From Escherichia coli (GTDB lineage Bacteria; Pseudomonadota; Gammaproteobacteria; Enterobacterales; Enterobacteriaceae): DNA of 64,000 nucleotides. Where the stretch lies: assembly GCF_050920415.1 (NCBI RefSeq), contig NZ_CP169309.1. The stretch is one strand, 5' to 3'. How positions within the stretch are numbered: position 1 is the first letter of the stretch; each line of letters begins with the position of its first letter. The position numbers and the translations under genes are program-made. Of the stretch, positions 1-64,000 are shown one piece after another. The notes beneath the pieces were generated by a model. It was not told the DNA's origin, ran no database searches, and worked only from the letters and a program-made list of their open reading frames with translations.

Positions 1-9410: not shown

Positions 9411-12400
9411 ATGAGTAAACTTTTGGATCGCTTTCGCTACTTCAAACAAAAGGGCGAAACATTTGCCGATGGTCACGGCCAGGTGATGCATAGCAACCGC
9501 GACTGGGAGGACAGCTATCGCCAGCGTTGGCAGTTCGACAAAATCGTGCGTTCCACTCACGGCGTTAACTGTACAGGCTCCTGTAGCTGGAAAATCTACG
9601 TTAAAAATGGCCTGGTGACCTGGGAAATCCAACAGACCGACTATCCTCGCACTCGCCCTGACCTGCCCAATCATGAACCTCGCGGCTGCCCGCGTGGTGC
9701 AAGTTACTCCTGGTATCTTTACAGCGCCAACCGACTGAAATACCCGCTAATACGTAAACGACTGATTGAACTGTGGCGTGAAGCGCTCAAGCAACACAGC
9801 GATCCGGTACTGGCGTGGGCATCGATTATGAATGATCCGCAAAAGTGCATGAGTTACAAGCAGATACGCGGACGCGGCGGTTTTATCCGCTCCAACTGGC
9901 AAGAGCTAAACCAGTTGATTGCTGCCGCTAACGTCTGGACCATCAAAACCTACGGCCCGGATCGCGTTGCCGGTTTCTCGCCGATTCCAGCCATGTCAAT
10001 GGTTTCTTACGCCGCCGGAACACGCTATCTGTCGCTGTTAGGTGGCACCTGTTTAAGCTTCTACGACTGGTATTGCGACCTGCCGCCCGCCTCACCGATG
10101 ACCTGGGGCGAACAAACCGACGTGCCAGAATCTGCCGACTGGTATAACTCCAGCTACATCATCGCCTGGGGGTCTAACGTACCGCAGACACGTACGCCGG
10201 ACGCCCACTTTTTTACCGAAGTACGCTACAAAGGCACTAAAACCATCGCCATTACCCCTGACTACTCTGAAGTGGCCAAATTGTGCGACCAGTGGCTGGC
10301 ACCGAAACAAGGCACTGATAGCGCCCTGGCGATGGCAATGGGCCATGTGATTTTAAAAGAGTTCCATCTCGATAATCCCAGCGACTATTTTATCAACTAC
10401 TGCCGCCGCTACAGCGACATGCCGATGCTGGTAATGCTGGAACCTCGCGACGATGGTAGCTACGTTCCCGGGCGCATGATCCGCGCGTCTGACCTGGTAG
10501 ATGGGCTGGGCGAAAGCAACAATCCGCAGTGGAAAACCGTAGCAGTTAATACAGCAGGTGAACTGGTGGTGCCGAACGGTTCGATTGGTTTTCGCTGGGG
10601 AGAAAAAGGCAAATGGAATCTGGAATCCATTGCCGCCGGTACGGAAACCGAATTGTCGTTAACTCTGCTCGGTCAACATGATGCCGTTGCAGGCGTGGCC
10701 TTCCCCTACTTTGGCGGCATTGAAAATCCGCATTTTCGCAGCGTAAAACACAATCCGGTCCTGGTGCGCCAATTGCCCGTTAAAAACCTGACATTAGCCG
10801 ATGGCAACACCTGTCCGGTCGTCAGCGTTTATGATTTGGTACTGGCGAATTATGGCCTCGATCGCGGGCTGGAAGATGAAAACAGCGCGAAAGATTACGC
10901 TGAAATTAAACCTTACACCCCTGCCTGGGGCGAGCAAATTACCGGCGTACCGCGCCAGTATATTGAAACCATCGCCCGTGAATTTGCCGATACCGCCCAT
11001 AAAACGCATGGGCGCTCGATGATTATCCTCGGTGCTGGCGTCAACCATTGGTATCACATGGACATGAACTACCGTGGGATGATCAACATGCTGATCTTCT
11101 GCGGTTGTGTCGGCCAAAGCGGTGGCGGCTGGGCACACTATGTCGGTCAGGAAAAACTGCGCCCGCAAACCGGCTGGTTGCCGCTGGCCTTTGCGCTCGA
11201 CTGGAACCGACCACCGCGCCAGATGAACAGCACCTCGTTTTTCTACAATCATTCCAGCCAATGGCGCTATGAAAAAGTCTCTGCTCAGGAGTTACTTTCA
11301 CCGCTCGCCGATGCCAGTAAGTACAGCGGTCATCTGATTGATTTCAACGTTCGCGCCGAACGTATGGGCTGGCTACCTTCTGCGCCGCAGCTGGGGCGTA
11401 ACCCGCTCGGGATTAAAGCTGAAGCCGACAAGGCCGGATTATCCCCCACAGAATTTACCGCTCAGGCGCTGAAATCGGGCGATTTACGTATGGCCTGCGA
11501 ACAACCAGATAGCGGCAGCAATCATCCGCGTAATTTGTTTGTCTGGCGTTCTAACCTGCTTGGCTCCTCCGGCAAAGGCCACGAATATATGCAGAAGTAT
11601 CTGCTGGGAACCGAAAGTGGGATTCAGGGTGAGGAACTCGGTGCCAGCGACGGGATCAAACCAGAAGAAGTCGAGTGGCAAACTGCGGCGATTGAAGGCA
11701 AGCTCGACCTGCTGGTGACGCTCGACTTCCGTATGTCCAGTACCTGCCTGTTCTCCGATATCGTTCTGCCCACCGCCACCTGGTACGAAAAAGACGATAT
11801 GAACACCTCGGATATGCATCCGTTTATTCATCCGCTTTCTGCGGCGGTCGATCCGGCGTGGGAATCACGCAGCGACTGGGAAATCTACAAAGGTATTGCC
11901 AAAGCATTTTCGCAAGTGTGCGTAGGGCATCTAGGCAAAGAAACCGACGTGGTATTACAACCCCTACTGCATGACTCTCCGGCAGAGCTTTCGCAGCCGT
12001 GTGAAGTGCTCGACTGGCGCAAAGGCGAATGCGATCTGATCCCGGGTAAAACCGCGCCCAATATTGTGGCAGTGGAGCGTGACTACCCTGCTACCTATGA
12101 ACGCTTTACCTCTCTCGGGCCATTGATGGACAAACTTGGCAACGGCGGTAAAGGGATTTCGTGGAATACCCAGGATGAAATCGATTTCCTCGGCAAACTC
12201 AATTACACCAAGCGTGATGGCCCGGCACAGGGGCGACCGCTGATTGACACCGCCATTGACGCATCAGAAGTGATTCTGGCGCTGGCACCGGAAACCAACG
12301 GTCATGTTGCAGTCAAAGCGTGGCAGGCGCTGGGCGAGATCACCGGACGCGAACATACCCATCTGGCGCTGCACAAAGAGGACGAAAAGATCCGCTTTCG

Positions 12401-13151
12401 CGATATTCAGGCGCAGCCGCGTAAAATTATCTCCAGCCCCACATGGTCCGGTCTGGAAAGCGATCACGTCTCCTACAACGCCGGATACACCAACGTTCAT
12501 GAATTAATTCCGTGGCGCACGCTGTCGGGACGCCAGCAGGTCTATCAGGATCATCCGTGGATGCGTGCCTTTGGTGAAAGCCTGGTGGCTTATCGTCCGC
12601 CTATTGACACGCGTAGCGTCAGTGAAATGCGCCAGATACCGCCAAACGGCTTCCCGGAAAAAGAACTTAACTTCCTGACGCCGCATCAGAAATGGGGCAT
12701 TCACTCAACCTACAGTGAAAACCTGCTAATGCTGACGCTCTCTCGCGGTGGACCGATTGTCTGGATCAGCGAAACCGATGCCCGTGAATTGACCATTGTC
12801 GATAACGACTGGGTGGAAGTGTTTAACGCCAACGGCGCGCTGACTGCCCGCGCGGTGGTCAGCCAACGTGTACCGCCGGGTATGACCATGATGTATCACG
12901 CTCAGGAACGCATTATGAATATTCCTGGTTCGGAAGTAACCGGCATGCGCGGCGGCATTCATAACTCGGTCACCCGCGTTTGCCCAAAACCAACGCATAT
13001 GATTGGCGGTTACGCGCAGCTGGCCTGGGGCTTTAACTACTACGGCACCGTCGGCTCGAACCGCGACGAATTTATCATGATCCGCAAGATGAAGAACGTT
13101 AACTGGCTGGATGATGAAGGTCGCGATCAGGTACAGGAGGCGAAAAAATGA
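9411..13151 (+). CDS. narZ: Respiratory nitrate reductase Z, alpha subunit (molybdopterin)
   Basis: Track ORF 9288..13151; start MSKLLDRFRYFKQKGETF at 9411 preceded by GGAGCAGGAG; N-terminal HGVNCTGSCSW cluster motif; 1246 aa. Confidence 0.95.
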   Translation: MSKLLDRFRYFKQKGETFADGHGQVMHSNRDWEDSYRQRWQFDKIVRSTHGVNCTGSCSWKIYVKNGLVTWEIQQTDYPRTRPDLPNHEPRGCPRGASYSWYLYSANRLKYPLIRKRLIELWREALKQHSDPVLAWASIMNDPQKCMSYKQIRGRGGFIRSNWQELNQLIAAANVWTIKTYGPDRVAGFSPIPAMSMVSYAAGTRYLSLLGGTCLSFYDWYCDLPPASPMTWGEQTDVPESADWYNSSYIIAWGSNVPQTRTPDAHFFTEVRYKGTKTIAITPDYSEVAKLCDQWLAPKQGTDSALAMAMGHVILKEFHLDNPSDYFINYCRRYSDMPMLVMLEPRDDGSYVPGRMIRASDLVDGLGESNNPQWKTVAVNTAGELVVPNGSIGFRWGEKGKWNLESIAAGTETELSLTLLGQHDAVAGVAFPYFGGIENPHFRSVKHNPVLVRQLPVKNLTLADGNTCPVVSVYDLVLANYGLDRGLEDENSAKDYAEIKPYTPAWGEQITGVPRQYIETIAREFADTAHKTHGRSMIILGAGVNHWYHMDMNYRGMINMLIFCGCVGQSGGGWAHYVGQEKLRPQTGWLPLAFALDWNRPPRQMNSTSFFYNHSSQWRYEKVSAQELLSPLADASKYSGHLIDFNVRAERMGWLPSAPQLGRNPLGIKAEADKAGLSPTEFTAQALKSGDLRMACEQPDSGSNHPRNLFVWRSNLLGSSGKGHEYMQKYLLGTESGIQGEELGASDGIKPEEVEWQTAAIEGKLDLLVTLDFRMSSTCLFSDIVLPTATWYEKDDMNTSDMHPFIHPLSAAVDPAWESRSDWEIYKGIAKAFSQVCVGHLGKETDVVLQPLLHDSPAELSQPCEVLDWRKGECDLIPGKTAPNIVAVERDYPATYERFTSLGPLMDKLGNGGKGISWNTQDEIDFLGKLNYTKRDGPAQGRPLIDTAIDASEVILALAPETNGHVAVKAWQALGEITGREHTHLALHKEDEKIRFRDIQAQPRKIISSPTWSGLESDHVSYNAGYTNVHELIPWRTLSGRQQVYQDHPWMRAFGESLVAYRPPIDTRSVSEMRQIPPNGFPEKELNFLTPHQKWGIHSTYSENLLMLTLSRGGPIVWISETDARELTIVDNDWVEVFNANGALTARAVVSQRVPPGMTMMYHAQERIMNIPGSEVTGMRGGIHNSVTRVCPKPTHMIGGYAQLAWGFNYYGTVGSNRDEFIMIRKMKNVNWLDDEGRDQVQEAKK

Positions 13152-14692
13152 AAATACGTTCGCAAGTCGGCATGGTGCTTAACCTCGATAAATGTATCGG
13201 CTGCCATACCTGTTCGGTGACCTGTAAAAACGTCTGGACCGGACGCGAAGGCATGGAGTACGCATGGTTTAACAACGTCGAAACCAAACCGGGCATTGGT
13301 TATCCGAAAAACTGGGAAGATCAGGAAGAGTGGCAAGGCGGCTGGGTCCGCGATGTCAACGGTAAGATCCGCCCGCGTCTGGGCAGCAAGATGGGGGTGA
13401 TTACCAAAATCTTCGCCAACCCGGTGGTGCCGCAGATTGACGATTACTACGAACCTTTCACCTTCGACTACGAACATTTGCATAGCGCGCCAGAAGGTAA
13501 ACACATTCCTACTGCCCGCCCACGTTCGCTGATTGACGGCAAACGGATGGACAAAGTGATCTGGGGGCCAAACTGGGAAGAACTGCTGGGCGGTGAGTTC
13601 GAAAAACGTGCTCGCGACCGCAACTTTGACGCCATGCAAAAGGAGATGTACGGTCAGTTTGAAAATACGTTCATGATGTACCTGCCGCGCCTGTGCGAAC
13701 ACTGCCTTAACCCCAGCTGCGTGGCGACCTGCCCCAGCGGCGCGATCTACAAACGCGAAGAAGACGGTATTGTGCTGATCGATCAGGACAAATGCCGTGG
13801 CTGGCGTTTGTGCATTAGCGGTTGTCCGTACAAAAAAATCTACTTCAACTGGAAAAGCGGTAAGTCAGAAAAATGCATCTTCTGTTACCCACGAATTGAG
13901 TCAGGCCAACCCACCGTGTGCTCAGAAACCTGCGTGGGTCGCATCCGGTATCTGGGCGTGCTGCTTTACGACGCCGACCGCATCGAGGAAGCGGCGAGCA
14001 CCGAACGCGAGGTTGATCTCTACGAACGCCAGTGCGAAGTGTTCCTCGATCCGCACGATCCCTCGGTGATCGAAGAAGCCCTGAAACAAGGTATTCCACA
14101 AAATGTGATTGAAGCTGCCCAGCGTTCGCCAGTCTACAAAATGGCGATGGACTGGAAACTGGCGCTACCGCTGCACCCTGAATATCGCACCCTGCCGATG
14201 GTCTGGTACGTTCCTCCGCTGTCACCGATTCAGTCCTATGCAGATGCGGGCGGCTTGCCGAAAAGCGAAGGCGTGCTGCCCGCCATCGAAAGCCTGCGTA
14301 TTCCGGTGCAATATCTCGCCAATATGTTGAGTGCCGGTGATACCGGTCCGGTACTGCGGGCGCTGAAACGGATGATGGCGATGCGCCACTATATGCGTTC
14401 ACAAACCGTGGAAGGTGTTACCGATACCCGCGCCATTGACGAAGTAGGCCTGAGCGTCGCCCAGGTCGAAGAGATGTATCGCTACCTTGCCATCGCCAAC
14501 TATGAAGATCGTTTTGTCATTCCAACCAGTCATCGGGAAATGGCGGGTGATGCTTTCGCAGAACGCAACGGCTGCGGCTTCAGCTTTGGCGACGGTTGCC
14601 ACGGCTCAGACAGCAAATTCAACCTGTTCAACAGTAGCCGTATCGATGCCATCAACATTACCGAAGTGCGCGATAAAGCGGAGGGAGAATAA
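13148..14692 (+). CDS. narY: Respiratory nitrate reductase Z, beta subunit (Fe-S)
   Basis: 514 aa with multiple Cys clusters (CIGCHTCSVTC, CEHCLNPSCVATCPSGA); ATGA overlap with narZ stop. Confidence 0.95.
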   Translation: MKIRSQVGMVLNLDKCIGCHTCSVTCKNVWTGREGMEYAWFNNVETKPGIGYPKNWEDQEEWQGGWVRDVNGKIRPRLGSKMGVITKIFANPVVPQIDDYYEPFTFDYEHLHSAPEGKHIPTARPRSLIDGKRMDKVIWGPNWEELLGGEFEKRARDRNFDAMQKEMYGQFENTFMMYLPRLCEHCLNPSCVATCPSGAIYKREEDGIVLIDQDKCRGWRLCISGCPYKKIYFNWKSGKSEKCIFCYPRIESGQPTVCSETCVGRIRYLGVLLYDADRIEEAASTEREVDLYERQCEVFLDPHDPSVIEEALKQGIPQNVIEAAQRSPVYKMAMDWKLALPLHPEYRTLPMVWYVPPLSPIQSYADAGGLPKSEGVLPAIESLRIPVQYLANMLSAGDTGPVLRALKRMMAMRHYMRSQTVEGVTDTRAIDEVGLSVAQVEEMYRYLAIANYEDRFVIPTSHREMAGDAFAERNGCGFSFGDGCHGSDSKFNLFNSSRIDAINITEVRDKAEGE

Positions 14693-15387
14693 TGCAGATC
14701 CTCAAAGTGATCGGCCTGTTGATGGAGTACCCGGACGAGCTGTTGTGGGAGTGTAAGGACGACGCGCTGGCATTAATCCGCCGCGACGCGTCGATGCTCA
14801 CCGATTTTGCACTCGACCTGCTCAACGCGCCGCTGCTGGATAAACAGGCCGAATGGTGTGAAGTGTTCGACCGCGGGCGCACCACGTCGCTGCTGCTGTT
14901 CGAACATGTTCATGCCGAATCCCGCGATCGAGGCCAGGCAATGGTGGACCTGCTGGCGGAGTACGAAAAGGTCGGTCTGCAACTGGATTGTCGGGAACTG
15001 CCCGATTATCTGCCGCTGTACCTGGAGTACTTAAGTGTGCTGCCGGACGATCAGGCAAAAGAAGGATTACTCAACGTTGCGCCGATCCTCGCCCTGCTTG
15101 GCGGACGCTTAAAACAACGCGAGACACCGTGGTACGCGTTATTTGACGCCCTTTTGCAACTGGCAGGAAGTCCCCTGTCAAGTGACAGTGTCACAAAACA
15201 AATTCGTAGTGAAGAGCGTGACGACACCCGCCAGGCGCTGGATGCGGTGTGGGAAGAAGAACAGGTGAAGTTTATTGAAGATAACGCCACGGCGTGTGAC
15301 AGCTCGCCGCTTAATCAATATCAGCGACGCTTTAGCCAGGATGTCGCGCCGCAGTACGTCGACATCAGTGCGGGAGGTGGGAAATGA
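14692..15387 (+). CDS. narW: Nitrate reductase Z assembly chaperone (delta)
   Basis: 231-aa ORF between beta and gamma subunits; TAATG overlap with narY. Confidence 0.9.
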
Positions 15388-16064
15388 TTCAGTATCTGAA
15401 CGTCTTTTTTTACGATATCTACCCGTACATTTGTGCGACGGTGTTTTTCCTTGGCAGCTGGCTGCGCTATGACTACGGGCAGTACACCTGGCGCGCCTCC
15501 TCGAGCCAGATGCTCGATAAACGCGGGATGGTGATATGGTCGAATCTGTTCCATATCGGCATTTTGGGGATCTTCTTCGGGCACCTGTTCGGCATGTTAA
15601 CGCCGCACTGGATGTACGCGTGGTTTTTGCCAGTGGCAGCGAAACAACTAATGGCGATGGTGCTCGGCGGTATTTGCGGCGTGTTGACGTTGATTGGCGG
15701 TGCAGGACTGCTGTGGCGCAGGCTGACAAATCAGCGTGTGCGTGCTACTTCCACCACGCCGGATATCATCATCATGAGCATATTGCTGATCCAATGTTTG
15801 TTGGGGCTAAGTACCATACCGTTTTCAGCACAGTATCCTGATGGTAGCGAAATGATGAAACTGGTGGGGTGGGCGCAAAGTATCGTCACTTTCCGTGGAG
15901 GATCGTCAGAAATGCTTAACGGCGTAGCGTTCGTCTTCCGCCTGCATCTGGTATTGGGAATGACCATCTTCCTGCTCTTTCCGTTCACCCGACTGGTGCA
16001 TGTGTGGAGCGCGCCGTTTGAGTACTTTACTCGTCGGTATCAGATTGTGCGTTCGCGGCGATAA
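15384..16064 (+). CDS. narV: Respiratory nitrate reductase Z, gamma subunit (cytochrome b)
   Basis: 226-aa polytopic membrane ORF; ATGA overlap with narW. Confidence 0.9.
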
Positions 16065-16143
16065 TTCTCCCCCTGGCCGGATAGTCCTTCGCTCTCCGGC
16101 CACTTGCAGGCTATGATAGTTCTCCAGCCACAGGAGAACGTTA

Positions 16144-17037
16144 ATGAAACCGCAGGTTTATCACGTCGATGCTTTTACCGCTCAACCGTTTCGCGGCAAT
16201 TCTGCCGGTGTTGTTTTTCCCGCCGATAAACTTAGCGAAGCGCAAATGCAGCTTATCGCCCGCGAATTAGGTCATTCGGAAACTGCTTTTCTGCTGCACA
16301 GCGACGACAGCGATGTACACGTTCGATACTTTACGCCAACGGTTGAAGTGCCAATTTGCGGTCACGCAACGGTGGCTGCGCACTATGTACGTTCAAAGGT
16401 ATTAGGTTTGGGAAATTGCACGGTATGGCAAACGTCGCTGGCAGGAAAACATCGCGTGACTATCGAAAAGCACAACGATGATTATCGTATTTCGCTGGAA
16501 CAAGGTACGCCAGGCTTTGAGCCACCGCTGGAAGGTGAAACACGTGCAGCGATTATCAACGCGCTTCATCTCACTGAAGACGATATTCTGCCAGGCTTGC
16601 CAATTCAGGTGGCAACCACAGGACACTCAAAAGTGATGATCCCGTTGAAACCAGAAGTGGATATCGACGCTCTTTCGCCTGACCTTGCTGCGCTGACCGC
16701 AATCAGCAAGCAGATTGGCTGCAATGGTTTTTTCCCGTTCCAGATCCGCCCTGGCAAAAATGAAACCGATGGTCGCATGTTCTCACCTGCGATTGGTATT
16801 GTGGAAGATCCGGTGACCGGGAATGCCAATGGCCCGATGGGCGCATGGTTGGTACATCACAACTTACTACCCCACGATGGCAGCGTGTTGCGTGTTAAAG
16901 GCCATCAGGGGCGCGCACTGGGGCGTGACGGCGTGATTGATGTGACGGTGACAATTCGAGATAACCAACCGGAGAAAGTCACCATTTCTGGCACAGCGGT
17001 GATTCTTTTCCATGCTGAATGGGCCATTGATTTTTGA
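16144..17037 (+). CDS. yddE: PhzF-family isomerase-like protein
   Basis: 297-aa ORF MKPQVYHVDAFTAQPFRGNSAGVVF..., conserved position after narV. Confidence 0.8.
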   Translation: MKPQVYHVDAFTAQPFRGNSAGVVFPADKLSEAQMQLIARELGHSETAFLLHSDDSDVHVRYFTPTVEVPICGHATVAAHYVRSKVLGLGNCTVWQTSLAGKHRVTIEKHNDDYRISLEQGTPGFEPPLEGETRAAIINALHLTEDDILPGLPIQVATTGHSKVMIPLKPEVDIDALSPDLAALTAISKQIGCNGFFPFQIRPGKNETDGRMFSPAIGIVEDPVTGNANGPMGAWLVHHNLLPHDGSVLRVKGHQGRALGRDGVIDVTVTIRDNQPEKVTISGTAVILFHAEWAIDF

Positions 17038-17044
17038 TACCGTT

Positions 17045-17120
17045 GCCTGATGCGCTTCGCTTATCAGGCCTACAACCGGGCTAATGTGGGCCGGTTGTAG
17101 GCGTTTACGCCGCATCCGGC
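17045..17120. repeat. BIME: two inverted REP elements between yddE and nhoA
   Basis: GCCTGATGCGCTTCGCTTATCAGGCCTACAACCGG ... CCGGTTGTAGGCGTTTACGCCGCATCCGGC read directly. Confidence 0.65.
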
Positions 17121-17132
17121 CCCTGGCACAAA

Positions 17133-17978
17133 CTATTTCCCCGCCTCCGGATGCGTATCAAACGCCGCCATCACCAACGCCAGTTCATCCACAGTAAAGC
17201 CATGCTTTGCGTCATCTACGCCCAGACCAAACTGCTCCTGCATCACGGCATATAACGACGCCACATCCGCTAGATTCCGCTGCTCCACTGCATGTCCATT
17301 TTCATAATGGGTGAAATGAAAATTGGTCAGTGTCAGTTTGCCACCGTCCGGCAAATGGCGGCACATCAGCAAATGATGGCGAAAATGCGATTGCGGCCAG
17401 TGCGCCGACCAGAAATTCCCCATCACATAATCACTTTGTTGTTGTTCACAGAGATCAAAACGGTACATCGACTGCCAGTGCTGATGATGATTAAACTGCA
17501 AAATCCAGTCGTTCCCTTCCTGTAACAGCCGATATTCGCCATGTGGCGTTGTTTGCGCGATATCCGCCACTAAACGAATCGGCGCAGTCAAAGTCTGCCC
17601 ACCGAAACCGACATCGGCAATCCAGTGTTCGCCTTCCAGCTCCACCAACAACAAACGATGGGTACGCGGCGGTAATGCTGGCGGATTAGATAACACTACG
17701 CGCCCTAACAGACTGCGTACCTGAAAACCCAGCTCGCGTAACACCCGCTCAAACACGCCATTCTGCTCAAAGCAGTAACCACCACGCCGGGCGAGCACCA
17801 ATTTCTCTTCCAGCGATTGATCATCAAGCTGCATTTCTCTCGGCAGCAAAACATCGAGATTTTCAAATGGAATGGTGCAATTGTGTTTCAGGTGTAATGC
17901 GCGCAGCGTTTCGATATTGACCGCAGCCGCTCCCGACCAGTTAATGCGGGTAAAATAGTGATTCAGAATGGGCGTCAT
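17133..17978 (-). CDS. nhoA: N-hydroxyarylamine O-acetyltransferase
   Basis: 281-aa ORF MTPILNHYFTRINWSGAAAVNIETLRALHLKH... with the arylamine N-acetyltransferase Cys context (RGGYCFEQN). Confidence 0.9.
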   Translation of the reverse strand: MTPILNHYFTRINWSGAAAVNIETLRALHLKHNCTIPFENLDVLLPREMQLDDQSLEEKLVLARRGGYCFEQNGVFERVLRELGFQVRSLLGRVVLSNPPALPPRTHRLLLVELEGEHWIADVGFGGQTLTAPIRLVADIAQTTPHGEYRLLQEGNDWILQFNHHQHWQSMYRFDLCEQQQSDYVMGNFWSAHWPQSHFRHHLLMCRHLPDGGKLTLTNFHFTHYENGHAVEQRNLADVASLYAVMQEQFGLGVDDAKHGFTVDELALVMAAFDTHPEAGK

Positions 17979-18152
17979 CAGGCGTTTCCGTTTGTGGTTT
18001 TCTCAATTTATAACCTGGAATAGACGCCGCACCGGCTATTTTGTGCGATCGCGGACATGCATCACGTTCGCAAATCGCCAATCCCGTTAATTTCGTTACT
18101 TATTGCGTTACGAGCTACGCTTTTAAAACACCCTTCTTAGCGAGGCGATACC

Positions 18153-18722
18153 GTGAGCCGATTCATCCCCGTCGAATTACACCATGCCAGCCGTCTGTTA
18201 AACCACGGCCCCACAGTTTTGATAACAACTTTTGATGAAAAATCACAGCGACGTAATGTGATGGCTGCGGCCTGGTCGATGCCGGTGGAGTTTGAACCGC
18301 CACGTGTGGCGATTGTGGTAGATAAATCGACATGGACCAGGGAGTTGATTGAGCGTAACGGTAAATTTGGCATCGTTATCCCGGGCGTTGCGGCGACTAA
18401 CTGGACGTGGGCGGTGGGAAGTGTGTCGGGTCGTGAAGAAGATAAATTTAATTGCTATGGCATTCCGGTTGTGAAAGGTCCGGTGCTTGGATTGCCGCTG
18501 GTTGAAGAGAAATGTCTGGCATGGATGGAGTGTCGATTGCTACCAGCGACTTCTGCGCAAGAAAAATACGATACGCTATTTGGCGAAGTGGTATCGGCAG
18601 CGGCAGACGCACGAGTATTTGTCGAAGGCCGCTGGCAGTTTGATGATGACAAACTCAATACACTACATCATTTAGGTGCTGGCACGTTTGTTACCAGCGG
18701 CAAGCGAGTTGCCGCTGGTTAA
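18153..18722 (+). CDS. yddH: Flavin reductase-like domain protein
   Basis: 189-aa ORF, conserved neighbour of nhoA. Confidence 0.8.
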   Translation: MSRFIPVELHHASRLLNHGPTVLITTFDEKSQRRNVMAAAWSMPVEFEPPRVAIVVDKSTWTRELIERNGKFGIVIPGVAATNWTWAVGSVSGREEDKFNCYGIPVVKGPVLGLPLVEEKCLAWMECRLLPATSAQEKYDTLFGEVVSAAADARVFVEGRWQFDDDKLNTLHHLGAGTFVTSGKRVAAG

Positions 18723-18760
18723 AGAGAGAGCGTTCAGAATTCTGTGTGACGTTAAAAATT

Positions 18761-19156
18761 CTACAGCGTCATCACATTATTCAGCCGCCCTTCAAAATAA
18801 ATAGCTAACTGTGACAATGTCAAATTCCAGCTCTGAACTGGCATTGTCCATTTTTTCTGCGCATTCATCAGTCCCAGGTAAAGTAGCTTCAACAGGCTGT
18901 TTTCATTCGGGAAGGCACCTTTTGTTTTGGTCAGCTTTCTGAACTGCCGGTGAACTGACTCGATAGCATTGGTCGTGTAAATCACCTTACGGATACCCGC
19001 CGGATAACGGAAGTAATGCGACAGATTTTCCCATTTTCGCCGCCACGACTGAAGCACCACCGGATACTGCTGACCCCATTTCGCCTCCAGCTCGTCCAGC
19101 GCTGTTTCTGCCGCCTCCTTCGATACCGCACGGTACACCGGTTTCAGGTCGGCCAT
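18761..19156 (-). pseudogene. IS256-family (mutator-type) transposase, C-terminal fragment only
   Basis: 131-aa ORF with the family C-terminal signature ...IYTTNAIESVHRQFRKLTKTKGAFPNENSLLKLLYLGL...KKWTMPVQSWN...; the N-terminal ~270 aa are missing and the fragment abuts the ISAs1 ORF. Confidence 0.7.
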
Positions 19157-19159
19157 GAG

Positions 19160-20400
19160 CCAGGGAAAGATTACGAAAGCCCGCTCCCCGCAAGGACTGA
19201 CGCCAGATACTTTCTGTCCATGGCTGCTTTTCGCATCTTACGTCTTAACCCTGCCTTGAATACCTTATCATTCGTCAAAATATTAATAGCGATGTGCCGT
19301 ATCCCTGAAAATAATTCTGCTGCATTTCCTCTTCTTATTTTGCAGTCGTCTTCATTCATTACCACGTCCAGACGCCAGTGCAGCTTATTCTCCACGTGCC
19401 AGTGATTTCGGATCGCTGTGGCGAACTTCTCTGCGGTTAAATCAGCAGAACTGATATAATATCTGACCGTCATTTCTGGCTCTTTCTTTTGTTCTGCTAT
19501 TATTGACCGAAAGGAGACTGCCACGCATAATTTCTTCAGACCTTTCCATTCAAACGTGAAATCAATAAGTTCATCAGGGACATCGCAAACAATATGAAGA
19601 CGGATTTCTTCTCTGCCGTGACTCTTTTCACTAATTGCGTAACTGTCATGCTCTGGATTATTTAATTCTTTCAGCGGAAATTTTTCCTCGAAGGCTTTAT
19701 TTAGCCGCCCCTGGTTTCCTTTTACAGCGAATAAATAATCACCTCCCTGTTTTTGTATCTTCTCTGCAATATCTTTCTGGCAACCCATCGCATCAGTTGT
19801 GATGATTTTTCCTTTAATATCCAGCATGTTAAGAAGTTCTGGGATAGCTGTAATCTCATTGGATTTCTCATCCGTCTTGATCTGTCCGATGACCAGACTG
19901 TGCATTGTTGAGAACGCACTAATGACATGAATCGCTCCCCTGCGGCGACTCTTGTCATAAGAGTGCCGGAGCGTTTTTCCATCAATTGCAATGACGTCTT
20001 TATCATCTGAAGAATGACATTCACGCATCCGGTTAATAAAGCATTCGTGAAATTTTGCAGGACTGATACATGATACAACTCTGGCAATAGTATCGTGAAC
20101 AGGAATACCATTTTCAAAATCACCATATTGCTTCAAAAAATCGAGATGAGTTTCCCCGAAATCCTCTATATCTTCCCAGCCTTCTGCACCCGAAATAACG
20201 GCGCAAATAGTCAACAGTAGAATATCCGATAATTTATGCTCCACTTTCCAGGCTTGTCTGTAATCGGGGATAATAGAAATATGTTCCATCAATTTTTTAA
20301 GTTCCATTTTGTTCTCCTTAATTATGTAAGGAGTATTTGATCATGTATAAGCAATAAAAAACAGCTTCAGGTAATGAGGAATATCTCAATTTTTAAACAT
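19160..20400 (-). mobile_element. ISAs1-family (H-repeat) element; ends not resolved
   Basis: Inferred from the transposase ORF; terminal inverted repeats were not identified by eye. Confidence 0.45.
19171..20307 (-). CDS. ISAs1-family transposase (H-repeat-associated protein, YdcC-like), intact
   Basis: 378-aa [65 protein letters not shown]...; matches the H-repeat protein family. Confidence 0.85.
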
Positions 20401-20476
20401 AAAATGCGAATTGTTTAGTACAAAAAAGCAGCGTTAAGTGAGTAGGCCACCGGAACCTCCCCGACAGCCTCTCGCA

Positions 20477-20510
20477 GAACCGTACGTGAAACTCTCGCTT
20501 CATACGGCTC
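20477..20510 (-). ncRNA. Group II intron domain V (catalytic hairpin)
   Basis: Minus strand reads GAGCCGTATGAAGCGAGAGTTTCACGTACGGTTC: AGC triad, GAGA GNRA loop, flanking GAGC/GTTC helix. Confidence 0.8.
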
Positions 20511-20513
20511 CCG

Positions 20514-21836
20514 TCAGGCAAACGCGCTTCCTGGTCCTGCTTTCCAGTGGGCAAACAACTCCGGCTTCTCTTTTGACAGTCTTTCCATTAGCTGACACGC
20601 CTTCGTCTTTCTATACCACAGGGTTTTATATTTCTTTCTCGCCCACGCAATCAGCGTCAGATTAATATATCTGCATACTTTCTTCATCGCTGATTTGTGG
20701 TATCTCGCGTAATAATTCAGCCACCCCGATATTATCAGATTCAGCCACTTCGCAATATCTTCGAGACTCATCTCCACCCTGCGTCTGATCCACAGTTTCC
20801 TGAGTTTTCCAATCATGCCTTTCTGCGCACGGTTACTCGCCGCCGGGCTGAAACTCGTAAAGAGGTTTCCCCGCCGGTGGTTACGTGCTCTTCGCGCTCT
20901 GAACGTATACCCCAGAAAATCAAACTGCACTGTTTCATGGTTCGCCTGTCGTTCGCTGTCTTTGCAGTAAACTATTTTCGTTTTCTCCGGATGTAATTCC
21001 AGTCCACATTCCTGAAAACGTTTTGCCAGCTTATTCAGTAATTCCTCTGCCTGTTGTTTACTGCCACAATGAATTAATCCATCATCTGCATAACGGCACC
21101 AGGGAATTTCCGGATAATGTAACGTCAGCCATTTATCAAACACATAGTGCAGAAATAAATTCGCCAGTACCGGGCTGATGACTCCACCCTGTGGCGTACC
21201 TTTATTTCTTTCCTTCAGTGTTCCATCCGGCATCTGCACCGGCGCTGTCAGCCAGCGGCGAATAGACAGTCTTACCCATTTATCCGCACAATGTTTATCT
21301 ACTGCCCTGAGTAATAAATCGTGGGGGATATTATCGAATAACCCTTTAATATCAAACTCAAGACACCAGTCGTATTGCCAGCAACGTTTTCTGGTGACTG
21401 CTATTGCATCCAGCGCTGATTTTCCATGCCGGTATCCGTATGAATCATTCAGGAAATAACGCTCCACTAATGGTTCAAACGTTACCAGCACCGTCATCTG
21501 CGCTATTCTATCGCTTACTGTCGGTATTCCTAAAAGTCTTTTGCTGCCATCCTTCTTCGGAATTTCCACCGCACGCACTGGCGGCGGCATCCAGCTTCCC
21601 GACGATAACCTGTTCCAGATTTTGTACAGATTTCCTTTCAGATCCCGCTCAAAATCTTTCAGCGTCTGGTTATCCACTCCGGCAGCTCCGGCATTCGCCT
21701 TTATCCGCCGGTACGCTTCCACCACATGCAATTTACTGACCTGAAACGGTTTTGTCTGTTCACACACAGTCTCCTCCTGCCTACAGTTGGGCTGTGATGC
21801 AGACTGCCCGACGCTGTCCCTTCGCTCCACGTTCAT
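20514..21836 (-). CDS. Group II intron reverse transcriptase/maturase, no endonuclease domain
   Basis: Track ORF 20514..22031; RT domain 0 at LHVVEAYRRIKANAGAAGVDNQT, fingers GTPQGGVISPVLANLFL, palm WCRYADDGLIHCGS (YADD), C-terminal X/maturase-like block GWLNYYARYH; likely start near MNVERRDSV. Confidence 0.85.
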   Translation of the reverse strand: MNVERRDSVGQSASQPNCRQEETVCEQTKPFQVSKLHVVEAYRRIKANAGAAGVDNQTLKDFERDLKGNLYKIWNRLSSGSWMPPPVRAVEIPKKDGSKRLLGIPTVSDRIAQMTVLVTFEPLVERYFLNDSYGYRHGKSALDAIAVTRKRCWQYDWCLEFDIKGLFDNIPHDLLLRAVDKHCADKWVRLSIRRWLTAPVQMPDGTLKERNKGTPQGGVISPVLANLFLHYVFDKWLTLHYPEIPWCRYADDGLIHCGSKQQAEELLNKLAKRFQECGLELHPEKTKIVYCKDSERQANHETVQFDFLGYTFRARRARNHRRGNLFTSFSPAASNRAQKGMIGKLRKLWIRRRVEMSLEDIAKWLNLIISGWLNYYARYHKSAMKKVCRYINLTLIAWARKKYKTLWYRKTKACQLMERLSKEKPELFAHWKAGPGSAFA

Positions 21837-22398
21837 TACAAACGCTTCCTCACTACTACGAACAGCTCTGCCCCGGTTTCGCACATCGATACTCTCATAC
21901 TCATAATTTCGGTTATTTGTAATTCTCTCTTGACATTGCGACGACCGGTTCCCGTAGTTCCTGCAAAGAGCCCGATACAGCGTCATGCCTGCTATACACC
22001 GGACATCATTCACGCAGCATTCGGAATTCACCCGTAAATTAATCCCGGCGGTATCACGAAACCTCCGGTTTTGATGTCACTTAGGACTAACGACGTTTCA
22101 ACACAGGTTCGGGTTTACTCATCTCACTGTATCTCACATAGGATCAGATCTCGTCTGATCGTTCCCCCTGCGCTCACTACCATGGCTCTTTACCACAGCA
22201 GCCGGGGTTGTTTGGGACCGACTTCCGACAGCAGATCCCGGTGGGCCTGCCACCATCTCTTCACAAGCTTATGCTTATTACATGCAAAACGTCCCGTTTT
22301 GCATCTTTGTGCCTACGGCACACCGTGATCTTTCCCTGGGAATAAAAGAAAGTTCACTGTAGTTATTAATGATATTTACTTCTTCATTCATATTTTAC

Positions 22399-22788
22399 CT
22401 ATTTAGAAAAACATATGCTCGCTTCCTCCGTGATAGAGATAACATAATCAGGTATTATTTCAAATACAGGAGTAATTAAGTATGGTCTGGAGTAACCATT
22501 ATTAAAATCCACACTATCAACTAAAAAACTAATAATGCTATCTTTGTCAGAAACAATCAATGATTCTCGGTAATAAGTTTTTTTACCTTTATTTCTCACA
22601 ATATTCAGTGCAATGTAGAATCTATCGTCTATCATAATGTCAGAAAGATTTTTAACATGATCTACCCAAGTGATGCTTCGACATTGCTCTTTTTTATTGA
22701 GCATTGCAAAAAAAATATCTTCTTTCACTTTCTCACTTGGTAACTGACTTAAAGGTTTTATACCTGTAAATATAAATTTAGTTTTCAT
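22399..22788 (-). CDS. Hypothetical protein, AT-rich orphan ORF (129 aa)
   Basis: Open frame in strongly AT-rich DNA (stop codons are AT-rich, so long ORFs here are non-random); no recognisable motif. Confidence 0.5.
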   Translation of the reverse strand: MKTKFIFTGIKPLSQLPSEKVKEDIFFAMLNKKEQCRSITWVDHVKNLSDIMIDDRFYIALNIVRNKGKKTYYRESLIVSDKDSIISFLVDSVDFNNGYSRPYLITPVFEIIPDYVISITEEASICFSK

Positions 22789-22818
22789 ATTGGCTAATTC
22801 GTTTGAAGAGTTGCTACT

Positions 22819-23241
22819 TTATTCAATCCAGTAAGCTAGTCGCTCTCCAGAACTTAGATTTTCCCTTTTGTAATAAAATACCGTATCGAAATTAAGTGAA
22901 ATGTTTGCCGCTATAACTTTAAACTGTAATATTGACTCGGAATAAAACTCGAGAATAATATTAGCATCATTATCATCGTTAATTATTTTTAGTTTCATAA
23001 AATCATCAAGAGGATCACAAGTCCAGTGCGTATCACCACTCATGTAAGATGGTGCATTTATTATTATTTCAAAATTATGATAGTACGAAAGATCACTACT
23101 GCCAACGATAATTAATCGCCCATTACTATAGAGATAAATTTCAAAATCTATCCAACAGTTATTTCTGTAATTACGCCTAATTTCGTCCACTACATTTTGT
23201 TGTTTCATTTTGGATTCTTGTAAAAGATAATTACTACGCAT
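22819..23241 (-). CDS. Hypothetical protein, AT-rich orphan ORF (140 aa; alternative start MKQQNVVDEIRR near 23208)
   Basis: Co-directional with neighbours; no recognisable motif. Confidence 0.5.
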   Translation of the reverse strand: MRSNYLLQESKMKQQNVVDEIRRNYRNNCWIDFEIYLYSNGRLIIVGSSDLSYYHNFEIIINAPSYMSGDTHWTCDPLDDFMKLKIINDDNDANIILEFYSESILQFKVIAANISLNFDTVFYYKRENLSSGERLAYWIE

Positions 23242-23285
23242 TGACTAAGTGAAATATTATCTTCTATAGATCGTATCTGTAAAAT

Positions 23286-23618
23286 TTAAAATGTGTTAAC
23301 TTCACTTCTTAATAATACAAATTCCTCCAGGCTTAATATTTTATTTTTTAATTCATCATGCCTGATCGTATCATTGATATAGAGAAGATAAGTATACTCA
23401 GGATAATCGACCTCATCCACTACGCCATCCAAAACATCATAATTTTCTTTTAGAAGAAAATGTTCATGTCTTTTGTCTCCGGGCAATAAATAGATTCCGC
23501 CATAATAAAGGCTTTCTTTCTCTTTAAATGTGATTTTTATCAGATCTTCTAACATCTTCTGCGCATCATATATTTCCACCCCATAATATCCATACAAGTC
23601 ATAATAACCCATTCCCAT
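23286..23618 (-). CDS. Hypothetical acidic protein, AT-rich orphan ORF (110 aa)
   Basis: Tyr/Glu/Asp-rich small protein; no recognisable motif. Confidence 0.45.
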   Translation of the reverse strand: MGMGYYDLYGYYGVEIYDAQKMLEDLIKITFKEKESLYYGGIYLLPGDKRHEHFLLKENYDVLDGVVDEVDYPEYTYLLYINDTIRHDELKNKILSLEEFVLLRSEVNTF

Positions 23619-23639
23619 TTCACCTGTTTGAATTTGTAT

Positions 23640-23840
23640 TCATTCACCCTCACGGGATTTACCAATTACATTCAGCAGTGGCATTAAATGTAATGTTACA
23701 AAACTATCACATCTTTCCTGAATTATCATTTGGATATAATGTTTTGTGTCATTGCTACCATATTCAGCCATATAGAATATTACTGCGTCCATTATATCTC
23801 TTTCATAGTTTTCTAATGCATCAACAAATACATCAACCAA
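23640..23840 (-). CDS. Hypothetical protein (66 aa, TTG start), possibly the 3' remnant of a gene disrupted upstream
   Basis: Short ORF lying 120 bp from the IS2 left end; low confidence. Confidence 0.35.
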   Translation of the reverse strand: MVDVFVDALENYERDIMDAVIFYMAEYGSNDTKHYIQMIIQERCDSFVTLHLMPLLNVIGKSREGE

Positions 23841-24050
23841 AGTATTAACGTCTTTACTTGATGGATGCTCTGAAAGATTATTTTCATTTGTGAGAATCTG
23901 AATCGTACCATTACGATTCTCTTAGAAATATCATTAAATACGCTACCGCCCTACCCTGATAGACTGGCCCCCTGAATCTCCAGACAACCAGTATCACTTA
24001 AATAAGTGATAGTCTTAATACTAGTTTTTAGACTAGTCATTGGAGAACAG

Positions 24051-24416
24051 ATGATTGATGTCTTAGGGCCGGAGAAACGCAGACGGCGTACCACACAGGA
24101 AAAGATCGCAATTGTTCAGCAGAGCTTTGAACCGGGGATGACGGTCTCCCTCGTTGCCCGGCAACATGGTGTAGCAGCCAGCCAGTTATTTCTCTGGCGT
24201 AAGCAATACCAGGAAGGAAGTCTTACTGCTGTCGCCGCCGGAGAACAGGTTGTTCCTGCCTCTGAACTTGCTGCCGCCATGAAGCAGATTAAAGAACTCC
24301 AGCGCCTGCTCGGCAAGAAAACGATGGAAAATGAACTCCTCAAAGAAGCCGTTGAATATGGACGGGCAAAAAAGTGGATAGCGCACGCGCCCTTATTGCC
24401 CGGGGATGGGGAGTAA
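24051..24416 (+). CDS. insC: IS2 transposase OrfA
   Basis: [56 protein letters not shown]... Confidence 0.95.
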
Positions 24417-25279
24417 GCTTAGTCAGCCGTTGTCTCCGGGTGTCGCGTGCGCAGTTGCACGTCATTCTCAGACGAACCGATGACTGGATGGATGGCCGCC
24501 GCAGTCGTCACACTGATGATACGGATGTGCTTCTCCGTATACACCATGTTATCGGAGAGCTGCCCACGTATGGTTATCGTCGGGTATGGGCGCTGCTTCG
24601 CAGACAGGCAGAACTTGATGGTATGCCTGCGATCAATGCCAAACGTGTTTACCGGATCATGCGCCAGAATGCGCTGTTGCTTGAGCGAAAACCTGCTGTA
24701 CCGCCATCGAAACGGGCACATACAGGCAGAGTGGCCGTGAAAGAAAGCAATCAGCGATGGTGCTCTGACGGGTTCGAGTTCTGCTGTGATAACGGAGAGA
24801 GACTGCGTGTCACGTTCGCGCTGGACTGCTGTGATCGTGAGGCACTGCACTGGGCGGTGACTACTGGCGGCTTCAACAGTGAAACAGTACAGGACGTCAT
24901 GCTGGGAGCGGTGGAACGCCGCTTCGGCAACGATCTTCCGTCGTCTCCAGTGGAGTGGCTGACGGATAATGGTTCATGCTACCGGGCTAATGAAACACGC
25001 CAGTTCGCCCGGATGTTGGGACTTGAACCGAAGAACACGGCGGTGCGGAGTCCGGAGAGTAACGGAATAGCAGAGAGCTTCGTGAAAACGATAAAGCGTG
25101 ACTACATCAGTATCATGCCCAAACCAGACGGGTTAACGGCAGCAAAGAACCTTGCAGAGGCGTTCGAGCATTATAACGAATGGCATCCGCATAGTGCGCT
25201 GGGTTATCGCTCGCCACGGGAATATCTGCGGCAGCGGGCTTGTAATGGGTTAAGTGATAACAGATGTCTGGAAATATAG
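24374..25279 (+). CDS. insD: IS2 transposase OrfB (DDE integrase domain)
   Basis: 301-aa [37 protein letters not shown]... overlapping insC in the -1 frame, as in IS3-family elements. Confidence 0.95.
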
Positions 25280-25513
25280 GGGCAAATCCACCTGATAACA
25301 TGATCTGCACTGCGTTATCATATCGACATGTTTCTCTATATGCGAAGAGATGTTTTATTTTCGGATTAAATTAAATTGATATTCAATATAAAATACAGAA
25401 TCACATCAGCGACATAAATAGTTGTAACAACTTCAATTACCATTCATAGCAAACAAATAGACGTCCAGTTAACTTTGCCGATGATTTATTAACATTAATC
25501 TCCGGCATTGTTG

Positions 25514-26131
25514 TTAAATAATGGCATTCCTTTTTAGTACTTCTTGTAACTTTGGTATCTGACATACAGCATCAGCAATCGCACTGATATTCGTGGCATT
25601 ATCCTGAAACCATTCATGCCCAGGCCCCCATGTGCGCATTGTGCAAAGATAACAGTCCACCAGCGTGAGTTGCTCTCCAAACACATACGGTTCAGCAGTC
25701 AATTGTGAATTCAGCCAGATATAAAGCGATTTGCGATATTCAATAACATTCTTCTTCAACTGTTCAGGTGCGTCGGGGACCCAACGTTCAGGGTAATCGG
25801 CGAAGGTAAACGTTGGATAGACATTAGCGACCAGCCAGACCAATAGCCGTTGAAACTGCTGACGTTCGGCACGCCCAACTGGTGGCGCAAGATCCGGGCT
25901 GCGGTCGAGCACCATTAGCGCAATAGCCGCGCTTTCGGTCATAATCTCGCCATTTTCCAGCGCCAGTGTCGGAACCTGACATAGCGGATTGAGCTTTTGC
26001 AATAGCTCACGCGCAATACCTTCACTGTCAAAACCGCTGACATCAACAAACTTATAGGGAATATCTGCCAGCGTAAGCATGAGTTCGCTGATTGTAGAAC
26101 CCCATCCCGGCACGCCATACATCTTTAACAT
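25514..26131 (-). CDS. yncG: Glutathione S-transferase-like protein
   Basis: 205-aa ORF MLKMYGVPGWGSTISELMLTLADIPYKFVDV... Confidence 0.8.
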   Translation of the reverse strand: MLKMYGVPGWGSTISELMLTLADIPYKFVDVSGFDSEGIARELLQKLNPLCQVPTLALENGEIMTESAAIALMVLDRSPDLAPPVGRAERQQFQRLLVWLVANVYPTFTFADYPERWVPDAPEQLKKNVIEYRKSLYIWLNSQLTAEPYVFGEQLTLVDCYLCTMRTWGPGHEWFQDNATNISAIADAVCQIPKLQEVLKRNAII

Positions 26132-26413
26132 AGCGCCTCCAAAACGCCTAAAAGCTTAAGTGTAGAACACCCATTTCACACGGCGTTGAGGGGCCAGAAG
26201 CGCCTTTCTGACTCTTTTATAACCACACACCTGAATTACCCCCCTAATTTATATGGTTATTTTTTGCATCGTTTCCCGAATGAAGGTAGGATTCTGCGCC
26301 GACAGACATATACCCATAAAGAATAACGGTTAGCGCTGTCATAGTTACCGTGAATAAAGAATGTATTTGTGGTAACGAGAAACGTTAATTCATGAAGATC
26401 ATCAGGGAGCGCA

Positions 26414-27913
26414 ATGAGATCACATAACAACGACGTAACTGATCAACACGCCGCGAAACGCCGCTGGCTTAATGCCCACGAAGAGGGGTATCACAAAGCG
26501 ATGGGCAATCGCCAGGTACAGATGATCGCCATTGGCGGCGCGATTGGCACCGGCTTGTTTTTAGGTGCAGGAGCCCGACTGCAAATGGCGGGGCCAGCAC
26601 TGGCACTGGTCTATTTAATCTGCGGCCTGTTTTCATTTTTTATTCTGCGTGCATTGGGTGAGCTGGTGCTACACCGCCCTTCCAGTGGCAGTTTTGTCTC
26701 TTATGCCCGTGAGTTTTTAGGAGAGAAAGCCGCTTACGTTGCAGGCTGGATGTACTTCATCAACTGGGCGATGACGGGGATTGTCGATATTACCGCCGTC
26801 GCTCTGTATATGCATTACTGGGGTGCGTTTGGCGGCGTGCCGCAGTGGGTCTTTGCGCTCGCTGCGCTGACCATCGTTGGCACCATGAATATGATTGGTG
26901 TGAAATGGTTTGCGGAGATGGAGTTCTGGTTTGCGCTTATTAAAGTGCTCGCCATCGTGACCTTTTTGGTCGTGGGTACAGTGTTCCTCGGTAGCGGTCA
27001 GCCGCTGGATGGCAACACCACTGGCTTTCATTTAATTACCGATAATGGCGGCTTCTTCCCCCACGGTTTACTGCCTGCGCTGGTATTGATTCAGGGCGTA
27101 GTGTTTGCTTTTGCCTCTATTGAAATGGTTGGAACAGCTGCCGGAGAATGTAAAGATCCGCAGACCATGGTGCCTAAAGCCATTAACAGTGTGATTTGGC
27201 GTATTGGCCTGTTTTACGTCGGCTCCGTGGTGTTGCTGGTTATGTTATTACCGTGGAGCGCGTATCAGGCGGGGCAAAGTCCGTTCGTGACGTTTTTCTC
27301 TAAACTGGGCGTGCCTTACATCGGCAGCATTATGAACATTGTGGTACTGACTGCTGCCCTCTCCAGCCTGAACTCAGGTCTGTACTGCACCGGGCGTATT
27401 CTGCGCTCAATGGCGATGGGCGGCTCTGCACCAAGTTTCATGGCGAAAATGAGTCGTCAGCATGTGCCGTATGCCGGGATCCTGGCGACGCTGGTCGTTT
27501 ATGTTGTTGGCGTATTCCTTAACTATCTGGTGCCGTCGCGCGTATTTGAGATTGTGTTGAACTTCGCGTCGCTGGGAATCATCGCTTCATGGGCGTTTAT
27601 CATCGTGTGCCAGATGCGCCTGCGTAAAGCGATTAAAGAAGGCAAAGCAGCGGATGTCAGTTTTAAACTCCCAGGTGCGCCCTTTACGTCGTGGCTGACA
27701 TTACTGTTTTTACTGAGCGTCCTGGTGCTGATGGCGTTCGATTACCCGAACGGGACTTATACCATCGCTGCGCTGCCGATTATTGGCCTTCTGCTGGTTG
27801 TAGGTTGGTTTGGTGTGCGCAAACGCGTTGCAGAAATACACAGCACTGCGCCAGTCGTCGAGGAAGATGAAGAAAAACAGGAAATTGTGTTTAAGCCTGA
27901 AACGGCGAGCTAA
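26414..27913 (+). CDS. ansP: L-asparagine permease (APC family)
   Basis: 499-aa ORF ...KRRWLNAHEEGYHKAMGNRQVQMIAIGGAIGTGLFLGAG... Confidence 0.9.
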   Translation: MRSHNNDVTDQHAAKRRWLNAHEEGYHKAMGNRQVQMIAIGGAIGTGLFLGAGARLQMAGPALALVYLICGLFSFFILRALGELVLHRPSSGSFVSYAREFLGEKAAYVAGWMYFINWAMTGIVDITAVALYMHYWGAFGGVPQWVFALAALTIVGTMNMIGVKWFAEMEFWFALIKVLAIVTFLVVGTVFLGSGQPLDGNTTGFHLITDNGGFFPHGLLPALVLIQGVVFAFASIEMVGTAAGECKDPQTMVPKAINSVIWRIGLFYVGSVVLLVMLLPWSAYQAGQSPFVTFFSKLGVPYIGSIMNIVVLTAALSSLNSGLYCTGRILRSMAMGGSAPSFMAKMSRQHVPYAGILATLVVYVVGVFLNYLVPSRVFEIVLNFASLGIIASWAFIIVCQMRLRKAIKEGKAADVSFKLPGAPFTSWLTLLFLLSVLVLMAFDYPNGTYTIAALPIIGLLLVVGWFGVRKRVAEIHSTAPVVEEDEEKQEIVFKPETAS

Positions 27914-27923
27914 TTGCAAAATT

Positions 27924-27948
27924 GCCCGGCTACGTGCCGGGCAAATTT
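27924..27948. terminator. Probable bidirectional terminator between ansP and yncE
   Basis: GCCCGGCTACGTGCCGGGC hairpin flanked by A/T runs on both strands. Confidence 0.4.
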
Positions 27949-28027
27949 AGATTACTGACGAAGGTGTGCCGCATGCGGCGTGATAAAAGTCAGGCAAGTC
28001 TCTCCGTTTTCACCCTCGCCATATCTA

Positions 28028-29089
28028 TTACAGCGCAATACGAATCACATCGTCTGGCTGGGTAGCTTCCTGCTGTTTAGTGGATTTTTGTTTCACACTG
28101 ACATACAGCGTTTTGCCATCGGCAGACAGCGCCAGGCTGTTTGGATGAGTCGGCGTATCGAACGTTTTCACCACTTTATAGCTTTTCGCGTCAATCACAC
28201 TGACTTTACCTGCCTGACGATGCGTTACGTAGGCTTCATTACGCGCTGGGTTAAACAGCACAGCCAGTGATTCCGGTGCCGCAACCTTCGCCAGAATATT
28301 GCCATTACGGGTATCGACCACTAGCACTTCTGCCGCTTTAGAATCGGTGATAAATGCACGCTGCCTGGCGGTATCGAGGCTGATGTTGATAAAGAAGTGC
28401 TCTTTGCCATCATCCAGCAGCTTTTTACGGCTGAGGATTTTATTGTCGGCGGTGTCGATGGTAATCAATTCACCATCGGCATTAGTGGTGTAAAGACGTT
28501 TGCCTTTGCTATCCAGCGCCAGACCGGTACTCATTTTACCGGTGTTCTGGATGGCGGTTTTCAGTTTGATATTCTCGCCATCAACGACCCAAATCACGCT
28601 CTCTTTACCAATACCACTGATGTAAACGGTGTTCGTGGCATCATCAGCTACCAGCTCACGCGGTTGCAGCGGGCGCACCTCTTCCGTGCGCTTACGATCA
28701 TCCAGCACCAGACGGCCTTTCACTTCGCCCGTTTTGGCATCTATCGCCGTGACCGCGCTGTTTACGGTGTTACCAAACCACAACGTCTGAGTCGTGTTAT
28801 TGATGGTGGCACCAAACGGCTTGAGATCGTTATGGATCGCCTGAGTTACCTCCAGAGTGACCGGATCGAGACGATAAACCACCCCGCCTTTATCCAGTTT
28901 GCGGCTTTGTGAAGTAGCGAGCCACAGCGCGTTTTCCTGCTGGCTATAAGCCATTTCGTAGGCACCTTTACCTACCGCTTTACGCAGCATTTCTTCTGCG
29001 GCCTGCGTACTGAATGATGAAGCAATAAGCAATGAACCTAACAGTAATGAACCACGCAGGCGCGATGAAAACAGATGACGTAAATGCAT
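28028..29089 (-). CDS. yncE: PQQ-like beta-propeller protein with signal peptide
   Basis: 353-aa ORF MHLRHLFSSRLRGSLLLGSLLIASSFSTQAAEE... Confidence 0.85.
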   Translation of the reverse strand: MHLRHLFSSRLRGSLLLGSLLIASSFSTQAAEEMLRKAVGKGAYEMAYSQQENALWLATSQSRKLDKGGVVYRLDPVTLEVTQAIHNDLKPFGATINNTTQTLWFGNTVNSAVTAIDAKTGEVKGRLVLDDRKRTEEVRPLQPRELVADDATNTVYISGIGKESVIWVVDGENIKLKTAIQNTGKMSTGLALDSKGKRLYTTNADGELITIDTADNKILSRKKLLDDGKEHFFINISLDTARQRAFITDSKAAEVLVVDTRNGNILAKVAAPESLAVLFNPARNEAYVTHRQAGKVSVIDAKSYKVVKTFDTPTHPNSLALSADGKTLYVSVKQKSTKQQEATQPDDVIRIAL

Positions 29090-29330
29090 GACGACTCCCT
29101 TTGATGAACCGATATTTTTGCTGCTTCACAATGCTTCGCTAAGCGTAATCATCGTTACGCTCTTGTTATAAATGGGAATGGTAATCATTATTTTCTCAAA
29201 TGTGGAGCATTTCTTGCCGTTACGACTACAATTTTCTCAATTACTTAACGTATTGTGCCGTTTCATTTTCCATAAATTTACAATTTCATTACCATGACGG
29301 CGTTTTCCCATTCTTAACCTGGCTTTTTTC

Positions 29331-31433
29331 ATGAAGATTTTTTCCGTCCGACAGACCGTTTTGCCCGCACTGCTTGTCCTTTCCCCCGTTGTTTTTGCCG
29401 CTGATGAACAGACTATGATTGTCAGTGCCGCACCGCAGGTGGTTTCAGAACTGGATACCCCAGCAGCAGTAAGCGTGGTGGATGGCGAGGAGATGCGCCT
29501 AGCAACACCGCGCATTAACTTGTCCGAATCACTGACCGGCGTGCCTGGTTTGCAGGTACAAAACCGGCAGAACTATGCGCAAGATTTACAGCTGTCGATT
29601 CGCGGATTTGGCTCCCGCTCCACTTACGGTATTCGCGGTATTCGCCTGTATGTGGACGGTATTCCCGCCACCATGCCCGACGGGCAAGGGCAAACATCCA
29701 ACATCGATTTAAGCAGTGTGCAAAATGTGGAAGTGCTGCGTGGCCCCTTCTCTGCCCTGTATGGCAACGCGTCTGGCGGTGTAATGAATGTCACCACCCA
29801 GACCGGACAACAGCCACCAACCATTGAAGCCAGTAGTTACTACGGCAGTTTTGGCAGCTGGCGCTATGGGCTGAAAGCAACGGGCGCAACGGGAGACGGC
29901 ACACAGCCCGGTGATGTCGATTACACCGTCTCAACCACGCGTTTTACGACCCATGGCTATCGTGATCATAGTGGCGCACAGAAAAATTTAGCCAATGCCA
30001 AACTGGGCGTTCGCATTGATGACGCCAGCAAATTAAGCCTGATTTTCAATAGTGTGGATATCAAAGCAGATGATCCTGGTGGTTTAACAGAAGCAGAATG
30101 GAAGGCGAATCCGCAACAAGCGCCACGCGCTGAACAGTACGACACGCGAAAAACCATCAAGCAAACTCAGGCTGGGTTGCGCTATGAACGTAGCCTAAGT
30201 TCGCAGGATGATATGAGTGTGATGATGTATGCCGGAGAACGAGAAACGACCCAGTACCAGTCAATCCCAATGGCCCCCCAACTTAACCCATCGCATGCGG
30301 GCGGTGTGATTACTCTACAACGTCATTACCAGGGGATAGACAGCCGCTGGACACACCGTGGCGAACTGGGTGTTCCGGTCACGTTCACTACCGGCCTGAA
30401 CTACGAAAACATGAGTGAAAACCGTAAAGGCTACAACAACTTCCGCCTGAACAGCGGTGTGCCGGAGTACGGGCAAAAAGGTGAGTTGCGCCGCGACGAA
30501 CGCAATCTGATGTGGAACGTCGATCCTTATTTACAAACGCAGTGGCAGCTGAGCGAAAAACTGTCGCTGGATGCTGGCGTGCGCTACAGCTCCGTATGGT
30601 TTGATTCCAACGATCATTACGTTACTCCGGGTAACGGCGATGACAGTGGTGATGCCAGTTATCACAAATGGCTACCAGCCGGATCGTTAAAATATGCAAT
30701 GACCGATGCCTGGAATATCTATCTGGCAGCCGGGCGTGGTTTTGAAACGCCGACGATTAATGAGCTGTCTTATCGTGCTGACGGTCAAAGCGGTATGAAC
30801 TTTGGTTTAAAACCATCCACCAACGATACAATTGAGATCGGCAGTAAAACGCGTATTGGTGATGGGCTGCTTAGTCTCGCATTGTTCCAGACCGACACCG
30901 ATGATGAAATTGTTGTCGATAGCAGTAGCGGTGGACGTACGACTTATAAAAATGCCGGAAAGACCCGTCGTCAAGGTGCTGAGCTGGCATGGGATCAACG
31001 TTTCGCGGGAGATTTTCGCATAAAAGCGTCCTGGACCTGGCTTGATGCGACCTATCGCAGCAATGTTTGCAATGATCAAGATTGTAACGGTAACCGGATG
31101 CCGGGGATCGCCCGTAATATGGGCTTTTCGTCGATAGGTTATGTACCGGAAGATGGCTGGTATGCAGGTACGGAAGCGCGTTATATGGGCGATATTATGG
31201 CCGATGATGAAAATACGGCAAAAGCGCCGTCTTATACTCTCGTCGGCTTATTCTCCGGGTATAAATACAATTACCACAATTTAACTGTGGATTTATTTGG
31301 TCGTGTCGATAATTTATTCGATAAAGAATACGTTGGTTCTGTCATTGTCAATGAGTCGAACGGGCGATATTACGAACCTGCGCCCGGGCGAAATTATGGT
31401 ATCGGCGTGAATGTTGCGTGGCGATTTGAGTGA
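29331..31433 (+). CDS. yncD: TonB-dependent outer-membrane receptor
   Basis: 700 aa, signal peptide, TonB-box-like DEQTMIVSA, C-terminal ...VNVAWRFE barrel end. Confidence 0.85.
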   Translation: MKIFSVRQTVLPALLVLSPVVFAADEQTMIVSAAPQVVSELDTPAAVSVVDGEEMRLATPRINLSESLTGVPGLQVQNRQNYAQDLQLSIRGFGSRSTYGIRGIRLYVDGIPATMPDGQGQTSNIDLSSVQNVEVLRGPFSALYGNASGGVMNVTTQTGQQPPTIEASSYYGSFGSWRYGLKATGATGDGTQPGDVDYTVSTTRFTTHGYRDHSGAQKNLANAKLGVRIDDASKLSLIFNSVDIKADDPGGLTEAEWKANPQQAPRAEQYDTRKTIKQTQAGLRYERSLSSQDDMSVMMYAGERETTQYQSIPMAPQLNPSHAGGVITLQRHYQGIDSRWTHRGELGVPVTFTTGLNYENMSENRKGYNNFRLNSGVPEYGQKGELRRDERNLMWNVDPYLQTQWQLSEKLSLDAGVRYSSVWFDSNDHYVTPGNGDDSGDASYHKWLPAGSLKYAMTDAWNIYLAAGRGFETPTINELSYRADGQSGMNFGLKPSTNDTIEIGSKTRIGDGLLSLALFQTDTDDEIVVDSSSGGRTTYKNAGKTRRQGAELAWDQRFAGDFRIKASWTWLDATYRSNVCNDQDCNGNRMPGIARNMGFSSIGYVPEDGWYAGTEARYMGDIMADDENTAKAPSYTLVGLFSGYKYNYHNLTVDLFGRVDNLFDKEYVGSVIVNESNGRYYEPAPGRNYGIGVNVAWRFE

Positions 31434-31443
31434 TTATCTTGAT

Positions 31444-31470
31444 GCCCGGTATTTGCCGGGCATTTAATTT
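31444..31470 (+). terminator. Rho-independent terminator after yncD
   Basis: GCCCGGTATTTGCCGGGC hairpin followed by ATTTAATTT. Confidence 0.5.
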
Positions 31471-32134
31471 AACGATTATATTGCTGGTATAACATAGCAA
31501 CATTTTGTTGCATAATTTCAGCAAGACAATGTCTGCATCGCTCTTTGTCTTTTACTTTCAACGCGGCGAGTAGTTCATGATAGCTTTCTATACGATCCTG
31601 TAATTCCGCTGGATTAATCGCTTCATAAAGATAATGTAAACCAGGTCCCATCCTGACCCACAGTTGCTCAATCATCTCACACAGGATGGGCATATTTGAA
31701 CGATGATAAATCGCTAAGCGAAATAACCTGTTCGCATTAATGATTTGTTCCATGTCGCCCTTTTCTTGCGCCTGCTGTAATTTCTCGAGCAATTCCTCTA
31801 GTTCCGCCAGGTCTTGCGGGGTGAGGTATTCAACAGCCAGAGTAACTGCCATTAATTCCAGCTCGTAGCGGATCCGATTGATTTCGTCTAATTGACGTTT
31901 CCCCACTTCCGGAACTGTAAATGCTTGCGCTGGTGCGACAGAAAGCGCATTCACCGAAACCAGACGTAATAATGCTTCACGCACAGGTGTAATACTCATA
32001 CCTAATTGCTCCGCCAGATTTTTAGTAATCAGGCGTGCGCCAGGTTTTAGTGCGCCAATACTTAGTTGATGTTTCAGGTCGTTCTCAACCTGCATAGTCA
32101 AACTGACATGTTTCATTTTTTCCGTTCCAGGCAT
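31469..32134 (-). CDS. mcbR: GntR-family transcriptional regulator (FadR subfamily)
   Basis: Track ORF 31469..32191; conserved start MPGTEKMKHVSLTMQVENDLKHQLSIGALKPGARL. Confidence 0.8.
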   Translation of the reverse strand: MPGTEKMKHVSLTMQVENDLKHQLSIGALKPGARLITKNLAEQLGMSITPVREALLRLVSVNALSVAPAQAFTVPEVGKRQLDEINRIRYELELMAVTLAVEYLTPQDLAELEELLEKLQQAQEKGDMEQIINANRLFRLAIYHRSNMPILCEMIEQLWVRMGPGLHYLYEAINPAELQDRIESYHELLAALKVKDKERCRHCLAEIMQQNVAMLYQQYNR

Positions 32135-32332
32135 TTTACTTCCTTCGCGTGTTTTCTTTCCGACCCTGCCTGCATAGCAGAAGGCGTTCACCTGGTGTGT
32201 TAAAATGAATAATCATAAGCCACTCACCTTTGTAGTTATTAGCAGCAGAACAATGATGTGGTCAGTTAATTAAAGCTGAAAATAAGCTTTTTGCCTGGAT
32301 TTTTATGGCGGCCTTACGCCGCCGTTGAAACT

Positions 32333-33370
32333 TTAATCATCATCCGCCACGCGGATCACCACTTTGCCAAAGTTTTTACCCTTCAGCAGGCCGATAAACG
32401 TCTGTGGGGCGTTCTCCAAACCGTTGGTAATTTGTTCACGATAGTGAATTTTCCCCTCTTTCACCCATTGTCCCATCTCCTGCTGAAACTCATGGATACG
32501 GTGACCATAATCCTGACCAATAATAAACCCTTGCAAGCGAATGCGTTTTTTCAGCACCGTTGCCATCAACAGGGGTAAACGATCCGGACCGGGTGGTAGC
32601 TCTGTAGCGTTATAGCTGCTCACTAAGCCGCAGACGGGAATGCGCGCGGATGTATTGAGTAACGGTAGCACCGCATCAAATACCTTACCGCCAACGTTTT
32701 CATAATAAATATCGATACCTTTTGGGCACGCTTTCGCCAGTTGCTCGGCAAAATCATCCGCGTGATGGTCAAGGCAGACATCGAAGCCCAACACCTCGGT
32801 AGCATGGCGGCATTTTTCCGCGCCACCAGCTACCCCCACCACTCTGCAACCTTTAAGTTTGCCGATTTGCCCCACCGTCGCCCCCACTGGTCCTGTCGCT
32901 GCAGCTACCACCAACGTTTCGCCTTCTTTGGGCTGACCGATATCCAGCAGGCCCATATAAGCGGTAAAGCCTGGCATCCCCAGCACACCCAGCGACCACG
33001 ATGGATTTTGCGGATGATCGCCAAGTTTCACCAAATCATCACCACTGGATATGTCATAGTCCTGCCATCCACTGTAGCCCAGCACCCAGTCACCAGGCTG
33101 GTAATCAGGATGATTTGACTCCACGACACGGCTCACCGTACCGCCGACTATCACGCCGTCAATGTCAACCGGCGGTGAATAAGATGGCTCATCGCTCATA
33201 CGTCCACGCATATACGGGTCCAGTGACAAATAAACTGTGCGCAGTAATACCTGTCCTTCACCCGGTGTGGCGACATCATCTTCTTCAAGACGAAAATTCT
33301 CCGGAACCGGCGCGCCATGCGGACGCGAGGCCAGAACCCAACGGCGGTTACGCTGCTTTTGTTGCCCCAT
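32333..33370 (-). CDS. curA: NADPH-dependent curcumin/enone reductase (MDR family)
   Basis: Track ORF 32333..33463; conserved start MGQQKQRNRRWVLASRPHGAPVPENF. Confidence 0.85.
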   Translation of the reverse strand: MGQQKQRNRRWVLASRPHGAPVPENFRLEEDDVATPGEGQVLLRTVYLSLDPYMRGRMSDEPSYSPPVDIDGVIVGGTVSRVVESNHPDYQPGDWVLGYSGWQDYDISSGDDLVKLGDHPQNPSWSLGVLGMPGFTAYMGLLDIGQPKEGETLVVAAATGPVGATVGQIGKLKGCRVVGVAGGAEKCRHATEVLGFDVCLDHHADDFAEQLAKACPKGIDIYYENVGGKVFDAVLPLLNTSARIPVCGLVSSYNATELPPGPDRLPLLMATVLKKRIRLQGFIIGQDYGHRIHEFQQEMGQWVKEGKIHYREQITNGLENAPQTFIGLLKGKNFGKVVIRVADDD

Positions 33371-33550
33371 AATGCTCTCCTGTGCTTTTGGCATGAATCC
33401 ATCAATAGTAGCAGGCTCGCAGGATTGGTTTTGTTTGCAGTCGTCACATCCCCTCTGCAACACGCAATAATTTCATCGAGGAATCCGTTGCTTCGGGCTG
33501 TTTTCGATAGTATTGATAACGTCATTATCATTATTTTATCGAGGCCAGAC

Positions 33551-34066
33551 ATGTCCATCCGTTTTGCCCGCAAAGCCGACTGTGCTGCCATTGCGGAAAT
33601 TTATAACCACGCCGTGTTGTATACGGCGGCTATCTGGAATGACCAAACGGTGGATGCAGATAACCGCATTGCCTGGTTTGAAGCGCGGACCATAGCAGGT
33701 TATCCGGTGCTGGTGAGTGAAGAAGATGGCGTGGTGACGGGATATGCCTCGTTTGGCGACTGGCGTAGTTTCGATGGTTTTCGCCATACCGTGGAGCATT
33801 CGGTTTATGTCCATCCTGATCATCAGGGCAAAGGTCTTGGGCGTAAATTGTTAAGCCGATTGATTGATGAAGCGCGGGATTGCGGGAAGCATGTTATGGT
33901 CGCCGGGATCGAATCGCAAAATCAGGCTTCGCTGCATCTCCACCAGTCGCTGGGATTTGTCATCACCGCACAAATGCCGCAGGTGGGCACTAAATTTGGG
34001 CGCTGGCTGGATCTGACATTTATGCAGTTGCAACTCGACGAACGCAGTGAACCGGACGCAATCTGA
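33551..34066 (+). CDS. mnaT: GNAT acetyltransferase (methionine analogue N-acetyltransferase)
   Basis: Track ORF 33317..34066; conserved start MSIRFARKADCAAIAEIYNHAV at 33551. Confidence 0.85.
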   Translation: MSIRFARKADCAAIAEIYNHAVLYTAAIWNDQTVDADNRIAWFEARTIAGYPVLVSEEDGVVTGYASFGDWRSFDGFRHTVEHSVYVHPDHQGKGLGRKLLSRLIDEARDCGKHVMVAGIESQNQASLHLHQSLGFVITAQMPQVGTKFGRWLDLTFMQLQLDERSEPDAI

Positions 34067-34515
34067 TGAATCAGTCGCTTACCCTTGCCTTTTTGATTGC
34101 CGCAGGGATTGGTCTGGTCGTCCAGAACACGCTAATGGTGCGCATCACCCAGACCTCCTCTACCATTCTCATCGCCATGTTGCTGAACTCACTGGTAGGG
34201 ATTGTGCTCTTTGTTTCTATTTTATGGTTTAAACAAGGCATGGCGGGGTTTGGCGAACTGGTGTCCAGCGTACGCTGGTGGACACTTATACCCGGCTTGC
34301 TGGGATCTTTTTTTGTCTTCGCCAGTATCAGCGGATATCAGAATTTGGGAGCGGCGACAACTATTGCAGTACTGGTCGCCAGCCAACTGATTGGTGGTCT
34401 GGTGCTGGATATCTTCCGCAGTCATGGCGTACCACTACGGGCGTTGATCGGCCCAATTTGTGGCGCAATTTTACTTGTGGTTGGTGCCTGGCTGGTGGCC
34501 AGGCGCACATTTTAA
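34066..34515 (+). CDS. ydcZ: Inner-membrane protein, DMT-like
   Basis: 149-aa hydrophobic ORF; TGATG overlap with mnaT stop. Confidence 0.8.
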   Translation: MNQSLTLAFLIAAGIGLVVQNTLMVRITQTSSTILIAMLLNSLVGIVLFVSILWFKQGMAGFGELVSSVRWWTLIPGLLGSFFVFASISGYQNLGAATTIAVLVASQLIGGLVLDIFRSHGVPLRALIGPICGAILLVVGAWLVARRTF

Positions 34516-34749
34516 TCAGAGGATGGTGCCGCCTTTGGTTAACTGTTCGTGGCGCGCTTCCATATCTTCTTTATGCTTGCGACCGTGATGGGCGATCGCT
34601 GTGCGCAGACGCTGCTGCTGGGTGTAGCGATCTTCCCGACTTAACTCCGCGTCATCGCTCAGGGCGATTAATAATTCGTTCATATGGGCAATGACGCTCT
34701 CTTCAATCGCGGCATCCACGCGCGCGATGACTTCATCCAGATGCGACAT
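34516..34749 (-). CDS. ydcY: Small conserved protein
   Basis: MSHLDEVIARVDAAIEESVIAHMNELLIALSDDAELSREDRYTQQQRL... within track ORF 34516..34791. Confidence 0.7.
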   Translation of the reverse strand: MSHLDEVIARVDAAIEESVIAHMNELLIALSDDAELSREDRYTQQQRLRTAIAHHGRKHKEDMEARHEQLTKGGTIL

Positions 34750-34834
34750 ACTTTCTCCTAAGCCACTTGTGAAATTTATCGATTCATCCAAATGATATAA
34801 GTCTGCGTGGTGCCGTCAAGCCAGTGCGTAAGAT

Positions 34835-35008
34835 TTAAAACAGTGAAAACAACAGCGCCACCGGGAAACTCATCGGCCATGTTGCCCCCACCAGAAAGGC
34901 GCTTAAGAAACGGATGCGTTTCTTATCGTGAGAAAGAAACCAGGTGATAAGAAATGCGATTGCTGCCATAACCGCATAAAAAACAAGCATGTGTTGATAG
35001 AGAGACAT
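34835..35008 (-). CDS. ortT: Orphan small membrane toxin (GhoT-like)
   Basis: MSLYQHMLVFYAVMAAIAFLITWFLSHDKKRIRFLSAFLVGATWPMSFPVALLFSLF within track ORF 34835..35083. Confidence 0.7.
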   Translation of the reverse strand: MSLYQHMLVFYAVMAAIAFLITWFLSHDKKRIRFLSAFLVGATWPMSFPVALLFSLF

Positions 35009-35202
35009 GTACGGGCGTCCAGCCAGATGAATAAAACGCGCGCAAATATGCGTCATTTTTTGACGTGCATCAAGTTTTTTCACCAGTTTGAGAAAAAATC
35101 ATCAAACAGCAACTTGCCCTTATCCATCTTCAGAATGAGTATTATTGCGGATTTTCTTAACCCGTACTATACACATAGGGGCAATGATAAAAGGTGGCAA
35201 AA

Positions 35203-35298
35203 ATGAATGTTTCCAGTAGAACTGTAGTACTGATAAATGTCTTTGCTGCTGTTGGTTTGTTTACTCTTATCTCTATGAGATTTGGCTGGTTTATTTGA
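35203..35298 (+). CDS. yncL: 31-aa small membrane protein
   Basis: AAGGTGG RBS then ATG; my translation MNVSSRTVVLINVFAAVGLFTLISMRFGWFI; below the ORF track's size threshold. Confidence 0.7.
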   Translation: MNVSSRTVVLINVFAAVGLFTLISMRFGWFI

Positions 35299-35320
35299 TG
35301 TAGTGATTTTGCACGCAGCA

Positions 35321-35355
35321 CGTACTGTCAGAGAAATCACTGCTCTGACAGTACG
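35321..35355. repeat. Perfect 13-bp inverted repeat with 9-nt loop immediately after yncL
   Basis: CGTACTGTCAGAG-AAATCACTG-CTCTGACAGTACG read directly; no T-run follows. Confidence 0.7.
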
Positions 35356-35697
35356 CAAGATCATCTCATACTCTCCAGGTTTACAACATTATCCTTAATA
35401 TTTACTTCTTTTTGCTGACATCTACATTGAAATAAGTAGAAAACATCCCCCTCCTATCGTCCTTACAGACAGCTTACTGATTCAAAGGGAACTTTGTTTT
35501 CACATTTTTCTATCATCATTACTTTAGACGCGCGGGGTCTATAAATGCTTTGTACTTTCAGGGAATAAAGTAAATATAAAAAGATGGCATAAAGTTTATG
35601 CATGGCAGGATGTTTGCAACCTCCTTGAGGACGCTGTCCCATTGAAATTGCAAACCCCGCACTGGTTATCTGCCCATTTATCATGTAAAACAGACAA

Positions 35698-36507
35698 TTA
35701 TAGGTCTCTGAATATCTCAGAAAGATTGAATTTTTTATAGTCCCTCTCTTGGATATTTCCATTTGATATCAATCGATTCATCTCTTCAACAAAATAATTT
35801 ATATCATCACATTTGTTATTATCCGGAAGATCTGAATAATTATAATTCCACCACTTTATTCTCAACAATTCATCAATAATATTTGAATCAAATCTAAATC
35901 TGATTATTTTTGCAGGAACTCCTGCAACTATGGCATATGGTGGCACATCTTTGGTAACAACGGAATTGGCAGCAATAACAGCACCATCACCTATTGCGAT
36001 GCCACCTTTCAATACAACATCATTTCCTATCCAGACATCGTTTCCTATAATCGGATTTTCAGGTTTGGTAATGAATGGTTTCAATGTCCATGGCCGTTCG
36101 AACTCACTCAAGGCAAATTTATCAAATTCACCGTTATAAGTCATCATGTGAGTAGTAAAACGATTCATAGGATGATTTCCACCCATTATTTTTACATTTG
36201 ATGCAATACTACAAAATCGTCCTATATGTATATTCCCTGAAAAATGACAAGTTGGAAATGAAAATGCACCTACACTGGAAAAATTTTTTACAGGCATTGT
36301 TGAATATTCTTCAGCAATAACATTCTCTTCAATTGATATTTTGTCACCTTTTGAGAAAAGAAATAAATTCCTTTCTTTGTAAGACTTCTTCCCTTTATGA
36401 TTTAAAAATATTTTATTATCCATGCAAAATTCAAAGTGTTTTTTCGTCCACCTAAAGGTAATGGTTTTATTTTTATCTTCCGTGAATTTATATAACTGTA
36501 CGTTCAT
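35698..36507 (-). CDS. Hexapeptide-repeat acetyltransferase of the XAT class (Vat/CatB-like)
   Basis: IGRFCSIASNVKIMGGNHPMNRFTTHMM...PIIGNDVWIGNDVVLKGGIAIGDGAVIAANSVVTKDVPPYAIVAGVPAKIIRFRF...LLRIKWWNYNY; very AT-rich. Confidence 0.8.
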   Translation of the reverse strand: MNVQLYKFTEDKNKTITFRWTKKHFEFCMDNKIFLNHKGKKSYKERNLFLFSKGDKISIEENVIAEEYSTMPVKNFSSVGAFSFPTCHFSGNIHIGRFCSIASNVKIMGGNHPMNRFTTHMMTYNGEFDKFALSEFERPWTLKPFITKPENPIIGNDVWIGNDVVLKGGIAIGDGAVIAANSVVTKDVPPYAIVAGVPAKIIRFRFDSNIIDELLRIKWWNYNYSDLPDNNKCDDINYFVEEMNRLISNGNIQERDYKKFNLSEIFRDL

Positions 36508-36740
36508 ACTAAAGACATCTACTTTTACTTATAAATTATTAGTTGAATAACGATACTCTAAAGTCTTCTATGAATCAACCATGACAGGATGAAAAATCAC
36601 CATCATACCTTTAGCGCATAATAGTCGTCTAACTTTTCCACTCGTTTTAATGTATTCATTCTTATTAATCGCCAATGACTCAAAACTTCAAACGATAGTG
36701 GCCATCATATAATTTCATATAACAGCCACTAACATTTAAC

Positions 36741-38165
36741 TTAATGTTTAACCATGACATGGCGGACGACGGTGTAATCCTCCAGCCCATAAAGTGACAT
36801 ATCCTTGCCGTAACCAGAAAGTTTCTGTCCACCGTGCGGCATTTCACTTACCAGCATAAAATGGGTATTGACCCAGGTACAACCATATTGCAGCCGTGCG
36901 CTGACACGATGCGCCCTGCCCACATCTTTAGTCCATACCGAAGATGCAAGTCCGTACTGGCTGTCATTCGCCCAGTTCACCACCTGTTCTTCATTGTCAA
37001 AGGCCGTCACGCTCACCACCGGACCAAATACCTCTTTTTGCACGATGGCATCGTCCTGTAACGCGCCAGCCAGCAGCGTAGGCGCATAGTAATAACCATT
37101 ACCCTTGCGCTTTTCACCACCGGTGATCACTTTGATGTGCCCTGTCTCTTTCGCCTCTTCTACCGCCTTGCTGACACGTTCGAGATGTGCCAGCGAACTT
37201 AACGGTCCAAGCTCCGTGGACTCGTCATCCGGCGCACCAGATTTTAACGTTGCCACTGCAGCACCGAGTTTTTCCACCAGCGTATCGTAAATACCTTTTT
37301 GCGCGTAGATCCGACAAGCCGCAGTACAATCCTGTCCGGCATTGTAATAGCCAAAAGTGCGAACACCTTCGACCACTGCTTCAATATCAGCATCATCAAA
37401 AACAATCACTGGCGCTTTGCCACCAAGTTCCATATGAGTACGCTTAATAGACGGCGCTGTATGGCTGATGATGTGCTCGCCGGTGGCGATAGAGCCCGTC
37501 AGCGACACCATCCGCACTTTGGGATGTCCGGTCAGCGGATCGCCCACTGTTTTGCCTCTGCCAAACAGCACATTAATCACGCCAGCCGGGAAGATATCTT
37601 TCGCCAGTTCAGCCAGCTTCAACGCTGTCAGCGGCGTAATTTCTGATGGTTTAAGCACTACGCAGTTCCCTGCCGCCAGCGCCGGAGCCAGTTTCCACGC
37701 GGCCATCATCAGCGGATAATTCCACGGTGCGATAGAAGCCACGACCCCCAACGGATCCCGACGGATCATTGAAGTATGACCTTCAAGGTATTCGCCGGCC
37801 GCCAGACCATTGAGGCAGCGCGCCGCCCCGGCGAAAAAGCGAAAGACATCGACAATCGCCGGAATTTCATCATTGAACGCACTATGCAGCGGTTTGCCAC
37901 AATTACGGGACTCCAATTCGGCAAAAACCTGACCATTTTCTTCAATAACATCGGCCAGTTTCAGCAGGCATTCCGCACGCGCTTTCGGCGTGGTTTGCCC
38001 CCATTCGGCAAATGCTGCATCTGCCGCGCGAACAGCAGCATCCACCTGCTCTGCGGATGCCTCGGCAATCTCCAGTAAAACGTCCCCCGTTGCCGGATTA
38101 TAGACAGGCTGTTTTTCCCCTTCGCCGCTAACCAGTTCTCCGTTAATCAGTAACTTATGTTGCAT
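36741..38165 (-). CDS. patD: Gamma-aminobutyraldehyde dehydrogenase (aldehyde dehydrogenase family)
   Basis: 474-aa ORF with catalytic region ...[18 protein letters not shown]... and active-site Cys context GQDCTAAC. Confidence 0.9.
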
Positions 38166-38186
38166 AGCATATTCCTGTATCAGTGG

Positions 38187-38981
38187 TTATTGACCATTGT
38201 CGCCTTCGCGGGTTAGCCACCAGGCCCCCAGGATCGGCAAGGTTGTTACCAACATAACCAGCAGTGCCACCACGTTGGTTACCGGTACATCACGTGGTCG
38301 CCCAAGCTGATTGAGCAACCACAACGGTAACGTTCGTTCATGACCTGCCGTAAAGGTCGTCACGATGATTTCATCGAACGACAAGGCAAACGCCAGCATT
38401 CCTCCTGCCAGTAGCGCCGAACTGAGATTCGGCAACACCACGTAGCGGAAGGTTTGCCAGCCATTGGCCCCAAGATCCATTGACGCCTCAACCAGACTCC
38501 AGGAGGTACGGCGAAAACGGGCGATGACATTGTTAAACACCACCACTACGCAAAAAGTCGCATGACCGACCACGATGGTGAAAAATCCCGGCTCCAGATT
38601 GATGGTTTTAAAAGCAGTTAATAGCGCCAGACCAGTGACAATGCCCGGCAGCGCAATGGGCAGCAGCAATAGCAATGAAATGGCGCTTTTACCGAAAAAG
38701 TCCCGACGCCACAGCGCAGCAGCGGCCAGTGTCCCTAATACCAGCGCAATTAATGTCGCCAGCGCCGCCACTTTAAGTGACAGCGTCACGGCTTCAAGAA
38801 TATCACTACGCTGTGCTGCCACGCTAAACCAGCGCAGCGTCAGGCCTTGCGGTGGAAAACTAAACGCTGCATCTTCGGTATTAAAAGCATAGGCGGCGAT
38901 AATCAGGATGGGAAAATGAAGGAAAACCACGCCGCCCCAGGCCGCCAGTTTAAGGAAAAACGGTGCGCGTTCAGAGTGCAT
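38187..38981 (-). CDS. ydcV: ABC transporter permease
   Basis: 264-aa membrane ORF, operon with ydcSTU. Confidence 0.85.
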
Positions 38982-39912
38982 CGAATGCTCCCAGACGTTT
39001 CACGAACGCCAGGTACAGTGCGATGAGAACAATCGGCACCAGGGTGAATGCCGCAGCCATCGGCATATTGCCAATCGCCCCCTGCTGGGAATAAACCATA
39101 TTGCCGATAAAATATCCTGGAGGGCCAACCAGCTGCGGAACGATAAAATCGCCCAGTGTGAGTGAAAAGGTAAAGATAGAGCCAGCGGCAATACCCGGGA
39201 TCGCCAGCGGCAGCACCACATAGCGAAAGGTTTGCCGTGGACGCGCGCCAAGATCAGCCGACGCCTGCAACAATGACGGCGGCAAACGCTCAAGCGCCGC
39301 CTGCACGGGCAGGATCATGAACGGCAGCCAGATATAGAGAAACACCAGAAAGCGCCCCAGCCCGGAAGTTGACAACGTGTTACCGCCCACCGCGGGTAAT
39401 GTAAGGAACGCTGTCAGCAGTGGTTCCAGCCCCAGATGTTGTAAAAACCACTGCGCCACGCCATCTTTTGCCAGCAATAAGGTCCAGGCATAGGCTTTTA
39501 CGATATAACTCGCCCACATTGGCAGCATCACCGCAATATAAAAGAACGCTTTCATTTTCCCGCAGGTATAGCGCGCCATATACCACGCCATCGGAAAAGC
39601 CAGAATGGCGCTGGCGATAGTGACAGCCACAGCCATGGTTAGCGTGCGGAGGATGATGTCGTAATTCGCCGGATTAAACAGCGCACGGATATTCGCCAGC
39701 GTCAGTTCTGGCGTTACCGACATGGTGAAATCGTCAAAGGTATAAAAGCCCTGCCATAACAACGTCAGGAGTGAACCAAAATAGACAATGCCAAACCACA
39801 TCAGCGGACCAAGCAGCAGCAAAAACAGCCCCAGTCCCTGTTTCCGCCAGAAGAAACCTGACACCTTACCCAACCCTGGGCGCGCAGGTGATTGCAATAC
39901 GTTCATCGCCAT
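38971..39912 (-). CDS. ydcU: ABC transporter permease
   Basis: 313-aa membrane ORF. Confidence 0.85.
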
Positions 39913-40926
39913 TCACCTCTCCTCAACCAGCGGCACCATCACATCGCGCGACCAGGAAACCATCACCTGTTGTCCGGGCGTGAGCGTGGCAGGCAGTTCT
40001 TCGCCTGTCATATTGGCCTGACTCACCAGCAGTTTTTCACCGCCATTCAGTCTCAGTTCAAAACGGGTCGCCGCGCCCTGATACTGCACCGCCTGGATCG
40101 TGCCATTAACTTGCACTTCGCCGGGGGTGTTGAGGCGGATATGTTCCGGTCTCAGGGCAAAACTGCCTATCATGCCGCAAAGATTCTCGGCCATTAGCGG
40201 CTCAAAAACGTTGGATGTCCCGACGAATCCGGCAACAAACGGCGTGCGCGGACGCATATAGAGATCGCGCGGGGAATCGACCTGCTCAATACGACCGTTG
40301 TTGAATACCGCAACACGATCGGACATCGATAATGCCTCGCCCTGATCGTGGGTGACGAAAATAAAGGTGATGCCAAGAGACTGTTGTAGCTTTTTTAGCT
40401 CCAGTTGCATCTGCTCACGCAGCTTAAGATCCAGTGCGCCGAGCGGTTCATCCAGCAGCAATACGCGCGGTTCATTCACTAACGCTCTGGCAATGGCAAC
40501 CCGCTGACGCTGACCACCAGAAAGTTGTGACGGTTTACGTTGCTGTACAAATCCGAGCGCCACTTTCTCCAGCGCCTCTTGCGCCATTACGTGTCGCTGT
40601 TTTTTATCCACCCCTTTGACCATCAGCCCATAGGCCACGTTGTCAAGAATCGACATATGCGGAAAAAGCGCGTAGTCCTGGAAAACGGTATTCACGTCCC
40701 GCTCCCACGGTGGCAGATTGCTGGCGGGTTTACCAAAGATAGATATAGTCCCGCCGGAAAGCTGTTCGAATCCAGCAATCAGGCGCAGGCAGGTGGTTTT
40801 GCCGGAGCCAGACGGCCCCAGCATTGAGAAAAACTCACCATCTTTTATCGCAATACTGACACCATCTACCGCGCGCACATCACCATACAGTCGCGATACG
40901 TTGTCAAACTCCACTGCGTACGTCAT
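39913..40926 (-). CDS. ydcT: ABC transporter ATP-binding protein
   Basis: Walker A GPSGSGKTT, signature LSGGQRQRVAIARAL, Walker B LLLDEP. Confidence 0.9.
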   Translation of the reverse strand: MTYAVEFDNVSRLYGDVRAVDGVSIAIKDGEFFSMLGPSGSGKTTCLRLIAGFEQLSGGTISIFGKPASNLPPWERDVNTVFQDYALFPHMSILDNVAYGLMVKGVDKKQRHVMAQEALEKVALGFVQQRKPSQLSGGQRQRVAIARALVNEPRVLLLDEPLGALDLKLREQMQLELKKLQQSLGITFIFVTHDQGEALSMSDRVAVFNNGRIEQVDSPRDLYMRPRTPFVAGFVGTSNVFEPLMAENLCGMIGSFALRPEHIRLNTPGEVQVNGTIQAVQYQGAATRFELRLNGGEKLLVSQANMTGEELPATLTPGQQVMVSWSRDVMVPLVEER

Positions 40927-40943
40927 AAAACACCCCAGCGAAG

Positions 40944-42089
40944 TTAGCGGCCGCCCATAATGGCAATATAATCCTGCGTCCAGCGACTGTAGGGAACAAA
41001 CTTGCCCCCTTCTGCTATAGGCGTTTTCCAGAAGGCGATTTTATCGAAATAGTTAAAACCGTTTGTTTCACAACCTTTTTCGCCTAATAACGGACTGGCT
41101 TTACACCCTTCCGGCACTACCGGTAACGAGCCAAACCAGGCCGCCACATCGCCCTGCACTTTTGGCGTTAATGACCAGTTCATCCATTTGTAGGCGCAAA
41201 CCGGATGTTTCGCTTCGCTATGTAGCATGGTGGTGTCAGCCCAACCGGTAACGCCCTCCTTCGGGAAAACGGTAGCGACAGGCTGGCCTTCGGCTTTCAG
41301 GGCGTTGGCCTGATAGGGCCATGCACTGGAAGCAACCACACCCTCGTTTTTGAAATCGCTCATTTGCACGGTAGTGTCATGCCAGTAGCGATGGATCAAA
41401 CTATGTTGATCGCGCAGCACTTTCAGCACCGCCTGGTACTGTTCTTCGGTGAGTTGATAAGGATCGCTGATGCCCAACCGCGGCTGAGTGGCTTTAACGA
41501 ACAACGCAGCATCCGCAATATAAATAGGGCCATCATAAGCCTGAACGCGGCCTTTATTGCTCTTACCGTCCGGCAGATTCTGCGCAACAAAAACCACTTG
41601 CCAGCTATCCGGCGGCGTCGGGAAGGTTTTCGTGTTGTACATCAACAGGTTCGGACCCCATTGGTAAGGTGTGCCATAAACTTTGCCACTAACGTTAAAC
41701 CAGTCGCCTTTAACCACGCGCGGATCGAGCGTTTTCCAGTTGGGAATCAATGCGGTATTAATCGGCTGCACGCGTTTGCCCATAATCAGGCGCAGCGAGG
41801 CATCGCCGGATGCTGTAACCAGATCGTAACCCCCTTTGGTCATCAGACTGACCATTTCATCAGAAGTCGCGGCGGTTTTCACATTTACCGCGCAGCCTGT
41901 CTCTTTTTCGAATTGCGTTACCCAGTCGTATTGTTTATCAGTTTGTCCGCGTTCGATGTATCCCGGCCAGGCGATAATATCCAGTCGCCCTTCCGGTTTA
42001 TCTAAATTGGTAGGCGGTTCGGCGGCGTGAGCGGTCATTATTGTCATGGTGAGCGCACACAGGCTGCTGCGGGCAAATGTCTTGCTCAT
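40944..42089 (-). CDS. ydcS: Periplasmic substrate-binding protein (polyamine-type)
   Basis: 381-aa ORF with signal peptide MSKTFARSSLCALTMTIMTAHAAEP. Confidence 0.85.
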   Translation of the reverse strand: MSKTFARSSLCALTMTIMTAHAAEPPTNLDKPEGRLDIIAWPGYIERGQTDKQYDWVTQFEKETGCAVNVKTAATSDEMVSLMTKGGYDLVTASGDASLRLIMGKRVQPINTALIPNWKTLDPRVVKGDWFNVSGKVYGTPYQWGPNLLMYNTKTFPTPPDSWQVVFVAQNLPDGKSNKGRVQAYDGPIYIADAALFVKATQPRLGISDPYQLTEEQYQAVLKVLRDQHSLIHRYWHDTTVQMSDFKNEGVVASSAWPYQANALKAEGQPVATVFPKEGVTGWADTTMLHSEAKHPVCAYKWMNWSLTPKVQGDVAAWFGSLPVVPEGCKASPLLGEKGCETNGFNYFDKIAFWKTPIAEGGKFVPYSRWTQDYIAIMGGR

Positions 42090-42333
42090 AAGGTCTTACT
42101 CCTGTCGTAATTAATTGTTCAGCCGCCGTGCCGTAAAAATATCTCCTTGTTTAACCATAGACGGCGGCTTGCAGGCACACCTTCGCCCCTGAGAAAATTT
42201 AATCAGGTTGTGAGCTACCGCGCATTATGCCGTCTGTGAGATTATCTTCTGGAGTATAGACAAGGGGTTAGGAAATATGACTGCTATTCGAAATTCATAT
42301 TACCCAACCTAAGAGGAATTAAATTAAACGCTA

Positions 42334-43740
42334 TTACAGCCGTTCTTGAATAAGTTTGCCTAATTGTTTAACCGCCTGTTCTTCGCGCTCGCCCCACTGC
42401 CATGCAGTATTAAAACGAAAAAAATGTGACCAATTTGCACCGGTAGAAAACATTTTACCCGGCGCAATACTGATATGATGCGTCAGTGCCGCAAGGCTTA
42501 ATTCGCCCGCATCTAACGGCGCGGGGAGTTCCAGCCAGAGAAAATAACCGCTGTCATTATGATGAATTTTCACTTCCGCAGGCAGATAACGCAGCAGCGC
42601 CTGCCAGGCACGTTGTTTACGTTCCGCAAGCTGACGACGTAAACGACGAAGATGGGCGTCGTAACGGCGCGTGGAAAGATAATCCACAAGCGCAAGCTGC
42701 ATCGGTGAACTGGTCGAAAGCGTACTCATCAATTGCAATCGTTGAATTTTGCGTGCGTGTTTTCCAGCGGCGACCCAACCAATACGAAAACCTGGCACCA
42801 GACATTTCGAAAACGAAGAGCAATGCAAAACACCATCGTGGCGATCCCACGCTTTCGCAGGCAGCGGTTTTTCCCGTCCAAAATAAAGTTCGCTGTAAAC
42901 GTCATCTTCAATCAGCGTTACGTTGTACTGATTGAGCAACGCTACCAGCCGCGCTTTTTTCTGCGGCGTTAAGGTAAATCCGAGTGGATTCTGGCTATTA
43001 GTCATCAGCCAGCACGCTTTCACCGGATACTCCTGCAACGCCAGTTCCAGCGCCTGAAGATCGATCCCTTCGTTAACGTCCGTCGCCACCGATAACGCCT
43101 TCAGCCGTAACCGCTCCAGCGCCTGCAACGCGCCGTAGAAACAAGGATTCTCTACTATCACCCAATCGCCTGGTTCCGTTACCGCTTGTAAACTGAGGTT
43201 TAATGCCTCTAACGCCCCGGCGGTAATGACAATTTCATCAGGAGAAATAGTGATGCCCTGTAAGGCATAGCGACGAGCAATAGCCTGACGCAGTTCTGCG
43301 TTTCCTGGCGGTAAGTTTTCAATCACGCTCATCGCCGTGGCGGTTTTGCTTACCTGCGCCAGCGAGCGGTTTAGTTGTTGGAGGGGGAAAAGTCGCGGGT
43401 CGGGAAAGGCCGAGGCAAACGGAACTACCGACGGATCGCGACTGGCCTGCAACATATCAAAAATATAGGTGTTGATATCGACTGCTTCATCTCGAGTGAC
43501 TGGAATGACTGGCGCTTTCGGCATTTTTATTGCCTGTGGCGCAACGTAATAACCCGACTGCGGTCGCGCGATAATATGTCCCTGACTTTCGAGCAACTGA
43601 TAGGCATGGCTGACAGTCATAAAGCTCATGCCAGAAAGCGCCACCTGGTCACGCAACGAAGGCAAACGATCTCCGGGTTGCCAGATCCCCGACGCAATCT
43701 GCTCGCGTAATTGTTCTGCAAGCTGCTGGTATTTTTTCAT
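42334..43740 (-). CDS. ydcR: MocR/GntR-family regulator with aminotransferase-like domain
   Basis: 468 aa; N-terminal HTH region plus large PLP-fold domain. Confidence 0.85.
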   Translation of the reverse strand: MKKYQQLAEQLREQIASGIWQPGDRLPSLRDQVALSGMSFMTVSHAYQLLESQGHIIARPQSGYYVAPQAIKMPKAPVIPVTRDEAVDINTYIFDMLQASRDPSVVPFASAFPDPRLFPLQQLNRSLAQVSKTATAMSVIENLPPGNAELRQAIARRYALQGITISPDEIVITAGALEALNLSLQAVTEPGDWVIVENPCFYGALQALERLRLKALSVATDVNEGIDLQALELALQEYPVKACWLMTNSQNPLGFTLTPQKKARLVALLNQYNVTLIEDDVYSELYFGREKPLPAKAWDRHDGVLHCSSFSKCLVPGFRIGWVAAGKHARKIQRLQLMSTLSTSSPMQLALVDYLSTRRYDAHLRRLRRQLAERKQRAWQALLRYLPAEVKIHHNDSGYFLWLELPAPLDAGELSLAALTHHISIAPGKMFSTGANWSHFFRFNTAWQWGEREEQAVKQLGKLIQERL

Positions 43741-43818
43741 TATCGAATCGTTATTATGTGCAGGTGATTCGGCAGTCTATATCAGTTGTTAAAAATGACA
43801 ACTTTTCATTAACTGTTA

Positions 43819-44022
<204 letters not shown>

Positions 44023-44233
44023 TTCAATAAAGTGATCGTGACTATTTAATGGCGAAGTTTACCTCCGTGTGTAATGTGCTCGAAAATAGCACTAAATCGC
44101 CGCAACGGCAGAATGCAATGCAAAATCAGGAAGGAAGATTCCAGAATTTCTTTGCGCTAATTTGCAAAACTGAATAATAACCTCAAGAAACGATCGGCAT
44201 CATAGCGGCAAAAGGTGAGAAAAAGGTGGCGGG

Positions 44234-44464
44234 ATGTTTACGAAGGCGTTATCGGTTGTCTTATTAACGTGTGCGCTGTTCTCAGGACAACTCATGGCAG
44301 GGCACAAAGGACATGAATTTATGTGGGTAAAGAATGTGGATCATCAGCTGCGTCATGAAGCGGACAGCGATGAATTGCGTGCTGTGGCGGAAGAGTCGGC
44401 GGAAGGTTTGCGCGAGCATTTTTACTGGCAAAAATCGCGCAAACCAGAAGCGGGACAACGTTGA
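44234..44464 (+). CDS. yncJ: Small secreted protein (DUF2554-like)
   Basis: 76-aa ORF MFTKALSVVLLTCALFSGQLMAGHKGHEF... Confidence 0.8.
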   Translation: MFTKALSVVLLTCALFSGQLMAGHKGHEFMWVKNVDHQLRHEADSDELRAVAEESAEGLREHFYWQKSRKPEAGQR

Positions 44465-44477
44465 GTCATTTATTTAT

Positions 44478-44510
44478 TGCCGGATGCGGCGTGACGCCTT
44501 ACCCGGCCGA
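44478..44510. repeat. REP element
   Basis: TGCCGGATGCGGCGTGACGCCTTACCCGGCC. Confidence 0.6.
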
Positions 44511-44559
44511 CAAGATCATGCAGATTCAATAAGTTGTGAGTAACCAGAAAACTGGCGTT

Positions 44560-46563
44560 TTACCCTTTTCGCTTCGGCAATGTTTTCAGCAGATCATCCG
44601 GACTTACGGATGCCACTACGCTTCCCGGTAACGGCATTTTCAGTATGTGATTTTTGATTTTGCCAATGACGTGCATCTCGCATGGGCGGCAATCAAACTT
44701 TAGCGTTAACACTTCATCGCCGTTAACCAGTTGCATTGGCGTCGCCTTCCAGCTTTTGATATTGCCTTTCGCCTGTTTCGGGCACAGATTGAAGGCAAAG
44801 CGCAGACAATGCTTGGTGATCATCACCGGCACTTCGCCCTTCTCTTCATGTGCCTCATACGCCGCGTCAATCAGTTGCACACCATAGCGATGATAAAATT
44901 CACGCGCTTTCTGGTTGTATACGTTCGCGAGGAAACTCAGATGCGTTTGCGGATAAACCGGCGCAGGGTCAGCAACCGGTTTACGACTGCCGCGCTGATA
45001 ACTGGCAAGACGCGCAGCATCCAGCATTTCGGCGGCCTCACGGCGGAACTGATTTAACAGACTGTTCGGTACAAACAGCGCCCCCGGCAAATTAATTTGC
45101 ACATTGCGGGCGTAATAGATGGTTTGCCCCAGTTTTGCCAGACCATCCTTCAGATTGTTCATTGCTTTTTCGGCGTTATTGGCTTCGTCGAACTGCCCGT
45201 CCAGCGTATGCGTAATGCTGACACCCTCTTCACTGGTGAGGGTCAGAATCAGTTGTTCCTGCCAGCCGCCCAGTTCAATGTCTACCGCTACGCGACGTTC
45301 GCTGGAGGTTTTTGTCAGTGCCTGCTGCCAGTTATGATCAAGATTACGGTTTAGTGGGTGATGAGGACGAATTTTGTGCAAATCTGCTGGCATTTCATTT
45401 GGCCAGACGCGGTACTGATTTTGCCCGGTTTTTTCGACTGTATTGGCGCGAAAGCCAACCACTTCACGTTTAATCATCACATTCAGACCATCGCCATTAG
45501 CTAACGGCTCGGTGACGGCAACATCGAGATGATCCTTCGCCACTTTTAATACTTCACCGACCGGCAGGCCGATAAACTTGGGGGAGTCGAACGCGCCGAT
45601 ATCCCCTTTACGGGCGTTAACAAAGTAGTCGGTACTGCCACGATGGAAGGTTTTTTCCGTCGACGGTACGAAGAAATGCTCGGTACGACCGGATGAAGCA
45701 CGCGCCAGATCGCCACGTTCATCAATAATGGCGTCCAGCATTTGGCGATAATGCGCGGTGATATTCTTCACGTAGCTCATATCTTTGTAACGCCCTTCAA
45801 TCTTGAAGGAGCGCACGCCAGCATCAATCAGCGCGCCAAGGTTAGCAGTCTGATCGTTATCTTTCATCGACAGCAGATGTTTTTCATAGGAAACCACCCG
45901 CCCCTGATCGTCTTTCAATGTGTATGGCAAACGGCATGCCTGCGAGCAATCGCCACGGTTGGCGCTACGCCCTGTTTGCGCATGAGAAATGTAGCACTGA
46001 CCAGAATAGGCCACGCACAATGCACCATGAATAAAGAATTCAATGGTCGCGTCCGTGGCCTGGTGAATCGCGCGGATCTGCTCAAGATTCAGCTCTCGCG
46101 CCAGCACAATCTGCGTAAAGCCAACATCAGAGAGGAACTTCGCTTTTTCTACTGTGCGAATATCGCACTGGGTACTGGCGTGCAGTTCAATCGGCGGAAT
46201 ATCAAGTTCCAGAATCCCCATATCCTGAACAATCAGCGCATCGACGCCGGTCTGGTAGAGGTCGGTAATCAGCCGTTGCGCAGGTTCCAGCTCATCATCA
46301 TGCAAAATGGTGTTAAGCGTGACGAAAATTTTTGCACCATAACGATGGGCAAACGGCACCAGTTCGGCAATATCTTTCAGGCTATTACTGGCATTATGAC
46401 GGGCACCAAAACCAGGGCCGCCGATATAAACAGCATCGGCACCGTGCAAAATAGCTTCGCGGGCAATGGCGGCATCGCGTGCCGGGCTTAACAGTTCAAG
46501 TCGATGAGAAGATACGGTCACATTCTTATCCAGTAGCTGAAAAATGGCGGCTATTTTAGCCAC
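44560..46563 (-). CDS. rlhA: U32-family peptidase-like protein (rRNA hydroxylation factor); conserved start probably at 46521 (GTG)
   Basis: Track ORF 667 aa; conserved block VTVSSHRLELLSPARDAAIAREAILHGADAVYIGG. Confidence 0.85.
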   Translation of the reverse strand: MAKIAAIFQLLDKNVTVSSHRLELLSPARDAAIAREAILHGADAVYIGGPGFGARHNASNSLKDIAELVPFAHRYGAKIFVTLNTILHDDELEPAQRLITDLYQTGVDALIVQDMGILELDIPPIELHASTQCDIRTVEKAKFLSDVGFTQIVLARELNLEQIRAIHQATDATIEFFIHGALCVAYSGQCYISHAQTGRSANRGDCSQACRLPYTLKDDQGRVVSYEKHLLSMKDNDQTANLGALIDAGVRSFKIEGRYKDMSYVKNITAHYRQMLDAIIDERGDLARASSGRTEHFFVPSTEKTFHRGSTDYFVNARKGDIGAFDSPKFIGLPVGEVLKVAKDHLDVAVTEPLANGDGLNVMIKREVVGFRANTVEKTGQNQYRVWPNEMPADLHKIRPHHPLNRNLDHNWQQALTKTSSERRVAVDIELGGWQEQLILTLTSEEGVSITHTLDGQFDEANNAEKAMNNLKDGLAKLGQTIYYARNVQINLPGALFVPNSLLNQFRREAAEMLDAARLASYQRGSRKPVADPAPVYPQTHLSFLANVYNQKAREFYHRYGVQLIDAAYEAHEEKGEVPVMITKHCLRFAFNLCPKQAKGNIKSWKATPMQLVNGDEVLTLKFDCRPCEMHVIGKIKNHILKMPLPGSVVASVSPDDLLKTLPKRKG

Positions 46564-46593
46564 AAGCGCGACGTTGCGAAATAGTTTTCCCGC

Positions 46594-47130
46594 TTAACTG
46601 CGTGGGTAATGGATGAGGGAATGAAAATGTACGATTTGCTCCCCACCATTACGATAGACATGCGTAACGTCTGCAGCAAATCGAGCGCCTTCTTCACAAT
46701 TAAGGCTCTGCCATTCACCATCAACGCACAGATCAAGTTGCCCATCAATGACGACAACATGTTCGATTACTCCCTTCTCATGGGGCGTCGATTCACTTAT
46801 TGCACCAGGTGCCATCTGAATCGAGAAGTGTTCAAAGCAGAGTTGTGGATCATAAGGAAACAGCGAAGTGATCACCATCGCCTGCTGTTGCGGATCATAA
46901 ACTGAAGGCGTAGCGGACTGCGGCGGAGAAATAAATGTCGAAAATGGCACATTCAACCCGGTGGCAATTTTCCATAATGTCGCGACCGTCGGGCTGGATT
47001 CATTACGTTCAATCTGCCCTAACATCGCTTTAGAAACACCCGTCGCTTCTGCCAGTCGCGAAAGACTCCAACCGCGCTGCTGACGTAGTTGTTTAAGTGT
47101 GGTGGATAAAAAGCGAGTGAGATTTTCCAT
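46594..47130 (-). CDS. ydcN: XRE-family HTH regulator with cupin domain
   Basis: 178-aa ORF; HTH ...WSLSRLAEATGVSKAMLGQIERNESSPT... Confidence 0.85.
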   Translation of the reverse strand: MENLTRFLSTTLKQLRQQRGWSLSRLAEATGVSKAMLGQIERNESSPTVATLWKIATGLNVPFSTFISPPQSATPSVYDPQQQAMVITSLFPYDPQLCFEHFSIQMAPGAISESTPHEKGVIEHVVVIDGQLDLCVDGEWQSLNCEEGARFAADVTHVYRNGGEQIVHFHSLIHYPRS

Positions 47131-47218
47131 GTGACTCCTCCGGCAAAGCGGAAGTTTATCACTTGTGCGTTATAACGGACAAATGCTACGGTACCTGTAC
47201 GCTATAACGCACGAGGTG

Positions 47219-48394
47219 ACCATGCGTCTGTTTTCTATTCCTCCACCCACGCTACTGGCGGGGTTTCTGGCGGTATTAATTAGCTACGCCAGTTCAGCGG
47301 CAATAATCTGGCAAGCAGCGATGGTCGCCGGAGCCACCACTGCACAAATCTCTGGCTGGATGACGGCGCTGGGGCTGGCAATGGGCGTCAGTACGCTGGC
47401 TCTGACATTATGGTATCGCGTGCCTGTTCTCACCGCATGGTCAACGCCTGGCGCGGCTTTGTTGGTCACCGGATTACAGGGACTAACACTTAACGAAGCC
47501 ATCGGCGTTTTTATTGTCACCAACGCGTTAATAATCCTCTGCGGCATAACGGGACTCTTTGCTCGTCTGATGCGTATTATTCCGCACTCGCTGGCAGCGG
47601 CGATGCTGGCCGGAATTTTGTTACGCTTTGGTTTACAGGCGTTTGCAAGTCTGGATGGTCAGTTTACGTTATGCGGTAGTATGTTGCTGGCGTGGCTGGC
47701 GACGAAAGCTATTGCGCCACGGTATGCGGTTATTGCGGCGATGATAGTTGGCATCGTAATCGTTATTTTACAAGGTGACGTTGTCACAGGGGATATTGCC
47801 TTTAAACCCGTTCTCCCCGCTTATATTGCCCCTGAATTTTCGTTTGCTCACAGTCTGAGCGTTGCACTCCCCCTTTTTCTGGTGACGATGGCATCGCAAA
47901 ACGCACCGGGTATTGCGGCAATGAAAGCGGCCGGGTATTCGGCTCCTGTTTCGCCGTTGATTGTATTTACTGGATTGCTGGCGCTGGTATTTTCCCCTTT
48001 CGGGGTTTATTCCGTCGGTATTGCAGCAATCACCGCGGCTATTTGCCAAAGCCCGGAAGCGCATCCGGATAAAGATCAACGTTGGCTGGCAGCTGCCGTC
48101 GCAGGCGTTGTTTATTTGTTTGCAGGTCTGTTTGGTAGCGCCATAACTGGAATGATGGCCGCGCTGCCCGTGAGTTGGATCCAGATGCTGGCAGGTCTGG
48201 CGCTGTTGAGTACCATTGGCGGCAGTTTGTATCAGGCGCTGCATAATGAGCGTGAGCGCGACGCGGCGGTGGTCGCATTTCTGGTAACGGCAAGTGGACT
48301 AACGCTTGTCGGGATTGGTTCTGCGTTTTGGGGATTAATTGCCGGTGGCGTTTGTTACATGGTGTTAAATTTAATCGCTGACAGAAACCGATAA
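47219..48394 (+). CDS. ydcO: BenE-family membrane transporter
   Basis: Track ORF 47165..48394; conserved start MRLFSIPPPTLLAGFLAVLI. Confidence 0.8.
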   Translation, partial: TMRLFSIPPPTLLAGFLAVLISYASSAAIIWQAAMVAGATTAQISGWMTALGLAMGVSTLALTLWYRVPVLTAWSTPGAALLVTGLQGLTLNEAIGVFIVTNALIILCGITGLFARLMRIIPHSLAAAMLAGILLRFGLQAFASLDGQFTLCGSMLLAWLATKAIAPRYAVIAAMIVGIVIVILQGDVVTGDIAFKPVLPAYIAPEFSFAHSLSVALPLFLVTMASQNAPGIAAMKAAGYSAPVSPLIVFTGLLALVFSPFGVYSVGIAAITAAICQSPEAHPDKDQRWLAAAVAGVVYLFAGLFGSAITGMMAALPVSWIQMLAGLALLSTIGGSLYQALHNERERDAAVVAFLVTASGLTLVGIGSAFWGLIAGGVCYMVLNLIADRNR

Positions 48395-48428
48395 TAAAAA
48401 GCGCCATCTTACGATGGCGCGACTGGAA

Positions 48429-49097
48429 TTACTTTTTGTTAACGTCAAACATGGTGGCATCGGTCGCCATGTCATCAATAACTTGCTTAATATTCTCGAA
48501 AGCCATTGGCGTACTTTCATTATTCAGGTCTTTACCTTCGCCCTGACGAACGACTTTGATAACCGGTTTATTAGTAGCTGCATCAATTAGCTCACCTTCA
48601 AAATACAGGCGAGTATCCATGGTACGGTGGCCCGTCGCCATTTGCGTCCCCGCGACCACTAATGCGACAGGAACCACTTCATAGAATTGCAGCCCTTCTT
48701 TGCTGGTATCTACACCGGTAATGGCCCCACGGAAAATCAGACTACGCGGCCCAGCGGTGGTAACCAGTGGTTTACGCTGCGCAATCGCTTCTTTCATTTC
48801 GGTGTTGGTATAACTCAAAATTTTATCCAGAACTTTCTGCCCTACCTGGGTAGATGGTTTCGGTACCGGATAATAAGTGACTGGGTTCCAGACGATGCTG
48901 TCATATTTGCTTTGATCAAAACTCGGGTCTACCCAACGTAAAACAGGCTTACCCGTTGCAGAAGTTGTTTCTTTTAAATCAGAGTAATTGTTTAAAAAGC
49001 CAGAATATTTATCTGGCTGGGTGATTTTAGAGGCACAACCAGACAGAGCCAACAAGCCGCATAAAGCTGCAACTTTCGCAAATGATGTGGTACGCAT
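48429..49097 (-). CDS. ydcL: Lipoprotein
   Basis: 222-aa ORF with lipobox ...LLALSGCASK. Confidence 0.8.
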   Translation of the reverse strand: MRTTSFAKVAALCGLLALSGCASKITQPDKYSGFLNNYSDLKETTSATGKPVLRWVDPSFDQSKYDSIVWNPVTYYPVPKPSTQVGQKVLDKILSYTNTEMKEAIAQRKPLVTTAGPRSLIFRGAITGVDTSKEGLQFYEVVPVALVVAGTQMATGHRTMDTRLYFEGELIDAATNKPVIKVVRQGEGKDLNNESTPMAFENIKQVIDDMATDATMFDVNKK

Positions 49098-49398
49098 GAA
49101 TAGTTTCCTGAGATGATTATATTACTTTTTAAGTTATAGCAAAAAGCACCGCTTCGTGTTGTGGCAAAAAAAGTGTTGGTAAAAATAAATTTATCAGCCC
49201 CTTTTCAGACGACATAGTCAATGCCGAAAAAGGGGCTAAGTCAATCATCAGTAGTTAAATATCAGTGCGTTAAGCTGATGAAAAACTTCGACTACCGTGA
49301 TTAATTTCACATCCTTTTGATTAAAAATATGCTTACCGAAAAGAACAACGGTTAACCATCTCAACGCGGGGCATTTTCACGCGCCTTGTTCTACCGGG

Positions 49399-49992
49399 TC
49401 ATTTTTTACGTGCCAGTATCGTGGCGAAACGCAGTTTAATCCGATTACCGTTGGCATCGGTGCGGTGCAACTCACCGACGTTTTCATTGTATTTCACCAT
49501 CTCCCAGCCTTCGTAATATCGACGTAATTCTCCCTCTTTGAAGGCAAACGGGAAGCCGACGGTACATGGATAATCAGCGGTATCCATCGCCGCCACAATC
49601 AGGTTGTAACCACCAGGTTTAGTGCAACGTTGCATATTGGCAATCAGCCCTGGGATGGTTTTAGCCTCAAGGAACATCAGCACCACAGTCGAAAGAATAA
49701 AATCGTATTGCCCATCAAAGGTGAGGTTATTCAGATCAACGACCCGGGTATGTAAATTATCCAGATTTTCAATGGATTTAATGCGCTCGACGTTGGCGAT
49801 ACTCATGGCATTTTTATCCCATGCGTCAACTTCATAACCATTGGCTGCCAGGTAAAGACTGTTACGACCATTGCCACAGCCCAGATCCAGCGTTTTACCG
49901 GGTTTAACCACTTTCACCGCTTCCAGTACTTCAGAGTGTGTGCGGGTTAATTCATATTTTTCAGTAAAATAGTTTTCGTCACGGATGATCAT
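49399..49992 (-). CDS. tehB: Tellurite methyltransferase (SAM-dependent)
   Basis: 197-aa ORF with SAM motif [15 protein letters not shown]. Confidence 0.9.
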
Positions 49993-50981
49993 TCTTTGTC
50001 CTCAACTTTCATTAAAACAGCGCGCTCTGTTCTGATTAACAATTTCCCCTGCATCAGAAGCGCGAAAGTTCGGATGAGCAGTATTGCAATTATAAAATTG
50101 GTAAAGATAAACAGCGGCACCGCCAGCGTATGGAAAAATCCATTATCGCTGCCACTCCCCAAATGCAAACCGGTGGTTGCCAGTGCAGATACGCCGAACG
50201 AGAAACTCCAGAATGAAGCATTAAATGGCTGGGAGAGATACCATGGCATCAGACGTAGCATAAACAGCAGTTGCAGCAGCCCATAACCGAAAAGCATTTT
50301 CGCCAGCGTGTCACCCTCGCCGCCGTTGACGCTCAGCCAGGCACTACAGGCCACCAGCGCAGGAGCGAGCTGAATGCCGAGTGATGTCCGCAGCGCCGTG
50401 GGTAATTCTCCCGAACTGCGCAGACGCTGCAAGATCACCGGTTCCAGGCTTAACCATGAGAAAACGCCTGCGCCTAAAAACACCAGACCGGCGTCGGTGT
50501 AGCCCAATGCACCACAGGCCATTGCGCTGATAAAGTTGTTGGCAACTGTCGGCAGATACAGTCCAGGCGTGGTAGCTTCTTCAGGATGAGATCCGCGCCA
50601 TAATCCCGCAGTTTGCCAGGCGGCATAAGCCAACTGAACCACGACACCAAAACTGAACAGGCATACCGCCAGTGGGCGAAACCACGGAACAAAACCAATC
50701 GCTACCAGCATCGTCGTTGCAGGAAACAAACTCACAAAACTGCTCATCACTGGATGGCGCACTTCCGCCAGCACGCTATTCGGAAAGCGTATGAGTCGGG
50801 TAATAAATGCGCTAGTCAATAATCCCCAGATGATCATCGCCAGAATTACCAGCCCATCTCCTAACCAGTGGCTGACCTGCCAAACCTGGCTGGCATAGCG
50901 CCAGGCAAATCCCATCCCTATCGTCCCCAACACAATACCAAAGTAGCCTGCCGGCAAATTGAGCACTTTATCGCTCTGCAT
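49989..50981 (-). CDS. tehA: Tellurite resistance membrane protein
   Basis: Track ORF 49989..51089; conserved start [27 protein letters not shown]; ATGA overlap with tehB. Confidence 0.85.
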
Positions 50982-51104
50982 CTTCTTACTCATTTTGTTT
51001 AATTTATAAAGTATATTTGAAATACATTTTATGGAATTTTCTCGAGCATAGCCAGACTCGCAGAATTTGCTACGGTTATAGTAAGTCACCTGTGGGAAAA
51101 CGCT

Positions 51105-52085
51105 ATGCGCAAATATCGTCTAAGTGAAGAACAGCGAGCCTTTAGTTATCAGGATGATGGCACTAAAAAAAGTGTGTTATTACGGCAAATTATCGCCATG
51201 AGCGATTTTAACGATGTGATAGCAGGAACCGCTGGCGGCTGGATCGATCGCGAAACGGTGTTAGCGCAGGAAGGTAATTGCTGGATTTACGATCAGAATG
51301 CTATTGCGTTCGGCGGAACGGTGATTTCCGGTAATACGCGTATCACCGGCACCAGCGTCCTTTGGGGAGAGGTTTACGCAACGGATAACGTCTGGATCGA
51401 TAATAGTGAAGTCAGTCAGGGTGCATATATAAGTGACAGTGTCACCATTCGTGACTCATTAGTTTGCGGTCAATGTAGAATATTTGGTCACGCCTTAATT
51501 GATCAACATTCTATGATCGTCGCCGCGCAAGGCTTAACCTCCGACCATCAACTCCTGCTACAAATTTATGATCGCGCAAGGATTAGCGCCTCGCGTATTG
51601 TCCATCAGGCACAAATTTATGGCGATGCCGTCGTCCGGTATGCTTTTATTGAACATCGCGCCGAAGTTTTTGATTTTGCCAGTATTGAAGGTAATGAAGA
51701 GAACAACGTCTGGCTATGCGATTGCGCTAAAGTCTACGGTCACGCGCAGGTGAAAGCTGGCATAGAAGAAGATGCCATTCCGACAATTCATTACAGTTCG
51801 CAGGTAGCGGAATATGCCATTGTGGAAGGTAATTGTGTGTTAAAACATCATGTCTTGATTGGCGGAAAGGCAGTGGTACGTGGCGGACCGATTCTGCTCG
51901 ACGAGCACGTTGTAATACAAGGTGAGAGCCGTATTACAGGTGCGGTGATAATTGAAAACCATGTGGAGTTGACCGACCACGCCGTCGTTGAAGCCTTTGA
52001 TGGCGACACGGTTCATGTCCGTGGTCCAAAAGTCATTAACGGCGAAGAGCGCATTACGCGAACGCCGCTGGCAGGGTTATTGTGA
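51105..52085 (+). CDS. ydcK: Uncharacterised conserved protein
   Basis: 326-aa [33 protein letters not shown]... Confidence 0.8.
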
Positions 52086-52616
52086 ATCGATAATACGCGC
52101 GTATAAGTTCACATCATCATAGGCATCATTCAGGAACTCAGCCTGTTTCAGGCAACCTTCAAGGATAAAACCATTGCGCAAAGCGACCTGGTTGCTTTGC
52201 GCATTGTCCACCCGACATTTGATCACGAAGCGTCTAAGTTCACCAGACTGAGCGTAATGATGAATCAATGCCTGCAGCGCCTGAGAAATGATCCCCTGCC
52301 CCTGATGAGATTCGTCCAGCCAGTAGCCGATTTCAGCGGTTTTATTCAGTGGTTCAATACGATTAAACGAGATAACGCCGATAAGTTCATCTTCTTTGAA
52401 AATCATGAACATTTTGGCATAGCCGCGTTGATGCAACATTACATTGCCCTGCACCGTTTTTCGCGTGTCCTCTTCACTTTGAACAAACTGCGGCCAGTTT
52501 AGCGACTGCTGTAACCAGGTTCTATTTTTACAGATTAACTGATAAAGAGGTGTGACATGACTTTCTGCAACAGCATGTAATTCAAGTGATTCACTTACTT
52601 TTATCGTTTCAGCCAT
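52077..52616 (-). CDS. rimL: Ribosomal protein L7/L12-serine acetyltransferase (GNAT)
   Basis: Track ORF 52077..52631; conserved start [21 protein letters not shown]. Confidence 0.85.
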
Positions 52617-52644
52617 CTTATCTCCAGTCAATCCATGCAGTTGT

Positions 52645-52670
52645 TAAAAAAGCCGCCTGGCTGGCGGCTT
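52645..52670 (-). terminator. Rho-independent terminator after ydcH
   Basis: Minus strand AGCCGCCAGCCAGGCGGCT hairpin followed by TTTTTTAA. Confidence 0.55.
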
Positions 52671-52678
52671 AGGAAAGT

Positions 52679-52903
52679 TTACACCTCTTTGACGCTCTCC
52701 TGCTGCAGGATTTTGAGCATCTCATCTTTTAACTGTAGCTTTTGTTTTTTCATGCGGACCACTTCCGCATTGTACCCTCGACCGTCGGAACCTTCCTTTC
52801 TGGCAATTTCATGATCAAGTTTATTGTGTTTATCGAACAAGGACATAAAGCGAGGATTTTCGTTTTTCAGACGGGATATTAAATCTCGGTATTCTGGAAA
52901 CAT
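52679..52903 (-). CDS. ydcH: Small DUF465-family protein
   Basis: MFPEYRDLISRLKNENPRFMSLFDKHNKLDHEIARKEG... within track ORF 52679..52909. Confidence 0.75.
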   Translation of the reverse strand: MFPEYRDLISRLKNENPRFMSLFDKHNKLDHEIARKEGSDGRGYNAEVVRMKKQKLQLKDEMLKILQQESVKEV

Positions 52904-53043
52904 ACGCACTCCCTGTTAGTGGCTGACAAGGTGTATCTGAAATACACACCATCAGATTACTCATTTAACTTAGGGAAAAATGCGAGCGGGATCGTGTTTA
53001 ACCAGACGGCACCTCCCGAAGAAGGTGCCGAAGAAAAAAACGA

Positions 53044-54699
53044 TTAACTCATCACGCGGTCGTCAACATACTGACGTTTATCCGGCGCTGGCGGGAAATA
53101 CTGATACAGCCATGTTTCACTGATAGCGTCGCCCTGACAACGCAGATACATCCGCATATCGACCGGATCAGTGGAGTCCGAAGTCGGATACCAGTCAAAC
53201 TGAATACGATAACCATCAATGGGTTCAATATAGAGAATTTCGATTTGCTTCGCTTCCCCACTGGAAAGCGTAATCACCGGCTCAATGCCTTTTGGTGCGG
53301 CAGCTTTCAGATCACCACCAACGAAATCGACGGCAAAACGACGCGCCCATTTTTCGGGATAGTGTTCACCAGGCGCCCAACCTTCCGGGAAACCGCCCAT
53401 GCCGGTACGCGTTGCCATAACGCGCGCTAATGGGCAATGAACAGGCGGTTGCGCACTCCAGTACAGACGATACTGGAATGCAAACTCATCACCCGCTTTT
53501 ACAGCTTTTTCTGGCTGCCAGAAGCAGACAATGTTATCCAGCGTTTCGCCCGTTGTTGGGATTTCCATCAGGCCGATGGTGCCCTTACCCCACTTGTTAC
53601 GCGGTTCCACCCACAGACTTGGGCGTTTGTTATACCAGCCCATAATGTCCTGATAATGAGAGAAATCACGATCCAGTTGCAATAAACCAAACCCTTTCGG
53701 GTTGTTGTCGGTGTAAGCATTGAACTGCAATTTTTGCGGATTATTCAGCGGACGGCAAATCCACTCGCCGTTGCCCCGCCACATGGACAGACGATCAGAG
53801 TCATGGATTTGCGGATGAATGGTGTCGCACATCCGACGTTCATTAGTGCCGCAGCTGAACATGCTGGTCATCGGCGCAATGCCCAGCTGTTTAATGTCTT
53901 TGCGCGCATACAGGTGATTTTCCACATCCATAATCACCTGACTTTTCTCACAATGGATAGTGAACTTATAGGCACCAGTAATGCTGGCGCTATCGAGCAA
54001 CGCATAAACGGTAAAGGTGGTTGCCCCCGGTTTTACCGTATCAAACCAGAAGGCGGTAAAGTCGGGGAACTCTTCTTTACTGTCGGTGTAAGTGTCGATC
54101 GCCAGGCCGCGAGCCGACAAACCGTATTGATATGTATCATCAACCGCGCGGAAATAACTCGCACCGAGGAATGATACGACATCACGGCGCGCCAGTTCGG
54201 GGGCTTTAAACACGCGAAAACCGGCAAAACCGAGATCGCTTTGCCCTTCTAATTGTTTGGTATCAACACCCGCATCGTTGTATTTGAACAACTCCGGGCG
54301 AAAGTGAATTTCACGCGCCAGATGTGTTGCGGGATCAACAGAAAACATACGAACGCGGCGACGGAATCCCATTCCCATATGGAAGAACTGAGCGTCCAGT
54401 TGACGGTTCTCAACGTTATGCCAGAGCGATTTTTCGGCGTCGTATTGAATACTGTTATAAGCCTGCGGCGTCATTGTCGCCAGAGTGTCAGGTAACGGAC
54501 GCGGCGCACCACGCCACGCGGTTTGCGCTAAGTCGTGCGCCATTGACTGTAGAATGGAGAAGTCAAAACGCTGGGTTTGCCCGTCGGCAATATCAGAATC
54601 TGCCGCGAATGCCGCCTGAGAAAAAAGAGAAGCAATGCCGCTGGTACCGCACACGGCGGCCATAGCCATTGAACCTTTAATAAATCGTCTACGATCCAT
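53044..54699 (-). CDS. opgD: Glucans biosynthesis protein D (periplasmic, Tat signal)
   Basis: 551 aa with twin-arginine signal [32 protein letters not shown]. Confidence 0.9.
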
Positions 54700-54923
54700 A
54701 CCTGAAAGTGAGTCCTTCTGGTGTTGTGAATGGTCCCGCGCTGGTCGTTTTCAGCGGCAAGAAAGTGCTTATTTATGACCGCTCACTCTAGACAATATTT
54801 ATTAATAATCCAATTGTTGAACTCAGAGAATATGCATTAATCGGCAATTTTTTTATGTCGATGGGATGAGCCTGATTCGTTTGTAAAATCAGGCAAATTT
54901 TTGCAAAGGCGGATGGTCAGAAT

Positions 54924-56267
54924 TTAAAGCAAACCACAGCGACGTTTACTGCGTTCTTCCGCTTCCTGATAAAGCTGGAACTCATCCAAAACCGGGCAGC
55001 CCAACGCCTGCTCAAATGCTTCGCGACTGGCATTACCGTGACTGCGTGCCTGCGTTTCATTACCCAGATTTGACTGGAAGATCCCCGCCGCGCTAACGGG
55101 CAAGAAATCTTCATAGGTAATGGGTTGCGCCACTATCCAACCACGTTCAATTAAGGGCTGTGGATCGTCTCCGGGATGAATCGCCTGACGATGCGCCTCA
55201 CCCGAAGGCGTCAAACGGTACCGGAACCATGCCAACCCTTGCTGACGCATTAAAAACTCACTGTCAGGAAAAGTGCGGAAGGTTTCCTGTAAATGCATTT
55301 GGTGAGTGAGATTATCCTGCCCGGTTCCAGCGTTCCGCAGTAGATCATCATACAGTTGTCGTCCTTTCGGCGTTAATGCCACGCCACGCTGCTCTATTTC
55401 ACCAAAGCGCGCGGTATGCGTGCCCTGTTTCTGCCCCGCAAACAACACCGTCTCTTCCAGTGCTTTAAAGCTGGTCTGGCGTAGTAAAATCGGTACCTCG
55501 CGGCGCGGCGGCCCTTCGATCAGAATTTTGGGTTCAATTCCGCATTCAGGCATCATCGACTGCACCCGGTCAATATCCAGCGTGCGTGGCGTCAGGTGGT
55601 TGATATGGCATCCAGGAAAACAGACCACATCAGCAATCAGCCGATGTTCGTTATGCAAGGCGCGATAGGTTACTTCATCCACCGTTGCTGACTGGTGCCA
55701 GCGAAACGTTTCCAGGGCTTCCTGCACAAACTCCTGTGCCTGTGTTTCGTTAAAACCGCCCCGCTGCTCATACTCCTCTAACAGTTGTCGACAACGTGGG
55801 GTGAAGATATCGCGCTGACATAGAATCTCCGCCGCTTTCTGGCGCAAAAATTCGTTCTCGATAAGCTCCAGGCGGAGTAATGAGGTAAAAACGCGGAAGG
55901 GATTACGCGCCAGAGAAGCATCATCAATGGGCCGAAATGCTGTGGAATGTACCGGCACCCCCGCCTGCGAGAGATCGTAATAGCTCACCGGGTACATCCC
56001 CATAATGGCAAACATCCGCCGAAGAGTAGCAAGCTCTTGTGCAGTCCCAACGCGAATTGCCCCATGACGTTCAACATTCAGTCGCGCCAGCTCGTCTGCA
56101 TTTACCATTTTTTCGTGCAGTTGAGGATTGTTTTCCAGCACAGCCAGATTCACATCAGCTACCAGTTCCAGCAGCGTGCCGTACTGCGGAACTTCTTGCT
56201 GGTACATGGCTGACATTGCCTGCGAAAACTGTTCCCGAATCTCATCCGCCGTGATGCTGTTCGCCAT
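54924..56267 (-). CDS. ydcJ: DUF1338-family protein
   Basis: Track ORF 54924..56282; conserved start MANSITADEIREQF. Confidence 0.8.
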   Translation of the reverse strand: MANSITADEIREQFSQAMSAMYQQEVPQYGTLLELVADVNLAVLENNPQLHEKMVNADELARLNVERHGAIRVGTAQELATLRRMFAIMGMYPVSYYDLSQAGVPVHSTAFRPIDDASLARNPFRVFTSLLRLELIENEFLRQKAAEILCQRDIFTPRCRQLLEEYEQRGGFNETQAQEFVQEALETFRWHQSATVDEVTYRALHNEHRLIADVVCFPGCHINHLTPRTLDIDRVQSMMPECGIEPKILIEGPPRREVPILLRQTSFKALEETVLFAGQKQGTHTARFGEIEQRGVALTPKGRQLYDDLLRNAGTGQDNLTHQMHLQETFRTFPDSEFLMRQQGLAWFRYRLTPSGEAHRQAIHPGDDPQPLIERGWIVAQPITYEDFLPVSAAGIFQSNLGNETQARSHGNASREAFEQALGCPVLDEFQLYQEAEERSKRRCGLL

Positions 56268-56483
56268 AATGTCTGCCTCCATTGGTCAGTAATCTGGAGT
56301 GTAGGTAACCACATTCACTCTGGCGGGAAGAATTTACAAACTGTGATCTCGCCGCGAAAACATCAATATTATCCATTTTCCTGTAACGCAATTGCTTTAA
56401 TTGTTAATAATATTTTGCAATCAAGTTATCATAATCAAACAACTTCACTTGTCAGCGACACCGCTTCGTTTTTAACATCGCTT

Positions 56484-57407
56484 ATGGAAAAAAATAGTCT
56501 GTTTAGTCAGCGCATCCGTTTGCGCCACCTTCATACATTCGTAGCTGTTGCACAACAAGGAACTTTGGGGCGCGCAGCTGAAACCCTTAATTTGAGTCAA
56601 CCTGCGCTCTCCAAGACATTGAATGAACTAGAGCAATTGACAGGTGCTCGCTTGTTTGAGCGTGGTCGTCAGGGGGCGCAACTTACCTTACCCGGCGAAC
56701 AATTTTTAACACATGCAGTCAGAGTTCTTGACGCTATTAACACTGCCGGACAGTCGCTTCATCGTAAAGAAGGTCTTAACAATGATGTCGTCAGGGTAGG
56801 TGCATTACCTACCGCGGCGCTGGGAATATTACCTTCAGTTATAGGTCAGTTTCATCAGCAACAAAAAGAGACGACCTTGCAAGTTGCGACAATGAGTAAC
56901 CCTATGATTCTGGCAGGTTTGAAGACCGGCGAAATCGATATCGGGATTGGTCGAATGTCAGATCCCGAACTGATGACCGGGCTTAATTATGAATTGCTGT
57001 TTCTTGAATCGCTGAAGTTGGTCGTTCGTCCCAATCACCCACTGCTTCAAGAGAACGTAACGCTAAGTCGGGTGCTGGAATGGCCTGTCGTTGTATCACC
57101 AGAAGGTACTGCACCACGCCAGCATTCAGATGCATTAGTGCAGAGCCAGGGCTGTAAAATTCCTTCGGGCTGTATCGAAACGCTGTCTGCTTCGCTATCT
57201 CGTCAACTTACGGTTGAATACGACTACGTGTGGTTTGTCCCTTCTGGCGCTGTAAAAGACGACCTGCGTCATGCCACGCTGGTGGCCCTGCCTGTTCCGG
57301 GGCATGGTGCAGGCGAACCGATCGGAATATTGACCCGCGTAGATGCGACGTTCTCTTCCGGTTGCCAATTGATGATTAACGCTATTCGAAAATCAATGCC
57401 GTTCTGA
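56484..57407 (+). CDS. ydcI: LysR-family transcriptional regulator
   Basis: Track ORF 56343..57407; conserved start MEKNSLFSQRIRLRHLHTFVAVAQQGTLGRAAETLNLSQPALSKTLNELE (HTH). Confidence 0.85.
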   Translation: MEKNSLFSQRIRLRHLHTFVAVAQQGTLGRAAETLNLSQPALSKTLNELEQLTGARLFERGRQGAQLTLPGEQFLTHAVRVLDAINTAGQSLHRKEGLNNDVVRVGALPTAALGILPSVIGQFHQQQKETTLQVATMSNPMILAGLKTGEIDIGIGRMSDPELMTGLNYELLFLESLKLVVRPNHPLLQENVTLSRVLEWPVVVSPEGTAPRQHSDALVQSQGCKIPSGCIETLSASLSRQLTVEYDYVWFVPSGAVKDDLRHATLVALPVPGHGAGEPIGILTRVDATFSSGCQLMINAIRKSMPF

Positions 57408-57412
57408 AAAGT

Positions 57413-57445
57413 AAGGGATCTTTCGATCCCTTCTTTGATATTTTC
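57413..57445. terminator. Bidirectional rho-independent terminator between ydcI and trg
   Basis: AAGGGATCTTTCGATCCCTT hairpin with T-rich tracts on both sides. Confidence 0.5.
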
Positions 57446-59084
57446 ACGCTGTTGCGAAACTAACAGACTCACCAGCTCCGCGTGATTCTGCCAACACAGA
57501 ATGTTTGTTCAGGCGGAAAACGTCTACCGCCTCAGTTAATCGTGCAGCCTGTTCTTCAAGGGACACCGCCGCCGCTGAGGCCTCTTCTACCAGAGAAGCA
57601 TTCTGTTGCGTCACCTTATCCATTTCGGAAATCGCCTGGCTCACCTGCGTTATGCCTCTACTTTGTTCATCCGAGGCGGCGGCAATCTCCTGCATGATAT
57701 GTGTGACACTCGCGACGGCATCAACAATCGTGCTCATGGTTTTCCCTGCCGTTGCCACTTCAACCGACCCCAGGTCAATTAACCTGACTGATTCACTGAT
57801 CAAGCCTTCAATCTCTTTCGCCGCCTGGGCGCTGCGACTTGCGAGTGTCCGTACTTCGCTGGCGACAACGGCAAATCCACGTCCTTGCTCACCCGCTCGT
57901 GCGGCTTCAACGGCAGCATTCAGCGCCAGAATATTTGTCTGGAAAGCAATGCTGTTGATGACGGCAGTGATCTCGGAAATTTTCTTTGAACTCGTGGAGA
58001 TTGCTCCCATCGTTCTAACTACACCGGAAACCGTCTCCCCGCCATCGCTGGCTTTAATGGAGGCCTCTTGCGCCAGTTTGCTGGCATGATGCGCGTTATC
58101 CGCATTCTGTTTCACCGTCGCAGTGAGTTGCTCCATGCTAGCGGCAGTTTGTTCGATTGCCGCCGCTTGTTCTTCGGTGCGAGATGAAAGGTCCGCATTG
58201 CCAGCGGAAATTTCGCTGGTGCCACGATAAATCTCTTCCGCGCCCTGTCGAACAGTCCCGACTGTCATCCCCAGTGAATGCTGCATTTGCTGTAAATGAT
58301 GACTTAAGCGACCGATTTCATTACGACCCGCCGGTTCATCATTCATCGTCAGATCGCCACTGGCAATTTTTTCAATCCGTTGTGCGGCATGTTGCAGTGG
58401 ACGAATGACGATCCGACGTAGCACCATAAATGTTATCAGCGTCATGACCACGGCAAGCACAAACGCGCCAATCATAAACATCACACCCAGGCGGGTACGC
58501 TGATGGGCCTGTTCCGCCAGTTGGTTGGCTCTGGTGCTACGTATCTTAACGGCTTTGTTCAAAATATCGGTATAAGCATTATCCAGCGGTCGGATCTGCT
58601 CACTTTCATGATTGATAATCGCTTCAAACATGCCATTTTTGGCATATTTCAACATAGGTTGCATACCCGTGATATAAGCCTGGAAACGTTGATTTAATTC
58701 AGCGTCGAGAGCTTCATCAGCAAGTGTTTTCACCGGCCGACTCTGGTAAGCCCGATAACCTTGCTGCGACTGTTTAATCTCCGATTCGGCTTGCGCAATA
58801 TTTCGCTTCATTGCTTCCATTTCCGCAATACGACTCGCCGCCCCGGCCTGAATCATATTGATCCGGGCCGAACGCAAAAAATCTGAGCTGTTCGCTAACC
58901 CGGTCCGAATCTCAATCTCCGCAGTCACATCACGCTGATCGCGATCGGCCTGCCAGAGGAAATAGCCAGCCAGGGCTGAACTCAAGGCAAACAGAAGTAA
59001 GATACCGCCAAGAATGCAGGCAAATAACGGAACCAGCCTGATGTGATGCAAAAAACCTAATCGCTGTGAGGGAGTTGTATTCAT
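57444..59084 (-). CDS. trg: Methyl-accepting chemotaxis protein III
   Basis: 546-aa [40 protein letters not shown]...; HAMP and MCP signalling region. Confidence 0.9.
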
Positions 59085-59366
59085 TACCGTTGTCTCTCTT
59101 CCAGGTTTACTCCTGATAGAAAGTCATCGGCATTTGACGGTAATTACTTACGACTAAAAACCTCTTTGCGTCACATTTTTACAACAATTATTGCAGAGAA
59201 GATTAATGCCATTGGATTGAAGAAAGTGAGGAATGGTTAAACTGGCTAACCCGAATGACGAAAAATTCTGGAAAACAGCACGCTATTTCGTGAAGTGATT
59301 ATTTTCGTCCCTAAGGAAACCTCATAGGATGCCTGCGGGTGCCTGTACTGCCCCCCTTTTTACGCT

Positions 59367-59540
59367 TCAGTTAGTGCATGTTTTTTTCGATGCACTAATA
59401 GAACCATCATTACAGACAAATTTGCCGCCTGCTGTACAGTGAGAGATCCCCCCTTTCGAACCAGAGCAGGGTTTGCGCCCGGCATCGGCATAAAAGGAAA
59501 CAAGCGCTCCCATAACCAAGATAAGTGCCAATTTTTTCAT
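59367..59540 (-). CDS. ydcA: 57-aa secreted Cys-rich small protein
   Basis: My translation of the minus strand: MKKLALILVMGALVSFYADAGRKPCSGSKGGISHCTAGGKFVCNDGSISASKKTCTN; below the ORF-track threshold. Confidence 0.7.
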   Translation of the reverse strand: MKKLALILVMGALVSFYADAGRKPCSGSKGGISHCTAGGKFVCNDGSISASKKTCTN

Positions 59541-59710
59541 ATAACCTCCATGGTTTATCGAATCTTATGTTCGATTTGAACGTTATACGCTGGTTTATTT
59601 TGATACCGTTGATGAGATCAAAGAACGGGTGAATTGATTAAAGATAAGCCAGATGGGCATATGGACAAGGATTATGGTTTTATTTGTCATACAAATAAAT
59701 ATAATAGGCG

Positions 59711-59775
59711 CTTCCGATGTAGGCCCGTATTCTTCGCCTGTACCACGGGTCGGTTTTAGTACAGGCGTTTTCTTT
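59711..59775 (+). ncRNA. rydC: RydC Hfq-dependent small RNA
   Basis: CTTCCGATGTAGGCCCGTATTCTTCGCCTGTACCACGGGTCGGTTTTAGTACAGGCGTTTTCTT matches remembered RydC, including the terminator hairpin CGCCTGTAC...GTACAGGCG plus U-run. Confidence 0.75.
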
Positions 59776-59784
59776 AAATATCCT

Positions 59785-60315
59785 TCAGGAACGTTTACGC
59801 GGCATCATGCGTAGAAGTGTGTTGTCCTTCCAGAAATAGTGGTGTGCCAGTGCAGCCGCAGCGTGCAACCCGATGACAAAATATCCCAGATTCGCCAGCG
59901 TCTCATGCCACCACTTTAAGCTATCAACCCGTTCGAAATTGGCCTCTGCTGCGTAAGGCATTGTCATACCAAACGCAAACCATGGGTTGCCCCGGTTATA
60001 CATCATCACCAAACCAATCACTGGTAGCGCAATAAACAGGAGATAAATCACCAAATGTCCCAAATGTGCCAGTCCCGTCATCATCGGTTTTGGTTTAGGT
60101 ACAATCGGCGGAGTTGGGTATTTAAGCCTTAACAAAAGACGAACAACCATCAGCACGAGAATTGAGATGCCACAGGAAACATGAATCATGTTGATGAGCG
60201 GCCGATCGCTACGTGGGAAGAAACCACGAAACTCCATTGCGCAATACGCTGCGATAACCAGCAAAAAGACCAGCCAGTGAATGCCGATTTGTAACCTTGA
60301 ATATTTACTTTCCAT
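59785..60315 (-). CDS. cybB: Cytochrome b561
   Basis: Track ORF 59785..60351; conserved start MESKYSRLQIGIHWLVFLLVIAAYCAMEFRG. Confidence 0.85.
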   Translation of the reverse strand: MESKYSRLQIGIHWLVFLLVIAAYCAMEFRGFFPRSDRPLINMIHVSCGISILVLMVVRLLLRLKYPTPPIVPKPKPMMTGLAHLGHLVIYLLFIALPVIGLVMMYNRGNPWFAFGMTMPYAAEANFERVDSLKWWHETLANLGYFVIGLHAAAALAHHYFWKDNTLLRMMPRKRS

Positions 60316-60503
60316 AACATTTCCTGCTTTAACATAATTTTCCGTTAACATAACGAGCTTTTCTTAAAATTTCATTAAATTTTGTTCACCCGTTTTCAGT
60401 ACGTTACGTTTCACGGCAAGAATGTAGATTGCCCATCCCGCCATCCTGGTCTAAGCCTGGAAAGGATCAATTTTCATCCGAACGTTCCTGACAGGAGAAG
60501 ACC

Positions 60504-61505
60504 ATGAGTAAAGTTGGTATTAACGGTTTTGGTCGTATCGGTCGACTGGTGTTGCGTCGATTACTTGAAGTCAAAAGCAACATAGACATTGTCGCTATTA
60601 ATGATCTCACTTCCCCAAAAATTCTCGCCTACCTGCTGAAACATGATTCAAACTACGGACCGTTCCCCTGGAGCGTTGATTTTACGGAAGATTCACTTAT
60701 CGTTGATGGAAAAAGTATCGCGGTTTACGCCGAAAAAGAGGCTAAAAATATTCCATGGAAAGCGAAAGGCGCAGAAATCATTGTCGAATGTACTGGCTTT
60801 TATACCTCCGCCGAGAAATCGCAGGCGCACCTTGATGCTGGTGCGAAGAAGGTGTTGATTTCCGCCCCTGCCGGTGAAATGAAAACCATCGTTTATAACG
60901 TCAATGACGACACACTGGATGGCAACGACACCATTGTTTCCGTGGCGTCATGCACCACTAACTGTCTTGCACCGATGGCCAAAGCCTTGCACGACAGTTT
61001 CGGAATAGAAGTCGGCACGATGACGACCATTCATGCCTATACTGGCACCCAGTCACTGGTGGATGGCCCGCGAGGTAAAGATCTACGCGCTTCACGTGCA
61101 GCGGCAGAAAATATCATTCCCCACACTACAGGCGCGGCAAAAGCCATTGGTCTGGTGATCCCAGAACTGAGCGGCAAACTGAAAGGTCATGCGCAACGCG
61201 TACCCGTGAAAACAGGTTCGGTGACTGAACTGGTGTCTATTCTTGGAAAAAAAGTGACTGCCGAAGAGGTGAACAACGCGCTTAAAAACGCGACAAACAA
61301 TAACGAGTCATTTGGTTATACCGATGAAGAAATAGTCTCTTCTGATATCATTGGCAGCCATTTCGGGTCGGTGTTTGATGCCACGCAAACCGAAATTACC
61401 GCCGTGGGCGATTTACAGCTGGTGAAAACGGTCGCCTGGTATGATAACGAATATGGCTTCGTCACGCAGCTTATTCGCACCCTCGAAAAATTCGCTAAAC
61501 TCTGA
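60504..61505 (+). CDS. gapC: Glyceraldehyde-3-phosphate dehydrogenase, intact 333-aa frame
   Basis: [22 protein letters not shown]... (NAD-binding GxGxxG); active-site context SCTTNCLAP. Confidence 0.9.
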
Positions 61506-61511
61506 CGAGCA

Positions 61512-61541
61512 AAGGCGGAGGGAAAAGCCTCCGCCTCTTTC
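61512..61541 (+). terminator. Rho-independent terminator after gapC, shared with convergent aldA
   Basis: AGGCGGAGG-GAAAAGC-CTCCGCCT hairpin followed by CTTTC. Confidence 0.5.
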
Positions 61542-61546
61542 ACTCA

Positions 61547-64000: not shown

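Follow-up and report, generated by a model that had tools for sequence, protein, structure and literature searches.

Organization of the locus

The window (the whole 64,000-nucleotide stretch of Escherichia coli DNA that was analysed) contains on its minus strand, from 22323 to 20437, a complete and intact group II intron of 1887 nt, which is of the E.c.I9 type and belongs to class D (IIB3). It sits inside a copy of the ISAs1-family element ISEc1, 16 bp from the left tip of the IS. The host element comprises the following features:

22324-22339, minus strand: left terminal inverted repeat of ISEc1, CCAGGGAAAGATCACG, which acts as the 5' exon
19160-20436, minus strand: the rest of ISEc1, which forms the 3' exon (upstream region, transposase ydcC and right inverted repeat)
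20307-19171, minus strand: transposase ydcC (NF033564 ISAs1 transposase, 410 bits; RefSeq annotation of a 100%-identical locus)
19175-19160, minus strand: right inverted repeat of ISEc1, reading CCAGGGAAAGAUUACG on the plus strand
Predicted exon junction: CCAGGGAAAGAUCACG|UAACGCUGC

The left inverted repeat is complementary to 19160-19175 at 15 of 16 positions, and it is at this repeat that the similarity between independent copies begins. The sequence-only reading had recognized the ISAs1 transposase next to the intron; the IS is real, but the intron lies inside ISEc1 and not merely upstream of its transposase. For annotation this means that the 3.18-kb block from 19160 to 22339 is a single IS with a single intron in it, and that the Rhs locus where it lies is degraded. 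The IS-rich setting noticed earlier is borne out by ISEc1 itself, an IS256-family fragment and IS2, and the window contains no further homing sites or IS ends besides the two inverted repeats of the single ISEc1. ISEc1 is the Rhs-associated 'H-repeat' element; a literature search pairing 'H-rpt' with group II introns gave no hits.

The intron ends were set by alignment to unoccupied ISEc1 sites (CCAGGGAAAGATCACG|TAACGCTGC), the uninterrupted sequence being present in thousands of genomes and fixing the 3' splice site. This comparison with the empty site, which had been suggested as a check together with the earlier estimate of 22325-20440, shows that estimate to be off by 2-3 nt. Over its 1887 nt the intron is 96.13% identical, with zero gaps, to the reference copy of E.c.I9 in E. 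coli ATCC 8739 (CP000946, 2411599-2413485). As the group II intron database gives one name to introns with >95% nucleotide identity (rule quoted in PMC3552965), the name E.c.I9 applies. E.c.I9 is listed as a class D intron of 1887 nt in the Rhs region (PMC3522654 supplements; PMC3552965 Table S1), and its target is the IS associated with Rhs elements, ISEc1, where it uses a different site from E.c.I2 (PMC3522654). The junction in the window, where the left inverted repeat ends on its inner side, is likewise identical to that of ATCC 8739. The intron is thus not new in itself: its identity, class and target IS are already known, and it is an ordinary representative of its kind, whose ORF carries the RefSeq label ltrA. 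The Rfam and protein matches are far beyond chance, and the sequence-only reading of the element as a group II intron is right apart from small corrections. We consider it very likely that the locus as a whole represents a full-length E.c.I9 copy, inserted in sense orientation at a degraded RhsE/ydcC locus, with the 16-bp left inverted repeat of ISEc1 on one side and the remainder of the IS on the other, and that it would operate by the mechanism proposed below. Anatomy, identity, insertion site, EBS1-IBS1 pairing and distribution are established by the sequence comparisons; transcription, splicing and present-day mobility are inferred.

Structure of the ribozyme and its target pairing

The elements of the intron, in the order of transcription, are as follows (domains I-III follow the consensus structure that RNAalifold gives for six class D introns):

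22324-22329, minus strand: IBS1, AUCACG, the final six nucleotides of the 5' exon
22319-22323, minus strand: 5' splice-site consensus GUGUG, read directly from the sequence
21952-22318, minus strand: domain I, with the closing helix 22318-22313 paired with 21957-21952
22083-22086, minus strand: candidate EBS2, UCCU (tentative), in a loop homologous to the AUGAA loop of an RmInt1-like intron
22045-22068, minus strand: EBS1 hairpin, with EBS1 (CGUGAU) at 22058-22053 within a 10-nt loop
21873-21948, minus strand: predicted domain II, consensus helices 14-16 (14 of 19 pairs with compensatory changes)
21838-21871, minus strand: predicted domain III, consensus helices 17-18, with approximate limits, the alignment stopping at 21837
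20514-21836, minus strand: reverse transcriptase/maturase ORF in domain IV, 440 aa from ATG 21836 (RefSeq model)
20477-20510, minus strand: domain V, 34 nt, with AGC triad, 2-nt bulge and GAGA tetraloop (RF00029 alignment and fold)
20440-20473, minus strand: domain VI, with a single bulged branch-point A at 20443 (RF00029 and fold)

The covariance models proposed earlier as a check recognize both ends of the ribozyme: RF01999 (group-II-D1D4-2) matches its 5' part at 22254-22137 with 93.1 bits (gathering cut-off 36), a match that the window intron has in common with four other class D-like introns, and RF00029 (domains V/VI) matches 20512-20437 with 62.8 bits (gathering cut-off 40). The consensus of domains I-III contains 121 pairs, 69 of them with changes on both sides; 93.5% of its cells are paired, versus 39-43% for slid partners, and none of 500 shuffles was as good. 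A relative on a Citrobacter plasmid was excluded from the structure alignment, because its 5' ribozyme is missing, cut by IS26. Domain V (GAGCCGUAUGAAGCGAGAGUUUCACGUACGGUUC) begins three nucleotides past the stop of the ORF, with the triad and loop already noticed from the sequence, and shows compensatory changes relative to E.c.I2. The segment 20512-20437 folds with -36 kcal/mol (z = -3.4) into canonical domains V and VI, in which the bulged A at 20443, the predicted branch point, lies 7 nt from the intron's last nucleotide side (3' end 20437, counted as the first). The penultimate nucleotide of the intron is C (…CACU) rather than the usual A, and E.c.I2 is alike in this respect.

At the 5' end, a GUGYG/GUGUU sequence is conserved in six class D introns, and the GUGUG of the window lies 487 nt 5' of ATG 21836, in agreement with the distance of about 490 nt given at the outset. 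EBS1 and IBS1 form six Watson-Crick pairs. This perfect match, for which five class D introns show covariation, fixes the 5' splice site, one of the verifications that had been called for. In E.c.I2 and in the RmInt1-like, B. thuringiensis and Bradyrhizobium introns the homologous loop can pair with the intron's own 5' exon over 6-8 bp, and the EBS1 stem (helix 12) itself shows compensatory changes. The candidate EBS2 (22086-22083) forms only 4 bp, with AGGG at exon positions -14 to -11, and shuffled loops equal this 56% of the time. Automated searches for EBS2 in three and then six introns, using either the aligned column or a loose position, gave nothing consistent, and neither EBS2 nor EBS3 can be identified above chance in the intron.

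The intron-encoded protein

The ORF lies uninterrupted between domains III and V, ends in TGA at 20516-20514 and carries the segments RIKANAGAAGVDNQT, GTPQGGVISPVLANLFL and WCRYADDGLIHCGS. Its product combines a reverse transcriptase domain (Pfam RVT_1, 4.9e-42) with a maturase domain (GIIM, 2.5e-11), and scores 424.8 bits with the group II intron model TIGR04416 (cut-off 300). YADD and all reverse transcriptase blocks are conserved, whereas Pfam detects no HNH or other C-terminal domain, the protein stopping about 33 residues past the GIIM match; this is the architecture that the sequence-only reading had described. That reading took ATG 21836 as the start, and while its ORF stands, the true start is probably GTG 21767 (417 aa). 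This codon is preceded by AGGAGG at 21778-21773 and corresponds in the alignment to the start codon ATG of E.c.I2; relatives conserve the stretch upstream of it, GUAAUGG..GGAGCGAAGGG, as a non-coding part of the ribozyme.

Class D proteins are defined by the presence of the RT and X domains only, without a DNA-binding/endonuclease region (PMC3552965, PMC3035460), which is the composition of the protein in the window. They also bear a C-terminal motif, LX3AX3PXLF[V/A]HW (PMC4615759). The tail in the window, M-ERL-S-KEK-P-E-L-F-A-H-W, has the exact core PELFAHW and agrees at six of the eight fixed positions, the remaining two being conservative changes (L to M and A to S); the E.c.I2 and RmInt1-like proteins match the motif fully. 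In comparison with the ATCC 8739 allele the dN/dS ratio is 0.25, which places the ORF under purifying selection.

Distribution and decay

Of 5426 complete E. coli genomes, 83 contain a full-length copy, and about 2500 retain just 5' stumps. The widespread stumps measure 97, 159 and 193 nt; in those other genomes ISEc1 copies sit inside the intron, so that every stump stops at a new IS terminus. Extinction dynamics have been described (PMC3522654). Copies at least 99.2% identical occupy the same IS position in different contexts, namely the RhsE remnant, an Rhs locus next to yiiX-metJ, and vgrG/PAAR islands. This presence of near-identical copies in several Rhs/T6SS loci fits recent mobility, and together with the intactness of all its parts suggests that the intron may still be mobile. 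The same distribution could have arisen by transposition of ISEc1 or by recombination between Rhs loci, and as all copies lie at the identical IS position, retrohoming and hitch-hiking leave the same pattern. The ATCC-type allele occurs at one orthologous locus only. In two near-identical copies elsewhere the ORF is broken, by a stop codon in one (L006) and by a frameshift in the other (L010), which indicates that decay is under way in the intron family. A plasmid copy in TOK-001 might have been taken as a sign of horizontal spread; it was rejected and excluded from the independent insertions, as it duplicates the chromosomal pptA-yddH-nhoA segment and encodes the same protein.

Proposed mechanism

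Transcription of the intron would start either at the upstream ORFs, which have the same orientation and could be read through, or at a promoter within the AT-rich DNA ahead of it, where a scan for consensus promoters gave many AT-rich matches and no assignable promoter. The reverse transcriptase/maturase would be translated from domain IV and bind its own RNA, and splicing via the branch A at 20443 would yield a lariat-protein particle. Such a particle could locate unoccupied left ends of ISEc1, mainly through pairing of EBS1 with AUCACG, and reverse-splice into the DNA. Because the protein lacks an endonuclease domain, the cDNA is predicted to be primed by the nascent DNA strand at the replication fork, as shown experimentally for RmInt1/RmInt2; by analogy with these introns, endonuclease-independent retrohoming is the likely pathway. 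The GC skew of the plus strand of the window is negative in 6 of 8 blocks, which would weakly suggest that the intron lies on the leading-strand sequence, the orientation preferred by RmInt1/RmInt2-type introns. As the insertion leaves the two ends of the IS and its transposase gene intact, the intron could also ride passively with the IS.

Alternative explanations

The alternative of most weight, to which we give appreciable though minority credence, is that the intron is a structurally intact but immobile relic, which reached its several loci by ISEc1 transposition or by recombination or gene conversion among Rhs-associated ISEc1 copies. The intact inverted repeats and transposase ORF are in its favor, as the 3.18-kb composite could move whole, and so are the invariant IS position of all copies, the confinement of the ATCC-type allele to one locus, the copies with a disrupted ORF, and the fact that most genomes have stumps only, as in the published extinction dynamics (PMC3522654). 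Against it are the purifying selection on the ORF, the intactness of all catalytic elements, and the perfect match of EBS1 to the target in the multi-locus allele family as opposed to its mismatch in the single-locus allele; moreover, related IS-borne class D introns are experimentally mobile (PMC3035460, PMC4615759). One could go further and regard the window allele, with its perfect EBS1-IBS1 match, as a currently active E.c.I9 lineage, ATCC 8739 as a single-locus fossil with a disabled EBS1, and the intron and ISEc1 as engaged in reciprocal conflict, the intron homing into the IS inverted repeat and ISEc1 copies lodging in the intron, a proposal that we put forward tentatively and think rather unlikely.

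Two other classifications of the element have a negligible probability. The reverse transcriptase might in principle derive from a retron, a DGR or a defence-associated system, but the models for these reach only sub-threshold scores of the sort that any reverse transcriptase would give (Drt3a 78 bits versus a cut-off of 200, Drt2 59.5 versus 390, and retron St85 54 versus 235). The best matches among solved structures are group II intron reverse transcriptases, of which LtrA is a weaker one, and the ORF is flanked by ribozyme domains confirmed by Rfam; with the TIGR04416 score and the GIIM domain, this refutes such an origin and settles the class of the enzyme, a point flagged earlier for verification, as a group II maturase. 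It is just as improbable that the intron is a differently named one, either E.c.I2, with which it has the host IS, class and RF01999 match in common, or a class C intron of the type that inserts after terminators. Identity to E.c.I2 is just 71% at the nucleotide and 60% at the protein level. E.c.I2 resides within the transposase ORF, and the window has nothing inserted at the corresponding point (between 19365 and 19364). The intron in the window is not preceded by a terminator, and what its EBS1 recognizes is the IS inverted repeat. The empty E.c.I2 site and the match to E.c.I9 refute this assignment.

The intron is therefore best described as E.c.I9. The family, with its class and target IS, has already been published, as has its reduction to short stumps across E. 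coli. The understanding of such elements is unchanged, and the additions made here are small: a precise placement of the intron where the left inverted repeat meets the IS interior, a probable correction of the start codon, and an allele whose EBS1 matches the target, unlike that of the reference. They may help in choosing a functional E.c.I9 for mobility studies or for endonuclease-free gene targeting in E. coli. If active, it would be a native, endonuclease-free intron of E. coli aimed at a transposon terminus.

Comparison with known introns

The E.c.I9 copy of ATCC 8739 has the same length, boundaries and insertion point after CAGGGrAAGAUCACG, and lies in the same chromosomal neighborhood (RhsE / yddH-nhoA). 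It differs from the window intron by 73 substitutions, with 94% protein identity, and its EBS1 loop reads CAUGAUGAUA instead of UUUCGUGAUA, a change by which pairing is lost at exon positions -1 and -2. The 3' exon also differs from +1 to +10 (TAACGCTGCT versus AGAAGTACAC), and the ISEc1 that follows, complete in the window, is truncated in ATCC 8739.

E.c.I2 (X77508), which is found in Rhs elements within the transposase ORF of their ISEc1, is of the same class and RT-X architecture, uses the same host IS family, matches both RF01999 and RF00029, and has the same unusual 3' end (…CUCACY). Apart from its sequence divergence, it differs in being inserted about 940 bp deeper into the IS, where it splits the transposase gene, and in its EBS1, which reads CGUCCAG in place of CGUGAU.

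Ll.LtrB of Lactococcus lactis, a IIA intron and the textbook example of a mobile one, follows the same general logic of a ribozyme with a reverse transcriptase/maturase in domain IV and a target chosen by EBS/IBS pairing. Its protein LtrA possesses DNA-binding and endonuclease domains, and its cDNA is primed from the cleaved bottom strand; the protein in the window, in contrast, ends after the maturase domain and a short tail.

RmInt1 and RmInt2 of Sinorhizobium meliloti have other IS families and another host; their splicing, lagging-strand-primed retrohoming and EBS2/EBS3 pairings have been demonstrated, whereas splicing and such retrohoming are predicted for the window intron, in which UCCU is a tentative EBS2. 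Class D introns have no D/En domains and use the nascent lagging strand (PMC3035460). The window intron shares with RmInt1/RmInt2 an RT-X protein devoid of DNA-binding/endonuclease domains, a C-terminal tail resembling the class D motif, residence in an IS and the ribozyme family. Over its whole length its protein has 56% identity to an RmInt1-like protein of S. meliloti (419 aa), including the PxLF(A/V)HW tail. Like RmInt2, which targets IS inverted repeats (PMC4615759), the window intron has an IS inverted repeat as its target.

Identity and ends of the intron

The complete group II intron, its parts and the predicted domains of its ribozyme, obtained by mapping the consensus structure described below to the window, are as follows.

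22323-20437, minus: complete group II intron, 1887 nt, GUGUG…CUCACU
22318-21952, minus: domain I, predicted
22254-22137, minus: RF01999 (group-II-D1D4-2), Rfam, 93.1 bits
22058-22053, minus: EBS1, CGUGAU, in the loop of hairpin 22068-22045
21948-21873, minus: domain II, predicted
about 21871-21838, minus: domain III, predicted
20512-20437, minus: RF00029 (domains V/VI), Rfam, 62.8 bits
20510-20477, minus: domain V, beginning three nucleotides past the stop codon

An Rfam scan at the gathering threshold, rerun with permissive filters, gave two intron matches on the minus strand, RF01999 and RF00029. To fix the ends we joined both flanks and queried them against 5426 complete E. coli genomes; the uninterrupted site, lying within ISAs1-family elements, has a median copy number of five per genome. 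The alignment of two empty sites, with the junction CCAGGGAAAGATCACG/TAACGCTGC, sets the ends at 22323 and 20437. The 76-nt 3' piece (z = -3.4) folds into a domain V with a 2-nt bulge and a GAGA loop, and a domain VI with one bulged A at 20443, seven nucleotides before the intron end. The 3' end of E.c.I2, the other class D intron of the insertion sequence ISEc1, is …CUCACC when compared with its empty site, the window's own transposase gene; given this parallel to …CUCACU, the unusual penultimate C is a family trait rather than damage. The exact vacant E.c.I2 homing site is at 19349-19380 (minus) in the transposase gene ydcC, with its junction at 19365/19364 (…CUGGACG/UGGUAAUG…).

RefSeq annotates the intron ORF as ltrA, and the intron is ungapped, 96.13% identical and joined at the identical junction relative to the ATCC 8739 copy of E.c.I9. 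That copy is listed as class D, RT-X, 1887 nt by Toro and Martínez-Abarca (Table S1; PMC3552965), while Leclercq and Cordaux describe E.c.I9 as a class D intron targeting the Rhs-associated IS at a position other than that of E.c.I2 (PMC3522654). The intron is thus the catalogued E.c.I9 at its catalogued target, and is already known. Full-length copies are found in 83 of the 5426 genomes, 5' stumps of 193 and 159 nt in roughly 2500, and E.c.I2, a 71%-identical relative, in 169; the distribution of full-length copies and stumps reproduces the published picture.

The sequence-only reading had correctly recognized a group II intron with a reverse transcriptase, and all the motifs it quoted are present, including domain V three nucleotides past the stop. 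Its proposed extent, 20440-22325, was right in location and off by two to three bases at the ends. The covariance models, both above the gathering threshold, and the abundant uninterrupted alleles, which fix the ends, bear it out.

The intron-encoded protein

The ORF between the RF01999 and RF00029 matches is uninterrupted and scores 424.8 bits against TIGR04416 (NCBIfam, "group II intron reverse transcriptase/maturase"; cut-off 300). Retron and Drt reverse transcriptase models score far below their own cut-offs. Pfam detects RVT_1 together with the GIIM maturase domain, and no further domain C-terminal of these, in agreement with the reported lack of an endonuclease tail, and the closest solved structures are group II intron reverse transcriptases. 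The protein is 94% identical to that of ATCC 8739, 60% to that of E.c.I2 and 56% to a 419-aa S. meliloti protein, and the alignment with these reaches the very C-terminus. The aligned region takes in PELFAHW, which corresponds to the core of the published class D signature LX3AX3PXLF[V/A]HW (PMC4615759); the first two fixed positions of that signature are conservatively replaced. A dN/dS of 0.25 against the ATCC 8739 allele indicates that the protein has been under purifying selection.

RefSeq places the start at ATG 21836 (440 aa), but the sequence from this ATG (GUAAUGG..GGAGCGAAGGG) is conserved non-coding ribozyme in E.c.I2 and other relatives, whose ORFs begin a few nucleotides past a conserved AGGAGG. 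The equivalent codon in the window is GTG 21767, five nucleotides past AGGAGG (21778-21773), giving 417 aa; as the reference allele lacks this in-frame GTG, the start codon is uncertain.

Ribozyme structure

The structural alignment covered the 5' parts (490-560 nt) of six introns: those of the window and ATCC 8739, E.c.I2, and introns of S. meliloti (RmInt1-like), B. thuringiensis and Bradyrhizobium. RF01999 confirmed all of them in their own loci except the two E.c.I9 copies, which are 96.1% identical to each other. The RNAalifold consensus has 121 pairs, 69 of which hold through changes on both sides in an independent pair count. Among alignment cells 93.5% are paired in that count; sliding the 3' partners by one to three columns lowers the figure to 39-43%, and none of 500 shuffles matched the observed covariation. 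In S. meliloti pSymA the RmInt1-like intron (1031-2910) is followed after about 6 nt, from 2917 onward, by a different group II intron, which matches RF02005 (D1D4-6) and carries a separate ltrA; their arrangement is either tandem or nested.

Host element and neighbourhood

The 16 nt upstream of the intron (22339-22324) are complementary at 15 of 16 positions to 19160-19175, the only two such inverted-repeat sequences in the window. Since the ISAs1 transposase gene ydcC (NF033564, 410 bits) lies between these repeats, 19160-22339 is a single ISEc1, 1293 bp without the intron. The association with an ISAs1 transposase had been noticed, but the intron lies inside the IS rather than beside it, at the precise boundary of left inverted repeat and interior, leaving both ends and the transposase gene undamaged. 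The description of an IS-rich scar is fair, with ISEc1, an IS256-family fragment and IS2 around the intron.

18761-19156, minus: IS256-family transposase, C-terminal third, adjoining the right end of ISEc1
22399-23840, minus: four small co-oriented ORFs (129, 140, 110 and 66 aa), 29-35% G+C
~23962-25290: complete IS2 (TnpA 275.8 bits, TnpB 727.6 bits; inverted repeats 23969-24001 and 25250-25282)
1749-1807, minus: selenocysteine insertion element SECIS_3, Rfam 84.3 bits, an ordinary E. coli chromosomal feature
59711-59774, plus: small RNA RydC, Rfam 90.5 bits, likewise ordinary

The locus is the degraded RhsE locus (its K-12 name), flanked by narZ…yddE-nhoA-yddH and, at its opposite end, by yncG. 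No Rhs core is left here, and the four small ORFs have no NCBIfam match; they resemble orphan Rhs toxin/immunity-type cassettes, because Rhs core tips with small downstream ORFs occupy the equivalent position in other strains. Strain MFDS1022581 matches 15000-30000 at 99.9-99.99% identity and lacks IS2, which, as the sole large difference, is a recent insertion. Missing here is pptA, which other strains, ATCC 8739 among them, have between ydcC and yddH. In E. coli TOK-001 the chromosomal intron-pptA-yddH-nhoA segment recurs on pECTOK-001_1, a 219-kb conjugative plasmid; the proteins encoded by the plasmid copy are identical to those of the chromosome, and the copy is either a captured chromosomal segment or an assembly artefact.

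Target recognition and mobility

EBS1 (CGUGAU) is perfectly complementary to AUCACG, the six nucleotides that close the 5' exon. In four other introns the homologous loop likewise pairs with the respective 5' exon, over 7 (E.c.I2), 8 (RmInt1-like), 8 (B. thuringiensis) and 7 (Bradyrhizobium) nucleotides, always terminating at exon -1; EBS1 and the 5' splice site are therefore confirmed by covariation. The best EBS2 candidate, of 4 bp, is at chance level, and no EBS3 was identified above chance. The ATCC 8739-type loop, GAUGAU (CAUGAUGAUA at the equivalent of 22061-22052, also in L011-L013), cannot pair at exon -1 and -2, and a 589-nt stump (L006) bears the same loop. Judged by this pairing, the reference E.c.I9 may be a disabled allele.

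Stumps of 159, 193, 97 and 589 nt occur respectively in BL21 (L015, 2985-3175), O55:H7 (L014, 2975-3215), L008 (2890-3016) and L006 (243-845). Each of the first three runs straight into the left end of a fresh ISEc1 (CAGGGAAAGATCACG/TAACG…). In L008 a complete second intron comes after that end; in L014 two stacked partial left ends precede the stump. Called merely "fragments" in the published survey (PMC3522654), the widespread stumps are not simple truncations; they read as the outcome of two steps, a co-oriented ISEc1 insertion into a copy of the intron and then a deletion between the two direct IS repeats.

Three points speak against mobility: the intron could be carried passively by the IS, two close relatives have a broken ORF, and most genomes retain stumps alone. 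In favour, all its catalytic and coding elements are intact, and copies of at least 99.2% identity, every one carrying the matching EBS1, occupy the same IS position behind differing upstream DNA: the RhsE remnant (window, L001), an Rhs core by yiiX-metJ (L007), vgrG/PAAR islands (L008, L009) and, in L006, a further vgrG fragment. The full-length ATCC-type allele with mismatched EBS1 is seen at the RhsE locus only. The intactness and the near-identical copies behind different DNA support the suggestion that the intron may still be mobile.

RmInt1 and RmInt2 are class D introns without an endonuclease domain that reside in IS elements (PMC3035460, PMC4615759). By analogy, the intron would reverse-splice into its target, with cDNA then primed from the nascent lagging strand; the GC skew of the window, as weak evidence, places it in the orientation preferred by RmInt1/RmInt2. 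The ISEc1 right inverted repeat, read on the plus strand at 19160-19175, is CCAGGGAAAGAUUACG, and EBS1 would pair with its last six nucleotides with one G·U wobble; no occupied example of this site was seen. RmInt2 targets IS inverted repeats (PMC4615759), and the right inverted repeat of ISEc1 could similarly be a second, antisense target.

Follow-up and report, generated by a model that had tools for sequence, protein, structure and literature searches.

The four-gene array and its setting

The window, which is the whole 64-kb stretch of Escherichia coli DNA analysed here, carries four co-directional open reading frames, genes A to D, at the yncG–yddH site occupied in K-12 by rhsE'–ydcD. All four (66, 110, 140 and 129 aa) lie on the minus strand where the original prediction, drawing on a list of open reading frames, had placed them, and their DNA is much more AT-rich than its flanks, as had been claimed (GC 0.29–0.33 over 22250–23900 versus about 0.47–0.57). 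The genes and the elements that surround them are as follows.

23640–23840, minus strand: gene A, 66 aa in the open-reading-frame list, with a TTG start at 23840
23640–23913, minus strand: ancestral extent of gene A, a 90-codon gene, frameshifted, with its ATG at 23911–23913
23286–23618, minus strand: gene B, 110 aa as listed; likely start M3 at 23612 (108 aa)
22819–23241, minus strand: gene C, 140 aa as listed; likely start M12 at 23208 (129 aa)
22399–22788, minus strand: gene D, 129 aa in the open-reading-frame list
22339–23959, minus strand: shared AT-rich island segment (blastn against L003/L005), GC about 0.30
23960–25290, plus strand: IS2, 1331 bp, with the target-site duplication CCTGA at 23955–23959 and 25291–25295
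20437–22338, minus strand: group II intron between the array end and ISEc1, with its ltrA open reading frame at 20514–22031
19160–20441, minus strand: ISEc1/H-repeat (ydcC), 97% identical to K-12 ydcC

The genes are separated by 21 nt (A–B), 44 nt (B–C) and 30 nt (C–D), and a terminator scan of the array predicted none. The likely starts of B and C were set from family alignments together with RefSeq; the M3 start of B lies 8–9 nt past an AGGTGA Shine-Dalgarno sequence, and ribosome-binding sites are weak or absent for A, C and D. Promoter-like matches within the array amount to the usual AT-rich noise. Alignment of A to unbroken copies from E. fergusonii and MB53 reveals a 1-nt deletion at 23886/23887 that throws the ancestral ATG (23911) out of frame, the remaining open reading frame being the 3' two-thirds of the 90-codon gene.

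The gene order in K-12 is yncG-yncH-rhsE'-ydcD-yncI'-ydcC-pptA-yddH, and homology between the window and K-12 is lost precisely where yncG ends and returns at ISEc1/ydcC, an Rhs-associated insertion sequence likewise present at the distal end of the K-12 rhsE locus. The original prediction was therefore correct in placing a K-12 Rhs remnant with small downstream genes at this position, as rhsE'-ydcD lies between yncG and yddH; A–D show no similarity to K-12 YncH or YdcD. The group II intron, in which Rfam matches were obtained to RF01999 (22137–22254) and RF00029 (20437–20512), meets the array at a homology break at 22339. Between this edge and the point at which IS2 inserted, the segment 22339–23959 is 96.5% identical by blastn to a polyimmunity island of E. 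fergusonii. IS2 ends at 23960, 119 nt upstream of the TTG of A (in line with the roughly 120 bp originally given) and 44–48 nt upstream of its ancestral ATG. Because its 5-bp duplication lies in sequence otherwise 100% identical to that of strain MFDS1022581, from which IS2 is absent, the element is a clean, later (secondary) insertion that removed nothing. The suggestion that IS2 may have eliminated the original 5' context is contradicted by the intact MFDS1022581 and by the related genomes, in all of which the array directly follows yncG with no upstream rhs gene.

A–D are genuine genes and not chance open reading frames, given that queries with them matched 356 representative proteins (E<=1e-3), that A–C are under purifying selection across lineages (dN/dS 0.08–0.28; 0.24–0.28 for A and 0.19 for B), and that the AF2 models of C and B reach pLDDT values of 94 and 91 (90.6), respectively. 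A–D fall into four distinct families of small proteins, of which those of B, C and D comprise dozens of distant relatives each (at least 77 representatives for B). Relative to E. fergusonii, D displays 0 synonymous and 4 non-synonymous differences, a result uninformative as to selection. With homologs found and selection evident on A–C, the concern voiced in the original prediction that these might be spurious AT-rich frames devoid of homologs can be set aside.

Among 5426 complete genomes, 12, all of them E. coli, have A, B and C together; the trio is also found in E. fergusonii, and three layouts were observed directly. The window shares the order A-B-C-D with MFDS1022581, an independent strain in which B, C and D are intact and 100% identical; MB53-type strains carry A-B-C followed by 186-aa and 220-aa open reading frames instead of D; and E. 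fergusonii, some of whose D copies are truncated, carries A–D plus eight more genes (about 12 in total), which include Imm8, SUKH_6/SMI1_KNR4 and SUKH-4 and show no Rhs motif. Synonymous divergence is lower in the island (dS 0.1–0.25) than in the core gene beside it (dS 0.61). Outside Escherichia, the families of A–D never co-occur in the loci examined, and each adjoins a different Rhs toxin.

Homologs of A–D at Rhs toxin loci

The original prediction had proposed looking in other strains for the same open reading frames downstream of intact rhs genes. About 12 loci were inspected in total (for A, B and D, between one and four toxin-linked examples apiece), and all four families yielded homologs in immunity position, which either begin 2–14 nt past the stop of a gene for an Rhs C-terminal toxin (CT) marked by PxxxxDPxGL or overlap that stop. 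For A, the 90-aa homolog P0163 (42% identity) begins 7 nt past an 860-aa Rhs protein in an Escherichia marmotae-type rhs locus of Escherichia marmotae, the CT of that protein following YAPNPLTYIDPLGL. To judge by these alignments, A is most likely a frameshifted copy of an orphan gene of an Rhs-immunity family. Another candidate identity for A, a C-terminal remnant of the cognate toxin of B, was considered and rejected: A bears no similarity to that toxin, and its own homolog is a stand-alone gene that follows a complete Rhs protein.

The B homolog P0112 of Hafnia paralvei (52% identity) starts 14 nt past an Rhs CT that follows YVPSPLTWGDPLGL, P0121 (44% identity) lies in another locus whose toxin is of that same family (tips 61% identical), and P0132 retains a toxin-tip remnant as a fusion. 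The cognate CT carries a nucleotidyltransferase-like GS...DxD motif. The modelled fold of B is a generic alpha+beta sandwich for which a specific structural match was not found; its homologs' positions indicate that B is most likely an orphan immunity gene.

In 121 complete E. coli genomes, a member of the C family shares a 4-nt overlap with the end of an Rhs–Ntox30 gene. This cognate gene bears the annotation RHS core protein, its CT junction is YVPNPLGYVDPLGL, and it adjoins vgrG, the neighbours at the family's locus being vgrG, a DcrB-like chaperone and rhs. The paired CT corresponds to Pfam Ntox30, a predicted RNase. C itself has only 55% identity with this rhs-linked protein of E. coli, and cross-protection by C against the Ntox30 toxin at that locus is therefore uncertain. 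The best structural match to the C model, by two methods, is PIM7, an experimentally validated immunity protein of a polymorphic toxin (bioRxiv 10.1101/2021.10.19.465003). C is most likely an orphan immunity gene whose family pairs with Rhs-Ntox30 toxins.

The D homologs P0139 and P0161 (about 34% identity) start 2–3 nt past the stop of an Rhs-CT toxin of the form '...YVHNPLGWIDPLGL...NRYKAHTQ...PEGGFGDTPHIKWYNNGTDGHIFYDIPN*', in which YVHNPLGWIDPLGL is the junction, and in P0196 and P0237, which are orphans, the same toxin tip (75–77% identical) is fused in frame. These four homologs are about 30% identical to one another, and their toxin tips are 75–88% identical. A Colicin_immun gene neighbours the D homolog in locus L015. 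Like B, D is on comparative grounds most likely an orphan immunity gene. Toxin and immunity families thus co-vary for B (two loci and one remnant) and for D (four loci), one toxin type each having been inspected for A and C. The C homolog P0111 and the D homolog P0114 each stand alone among housekeeping genes, a setting that is also typical of orphan immunity genes and is thus non-discriminating.

No toxin accompanies the array. A six-frame motif search of the whole window detected neither DPxGL nor a YD repeat, as the original prediction had stated for the Rhs core and the DPxGL junction, and the same search of the related islands detected none of these motifs; K-12 rhsE, ST648 rhs and the L028 rhs locus, searched as positive controls, were all recovered. 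Nearly all members of the four families are stand-alone proteins of equal length and not the C-termini of large proteins, and in comparisons made partly by tblastn neither A nor C proved related to the toxins upstream of the B and D homologs.

The families of A–D are named in no curated library. Pfam matched neither A–D nor, in a scan of 143 members of their families, a single one of these, and among the three cognate toxin CTs it recognised Ntox30 only; NCBIfam returned nothing above noise for A–D, PADLOC nothing significant, and PHROGs negligible matches. PDB sequences, searched with profiles of B, C and D and with the three toxin CTs, yielded nothing meaningful (a match to MpAFP was discarded, as it offered no independent stretch). 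Assignment to unrelated housekeeping families, which had been named as an outcome adverse to the original prediction, was accordingly not obtained from the Pfam, NCBIfam or PDB profile searches, and the earlier failure to match a catalytic motif was borne out, with no enzymatic or nucleic-acid-binding domains detected in A–D.

Interpretation of the array

Taken together, the four open reading frames very probably are orphan immunity genes against Rhs-type polymorphic toxins, arranged in tandem and unaccompanied by a toxin gene, and there is equally good reason to regard the array as a heterogeneous 'polyimmunity' locus sensu Zhang et al. 2012 at the rhsE recombination hotspot. The hotspot would span yncG to ISEc1/H-repeat, with an array of leftover or acquired immunity genes sitting there. 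Members of each family would bind and neutralise the toxin encoded directly upstream elsewhere, the putative partners being an uncharacterised CT for A, the GS...DxD CT for B, Ntox30 for C and the 'NRYKAHTQ...PEGG..H' CT for D. Since the window lacks any cognate toxin, we infer that the genes would shield the carrier in advance from Rhs effectors that competitors armed with a T6SS (Escherichia, Hafnia and relatives) inject; toxin binding, expression and continued protection by A–D are likewise presumed. Counting against this explanation, Pfam, NCBIfam and PDB sequences label none of A–D as immunity proteins.

In this strain the array has probably decayed in part, because A is frameshifted and IS2 stands between the array and the upstream intergenic region. 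A more extreme possibility is that the immunity-derived genes are a relic, no longer expressed or functional here, with IS2 cutting off the promoter and the intron and ISEc1 truncating the 3' end. The frameshift, the proximity of IS2 to the ancestral start of A, the poor Shine-Dalgarno sequences of A, C and D, the 0 synonymous and 4 non-synonymous changes in D and the rarity of the array among complete genomes would all suit such a history. It is nonetheless improbable in view of the intact and identical B, C and D of an independent strain lacking IS2, and of the purifying selection on A–C across lineages. Wholesale decay would in any case concern the present state of the genes and not their identity, and is compatible with an orphan-immunity array.

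The original prediction had favoured orphan toxin/immunity modules, in which A or C would be displaced Rhs toxin tips and B and D the matching immunity genes. The rhsE site and the adjacency of A to B and of C to D fit such pairs, as does the reportedly frequent occurrence of displaced rhs-CT/rhsI modules at the ends of Rhs loci (PMC3150448, PMC3967940). The immunity half of the proposal holds, in that homologs of every family follow Rhs CTs and occupy the immunity position, and with it the assignment of the genes to the world of Rhs polymorphic toxins. The toxin half does not: A and C homologs are each found in immunity position after complete Rhs proteins, no open reading frame has Rhs core homology or DPxGL, family members nearly all stand alone at equal length, the toxins that precede the homologs of B and D show no relation to either A or C, and the fold of C matches that of an immunity protein. 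Gaps of only 21–44 nt leave no room for toxin fragments. Pairing of toxin and immunity genes, already largely refuted, is thus very improbable, and with Rhs core, DPxGL and toxin tips all missing, the array is an immunity-only one and not a set of toxin/immunity pairs.

Joint action of A–D as a single multi-gene accessory system, such as an anti-phage or abortive-infection operon (an abortive-infection pair having been raised as an alternative), could be read from the tight co-directional spacing, the variable AT-rich island with mobile elements at its flanks and the linkage of A-B-C across 12 complete E. coli genomes as well as E. fergusonii, but it too is very unlikely, as PADLOC offers only a marginal match of A to NsnC (E=0.0013, 42 residues, partner genes absent), PHROGs matches are negligible, D is replaceable in MB53-type strains, domains of the expected kinds went undetected and the genes travel separately elsewhere.

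Relation to known immunity arrays and wider meaning

Polyimmunity loci are defined by tandem, co-oriented and closely spaced immunity genes without a toxin, four or more being termed 'extended', and their hallmark is that closely related strains differ in how many immunity genes they carry and of which kinds (Zhang et al., 2012, PMC3482391). The present locus has four co-oriented genes (A being frameshifted), 21–44 nt gaps and no toxin, and its three layouts display the same strain variation. It also resembles such loci in combining unrelated small immunity-type genes with mobile elements alongside, and the E. fergusonii version of the island holds Pfam Imm8 and SUKH members. On the other hand, A–D fall outside the Pfam Imm/SUKH families, the array is short and partly decayed with its four genes, and it lies at a former Rhs locus and not beside a XerC/D recombinase.

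Orphan rhs-CT/rhsI modules, exemplified by K-12 rhsE'-ydcD and by orphan Rhs of Salmonella (PMC3150448, PMC3967940), provide a second comparison. The array shares the site and the H-repeat/ISEc1 of rhsE, and A–D are homologous to genes in the rhsI position (gaps of 7, 14 and 2–3 nt for A, B and D homologs, and the 4-nt overlap for C). Such modules, however, have a 5' rhs core fragment and a CT before the immunity gene, and the window contains no rhs core fragment, PxxxxDPxGL junction or CT fragment; there are therefore no orphan toxins that recombination could re-arm.

Orphan T6SS immunity arrays were reportedly found in Vibrio cholerae by Kirchberger et al. in 2017, and the concept of immunity genes without effectors would be the same there. 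By analogy, the AID clusters of Bacteroidales may also be likened to the array, being effector-free immunity arrays that spread laterally and guard against the T6SS toxins of other strains or species (bioRxiv 10.1101/471110). The array differs in that the toxin class is Rhs, no island integrase was identified and protection is putative, and it belongs to a different phylum. With regard to PIM7 (PDB 8owu), the partner of the LXG toxin PT7 of Bacillus cereus, C has only 7–8% sequence identity, a C profile search of PDB sequences gave no PIM7 match, and PT7 is a DNase, unlike the predicted RNase Ntox30 of the C family; the likeness, which derives from a model, is one of fold and does not prove family membership.

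More tentatively, it is possible, if somewhat less than even in our estimation, that the yncG-yddH (rhsE) hotspot hosts a laterally exchanged, toxin-free, AID-like island, an Enterobacteriaceae counterpart of the Bacteroidales clusters with at least four uncurated families. Rare lineages of E. coli and E. fergusonii without the cognate toxins would then be broadly protected from Rhs/T6SS effectors, of which three would represent undescribed toxin families.

The kind of locus is already known and its families are unnamed, so that the polyimmunity and orphan-immunity framework is extended and not overturned. Four hypothetical proteins become testable immunity candidates, each paired with a concrete Rhs toxin family, of which only Ntox30 has a Pfam model, and seed alignments are supplied for the four families and for three toxin domains missing from Pfam and NCBIfam. 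An immunity-only island is thereby documented at the classic Escherichia Rhs hotspot, which bears on how E. coli and E. fergusonii in the gut may resist T6SS attack while carrying no weapon of their own.

Gene content and setting of the array

Four small minus-strand ORFs lie at 22399-23840, exactly where they were originally predicted (pairwise Nei-Gojobori dN/dS, with E. fergusonii and MB53-type E. coli as comparators, is given where obtained):

23640-23840, minus: A, 66 aa, TTG start; dN/dS 0.24-0.28
23286-23618, minus: B, 110 aa; dN/dS 0.19-0.20
22819-23241, minus: C, 140 aa; dN/dS 0.08-0.22
22399-22788, minus: D, 129 aa
Flanking core gene yncG, for comparison: dN/dS 0.07

The intergenic gaps are 21, 44 and 30 nt, and the GC content of 0.29-0.33 across 22250-23900, against roughly 0.5 on either side, bears out the reported AT-richness. 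On the minus strand the order is ansP / yncG / IS2 / A-B-C-D / group II intron / ISEc1 (ydcC, H-repeat) / IS256 fragment / yddH, and the equivalent interval of K-12 reads yncG-yncH-rhsE'-ydcD-yncO-yncI'-ydcC-pptA-yddH. Because homology between the window and K-12 ends with yncG and picks up again at ISEc1, the array fills the rhsE slot, in agreement with the K-12 Rhs remnant that the original prediction had placed at this site. Its reading that no Rhs core or DPxGL junction is present was likewise upheld: DP[LIVW]G[LW] and YD-repeat motifs were sought in six frames and found nowhere in the 64-kb window, with all positive controls (K-12 rhsE and two other rhs loci) detected.

Each of the four proteins is annotated, as a "hypothetical protein", in E. 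coli, E. fergusonii and cryptic Escherichia. With the concatenated sequences as query, HMMER returned 356 matches at E<=1e-3 among 1.84 billion representative proteins; the best 150 (B, 77; C, 58; D, 13; A, 2) are nearly all stand-alone proteins of query-like length. D carries only four differences, every one non-synonymous, which makes its comparison uninformative. AlphaFold models built from family alignments are confident for C (pLDDT 94.2) and B (90.6). Spurious AT-rich ORFs lacking conserved homologs, the outcome named as a refutation, are excluded by the homolog families, the dN/dS of A-C and the confident B and C models. Family alignments and RefSeq place the start of C at M12 (23208, 129 aa); that of B is M3 (23612, 108 aa), 8-9 nt past an AGGTGA Shine-Dalgarno sequence. 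A derives by frameshift from a 90-codon gene: compared with E. fergusonii and MB53 it has lost 1 nt at 23886/23887, which takes the ATG at 23911 out of the reading frame and leaves a 66-aa remnant starting at TTG; both 66-aa and 90/111-aa forms circulate in Escherichia.

Homologs downstream of Rhs toxins

The earlier failure to match any known catalytic motif was followed by profile searches with a similar outcome: Pfam matched neither A, B, C and D nor any of 73 B-family, 57 C-family and 13 D-family members, NCBIfam, PADLOC and PHROGs gave only noise-level hits to A-D, and PDB-sequence profile searches found no relative. Structure prediction, proposed as a check, gave B a generic alpha+beta sandwich that matches nothing specifically. 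Two structure-search methods rank PIM7 first among PDB matches to the C model (Foldseek prob 1.00, TM 0.52-0.57, E 0.04) and an uncharacterised protein from Neisseria gonorrhoeae second. PIM7 is the immunity protein cognate to PT7, a polymorphic toxin of Bacillus cereus; it neutralised the toxicity of PT7 in vivo, and the two were co-crystallised (bioRxiv 10.1101/2021.10.19.465003). As sequence identity to C is only 7-8%, the likeness lends support at the level of fold and does not extend to family membership.

In each of the four families, some homologs are encoded directly 3' of an Rhs C-terminal toxin (CT), where immunity genes canonically lie. For A, the homolog P0163 of Escherichia marmotae (90 aa, 42% identity) starts 7 nt past an 860-aa Rhs protein whose toxin domain comes after 'YAPNPLTYIDPLGL', at a locus with additional orphan rhs-CT/immunity modules. 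For B, the Hafnia paralvei homolog P0112 (52% identity) starts 14 nt past an Rhs-CT that comes after 'YVPSPLTWGDPLGL', contains an in-frame TAA and carries a GS...DxD motif that appears nucleotidyltransferase-like; the toxin preceding a second homolog, P0121 (44% identity), is 61% identical to the Hafnia toxin over its last 51 residues, and part of that toxin tip survives, fused in frame, on a third, P0132. P0247 (243 aa) joins an unassigned 130-residue N-terminal domain to a B-family one and may represent a two-domain 'polyimmunity protein'.

For C, 121 of the 5426 complete E. coli genomes surveyed have vgrG and a DcrB-like gene ahead of a 4.85-kb rhs gene, whose stop is overlapped, by 4 nt, by the gene of a 129-aa homolog (55% identical to C). 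The cognate toxin domain matches Pfam Ntox30 (i-E 1.3e-11), a predicted metal-independent RNase for which Zhang et al. list no immunity family (PMC3482391). Downstream of this module in an ST648 E. coli (L024) lie an orphan rhs fragment ending '...FTDPLGLGAC' and a frameshifted ISAs1/H-repeat (11346-11966 and 10011-11148), a typical displaced-tip architecture that is absent from the window.

Two D homologs (P0139, P0161) start 2-3 nt past toxins running '...YVHNPLGWIDPLGL...NRYKAHTQ...PEGGFGDTPHIKWYNNGTDGHIFYDIPN*', and two orphans (P0196, P0237), one adjoining a Colicin_immun gene, have 75-77%-identical toxin tips fused in frame. Conservation is much higher in the D-family tips than in the immunity proteins downstream (about 30% mutual identity), as expected of toxin/immunity pairs. 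The three CTs cognate to the A-, B- and D-family homologs, found on the retrieved loci listed here, have no Pfam, NCBIfam or PDB-sequence match:

L019 1-475
L034 1-165
L028 7560-7994
L029 ~3900-4285
L030 3-326

Mobile elements and related islands

Several mobile elements flank the array:

23960-25290: IS2, 1331 bp, with the 5-bp direct repeat CCTGA at 23955-23959 and 25291-25295
20437-22338, minus: complete group II intron, with ltrA ORF and Rfam RF01999 and RF00029
20514-22031, minus: ltrA reverse transcriptase/maturase ORF within the intron
22137-22254, minus: Rfam RF01999, group II intron
20437-20512, minus: Rfam RF00029 domain V/VI, group II intron
18761-19156, minus: IS256-family transposase fragment without N-terminus, between ISEc1 and yddH, in the place of pptA in K-12

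Because the CCTGA repeat flanks IS2 and strain MFDS1022581 has the same region at 100% identity without it, IS2 is a simple insertion with nothing deleted. The suggestion that it had removed an upstream Rhs context is unsupported, since A directly follows yncG, with no rhs gene between them, in every related genome examined. IS2 lies only 44-48 nt upstream of the ancestral start codon of A and may have uncoupled the array from its native promoter region; from there it could silence or re-drive the array. The intron begins 60 nt past the D stop and at its 3' end runs up to the ISEc1/H-repeat without a gap. Homology to E. fergusonii stops at 22339, where the intron abutting ISEc1 takes over, and the island is cut short in the window. 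A stretch of ~40-47 nt at 22300-22346, across the inferred 5' end of the intron at 22338, is found again in about 190 E. coli genomes.

E. fergusonii carries A-B-C-D at the same site (96.5% nucleotide identity), followed by small AT-rich ORFs of 159, 111 and 129 aa (the last Pfam Imm8), further ORFs of 42 and 131 aa, one or two ISEc1 copies, and final ORFs of 65, 204 (SUKH_6/SMI1_KNR4) and 194 aa (SUKH-4); no frame there contains an Rhs motif. In the 11 complete genomes of MB53-type E. coli, A-B-C is kept and D is replaced by a GNAT gene and ORFs of 186 and 220 aa; the A-B-C-type island occurs in 12 of 5426 complete E. coli genomes. Lateral spread is suggested by the lower dS of the island between lineages (0.10-0.26, versus 0.61 for adjacent yncG). 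yncG (25514-26131) is 97% identical to E. fergusonii and only 85-87% to K-12 and MB53; A-B-C (22819-23840) is about 93% identical to MB53, a lower divergence than that of yncG, and the contrast suggests either lateral transfer or a host from a divergent Escherichia lineage. A survey at 65-70% or higher nucleotide identity found no second C-like copy in any genome, MFDS1022581 included; none of the complete E. coli genomes combines the orphan C (12) with an rhs-linked C-like gene (121), a non-significant result given an expected overlap of about 0.3.

An immunity-gene reading of the array

Sequence comparison shows A-D to be homologs of genes in the rhsI position behind four different types of Rhs toxin, none of which the window encodes. 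As in heterogeneous polyimmunity loci (PMC3482391), the genes are co-oriented, tightly spaced, toxin-free and strain-variable. Each protein would bind and block its toxin type, and the carrier would be protected against T6SS-delivered Rhs effectors from non-kin strains. Decay into a relic would bear on the present gene state and is compatible with immunity-gene identity. A single co-operating system such as phage defence, akin to the abortive-infection alternative raised earlier, is unlikely, as there are no defence-model matches (none in PADLOC above noise) and, beyond Escherichia, the families are found apart from one another, each beside a different toxin. Of the orphan toxin/immunity modules originally proposed, the immunity part stands and the toxin part is rejected: A and C homologs themselves occupy the immunity position, family members stand alone, and no Rhs core or DPxGL sequence is present.

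Under the immunity-gene reading, expression and effectiveness of the array in this strain are uncertain (A is frameshifted, IS2 lies upstream, and A, C and D have weak Shine-Dalgarno sequences), as is recognition of extant toxins by immunity proteins 30-55% identical to toxin-linked ones. Orphan immunity genes and polyimmunity loci are well known as a kind of locus. What is new are four immunity families absent from curated libraries, their apparent pairing with Rhs toxins, three of which lack a family model, and the indication that the rhsE hotspot can carry an immunity-only island common to E. fergusonii and rare E. coli (12/5426). The value of these findings lies in annotation and in a ready set of testable toxin/immunity pairs.

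Follow-up and report, generated by a model that had tools for sequence, protein, structure and literature searches.

The perfect inverted repeat that follows the small-protein gene yncL in this Escherichia coli genome is very probably the hairpin that, one way or another, defines the 3' end of the yncL mRNA. We examined it within a 64-kb window (the whole stretch of DNA that was analysed), by comparison with other genomes and against published transcript data. As to how the end arises, we favour, with some reserve, termination by Rho downstream of the repeat, after which exonucleases would trim the RNA as far as a protective stem-loop, as the likeliest route. Since the stem is not followed by a U-tract, the element is not filed here as a canonical intrinsic terminator; it is probably a U-less protective 3' stem-loop of a transcript that is itself probably terminated by Rho.

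The gene order of this part of the window is mcbR(-), curA(-), mnaT(+), ydcZ(+), ydcY(-), ortT(-), yncL(+), a CatB-related O-acetyltransferase(-), patD(-) and ydcV(-), and over 35100-35700 the window matches strain MFDS1022581 at 100% identity and other E. coli at 95-97%. The initial annotation had recognised the 31-codon reading frame (MNVSSRTVVLINVFAAVGLFTLISMRFGWFI) and its AAGGTGG ribosome-binding site as those of yncL, and both profile and database evidence bear this out. The NCBIfam equivalog NF000537 ('YncL') matches residues 1-30, the full length of the ~30-residue family, with 72.5 bits (E 1.8e-20; curated cutoff 35), and the identical sequence carries the name yncL in RefSeq (WP_001303494.1, a 100% identical record). 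The product is the small single-pass membrane protein YncL. The open reading frame listing gives the frame as 35194..35298, beginning at an in-frame GTG upstream of the ATG. A local Pfam profile search of the reading frame returned no YncL match; precomputed PF28073 matches are attached to YncL homologues, and a homologue search with a concatenated 62-aa YncL query matched only over-long or mis-called YncL entries. The gene also occupies the position expected of yncL: ortT, yncL, a variable segment and patD follow one another in E. coli and other Escherichia as well as in Citrobacter and at more distant loci. In the E. albertii representative (L005), neither yncL nor ortT was found in the 1059 nt downstream of patD, up to the contig end.

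Table 1. Features of the yncL region, with positions counted from the first letter of the window.
Feature	Position	Strand	Description	Basis
Candidate yncL promoter, -10 element	35167-35173	+	CTATACA	Inference; lies inside a conserved block
yncL ribosome-binding site	35191-35197	+	AAGGTGG, 5 nt ahead of ATG	Sequence inspection
yncL CDS	35203-35298	+	ATG 35203, TGA 35296-35298; 31 codons + TGA	NCBIfam NF000537; RefSeq
Hairpin 5' arm	35321-35333	+	CGTACTGTCAGAG	Sequence, folding; covariation
Hairpin loop	35334-35342	+	AAATCACTG; 9 nt, rare allele
Hairpin 3' arm	35343-35355	+	CTCTGACAGTACG	Sequence, folding
Predicted mature yncL mRNA 3' end	35358	+	...CAGUACGCAA-3'; 60 nt after stop	Transferred from MG1655
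Candidate Rho-loading (rut-like) tract	35359-35480	+	C-rich, G-poor; downstream of hairpin	Base composition
Islet left junction	35394-35399	.	CTTAAT; repeat at 36740-36745, overlapping the patD stop	Window against K-12
AT-rich islet	35400-36745	.	1346 bp, GC 27-37%; separate from the yncL element
Sole islet gene, Vat/CatB-like hexapeptide O-acetyltransferase (CDS)	35698-36507	-		Hexapep, Vat and CatB matches below equivalog cutoffs
patD (gamma-aminobutyraldehyde dehydrogenase)	36741-38165	-	Convergent neighbour of yncL

The signals upstream of yncL are conserved with the gene. Every Escherichia, Citrobacter and Salmonella locus compared keeps the ribosome-binding site as AAAGGTGGC, and the candidate -10 element lies inside a promoter-like block, CCGTACTATAC(A/C)CATAGGGG (also written CCGTACTATACACATAGGGG), that is kept in Escherichia, Citrobacter, Salmonella and one more distant locus. 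From this block we infer a transcription start at about 35178-35181; a generic sigma-70 scan did not call the candidate -10. The Salmonella orthologue, STnc1110/STM14_1932, is sigma-S dependent and was first catalogued as an sRNA (PMC5437024).

The arms of the palindrome are 100% complementary over 13 bp and begin exactly 22 nt after the yncL stop; together with the 9-nt loop and the lack of a T-run in the bases after the 3' arm (CAAGATCATCTCATACTC, also given as CAAGATCATCTC), this agrees in every detail with the initial description. It is the sole perfect hairpin-type inverted repeat of at least 13 bp (loop 3-20) in the 64-kb window, and only one of 200 first-order Markov simulations of the window (0.5%) held any such repeat. 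The folding energy is -21.6 kcal/mol (z = -4.9) for the + strand and -23.0 kcal/mol (z = -5.1) for the - strand. With 7 G-C pairs among its 13, the stem-loop is stable and close behind the gene, as in an intrinsic terminator, and when the ~180-nt yncL transcript was folded, the terminal hairpin was the sole robust structure in the centroid. The sequence that follows, CAAGAUCAU, holds 2 U in 9 nt, whereas a U-tract was taken to require ~5 or more in the 8-9 nt directly after the stem, and a consensus terminator scan of the window did not call the hairpin. A permissive Rfam search of positions 33000-38000 found nothing at yncL or the hairpin, and the weak matches to MIR5649 and sucA in that interval were set aside as chance.

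Two larger structures were considered and rejected. In the + strand fold a second 10-bp helix, 35303-35312 / 35355-35364 with 2 G.U pairs, is added below the stem; this extension is absent in other Escherichia (L100, L004), and an end at 35358 would remove most of its 3' strand. A pseudoknot between the loop and upstream sequence (AGTGATTT / AAATCACT) can form only with the rare window allele and is disrupted by the K-12-type loop, which ~80% of genomes have.

The decisive coordinate for the hairpin comes from Term-seq of MG1655, in the curated table of Adams et al. (2021, eLife 10:e62438, PMC7815308, supplementary file 1). The dominant 3' end of this strand, a very strong one, is at 1517039(-), which is 3 nt beyond the 3' arm. 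The file spans three growth conditions and has three entries for this position; two of their scores are 75,264.6 and 536,300, which rank among the highest in the vicinity, and the end is labelled 'antisense, patD'. At 60 nt from the yncL stop it falls beyond the 50-nt limit that the authors set for 'primary' ends. The K-12 context of this end is ...CTCTGACAGTACGCAA|GATC, and exact correspondence of the stem and its flanks (L001/L003) allows the end to be carried over from K-12, the source of all the transcript data used here, to the present islet-bearing strain, where it would fall as in Table 1. The published end thus stands at the palindrome and not upstream of it, which was the check that the initial annotation had proposed. 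Taken with the conserved promoter-like block, it suggests a yncL transcript of ~180 nt, a size that fits Salmonella STnc1110. The value of this assignment lies mainly in annotation: a very abundant Term-seq end labelled as antisense to patD is given to the yncL mRNA, and the mRNA of this small protein gains a defined ~180-nt structure. The yncL gene and this kind of element are already known, and the coordinate of the end is already public, without attribution to yncL; a literature search found no paper discussing the yncL hairpin, and nothing here should surprise a specialist.

Further transcript data point to Rho. On the same strand of K-12, 286 nt downstream, a Rho-termination region is listed at 1516753(-) with a Rho score of 16.6 (p 5e-21) and with downstream reads rising from 9 to 72 upon bicyclomycin treatment, the score being computed over 800-nt windows, so that the yncL promoter is an uncertain assignment as the origin of the readthrough (PMC7815308, supplementary file 2). 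Base composition past the hairpin is of the kind on which Rho might load. In the window strain the first two 78-nt segments have C/G ratios of 3.0 and 2.3 and contain 8-12% G, and in K-12 the ratio is ~1.3-1.6, the bias being stronger in the islet-bearing window. If the K-12 result carries over, Rho may load on this candidate rut-like tract in the window strain as well.

This combination resembles a described class of Rho-dependent transcripts, whose precise ends lie directly after stable U-less stem-loops that shield them from PNPase and RNase II, and are followed by an enrichment of C over G (Dar & Sorek, 2018, NAR, PMC6061677). The yncL hairpin shares with that class the precise end directly after a stable stem-loop (from the transferred K-12 data), the lack of a U-rich tail and of an upstream A-tract, and the excess of C over G downstream; the bicyclomycin-sensitive readthrough would be a further resemblance if it stems from the yncL promoter. 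For yncL, the dependence on PNPase and RNase II and the true point of termination are putative, and the U-tracts of orthologues in Salmonella and at distant loci suggest that the yncL element may be a decayed intrinsic terminator. It is the missing U-tract, the end only 3 nt from the stem, the downstream Rho region, the C over G bias and the match to this pattern that lead us to favour Rho termination with trimming. They also make an RNA stability or processing hairpin, which the initial annotation had offered in place of a simple terminator, the more likely reading.

On this model the inverted repeat would form the last ~38 nt of a short (~180 nt), stationary-phase-induced yncL mRNA, folding as a 13-bp stem-loop. 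RNA polymerase would mostly pass through the hairpin; Rho would load on the C-rich, G-poor, untranslated RNA beyond it and terminate transcription within a few hundred nucleotides. The 3'-to-5' exonucleases PNPase and RNase II would then trim the RNA until the stable stem stopped them, and the precise, protected 3' end would set the stability of the yncL mRNA. Such an end may also keep down the antisense transcription of patD or, in the present strain, of the acetyltransferase islet.

In intrinsic termination the 3' end typically lies 7-9 nt from the stem. The yncL hairpin has in common with a canonical intrinsic terminator a stable 13-bp hairpin located 22 nt after the stop and an RNA end beside it, but it differs in having no U-tract, an end at 3 nt, a 9-nt loop and a negative terminator scan. 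Another described relative is the element of Salmonella STnc1110, an orthologous short, sigma-S-dependent transcript with a homologous hairpin at the same position (13 pairs including 2 G.U). The Salmonella hairpin differs in being richer in GC (-31 kcal/mol), in its 4-nt loop and in the UAUUUUUU that follows it.

The hairpin is strongly conserved within the species. The region, with the same flanks, is present in 5411/5426 complete E. coli genomes, with or without the islet. Over a 45-nt hairpin segment only 4 E. coli records match the window exactly, 4316 differing by one base and 1090 by three. The differences follow the loop, which is of the K-12 type, AAATCAGTG, in ~80% of records, of an AATCAAC type with an extra A-U pair in ~20%, and AAATCACTG in the 4 exact matches, the loop types of the one-base and three-base classes being assigned from one record each. 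Within E. coli, therefore, the stem is kept and the loop is free to vary. At the third pair of the stem, one E. coli strain carries a U.G wobble and two divergent Escherichia lineages carry C-G, which looks like a wobble intermediate and the completed compensatory change.

Beyond Escherichia, the hairpin is kept in relatives with yncL while its sequence drifts. In Citrobacter (TGGCAGAGAG(A/G)...(U/C)CUCUCUGCCA) a U-A pair is replaced by G-C, and the stem is extended at its top and eroded at its bottom; the Salmonella hairpin, GUUGGCGGGGAGG-UCCC-CCUCUCCGCCGAC, shows further double changes relative to Escherichia. In an alignment of 17 sequences, 85.4% of cells were paired, compared with 37-53% when partners were slid by 1-3 columns, and 6 of the 16 stem pairs had changed on both sides, through compensatory changes in other Escherichia, Citrobacter and Salmonella. 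None of 500 shuffles reached the observed covariation score, a modest statistic with few independent events behind it but with a clear direction. A count of stem cells bearing on the strand of action gave 20 with G.U and 15 with A.C. The folding energies are similar on both strands, and the one observation in favour of the yncL strand is the Salmonella U-tract, which lies on the yncL-sense side.

A hairpin was found 20-45 nt past the stop at every yncL locus examined, even where the sequence is unrelated. Unrelated sequences form the hairpin in Superficieibacter (AACGCCCGGC-GCAT-GCCGGGCGTT) and at a further distant locus (L084; CGATTATCCG-N6-CGGATAATCG), and in another group of loci (L085-L089) the hairpin, AAAAAAGCAGCC-TTGA-AGGGCTGCTTTTTT, is a textbook bidirectional terminator composed of A-tract, hairpin and U-tract. 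Judged from these comparisons, the conserved feature is a hairpin at the end of yncL with no fixed sequence, which argues against a protein-binding site. The orthologous site offers a series, from a canonical terminator at a distant locus, through a hairpin with a spaced U-tract in Salmonella, to a U-less hairpin with probable downstream Rho termination in E. coli and Citrobacter, that could serve as a small natural test of how intrinsic terminators decay into Rho-dependent 3'-end stabilisers. The Salmonella hairpin with its UAUUUUUU and the textbook terminator of the more distant locus run counter to the trimming route. They suggest an ancestral element that may have terminated transcription intrinsically, and some of this activity could persist in the E. 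coli hairpin.

The most serious competitor to Rho termination with trimming is that the hairpin is itself a non-canonical, U-tract-independent bidirectional terminator for the convergent genes yncL and patD, possibly acting through head-on collisions of RNA polymerase, with Rho as a backstop. Overlapping bidirectional terminators of convergent genes were reportedly described by Ju et al. in 2019 using SEnd-seq. The arrangement at this locus fits: the gap between convergent yncL and patD is 96-110 nt and holds the hairpin in E. coli without the islet, in other Escherichia and in Salmonella, and the hairpin folds equally well on both strands. In K-12, for example, yncL (1517099-1517194, -) and patD (1515578-1517002, +) are separated by 96 nt with the palindrome inside. 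Stem-loops between convergent genes are reported to position RNA polymerase collisions and bidirectional termination (Wang et al., bioRxiv 10.1101/2022.10.23.513370), and the single palindrome that ancestrally lay between yncL and patD is alike in this respect. The orthologous hairpins with a U-tract on the yncL side in Salmonella, and with A- and U-tracts at L085-L089, also speak for such a terminator. The yncL element is unlike those systems, however, in lacking A- and U-tracts in E. coli and in being kept where the convergent partner has been shifted by 0.3-2.3 kb, as in the window strain and Citrobacter. Two of the Term-seq listings of PMC7815308 show no 3' end on the patD strand from 1512428 to 1517357, although patD is possibly poorly expressed, and ExcludonFinder (PMC12288877) counts patD and yncL among the convergent pairs that overlap, which implies readthrough. 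The 8-fold rise in downstream reads with bicyclomycin and an end lying closer to the stem than intrinsic termination typically leaves it also count against termination at the hairpin itself, and we regard bidirectional termination as possible but the less likely account.

A broader proposal goes beyond a passive block to exonucleases. The U-less hairpin could act as a regulated 3' module that sets how far yncL transcription invades patD or, in this strain, the horizontally acquired acetyltransferase gene in antisense, a sigma-S- and Rho-controlled excludon switch, while the conserved ~45 nt from the hairpin to CTTAAT would be a recurrent insertion hotspot receiving different cargo in E. coli, Citrobacter and other genera. 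We consider this combined scheme doubtful.

Cleavage of the stem by RNase III or another endonuclease, or of a yncL/patD sense-antisense duplex (excludon), might instead produce the 3' end. Stead et al. (2011, PMC3082872) report the yncL mRNA level as altered, in a direction that the text leaves unstated, in arrays of RNase E and/or RNase III mutants, with northern confirmation; the cataloguing of patD-yncL as a convergent transcriptional overlap and the reach of the + strand fold into the second 10-bp helix would also suit a double-stranded substrate. That outer helix is not kept in other Escherichia (L100, L004), however, and is incompatible with the transferred 3' end; moreover, a 13-bp stem is short for RNase III, and the end lies outside the stem and not within it. 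Endonucleolytic processing is thus an improbable origin of the end.

The LexA consensus is TACTG(TA)5CAGTA. A role for the palindrome at the DNA level, as the operator of a dimeric protein such as a LexA-like repressor, was suggested by the perfect 13-bp dyad, whose outer TACTGT/ACAGTA match LexA half-sites, and the initial annotation had likewise offered a protein-binding site. This is very unlikely. The CTGT and ACAG half-sites lie 19 nt apart and not 8, as the CTGT-N8-ACAG spacing of a LexA box demands; they become CTGG/CCAT in Citrobacter and TTGG/CCGA in Salmonella with pairing kept; and the spacer changes in both length (4-9 nt) and sequence. The palindrome, furthermore, lies at a gene's 3' end and coincides with the point where the RNA stops. 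Sequence drift with pairing kept, freely varying loops and the unrelated hairpins at distant yncL loci likewise tell against the suggestion.

It is scarcely credible that the palindrome belongs to the mobile acetyltransferase islet, whether as an end, an attachment site or a remnant, or to a repeat family such as REP: it lies within 44 nt of the islet in a gap whose insert varies by lineage, but it is present in 5411/5426 genomes against 1157 for the islet, the junction is the CTTAAT and not the palindrome, the other islet end carries no matching inverted copy, Rfam gave no match, and the element is single-copy, with a median of one place per genome (5411 genomes) and no second copy in the window. 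REP elements, which stabilise mRNA 3' ends, are alike in being extragenic palindromes in 3' UTRs between convergent genes that can block exonucleases; the yncL palindrome differs in being single-copy, unrelated in sequence and part of no repeat family.

The link between the palindrome and the islet, which the initial annotation had drawn in placing the boundary at the palindrome, is therefore corrected. The islet acetyltransferase is found in 1157/5426 complete E. coli genomes (~21%), and the ~79% without it show the same flanks around the hairpin. Where the islet is missing, as in K-12 and O157:H7, similarity to the window ends at 35404 and patD follows directly, its stop then lying 39 nt from the hairpin. 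The window strain has the islet acetyltransferase as its closest convergent CDS, at a distance of 343 nt, and the islet itself starts 44 nt past the palindrome. The yncL-patD gap carries different inserted genes in different lineages, an AraC and MFS insert in the case of Citrobacter, where ATTATCCTTAAT at the junction is also kept; the Salmonella counterpart, GATCCTTAAT, lies beside patD. In Salmonella (L106-L108) and in two divergent Escherichia lineages (L004, L100) yncL, hairpin and patD are directly adjacent, which indicates that this arrangement is ancestral and that the islet was inserted beside the patD stop.

Comparison of related loci showed that the short gap between yncL and patD carries different cargo in different lineages (loci L007–L009, L090–L099 (Citrobacter), L084 and L085–L089), with the variable interval starting right after the conserved ATTATCCTTAAT, approximately 45 nt beyond the yncL hairpin. 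In Citrobacter the gap holds either an AraC-family regulator and an MFS transporter, spanning 2.3 kb, or remnants of the two left by deletion, and in other genera it holds small unknown ORFs and a KPN01023-family peptide. Judged from these sequence comparisons, the yncL–patD gap looks like a recurrent insertion/deletion hotspot adjoining the patD stop codon.

In the E. coli window the gap is occupied by an AT-rich islet with a single gene, which was found in 1157 of the 5426 complete E. coli genomes. A CTTAAT direct repeat bounds the islet, its right copy overlapping the patD stop codon, and it contains no mobility gene. The encoded acetyltransferase scores under every NCBIfam equivalog cutoff.

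Features of the yncL–patD region (window coordinates).
Feature	Position	Strand	Description
ortT mechanical ORF	34835–35083	−	82 aa, starting at upstream GTG
AGTGATTT	35302–35309		
Hairpin loop allele AAATCACTG	35334–35342		
AT-rich islet	35400–36745		1346 bp, GC 27–37%, single gene
Vat/CatB-like hexapeptide O-acetyltransferase CDS	35698–36507	−	sole gene of islet
Imperfect hairpin	36690–36737	−	21-nt arms, directly 3′ of patD stop, within islet

In islet-bearing strains the yncL hairpin now lies 1.4 kb from patD. The imperfect hairpin that directly follows the patD stop is in turn followed by a T-rich stretch on the minus strand, and since the yncL hairpin is now so distant, this second hairpin probably serves as the patD terminator in these strains. 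An Rfam match to MIR5649, produced by the same hairpin, was rejected as spurious.

A very strong Term-seq 3′ end of MG1655, at 1517039(−), corresponds to window position 35358; in the published table it carries the label ‘antisense patD’ and is not assigned to the yncL mRNA (Adams et al., 2021; PMC7815308). This end lies 60 nt beyond the yncL stop, outside the 50-nt window by which ‘primary’ ends were defined (PMC7815308). The loop allele AAATCACTG is rare: across the 45-nt hairpin segment, only 4 of 5412 records are identical. Coincidentally, this allele is complementary to AGTGATTT, a complementarity broken by the common K-12-type loop.

Individual E. coli strains carry an IS3-family element inserted at the yncL 3′ end, which leaves yncL without annotation and the hairpin in place, and a further strain carries an IS1 element nearby (locus L102, NZ_CM185152.1; match H6, NZ_AP027445.1). 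In Escherichia albertii NBRC 107761 (L005), neither yncL nor ortT was detected across the 1059 nt downstream of patD, up to the contig end; yncL may be absent from the patD-adjacent position in this species, or an insertion may be present there.

The neighbouring ortT is annotated in RefSeq at 57 aa (OrtT, Pfam Toxin_GhoT_OrtT, 96.9 bits), and several relatives (L006, L014) carry a tandem pair of ortT-like copies. A database protein named YncL (P0002, 82 aa) is encoded on a 438-bp contig labelled Enterococcus faecalis. Its sequence is that of E. coli YncL continuing through the stop codon, across the hairpin and into patD antisense, so an E. coli read, frameshifted or present as a contaminant in an Enterococcus assembly, is almost certainly the origin of the entry.

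Follow-up and report, generated by a model that had tools for sequence, protein, structure and literature searches.

A U-poor RNA hairpin between tehB and ydcL of Escherichia coli, a probable 3' boundary of tehAB-side transcripts

Canonical intrinsic terminators consist of a stable, G+C-rich stem with a short loop (3-8 nt), located downstream of a co-oriented gene and followed directly by a U-tract of about 7-9 nt. Dar and Sorek (2018) described a different situation, in which precise steady-state 3' ends lie immediately downstream of stable stem-loops that lack a U-rich tail. Such stem-loops shield Rho-terminated transcripts against PNPase and RNase II, and rut sites are found just downstream of them (Dar and Sorek, 2018).

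Here we describe a hairpin in the spacer between tehB and ydcL, within a 64-kb stretch of E. coli DNA (the window), that can be compared to both systems. Like the stem-loops of Dar and Sorek (2018), it is a stable hairpin without a U-rich run, it sits at the end of a transcription unit with a mild excess of C over G just downstream, and in K-12 it has a mapped RNA 3' end 1 or 5 nt past the stem. Unlike them, it is followed after 4-5 nt by an interrupted U-run, so that some intrinsic termination is possible, and its stem, 19 bp with a bulge, is of unusual length and has A-U-rich inner pairs. With canonical intrinsic terminators it shares a G+C-closed hairpin, a short apical loop, the sense strand and a location past the last gene of an operon, and terminators of that type are found at the same place in Enterobacter, Trabulsiella, Yokenella and Pseudenterobacter. 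It differs from them in that no U-tract abuts the stem, in that the mapped 3' ends precede the U-run, and in that it lies, in E. coli, 160 nt past the stop codon instead of a few tens of nt. The hairpin best fits the class of U-poor, 3'-terminal protective stem-loops, or else a weak terminator.

We propose that this hairpin, encoded on the strand of tehA, tehB and ydcL, probably marks the 3' end of tehAB-side transcripts, just upstream of the ydcL promoter. It would separate the tehAB unit from the promoter immediately downstream. A strong, interrupted 19-bp stem devoid of a proper U-tract suggests mainly a 3'-terminal protective hairpin: RNA polymerase would stop at the hairpin or shortly beyond it, by weak intrinsic termination in the A/U-rich tail and/or by Rho-dependent termination downstream, and 3'-to-5' exonucleases would trim the transcript as far as the stem base, so that a defined and stabilised 3' end remains. 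Rho dependence and exonuclease trimming are proposed here by analogy with the stem-loops of Dar and Sorek (2018), and the split of polymerase release between the intrinsic and the Rho-dependent route is inferred. The transcripts ending here are likeliest to be tehAB mRNAs; as the hairpin lies about 160-205 nt past the tehB stop in E. coli, the ending RNA could also start inside the spacer. An unannotated and highly conserved spacer structure would in this way be assigned to a known class, that of U-poor 3'-end hairpins, with little import beyond annotation.

The inverted repeat and its RNA fold

The gene tehB (49399-49992, minus strand) is the last of the tehAB unit and was identified as an ORF, by the RefSeq annotation of an identical locus and by its match to Pfam TehB (E = 5.6e-109). 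Downstream on the same strand lies ydcL (48429-49097; ORF, annotation and Pfam DUF3313, E = 5.7e-63), coding for a DUF3313 lipoprotein. The gene tehA is also on the minus strand, and ydcO (47165-48394; ORF and annotation) is on the plus strand. The spacer between tehB and ydcL is 301 nt long.

This spacer contains a perfect 10-bp inverted repeat (49196-49237, minus strand), with a left arm at 49196-49205 (AGCCCCTTTT) and a right arm at 49228-49237 (AAAAGGGGCT) that are 100% complementary and, according to the repeat finder, separated by 22 nt. A preliminary description, made from the sequence alone, had placed at 49190-49245, downstream of tehB and upstream of ydcL, a 10-11 bp stem around a loop of about 20 nt; the dimensions it gave are accurate, and the placement is correct as judged by ORFs and annotation. 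The 64-kb window has a single instance of the exact repeat pattern, and none of 100 dinucleotide shuffles has it. As a class, perfect inverted repeats of at least 10 bp with loops of 3-30 nt are enriched in the window (nine, vs 1.76 ± 1.2 in shuffles), and any single one of them could have arisen by chance. Since repeats of this class also appear in shuffled sequences, a single one is no proof by itself and more support was needed.

The two strands differ in their fold. As minus-strand RNA, the repeat folds with -26.3 kcal/mol (z = -5.63) and none of 200 shuffles folded equally well, while the fold of the plus strand is weaker (-19.1 kcal/mol, z = -3.6). The full hairpin comprises 46 nt (49194-49239) on the minus strand, which is the sense strand of tehB and ydcL; 160 nt separate its start from the tehB stop codon, and 96 nt its end from the ydcL ATG. 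It is made of an outer stem of 13 bp (49239-49227 paired with 49206-49194), a 3-nt bulge (49209-49207), an inner stem of 6 bp (49226-49221 paired with 49215-49210) and an apical loop of 5 nt, UGACU (49220-49216). The stable stem, the short loop and the location downstream of a co-oriented gene are those of an intrinsic terminator. A search of both strands against Rfam 15 at a permissive threshold returned chance matches to snoRNAs only, the best being a Tetrahymena snoRNA model with 17.9 bits against a threshold of 70 (E = 0.2). We conclude that the inverted repeat is real and that it most likely forms an RNA hairpin.

The tail of the hairpin and the RNA 3' ends mapped in K-12

The hairpin is followed by a tail of mixed A and U (UAAAUUUAUUUUUACC, 49178-49193, minus strand). 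The tail reads UAAAUUUAUUUUU in the window and AAAAUUUAUUUUC in K-12, with T at 3-4 of its first 8 positions; the U-tract of about 7-9 nt that directly follows the stem of intrinsic terminators is absent. The U-tail score of the Escherichia hairpin is 0.49-1.69, vs 1.5-4.6 for the canonical terminators found at the same site in other genera. An approximate d'Aubenton-Carafa-type score, for which modern energies were used, ranges from -35 to -57 for the hairpin vs -16 to +36 for its canonical neighbours. A consensus terminator scan did not flag the hairpin either, and the preliminary description was right in stating that this is not a canonical terminator. Within the spacer, C exceeds G only in the 40 nt that follow the hairpin, and mildly so (C-G = +5). 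A literature search on tehB and bicyclomycin retrieved no data on Rho dependence.

An RNA 3' end has been mapped at this site in K-12. In the tables of Bar et al. (2023) (TRS; PMC10687069) it is found on the plus strand of NC_000913.3, which is there the sense strand of tehB and ydcL, as a peak at 1502359-1502368 with 1502361 as dominant position, and with adjusted p values of 1.5e-14, 1.0e-18 and 4.5e-28 in three LB RNAtag-seq libraries. In a second, re-analysed dataset the peak covers 1502359-1502367 and its dominant position is 1502365 (PMC10687069). Transferred by alignment, K-12 position 1502361 corresponds to 49193 in the window, 1 nt past the last stem pair, and 1502365 to 49189, 5 nt past it. 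The structure printed for this 3' end (UGACUUAGCCCCUUUUUCGGCAUUGACUAUGUCGUCUGAAAAGGGGCUGAAA, -25.4 kcal/mol, 'max U-tract' 4; PMC10687069) is the same hairpin that we folded. A stable, U-poor stem-loop and a precise 3' end, the combination reported by Dar and Sorek (2018), are hence both found at this locus. The K-12 orthologue is already in a published high-throughput 3'-end table, though unannotated in genome records; the tables of Adams et al. (2021), TERMITe and SMRT-Cappable-seq, in their text form, make no mention of tehB or ydcL.

In the tables of Bar et al. (2023) the 3' end is labelled as 'premature in 5' UTR of ydcL' (PMC10687069). According to their labelling rule, an end at most 100 nt upstream of a start codon is ascribed to a 5' UTR, and only ends at most 100 nt from a stop codon are called 'primary' (PMC10687069). 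The mapped end lies about 206 nt from the tehB stop. The label is a product of the rule only, and the end is mislabelled. Our result corrects this rule-based label in a public table, and it defines a likely 3' boundary of tehAB transcripts, which would carry in E. coli a long 3' UTR of about 205 nt.

The tail and the mapped ends also bear on whether the hairpin suffices to end transcription. It could be a self-sufficient, weak intrinsic terminator, in which the hairpin and the interrupted U-run UAAAUUUAUUUUU release the polymerase and the mapped 3' ends are slightly trimmed products. The strength of the hairpin in the coding sense and its 5-nt apical loop favour such a terminator, as do the 6 T among the first 10 nt of the tail in the window, the canonical terminators that other genera have at this position and the very mapping of a K-12 3' end there. 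However, the U-rich run begins only 4-5 nt past the stem, which is directly followed by AAAA(A) in K-12 and most E. coli; the ends at +1 and +5 precede the run instead of lying 7-9 nt into it; and the corresponding tails in Citrobacter and Salmonella are almost without T, with 1-2 in their first 8 nt. We regard self-sufficient termination as possible but less likely, and favour the protective hairpin at the end of tehAB-side transcripts. In any event, the hairpin could be one more test case for how hairpins without a U-tract end transcripts.

Conservation within Escherichia and across genera

The spacer is single-copy and was found in 5411 of 5426 complete E. coli genomes (median of one place per genome), yet its conservation is not homogeneous: in 5035 of 5406 E. 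coli genomes the identity is 95-99% over the 72 nt surrounding the hairpin, vs only 80-90% to 5307 of 5407 genomes over the 146 nt proximal to tehB. Sliding identity against K-12 showed a dip (85%) limited to about 49294-49393, which rules out a large recombinant tract. In an alignment of seven strains, the sequence from the hairpin through the ydcL ATG is nearly invariant. Together, the identity gradient and this alignment delimit the constrained part of the spacer to the hairpin and the 100 nt proximal to ydcL. A segment of about 125-135 nt in the tehB-proximal half (about 49263-49390) is specific to Escherichia, the spacers of Citrobacter and Salmonella being shorter (about 165 nt), and in the window it is present as an unusual allele, at least 99% identical to only 4 of 5407 E. 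coli genomes. A 39-aa ORF that runs through the hairpin (49129-49248, minus strand) was discarded: its frame is broken by 1-nt indels in O157:H7, UCPROB-001 and E. albertii, and it has no ribosome-binding site.

Other Escherichia lineages illustrate what can vary around and inside the hairpin. As an example, Escherichia sp. MOD1-EC7003 has a spacer of 177 nt that lacks the extra ~125 nt, and its hairpin lies about 35 nt past the tehB stop, a typical distance between a stop codon and a terminator. Among eight Escherichia sequences (E. coli, cryptic clades and E. albertii), 90.7% of the hairpin cells pair. Covariation within Escherichia alone was not significant (0.152 vs 0.129, with 90 to 289 of 500 shuffles as good), the divergence among the eight sequences being too small. 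The inner 6-bp helix is not retained outside E. coli proper, and other lineages pair differently inside. In E. coli CT01 an IS1A and an adjacent deletion (L003, 3001-3856) have removed the hairpin, the CRP-like site described below and the TTGCCACAACA block, so that only 22 nt remain next to the tehB stop and 61 nt, with TGCTATAAC among them, in front of ydcL; the loss of the hairpin in this strain shows that it is dispensable. The chicken E. coli strains GPEC1356 and GPEC996 bear tandem duplications of 36 and 21 nt, respectively, in the 5' arm and loop of the hairpin (columns 168-203 of spacer alignment A2), which could reflect slippage at the structure or be assembly artefacts.

We then compared the locus across genera, using an alignment of YdcL from which 80 loci were fetched from species-representative genomes. 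A hairpin is present between the tehB stop and the ydcL promoter block in all 25 further genomes in which tehB precedes ydcL. It takes the form of a canonical terminator, T-tract included, in several more distant genera (Enterobacter sp. ENT03, Trabulsiella, Pseudenterobacter, Yokenella and Pseudocitrobacter). The hairpin of Citrobacter and Salmonella (L014-L033) reads GCGTTCAGCA...TGCTGAGCGC, and variants thereof, followed by AGATAAAATTGTG, with 10-12 bp, a U-rich loop and an A-rich tail, and it lies about 100-135 nt upstream of ydcL (alignment A5) and about 35-40 nt past the tehB stop; as in Escherichia, it does not qualify as a canonical terminator. A conserved AAATTGTGC motif is seen after the hairpin in these two genera. 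The Escherichia hairpin is followed by the tail GA(T/A)AAATTTATTTT. In MAFFT alignments, the hairpins of Escherichia and of Citrobacter/Salmonella fall on one position, directly 5' of the block GATAAA(A)TT...ydcL promoter that they share, and both have a U-poor, A-rich tail. They differ in that the Citrobacter/Salmonella stem (GCGTTCAGCA/TGCTGAGCGC) is another one, is shorter and is much closer to tehB. The Citrobacter/Salmonella hairpin is backed by compensatory changes.

Among 17 Citrobacter/Salmonella sequences, 7 of 12 pairs have changed on both sides, and the covariation score is 0.322 vs 0.201 ± 0.021 in shuffles, a value that none of 500 shuffles reached. Pairing amounts to 86.8%, and sliding the partner by 1-3 columns lowers it to 21-45%. 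A strand test based on wobble pairs gave a small asymmetry in favour of the sense strand, both in Escherichia (90.7% vs 82.1%) and in Citrobacter/Salmonella (86.8% vs 84.3%). On this comparative evidence, the feature kept at the site is a single-stranded hairpin and not a sequence. As to the cross-strain alignment of the spacer that the preliminary description had called for, the hairpin is highly conserved in E. coli, and the sequences of its arms are unlike those of sister genera.

The same data weigh on the proposal, contained in that description, of a regulatory binding site. If a dimeric regulator of ydcL or tehAB recognised the repeat as a DNA palindrome, this would agree with the perfect 10-bp arms, with their centre some 120 nt ahead of the ydcL ATG and with an almost invariant sequence in E. 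coli. However, the half-sites would be 22 bp apart, and the arms are unrelated in sister genera that do keep ydcL and its promoter block; half-sites are not conserved there, with double changes in 7 of 12 pairs in Citrobacter and Salmonella. Moreover, compensatory and G-U changes, which preserve the pairing, are not what a DNA-binding protein would select for, and an RNA 3' end maps at the base of the hairpin in K-12. We consider a regulator palindrome very unlikely.

In Enterobacter-type genomes the neighbour of ydcL is not tehB, and these loci help to decide to which gene the hairpin pertains. The gene upstream of ydcL in E. asburiae codes for a solute-binding protein (SBP_bac_5), and the canonical terminator of this gene (ACTGCCCGG...CCGGGCAGT followed by CTTTTTGC) occupies the same spot and adjoins the same promoter block. 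The comparison of Enterobacter and tehB loci reveals a recurring architecture, in which the terminator of the upstream unit, whichever it is, precedes the ydcL promoter. From this architecture, the hairpin would belong to the end of the upstream unit and not to ydcL. The locus would hence show how the sequences of terminator hairpins can be replaced and their place beside a conserved downstream promoter retained.

The ydcL promoter block, the CRP-like site and IS609

The putative promoter block of ydcL (49133-49172, minus strand) combines TTTTTTTGCCACAACA (49172-49157) with an extended -10-like element, TGCTATAAC (49141-49133). It lies about 35-75 nt upstream of the ATG and is conserved from Escherichia to Enterobacter whatever the upstream gene (e.g. 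at 2921-2962 in L034), with the consensus TTTTT(G/A)(C/T)CACAACA ... TTTGCTATAAC and a variant, TTTGCTAT(T/C), in Citrobacter and Salmonella. Genomic SELEX with the RpoS holoenzyme gave a peak in the tehB>ydcL spacer of K-12 (PMC5493296), and the conserved block is consistent with it. The block, downstream of the hairpin, resembles an extended -10 promoter and may well serve as that of ydcL.

The tehB-proximal half of the spacer contains a CRP-like site, TGTGA-N6-TCACA, at 49296-49311, about 65 nt upstream of the hairpin. The site is perfect in K-12 (TGTGAAATTAATCACA) and has TCACG in the window; across E. coli clades and E. albertii its half-sites are invariant and its N6 is variable. A consensus promoter scan of the spacer gave one match, on the opposite strand, and no sigma-70-like promoter on the sense strand upstream of the hairpin. 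This match, TTCACA-16-TATGCT (49306-49333, plus strand), overlaps the CRP-like site and points antisense into the 3' end of tehB. Literature searches found no record of a CRP site in the tehB-ydcL spacer, and nothing useful on tehB in connection with CRP, a promoter or a transcription start.

Promoter positions bear on the possibility that the hairpin is an attenuator in the 5' UTR of ydcL, where a promoter upstream of the hairpin would drive ydcL and the hairpin would stop most transcripts early. The filing of the 3' end under the ydcL 5' UTR in the TRS table points in this direction, and the conserved CRP-like site of the Escherichia-specific segment could belong to such a promoter. Against this, the conserved promoter-like block that the genera have in common is found downstream of the hairpin, and the scan revealed no sigma-70-like promoter upstream of it on the sense strand. 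In Citrobacter, Salmonella and Escherichia sp. MOD1, with the hairpin about 35-40 nt past the tehB stop, there is no room for an intergenic promoter, and in Enterobacter the same position is held by the terminator of another gene. An attenuator is therefore unlikely, and the hairpin is better seen as the end of tehAB-side transcripts.

An RNA of its own could also be encoded in the spacer, either in sense orientation from a CRP-linked promoter or antisense, as the predicted Shigella 'Ssr15', with the hairpin as its terminator end. The CRP-like site, with its invariant half-sites in Escherichia species, would suit a sense RNA, and the mapped RNA end is a 3' end only. Ssr15 of S. flexneri 2a 301 (1,817,490-1,817,786) spans the ydcL(SF1779)/tehB spacer and, in window terms, equals the whole spacer (49098-49398) on the plus strand. 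However, it is a computational prediction from 2016, runs antisense to both genes and carries no mark of RT-PCR validation (PMC4782007). In addition, the hairpin persists without the CRP segment in Escherichia sp. MOD1, Citrobacter and Salmonella, the sense strand showed no promoter-like site in the scan and Rfam gave no match beyond chance, and the poor U-tail is unlike the terminators of Hfq-type sRNAs. We judge an independent spacer sRNA to be distinctly unlikely. Much the same holds for a conditional gate, or the 3' end of a small transcript specific to Escherichia, in which a CRP-linked promoter would yield a short RNA or read-through into ydcL: it is improbable, and if it were true, carbon status and the stopping efficiency of the U-poor hairpin would govern how much ydcL (or regulatory RNA) is made.

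As the preliminary description stated, K-12 carries IS609 between ydcL and ydcO (insQ and a tnpA/yncK pseudogene), and the window does not; its empty site, between ...GCGCTTTTTAT and TATCGG... (48394/48393), is intact here. In K-12 the 1748-bp element follows immediately on ...GCGCTTTTTAT, where the canonical terminator of ydcL itself ends, and without target duplication, as expected for the IS200/IS605 family. That terminator (48401-48420, with a T-run at 48396-48400) has a U-tail score of 4.5, and a K-12 3' end is mapped there too (1503159-1503160).

The proximity of this element, about 0.7 kb from the hairpin in K-12, and the use of subterminal hairpins by its family could suggest that the repeat is a relic, whether of an IS200/IS605-type end related to IS609 or of a REP/BIME-like sequence; a chance repeat is conceivable too, given that about 1.8 such inverted repeats are expected per 64 kb. 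However, the hairpin is found once per genome in about 5,400 E. coli genomes and once in the window, which has the hairpin without having IS609, and matches to IS609 are of only 7-8 nt, a chance level. Conservation, fold energy and the mapped 3' end argue in turn against chance. Both origins are highly improbable, and the 'degenerate repeat' that the preliminary description had envisaged turned out to be a single-copy element unrelated to IS609.

Eight other perfect inverted repeats of at least 10 bp were found in the window. Seven of them are located at 17068, 18693, 22282, 35321, 44405, 52175 and 63144. The remaining one, a perfect 10-bp repeat at 47165-47212 (GTGCGTTATA ... TATAACGCAC, with a 28-nt spacer), lies at the sutR-ydcO boundary, at the start of ydcO, and is a candidate operator, for example for SutR.

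Follow-up and report, generated by a model that had tools for sequence, protein, structure and literature searches.

The hokB/sokB module is missing from the trg-cybB interval of Escherichia cryptic clade I, very probably through one old deletion

Chromosomal hok/sok loci encode type I toxins, and the stable toxin mRNA of such a pair is expected to kill cells that lose the active pair. In E. coli K-12, HokB takes part in persistence linked to Obg and ppGpp. The hokB locus of K-12 MG1655 lies in the 619-bp spacer between ydcA and trg, which is annotated with hokB, mokB, sokB and yncP (locus ids b4428, b1420, b4429 and b4774); a sequence-only reading of the DNA studied here had placed hokB/sokB at this position in K-12, in agreement with the annotation. 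The same region encodes RydC, a small RNA that regulates cfa and other targets in an Hfq-dependent manner. RydC, YdcA and hokB/sokB have all been described already, and variation in the presence or absence of chromosomal hok loci is well known. The K-12 loci hokA, hokC and hokE were reportedly counted by Pedersen & Gerdes in 1999 among the chromosomal hok loci that are inactivated by insertion sequences or decayed.

We have compared this locus with the corresponding region of a 64-kb stretch of E. coli DNA (the window). Its trg gene (57444-59084, minus strand) is an intact ORF for a methyl-accepting chemotaxis protein of 546 aa; it is annotated as trg in strain MFDS1022581, which is 100% identical to the window, and shares 95.6% nucleotide identity with trg of K-12. 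The cybB gene (59785-60315, minus strand), encoding cytochrome b561 / superoxide oxidase, was recognised as an ORF and from the annotation of the same identical strain, and is 96.4% identical to its K-12 counterpart. By eye, a candidate sigma-28-like promoter for trg, TAAGTAAT-N11-GCCGATGA, can be read at 59124-59150 (minus strand), the FliA promoter consensus being TAAAGTTT-N11-GCCGATAA; a trg promoter of the sigma-28 type thus probably still stands beside the deletion described below. The window also contains an intact 333-aa glyceraldehyde-3-phosphate dehydrogenase ORF, gapC (60504-61505, plus strand), which is a pseudogene in K-12 and is intact in most of the genomes inspected.

Both small genes named by the sequence-only reading, a 57-aa Cys-rich secreted peptide on the minus strand and RydC with its terminator on the plus strand, are present as intact orthologues of the K-12 genes. 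The ydcA ORF (59367-59540, minus strand) encodes a small secreted or periplasmic protein that matches the NCBIfam equivalog NF007462 over residues 1-57 of 57 (144.8 bits, cut-off 118). The family was called by NCBIfam, the Pfam copy used here having no YdcA model; PF27300 (YdcA) is precomputed for a protein identical to that of the window, which RefSeq names 'YdcA family protein', its relatives being called 'periplasmic protein'. A signal peptide predicted by eye would be cut between ...YADA and GRK (MKKLALILVMGALVSFYADA followed by G), leaving a mature protein of 37 aa with four cysteines. The window ORF thus has the length and synteny of the YdcA family (NF007462 / PRK10040 / PF27300) and is a full-length equivalog, differing from K-12 YdcA by two amino acid changes, F9V and T12A, both in the signal peptide. 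The same variant is widespread in E. coli. Its use for finding relatives of the window was uninformative, as most carriers are hokB-positive and all of the loci returned are ∼95% identical in trg.

RydC, including its terminator, occupies 59711-59774 (plus strand) and matches Rfam RF00505 over model positions 1-64 of 64 (90.5 bits, gathering score 48, E = 2e-17). Its end lies 10 nt from the cybB stop, the same distance as in K-12, and a T-run is found at 59766-59776. A single substitution separates it from K-12 RydC, G13 in the window against A13 in K-12; the stem is preserved with one G-U pair where K-12 has A-U, and the 5' seed CUUCCGAUGUAG is the same in both. G13 is also found in E. albertii and E. 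whittamii, and A13 of K-12 is therefore the derived base. In E. albertii NBRC 107761 rydC-cybB is kept (locus 5405-6008), and the 5.4 kb beyond rydC, away from cybB, showed no homology to ydcA, hokB or trg.

The spacer between trg and ydcA in the window (59085-59366) is only 282 bp long as against the 619 bp of K-12, and the module that fills the K-12 spacer is absent from it. Pairwise alignment with K-12 shows a single clean indel between flanks that are ∼95-96% identical: about 342 nt of K-12, containing yncP/hokB/mokB/sokB, correspond to 4-5 nt in the window, a net loss of 337 bp. An Rfam scan (E≤10) over window positions 56000-64000 recovered RydC and found no match to the hok leader/Sok RNA family RF01794, whereas the identical scan of the K-12 locus gave sok RF01794 at 109.7 bits. 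When HokB, Hok(R1), MokB and YncP were compared by tblastn with all 64 kb, only chance matches were obtained (best E = 0.13), none of them in the spacer; the same holds for the overlapping mok frame, for which MokB gave chance matches alone across the window, and the control, HokB on K-12, was found at E = 9e-31. Three short ORFs (21-37 aa) in the spacer have no Pfam match, K-12 HokB itself being assigned to HOK_GEF (PF01848) at 1e-23. The window thus has no Hok/Gef ORF, no RF01794 RNA and no mok frame with which to make up a hok/sok module. The sequence-only reading was right in seeing no Hok-like ORF in the spacer and in judging some 280 bp too short for the module, and K-12, with its longer spacer, does not contradict it. 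The absence applies to the 64-kb window, and the rest of the genome may hold further hok loci.

That reading had called the locus 'absent or replaced', and only the first of these holds, as nothing else, be it a gene, an RNA family or a mobile element, has taken its place. Replacement by a different small toxin or sRNA could be entertained on account of the three short ORFs and of a weak terminator-like hairpin flagged at the 3' stub of hokB, but the spacer aligns base-for-base with that of K-12 (∼95%) except for 4-5 nt, and it has no Rfam or Pfam matches. The hairpin, which the two terminal stubs of the transcript (GGGTGCCTG and GCCCCCC, from the tac and fbi arms) are able to form with 5 bp, folds at -5.1 kcal/mol (z = -0.7), which is indistinguishable from shuffled sequence; we rejected it as a functional terminator or mini-RNA, and consider replacement of the module extremely improbable.

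The boundaries of the deletion can be placed exactly, and both ends of the hokB transcript remain. A relic of the hokB promoter and upstream region (59275-59336, plus strand) aligns with K-12 directly 5' of GGGTGCC, and corresponds to the ∼60-70 bp upstream of the K-12 hokB transcript start; the same ∼70 bp lie within a tandemly repeated unit of E69 and E. whittamii (see below). The relic is followed on the same strand by GGGTGCCTG (59337-59345), which alignment identifies as the first 9 nt of the hokB mRNA and of the Rfam leader model (the 5' 'tac' arm); the RF01794 alignment on K-12 begins at GGGUGCCUGAGA. Next comes TACT (59346-59349, plus strand), a 4-nt junction filler that is absent from both hokB ends, and then GCCCCCCTTTTT (59350-59361, plus strand), the 3' terminus of the hokB mRNA with the 'fbi' arm and T-run, as seen by comparison with O157:H7 and K-12, which end in ...CATGGCCCCCCTTTTACAC and ...CATGGCACCCCTTTTACAC, respectively. 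A diverged hokB 3' end was rejected as the source of the filler, all hokB 3' ends, those of the outgroups included, reading ...TTTTCTCATGGCNCCCC. The deleted stretch thus runs from +10 of the hokB mRNA to ∼12 nt short of its 3' end.

What is left is the hokB promoter, now an orphan, in front of a 25-nt stub. Compared with the K-12 locus, the window has the same position, and the upstream promoter region and both transcript termini can still be recognised in it, but it lacks the ORFs of the toxin and of YncP, the Mok frame, the GC hairpin and the Sok antisense RNA with its promoter. The hokB remnant is therefore a relic and no longer a module, and ydcA now stands without the downstream yncP ORF and without the GC hairpin that was formerly common to it and hokB.

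The distribution of this allele was determined with a 57-nt query across the junction, each side being too short to score alone. Of the 5,426 complete E. coli genomes, only four matched it end-to-end, namely MFDS1022581, which is 100% identical to the window, together with N96, 2013C-4282 and WL297. Over 8 kb the four carriers are 98.3-100% identical to the window (98.3-99.9% in the case of 2013C-4282), whereas carriers and window alike share ∼94-96.5% with K-12, O157:H7 and a B2-type strain; K-12, O157 and B2 strains are 97.6-99.1% identical among themselves in cybB. Strain 2013C-4282 is among the complete genomes of cryptic clade I, a sister lineage of E. coli sensu stricto (PMC10100065). 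Judged from the 8-kb region, the window belongs to Escherichia cryptic clade I. We had also tried window positions 20000-23000 as a lineage probe and dropped them, the matches being to multi-copy mobile DNA and uninformative on lineage. This segment contains a group II intron reverse transcriptase/maturase gene (ltrA) adjoining or inside an ISAs1-family ISEc1 (ydcC-like) transposase gene; the intron/ISEc1 segment is multi-copy in E. coli, and the whole 3 kb is contiguous only in strain MFDS1022581.

Contigs in a collection show the same picture. All 24 contigs examined of those encoding the window's exact Trg (211 collection blocks) have the 282-bp gap, as do all 25 examined of those encoding the Trg of 2013C-4282 (1,065 collection blocks). 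Two junction alleles were seen, one with TG and the other with CT at the neighbouring positions 59344-59345. Allele A, that of the window, reads GGGTGCC-TGTACTGCCCCCC and allele B reads GGGTGCC-CTTACTGCCCCCC. The corresponding sub-lineages A and B differ at 98 sites in 8 kb, with six adjacent pairs among them. Both carry the deletion, which must therefore be older than their split, and it looks like a single event. In sub-lineage B (2013C-4282 and WL297) RydC differs from that of the window at 59730, 59732 and 59745, two of the changes being in the loop region and one beside the stem. An assembly or sequencing artefact, in which a collapsed or mis-joined region hides hokB, has a negligible probability given that four genomes finished independently of one another share the junction with all 49 contigs examined, which come from many samples, and that it exists as two stable alleles. 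The deletion, present in all of the clade I genomes and contigs that were examined, is fixed there, and the hokB-less allele is a marker of this lineage and not a peculiarity of one strain.

As the allele sits in the sister lineage of E. coli sensu stricto, it could be asked whether the site was empty in the ancestor, with the module entering E. coli sensu stricto later. A search of genome contigs with a degenerate RydC pattern yielded six loci from Escherichia. Three of them, which serve as outgroups, have hokB between ydcA and trg: E. whittamii (two tandem copies), E69 (two tandem copies) and SCPM-O-B-8794 (one copy), the latter two being cryptic-clade genomes. The trg genes of these three are 82-85% identical to that of K-12, compared with 95.6% for the window. 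The presence of hokB at the identical position in more distant species, together with the ∼60 bp of promoter homology and the first 9 and last ∼12 transcript nucleotides kept in the window, makes the hokB-less state a derived deletion. An ancestral empty site is thereby ruled out for practical purposes, and we leave it only a very small probability, even though conservation of hok between species above the level of its flanks could hint at mobility. One old deletion has thus very probably removed the yncP/hokB/mokB/sokB module from the trg-ydcA-rydC-cybB region of clade I.

The outgroup loci have features of their own. The tandem hokB copies of E. whittamii (locus ∼958-1783) and E69 (locus ∼1551-2389) are 91-92% identical to K-12 hokB and belong to a repeated unit of ∼495 bp, which combines the module with ∼70 bp of promoter and a linker of ∼80 bp. 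Between species the hokB module is 91-93% identical, and the flanking trg, cybB, ydcA and spacer only 75-87%; this pattern of identities suggests either that the RNA is under strong constraint or that the module has been exchanged.

Other lineages of E. coli have lost or inactivated hokB in other ways. The region was matched in 5,416 genomes, in 3,947 of them over 80% or more of its length; with the exception of the four junction carriers, these 3,947 match in two pieces with hokB between them. The remaining ∼1,470 genomes are heterogeneous. At least 309 complete genomes, including the type strain ATCC 11775, carry a B2-type deletion (seen in one such locus at 5833-5843) that arose in two steps and truncates both trg and hokB, trg having lost ∼400 N-terminal codons and hokB its 5' half. 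In UID2309220027 (locus 1089-1281) we see an intermediate of this type, which has undergone step one and has IS150 at +76 with the hokB ORF intact. The filler of the B2 allele was considered as an IS remnant and rejected, since it is spacer DNA stranded between two successive deletions. In FDAARGOS_1249 (locus 6186-7361) an IS5-family element lies between trg and gapC, and hokB, ydcA, rydC and cybB are missing.

Nineteen genomes matched only positions 1-43 of the junction query. The one inspected, K-12 HMS174 (locus 2527-3969), has IS150 directly after GGGTGCC, at +7, with a GCC target duplication; IS150 is also present at hokB +76 in two other genomes, in the same orientation as the +7 insertion and with the target site duplication AAC. 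At least three independent routes of decay are thus observed at hokB: the clade I deletion, the B2 two-step deletion, and IS150 insertion at +7 or +76. IS150 insertions are also what Schneider (2000) and Woods (2006) are said to have found behind the hokB/sokB events of the long-term evolution experiment. The hokB/sokB locus is named, in an indirect statement, as a recurrent target in that experiment (10.1101/027086), and among the papers covered by a literature search none joined IS150 with hokB/sokB.

The clade I junction has some resemblance to the end of IS150. The left end of the element reads TGTACTGCACCCATTTTG, and the window at the same point reads TGTACTGCCCCCCTTTTT. The filler with its neighbours, TGTACTGC, matches nt 1-8 of the IS150 left inverted repeat at 8 of 8 positions, and at 15 of 17 when the comparison is taken further on; TACT is the sole filler among the 256 possible that gives a match of at least 8 nt to an IS150 end (p about 1/256). 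Moreover, IS150 nt 7-17 (GCACCCATTTT) and the hokB 3' terminus (GCACCCCTTTT) form a direct repeat with 10 of 11 positions alike, and the +7 target GGGTGC is the inverted complement of IS150 nt 7-12 (GCACCC).

These likenesses suggest a two-step route, in which hokB would be disarmed and then deleted. IS150 would first have inserted after GGGTGCC, at +7, severing hokB from its promoter and disarming the toxin; a deletion between IS150 nt 7-17 and the hokB 3' terminus would then have removed the IS together with the module, leaving TGTACT as a scar. IS150 would in this case have been drawn to the 5' tac element GGGTGC of hokB through its own end GCACCC, and the chance likeness of the IS150 end to the 3' fbi element would have supplied the repeat for the deletion. 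Given the stability of hok mRNA, disarming hokB first should avoid killing of the cell. Multi-step decay that includes IS150 is seen at the locus in UID2309220027 and the B2-type alleles. If the route were true, clade I would have fixed the end product and strains of the HMS174 type would represent step one.

Several observations speak against it. Allele B reads CTTACTGC, without the initial TG of TGTACTGC, and its CTTACT is unlike the start of IS150; the change between A and B could have gone either way, and B to A (TGCCCT to TGCCTG) could have been templated by the TGCCTG 10 nt upstream. Only 4 nt of the match are truly informative. A second IS end, a transposase remnant and a duplicated GCC were all looked for at the junction and not found, and the 64-kb window has no similarity to IS150 anywhere. 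Intermediates with a longer IS remnant were absent from the 5,426 complete genomes and from a metagenome scan, in which the pattern GGGTGCC N0-30 CCCTTTT N0-1 ACRCTTCAGTTAGTGCAT had zero matches.

A single illegitimate deletion, independent of any IS and with a short filler that is random or locally templated, would need one event in place of two. Both breakpoints lie inside the arms of the terminal complementarity GGGTGCCTGAGA / TCTCATGGCACCC, and the long-range tac/fbi inverted repeat that brackets the transcript may have favoured such an event. A local source for the junction is also at hand in the RydC terminator, 400 bp away, whose reverse complement has a 9-nt match, GCCTGTACT; the filler could stem from a template switch to it. 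However, local matches of this size are found by 16% of random fillers as against 0.4% for the IS150 match, and the sole microhomology of the native breakpoints is TG, which would leave no filler. It also weighs against a single step that the 5' breakpoint is a documented IS150 insertion site, and that the stable toxin mRNA should select against cells in which an active hok/sok pair is lost in one step. We give the single-step deletion an even chance of being correct. That TGTACT is a genuine IS150 scar, left by the two-step route, is a serious candidate that we rate at slightly less than even.

The absence of hokB from clade I is ordinary strain-to-strain variation in the form of a lineage-specific deletion, and the possible IS150 scar, with the disarm-then-delete route that it would record, is the sole mildly new idea here and is unproven. 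As there is no HokB at this locus, Obg/ppGpp-linked persistence acting through HokB is impossible from it in clade I, a lineage in which some strains produce Stx or enterotoxin. The hokB-null junction provides an easily typed marker of cryptic clade I, and the multiple routes of decay bear on the question of whether selection maintains chromosomal type I toxins.

Nearly precise excision of insertion sequences and transposons by slippage between short repeats is classical for Tn10 and Tn5. The second step proposed for the IS150 route would be similar in that it deletes between a repeat at the IS end and one in the flank, leaving a few IS bases; it would differ in that one repeat lies outside the IS and 1.8 kb away and host DNA is lost as well, and for this locus such an excision is hypothetical. 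Set beside the IS-inactivated or decayed hok loci, the clade I allele is another natural null, possibly initiated by IS150 likewise, although it contains no IS and its removal is nearly exact to the transcript. The B2-type allele differs from it in that trg was hit there, whereas trg is untouched in clade I. Loss or inactivation of hokB is common and has occurred several times, and the clade I allele is its tidiest version.

Follow-up and report, generated by a model that had tools for sequence, protein, structure and literature searches.

GapA is the housekeeping (glycolytic) glyceraldehyde-3-phosphate dehydrogenase (GAPDH) of Escherichia coli, and Epd (GapB) is a diverged paralogue in the same species, which provides a precedent for paralogue specialisation. 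A further gene, gapC, was described by Hidalgo et al. in 1996, as cited in PMC10614358; UniProt P58072 is the GapC protein of O157:H7. According to the summary given in PMC2949598, of which Espinosa-Urgel is a co-author, Espinosa-Urgel & Kolter (Mol Microbiol 1998) found an unbroken gapC in environmental isolates and a truncated one in laboratory strains, and the same summary credits the 1998 work with the observation that expression of gapC occurs preferentially in fresh water; the work is also referred to in PMC1796617. The existence of intact gapC alleles has therefore been known since 1998. In K-12, transcription of the gapC fragments is rpoS-dependent and increases in slow growth (PMC2759082; PMC4512719), and a ChIP-seq peak of sigma-S RNA polymerase was assigned to the gapC_1/cybB interval (PMC4447067). 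The closest characterized protein is EcGAPDH1, 99% identical to the GapC studied here, which is active and NAD-dependent, with a KM of 0.73 mM for D-glyceraldehyde-3-phosphate (D-G3P); its C150A mutant is inactive, the C150S and H177A mutants are down ~38,000-fold and ~8,000-fold, respectively, and its NAD+ contacts involve R11, I12, D34 and S120 (PMC8615399).

Here, we analysed the gapC locus in a 64,000-nt stretch of the E. coli contig NZ_CP169309.1 (assembly GCF_050920415.1), hereafter the window. The features discussed below are listed in Table 1.

Table 1. Features of the gapC locus and of the mobile-element island in the window
Feature	Position	Strand	Remarks
ISAs1-family transposase (ydcC-like)	19171-20307	-	Intact, 378 aa
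Group II intron reverse transcriptase/maturase	20514-22031	-	505 aa
Three small ORFs	22399-23618	-	No Pfam match
IS3-family orfA/orfB pair	24006-25279	+	
cybB-gapC divergent intergenic region	60352..60503	.	152 bp; presumed location of the gapC promoter, from position only
Shine-Dalgarno AGGAG	60493..60497	+	6 nt 5' of the gapC ATG; direct sequence reading
gapC ORF	60504..61505	+	ATG start, 333 aa, single frame (ORF list)
NAD-binding glycine motif G8-F-G10-R-I-G13	60525..60542	+	Translation
gapC codon 39, AAA (Lys)	60618..60620	+	TAA in K-12 and at least 1152 other complete genomes (alignment, 57-mer searches)
Active-site segment S149-C150-T-T-N-C-L-A-P	60948..60974	+	Contains catalytic Cys150; translation
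His177 codon (catalytic base)	61032..61034	+	TIHAYT segment; translation
A7 homopolymer, gapC codons 247-249	61241..61247	+	A6 frameshift in K-12-type alleles and strain M15 (alignments)
GC-rich hairpin of 9 bp, located between the stop codons of gapC and aldA (convergent genes)	61513..61536	.	Probable terminator; RNA fold

The gapC product is a type I GAPDH

The Pfam domains Gp_dh_N (E=9e-36) and Gp_dh_C (E=4e-58) were both detected in the gapC translation, and the equivalog profile for type I GAPDH (TIGR01534, EC 1.2.1.12) scored 446.2 bits against a curated cutoff of 367.2, aligning GapC residues 3-325 with profile positions 1-330 and thus covering the full length of the family model. The frame is therefore not a chance ORF, and the initial annotation, which had read it as a single 333-aa GAPDH frame, is borne out by the ORF list and by both databases. 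The two motifs named in that annotation, the NAD-binding GxGxxG and the catalytic cysteine context SCTTNCLAP, were found in the translation, the former in a Rossmann NAD-binding domain that is followed by the C-terminal catalytic domain. In GAPDH structures, the acidic residue that ends beta-strand B determines the preference for NAD over NADP, and in the window GapC this determinant is D34, within the AINDL segment. All the catalytic, cofactor and phosphate-site residues inspected, with the numbering of PMC8615399, are in place (R11, I12, D34, K78, S120, S149, C150, T151, H177, T180, R195, T209, G210 and R232). Cys150 and His177, at which an inactivating substitution would have spoken against a working enzyme, are both intact.

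The best match in the PDB is E. coli EcGAPDH1 (7C5F, together with its mutants; the available structures are 7C5F, 7C5H, 7C5P and 7C7K), with 330 of 333 residues identical. The differences fall at three peripheral positions, at which I29, N262 and N265 of the window GapC are replaced by Val, Gln and Thr (I29V, N262Q and N265T). More broadly, the intact GapC proteins of E. coli, including P58072 of O157:H7, RefSeq WP_000048645.1 and EcGAPDH1, resemble the window protein in locus, in length (333 aa) and in their catalytic and NAD-binding residues. As judged from its sequence, the window protein is a type I, NAD-dependent, phosphorylating GAPDH.

The relationship with the other E. coli members of the superfamily is more distant. 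GapA shares the fold, the reaction chemistry and the catalytic Cys/His pair but belongs to a different, 'eukaryote-like' subfamily represented by PRK15425, a model against which the window GapC scored only 302 bits, the cutoff being 662. Epd/GapB shares the superfamily and the domain pair, but the window GapC is not a member of that group, as its scores of 277-280 bits fall well below the cutoffs of 530-539 of the Epd/GapB (erythrose-4-phosphate dehydrogenase) models. A score of 307 bits was likewise below the cutoff of 450 of the model for ArsJ-associated GAPDH, and the generic GAPDH-I equivalog was the only model passed among those tested. These scores bear on whether GapC has diverged to some other main role, as an erythrose-4-phosphate or arsenate-related enzyme or as a moonlighting or surface protein. 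The presence of both GapA and Epd in E. coli shows that specialisation has a precedent, and the closest structural relatives of the window GapC outside E. coli, by sequence, include Gap proteins of Streptococcus and Staphylococcus; by score, GapC groups with such Gram-positive Gap/GapC proteins, some of which have been described as surface proteins. However, the Epd and ArsJ-associated models were not reached, arsJ is not adjacent to gapC, whose neighbours are cybB and aldA, and a nearly identical enzyme efficiently turns over G3P with NAD+ (PMC8615399). We regard a diverged main role as extremely unlikely.

Organization of the locus

Upstream, gapC is flanked by the divergent cybB on the minus strand, and downstream by the convergent aldA, also on the minus strand. 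This cybB-gapC-aldA order was found in MG1655, in strain N96 and in all 20 genomes sampled, which places the window gene at the orthologous position, and its identity with the 20 sampled alleles ranged from 93.8 to 100%, as expected of orthologues. The hairpin predicted between the gapC and aldA stop codons has a centroid energy of -19.3 kcal/mol (z = -3.6 against shuffled sequences); it was not flagged by a simple terminator scan because its T-run is weak, and it is probably a bidirectional terminator shared by the two genes.

Several observations concern the neighbourhood rather than gapC itself. The gene for the small RNA RydC lies just downstream of cybB, at 59711-59775 on the plus strand, with 64 of 65 nt identical to MG1655 b4597. 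Around position 59345, in the gap between trg and ydcA, a 337-bp block that in K-12 carries the hokB/mokB/sokB type I toxin-antitoxin genes and yncP is absent from both the window and N96. The aldA gene is intact in the window (61547-62986, 479 aa), and in two of the sampled genomes, ST2747 and O111:NM FWSEC0005, the annotation gives a frameshifted aldA next to an intact gapC.

Comparison with the K-12 pseudogene

The initial annotation described gapC as split in K-12 by a frameshift or a stop, and the K-12 gene in fact carries both. In MG1655, gapC is annotated as a pseudogene of 1001 bp (b4493, formerly gapC_1 b1417 and gapC_2 b1416) located between aldA and cybB; its sequence is identical to that of the K-12-derived copy used in our alignment, which PGAP flags as 'frameshifted; internal stop'. 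The K-12 gene is found at the orthologous position, with the same orientation relative to cybB and aldA as in the window and 96% nucleotide identity. The alignment revealed 39 substitutions, five of them amino-acid-changing, and one indel. Two of these differences interrupt the K-12 frame: an AAA to TAA change at codon 39 (window position 60618) and, at codon 248, a 1-bp loss from the A7 run. Neither lesion is present in the window gene, whose frame is continuous; the K-12 gene also differs by R18G.

The divergence of about 4% from K-12 extends beyond gapC, as identity to K-12 is 94-96% across the whole trg-ydcF region (gapC 96.1%, aldA 95.0% and ydcF 94.5%). Horizontal replacement or unusual divergence of gapC was considered and rejected on this ground, and its GC content (47.9%) is also at the background level of the whole window (48.3%).

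Distribution of intact gapC in E. coli

The gapC locus was found in 5417 of 5426 complete E. coli genomes. The frequency of intact alleles was estimated in two ways, from the count of a diagnostic 57-mer spanning Lys39 and from sampled loci. The Lys39 57-mer was found as an exact match in 3222 of the 5426 genomes (59%), and the corresponding 57-mer with the K-12 stop (TAA39) in 1152 (21%), while a 58-mer with the A6 frameshift was exact in 1045. In a systematic sample of 19 complete genomes, taken from the even-numbered rows of an evenly spaced listing of the locus matches and read for both annotation and sequence, about 14 encode an intact 333-aa GapC (74%, 95% CI 49-91%); for two of the five broken genes, those of the laboratory strains H26 and H30, the status was assigned from scores and lengths identical to those of the K-12 match. 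Match length was also tried as a proxy for the frameshift and proved only partly valid, as strains PK12 and SC418 give 1250-bp matches and yet have an intact CDS, because of an indel in the gapC-aldA spacer.

Intact gapC is thus the common, majority state in the species, and the gene is inactivated in K-12 and in roughly one in five to one in four of the strains sequenced. While the K-12 lesions mentioned in the initial annotation are real, its implied contrast, in which the window strain would be special with respect to K-12, is therefore misleading: the intact gene is the majority condition in E. coli and was published long ago.

The K-12 stop is carried, among others, by isolates of human, swine, chicken and river-water origin. 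Given that the stop and the frameshift are shared by more than 1000 natural isolates, these lesions are an inherited lineage polymorphism and were not acquired in the laboratory. Three lesion patterns were distinguished among the sampled alleles: the codon-39 stop together with A6, the A6 frameshift by itself, and the loss of 1 bp at nt 418. The second is found in strain M15, which has the A7 to A6 frameshift and lacks the codon-39 stop, although a homopolymer sequencing error is possible in a single assembly; this pattern suggests either that the nonsense mutation arose after the frameshift or that slippage in the A run is recurrent. The third, a separate event, is found in ECONIH1. The repeated independent inactivation of gapC in other lineages indicates that, in some niches at least, E. 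coli can do without it.

Selection, expression and the window allele

These findings raise the question of whether the intact ORF could be effectively silent, a cryptic and decaying gene without GAPDH activity in vivo. With GapA already serving as the housekeeping enzyme, such a fate is conceivable, and it would agree with the occurrence in the species of three or more patterns of inactivating lesions and with the K-12 stop being carried by at least 21% of complete genomes. A scan of the cybB-gapC intergenic region, which is 94% identical to that of K-12, also returned no convincing consensus sigma-70 promoter; the single weak sigma-70-like match lies inside the cybB start region and does not exceed the yield from shuffled sequences, so that a strong sigma-70 promoter 5' of gapC is not apparent. 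However, the 13 different intact alleles among the sampled genomes average 0.10 in pairwise dS and 0.004 in pairwise dN, and the resulting dN/dS of ~0.04 at this level of synonymous divergence points to long-term purifying selection on GapC wherever the gene is intact, which argues against a silent relic. The gene is also preceded by a good ribosome-binding site, and the gapC promoter of K-12 is still active, rpoS-dependent and responsive to the environment (PMC4447067, PMC2759082, PMC2949598). A silent gapC is, therefore, quite unlikely.

We instead conclude, with high confidence, that the window carries an intact allele of the chromosomal gapC, encoding an NAD-dependent type I GAPDH that would serve as a second isoenzyme beside GapA, and that the intact form is the common state in the species and is maintained by selection. 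The enzyme would be a homotetrameric, phosphorylating GAPDH (EC 1.2.1.12) in which Cys150 would attack glyceraldehyde-3-phosphate, with His177 acting as the base; hydride would pass to NAD+, and phosphate would then cleave the thioacyl intermediate to release 1,3-bisphosphoglycerate. GapC would, in this way, add a second activity converting G3P to 1,3-bisphosphoglycerate alongside that of GapA. By analogy with K-12 and with the published work, the gene would probably be expressed in this strain from a promoter within the cybB-gapC intergenic region, under sigma-S control, in slow growth or in aquatic conditions at low temperature.

The window GapC is identical to RefSeq WP_000048645.1, the protein of strains N96 and ST2747, and the gapC genes of ST2747 and the window differ by 15 synonymous changes and by no amino acid change. 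At the nucleotide level, the haplotype is rare, as only 17 of 5417 genomes are at least 99% identical over the 1251-bp locus query; strain N96, of Tibetan pig origin, matches at 100% across it. The sequence of 7C5F equals WP_000048667, an allele carried by B1-type strains of the sample. With respect to the crystallised GapC allele, which is also the most common, the window protein has I29 instead of Val, N262 instead of Gln or Lys and N265 instead of Thr, a rarer combination. These residues are presumably neutral relative to the crystallised enzyme. That they confer distinct kinetic or regulatory properties is very unlikely in our opinion, and we hold the same of a related reading in which intact and broken gapC mark an ecological division between survival outside the host and life in the gut or the laboratory, with the K-12 lesions as an old natural lineage polymorphism.

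The comparison with N96 also provided information on the rest of the window. Identity between the two is mosaic, at 90-91% in the 24-28 kb interval, 97-99.7% through ~52 kb and ~100% over the remainder beyond 52 kb, gapC included, which suggests recombination breakpoints within the window. The stretch at 18700-25300 is a variable mobile-element island (Table 1), and at the equivalent site N96 carries instead a T6SS Vgr/PAAR/M35-peptidase cassette, the differing insertion spanning 22.3-25.3 kb.

Concluding remarks

In this study, the suggestion that the strain may retain a functional second GAPDH gained support from a complete set of catalytic residues and from identity at 330 of 333 positions with the active EcGAPDH1. 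We see no sequence-level reason to doubt that the window GapC is active, and gapC is a real and probably functional gene in this strain. Beyond correct annotation, the finding matters little; a minor refinement from the genome survey is that the lesions of K-12 gapC are natural lineage polymorphisms. In this strain, gapC should be annotated as a functional gene and not as a pseudogene, and metabolic models and gapA-knockout designs based on strains other than K-12 should expect a second GAPDH.
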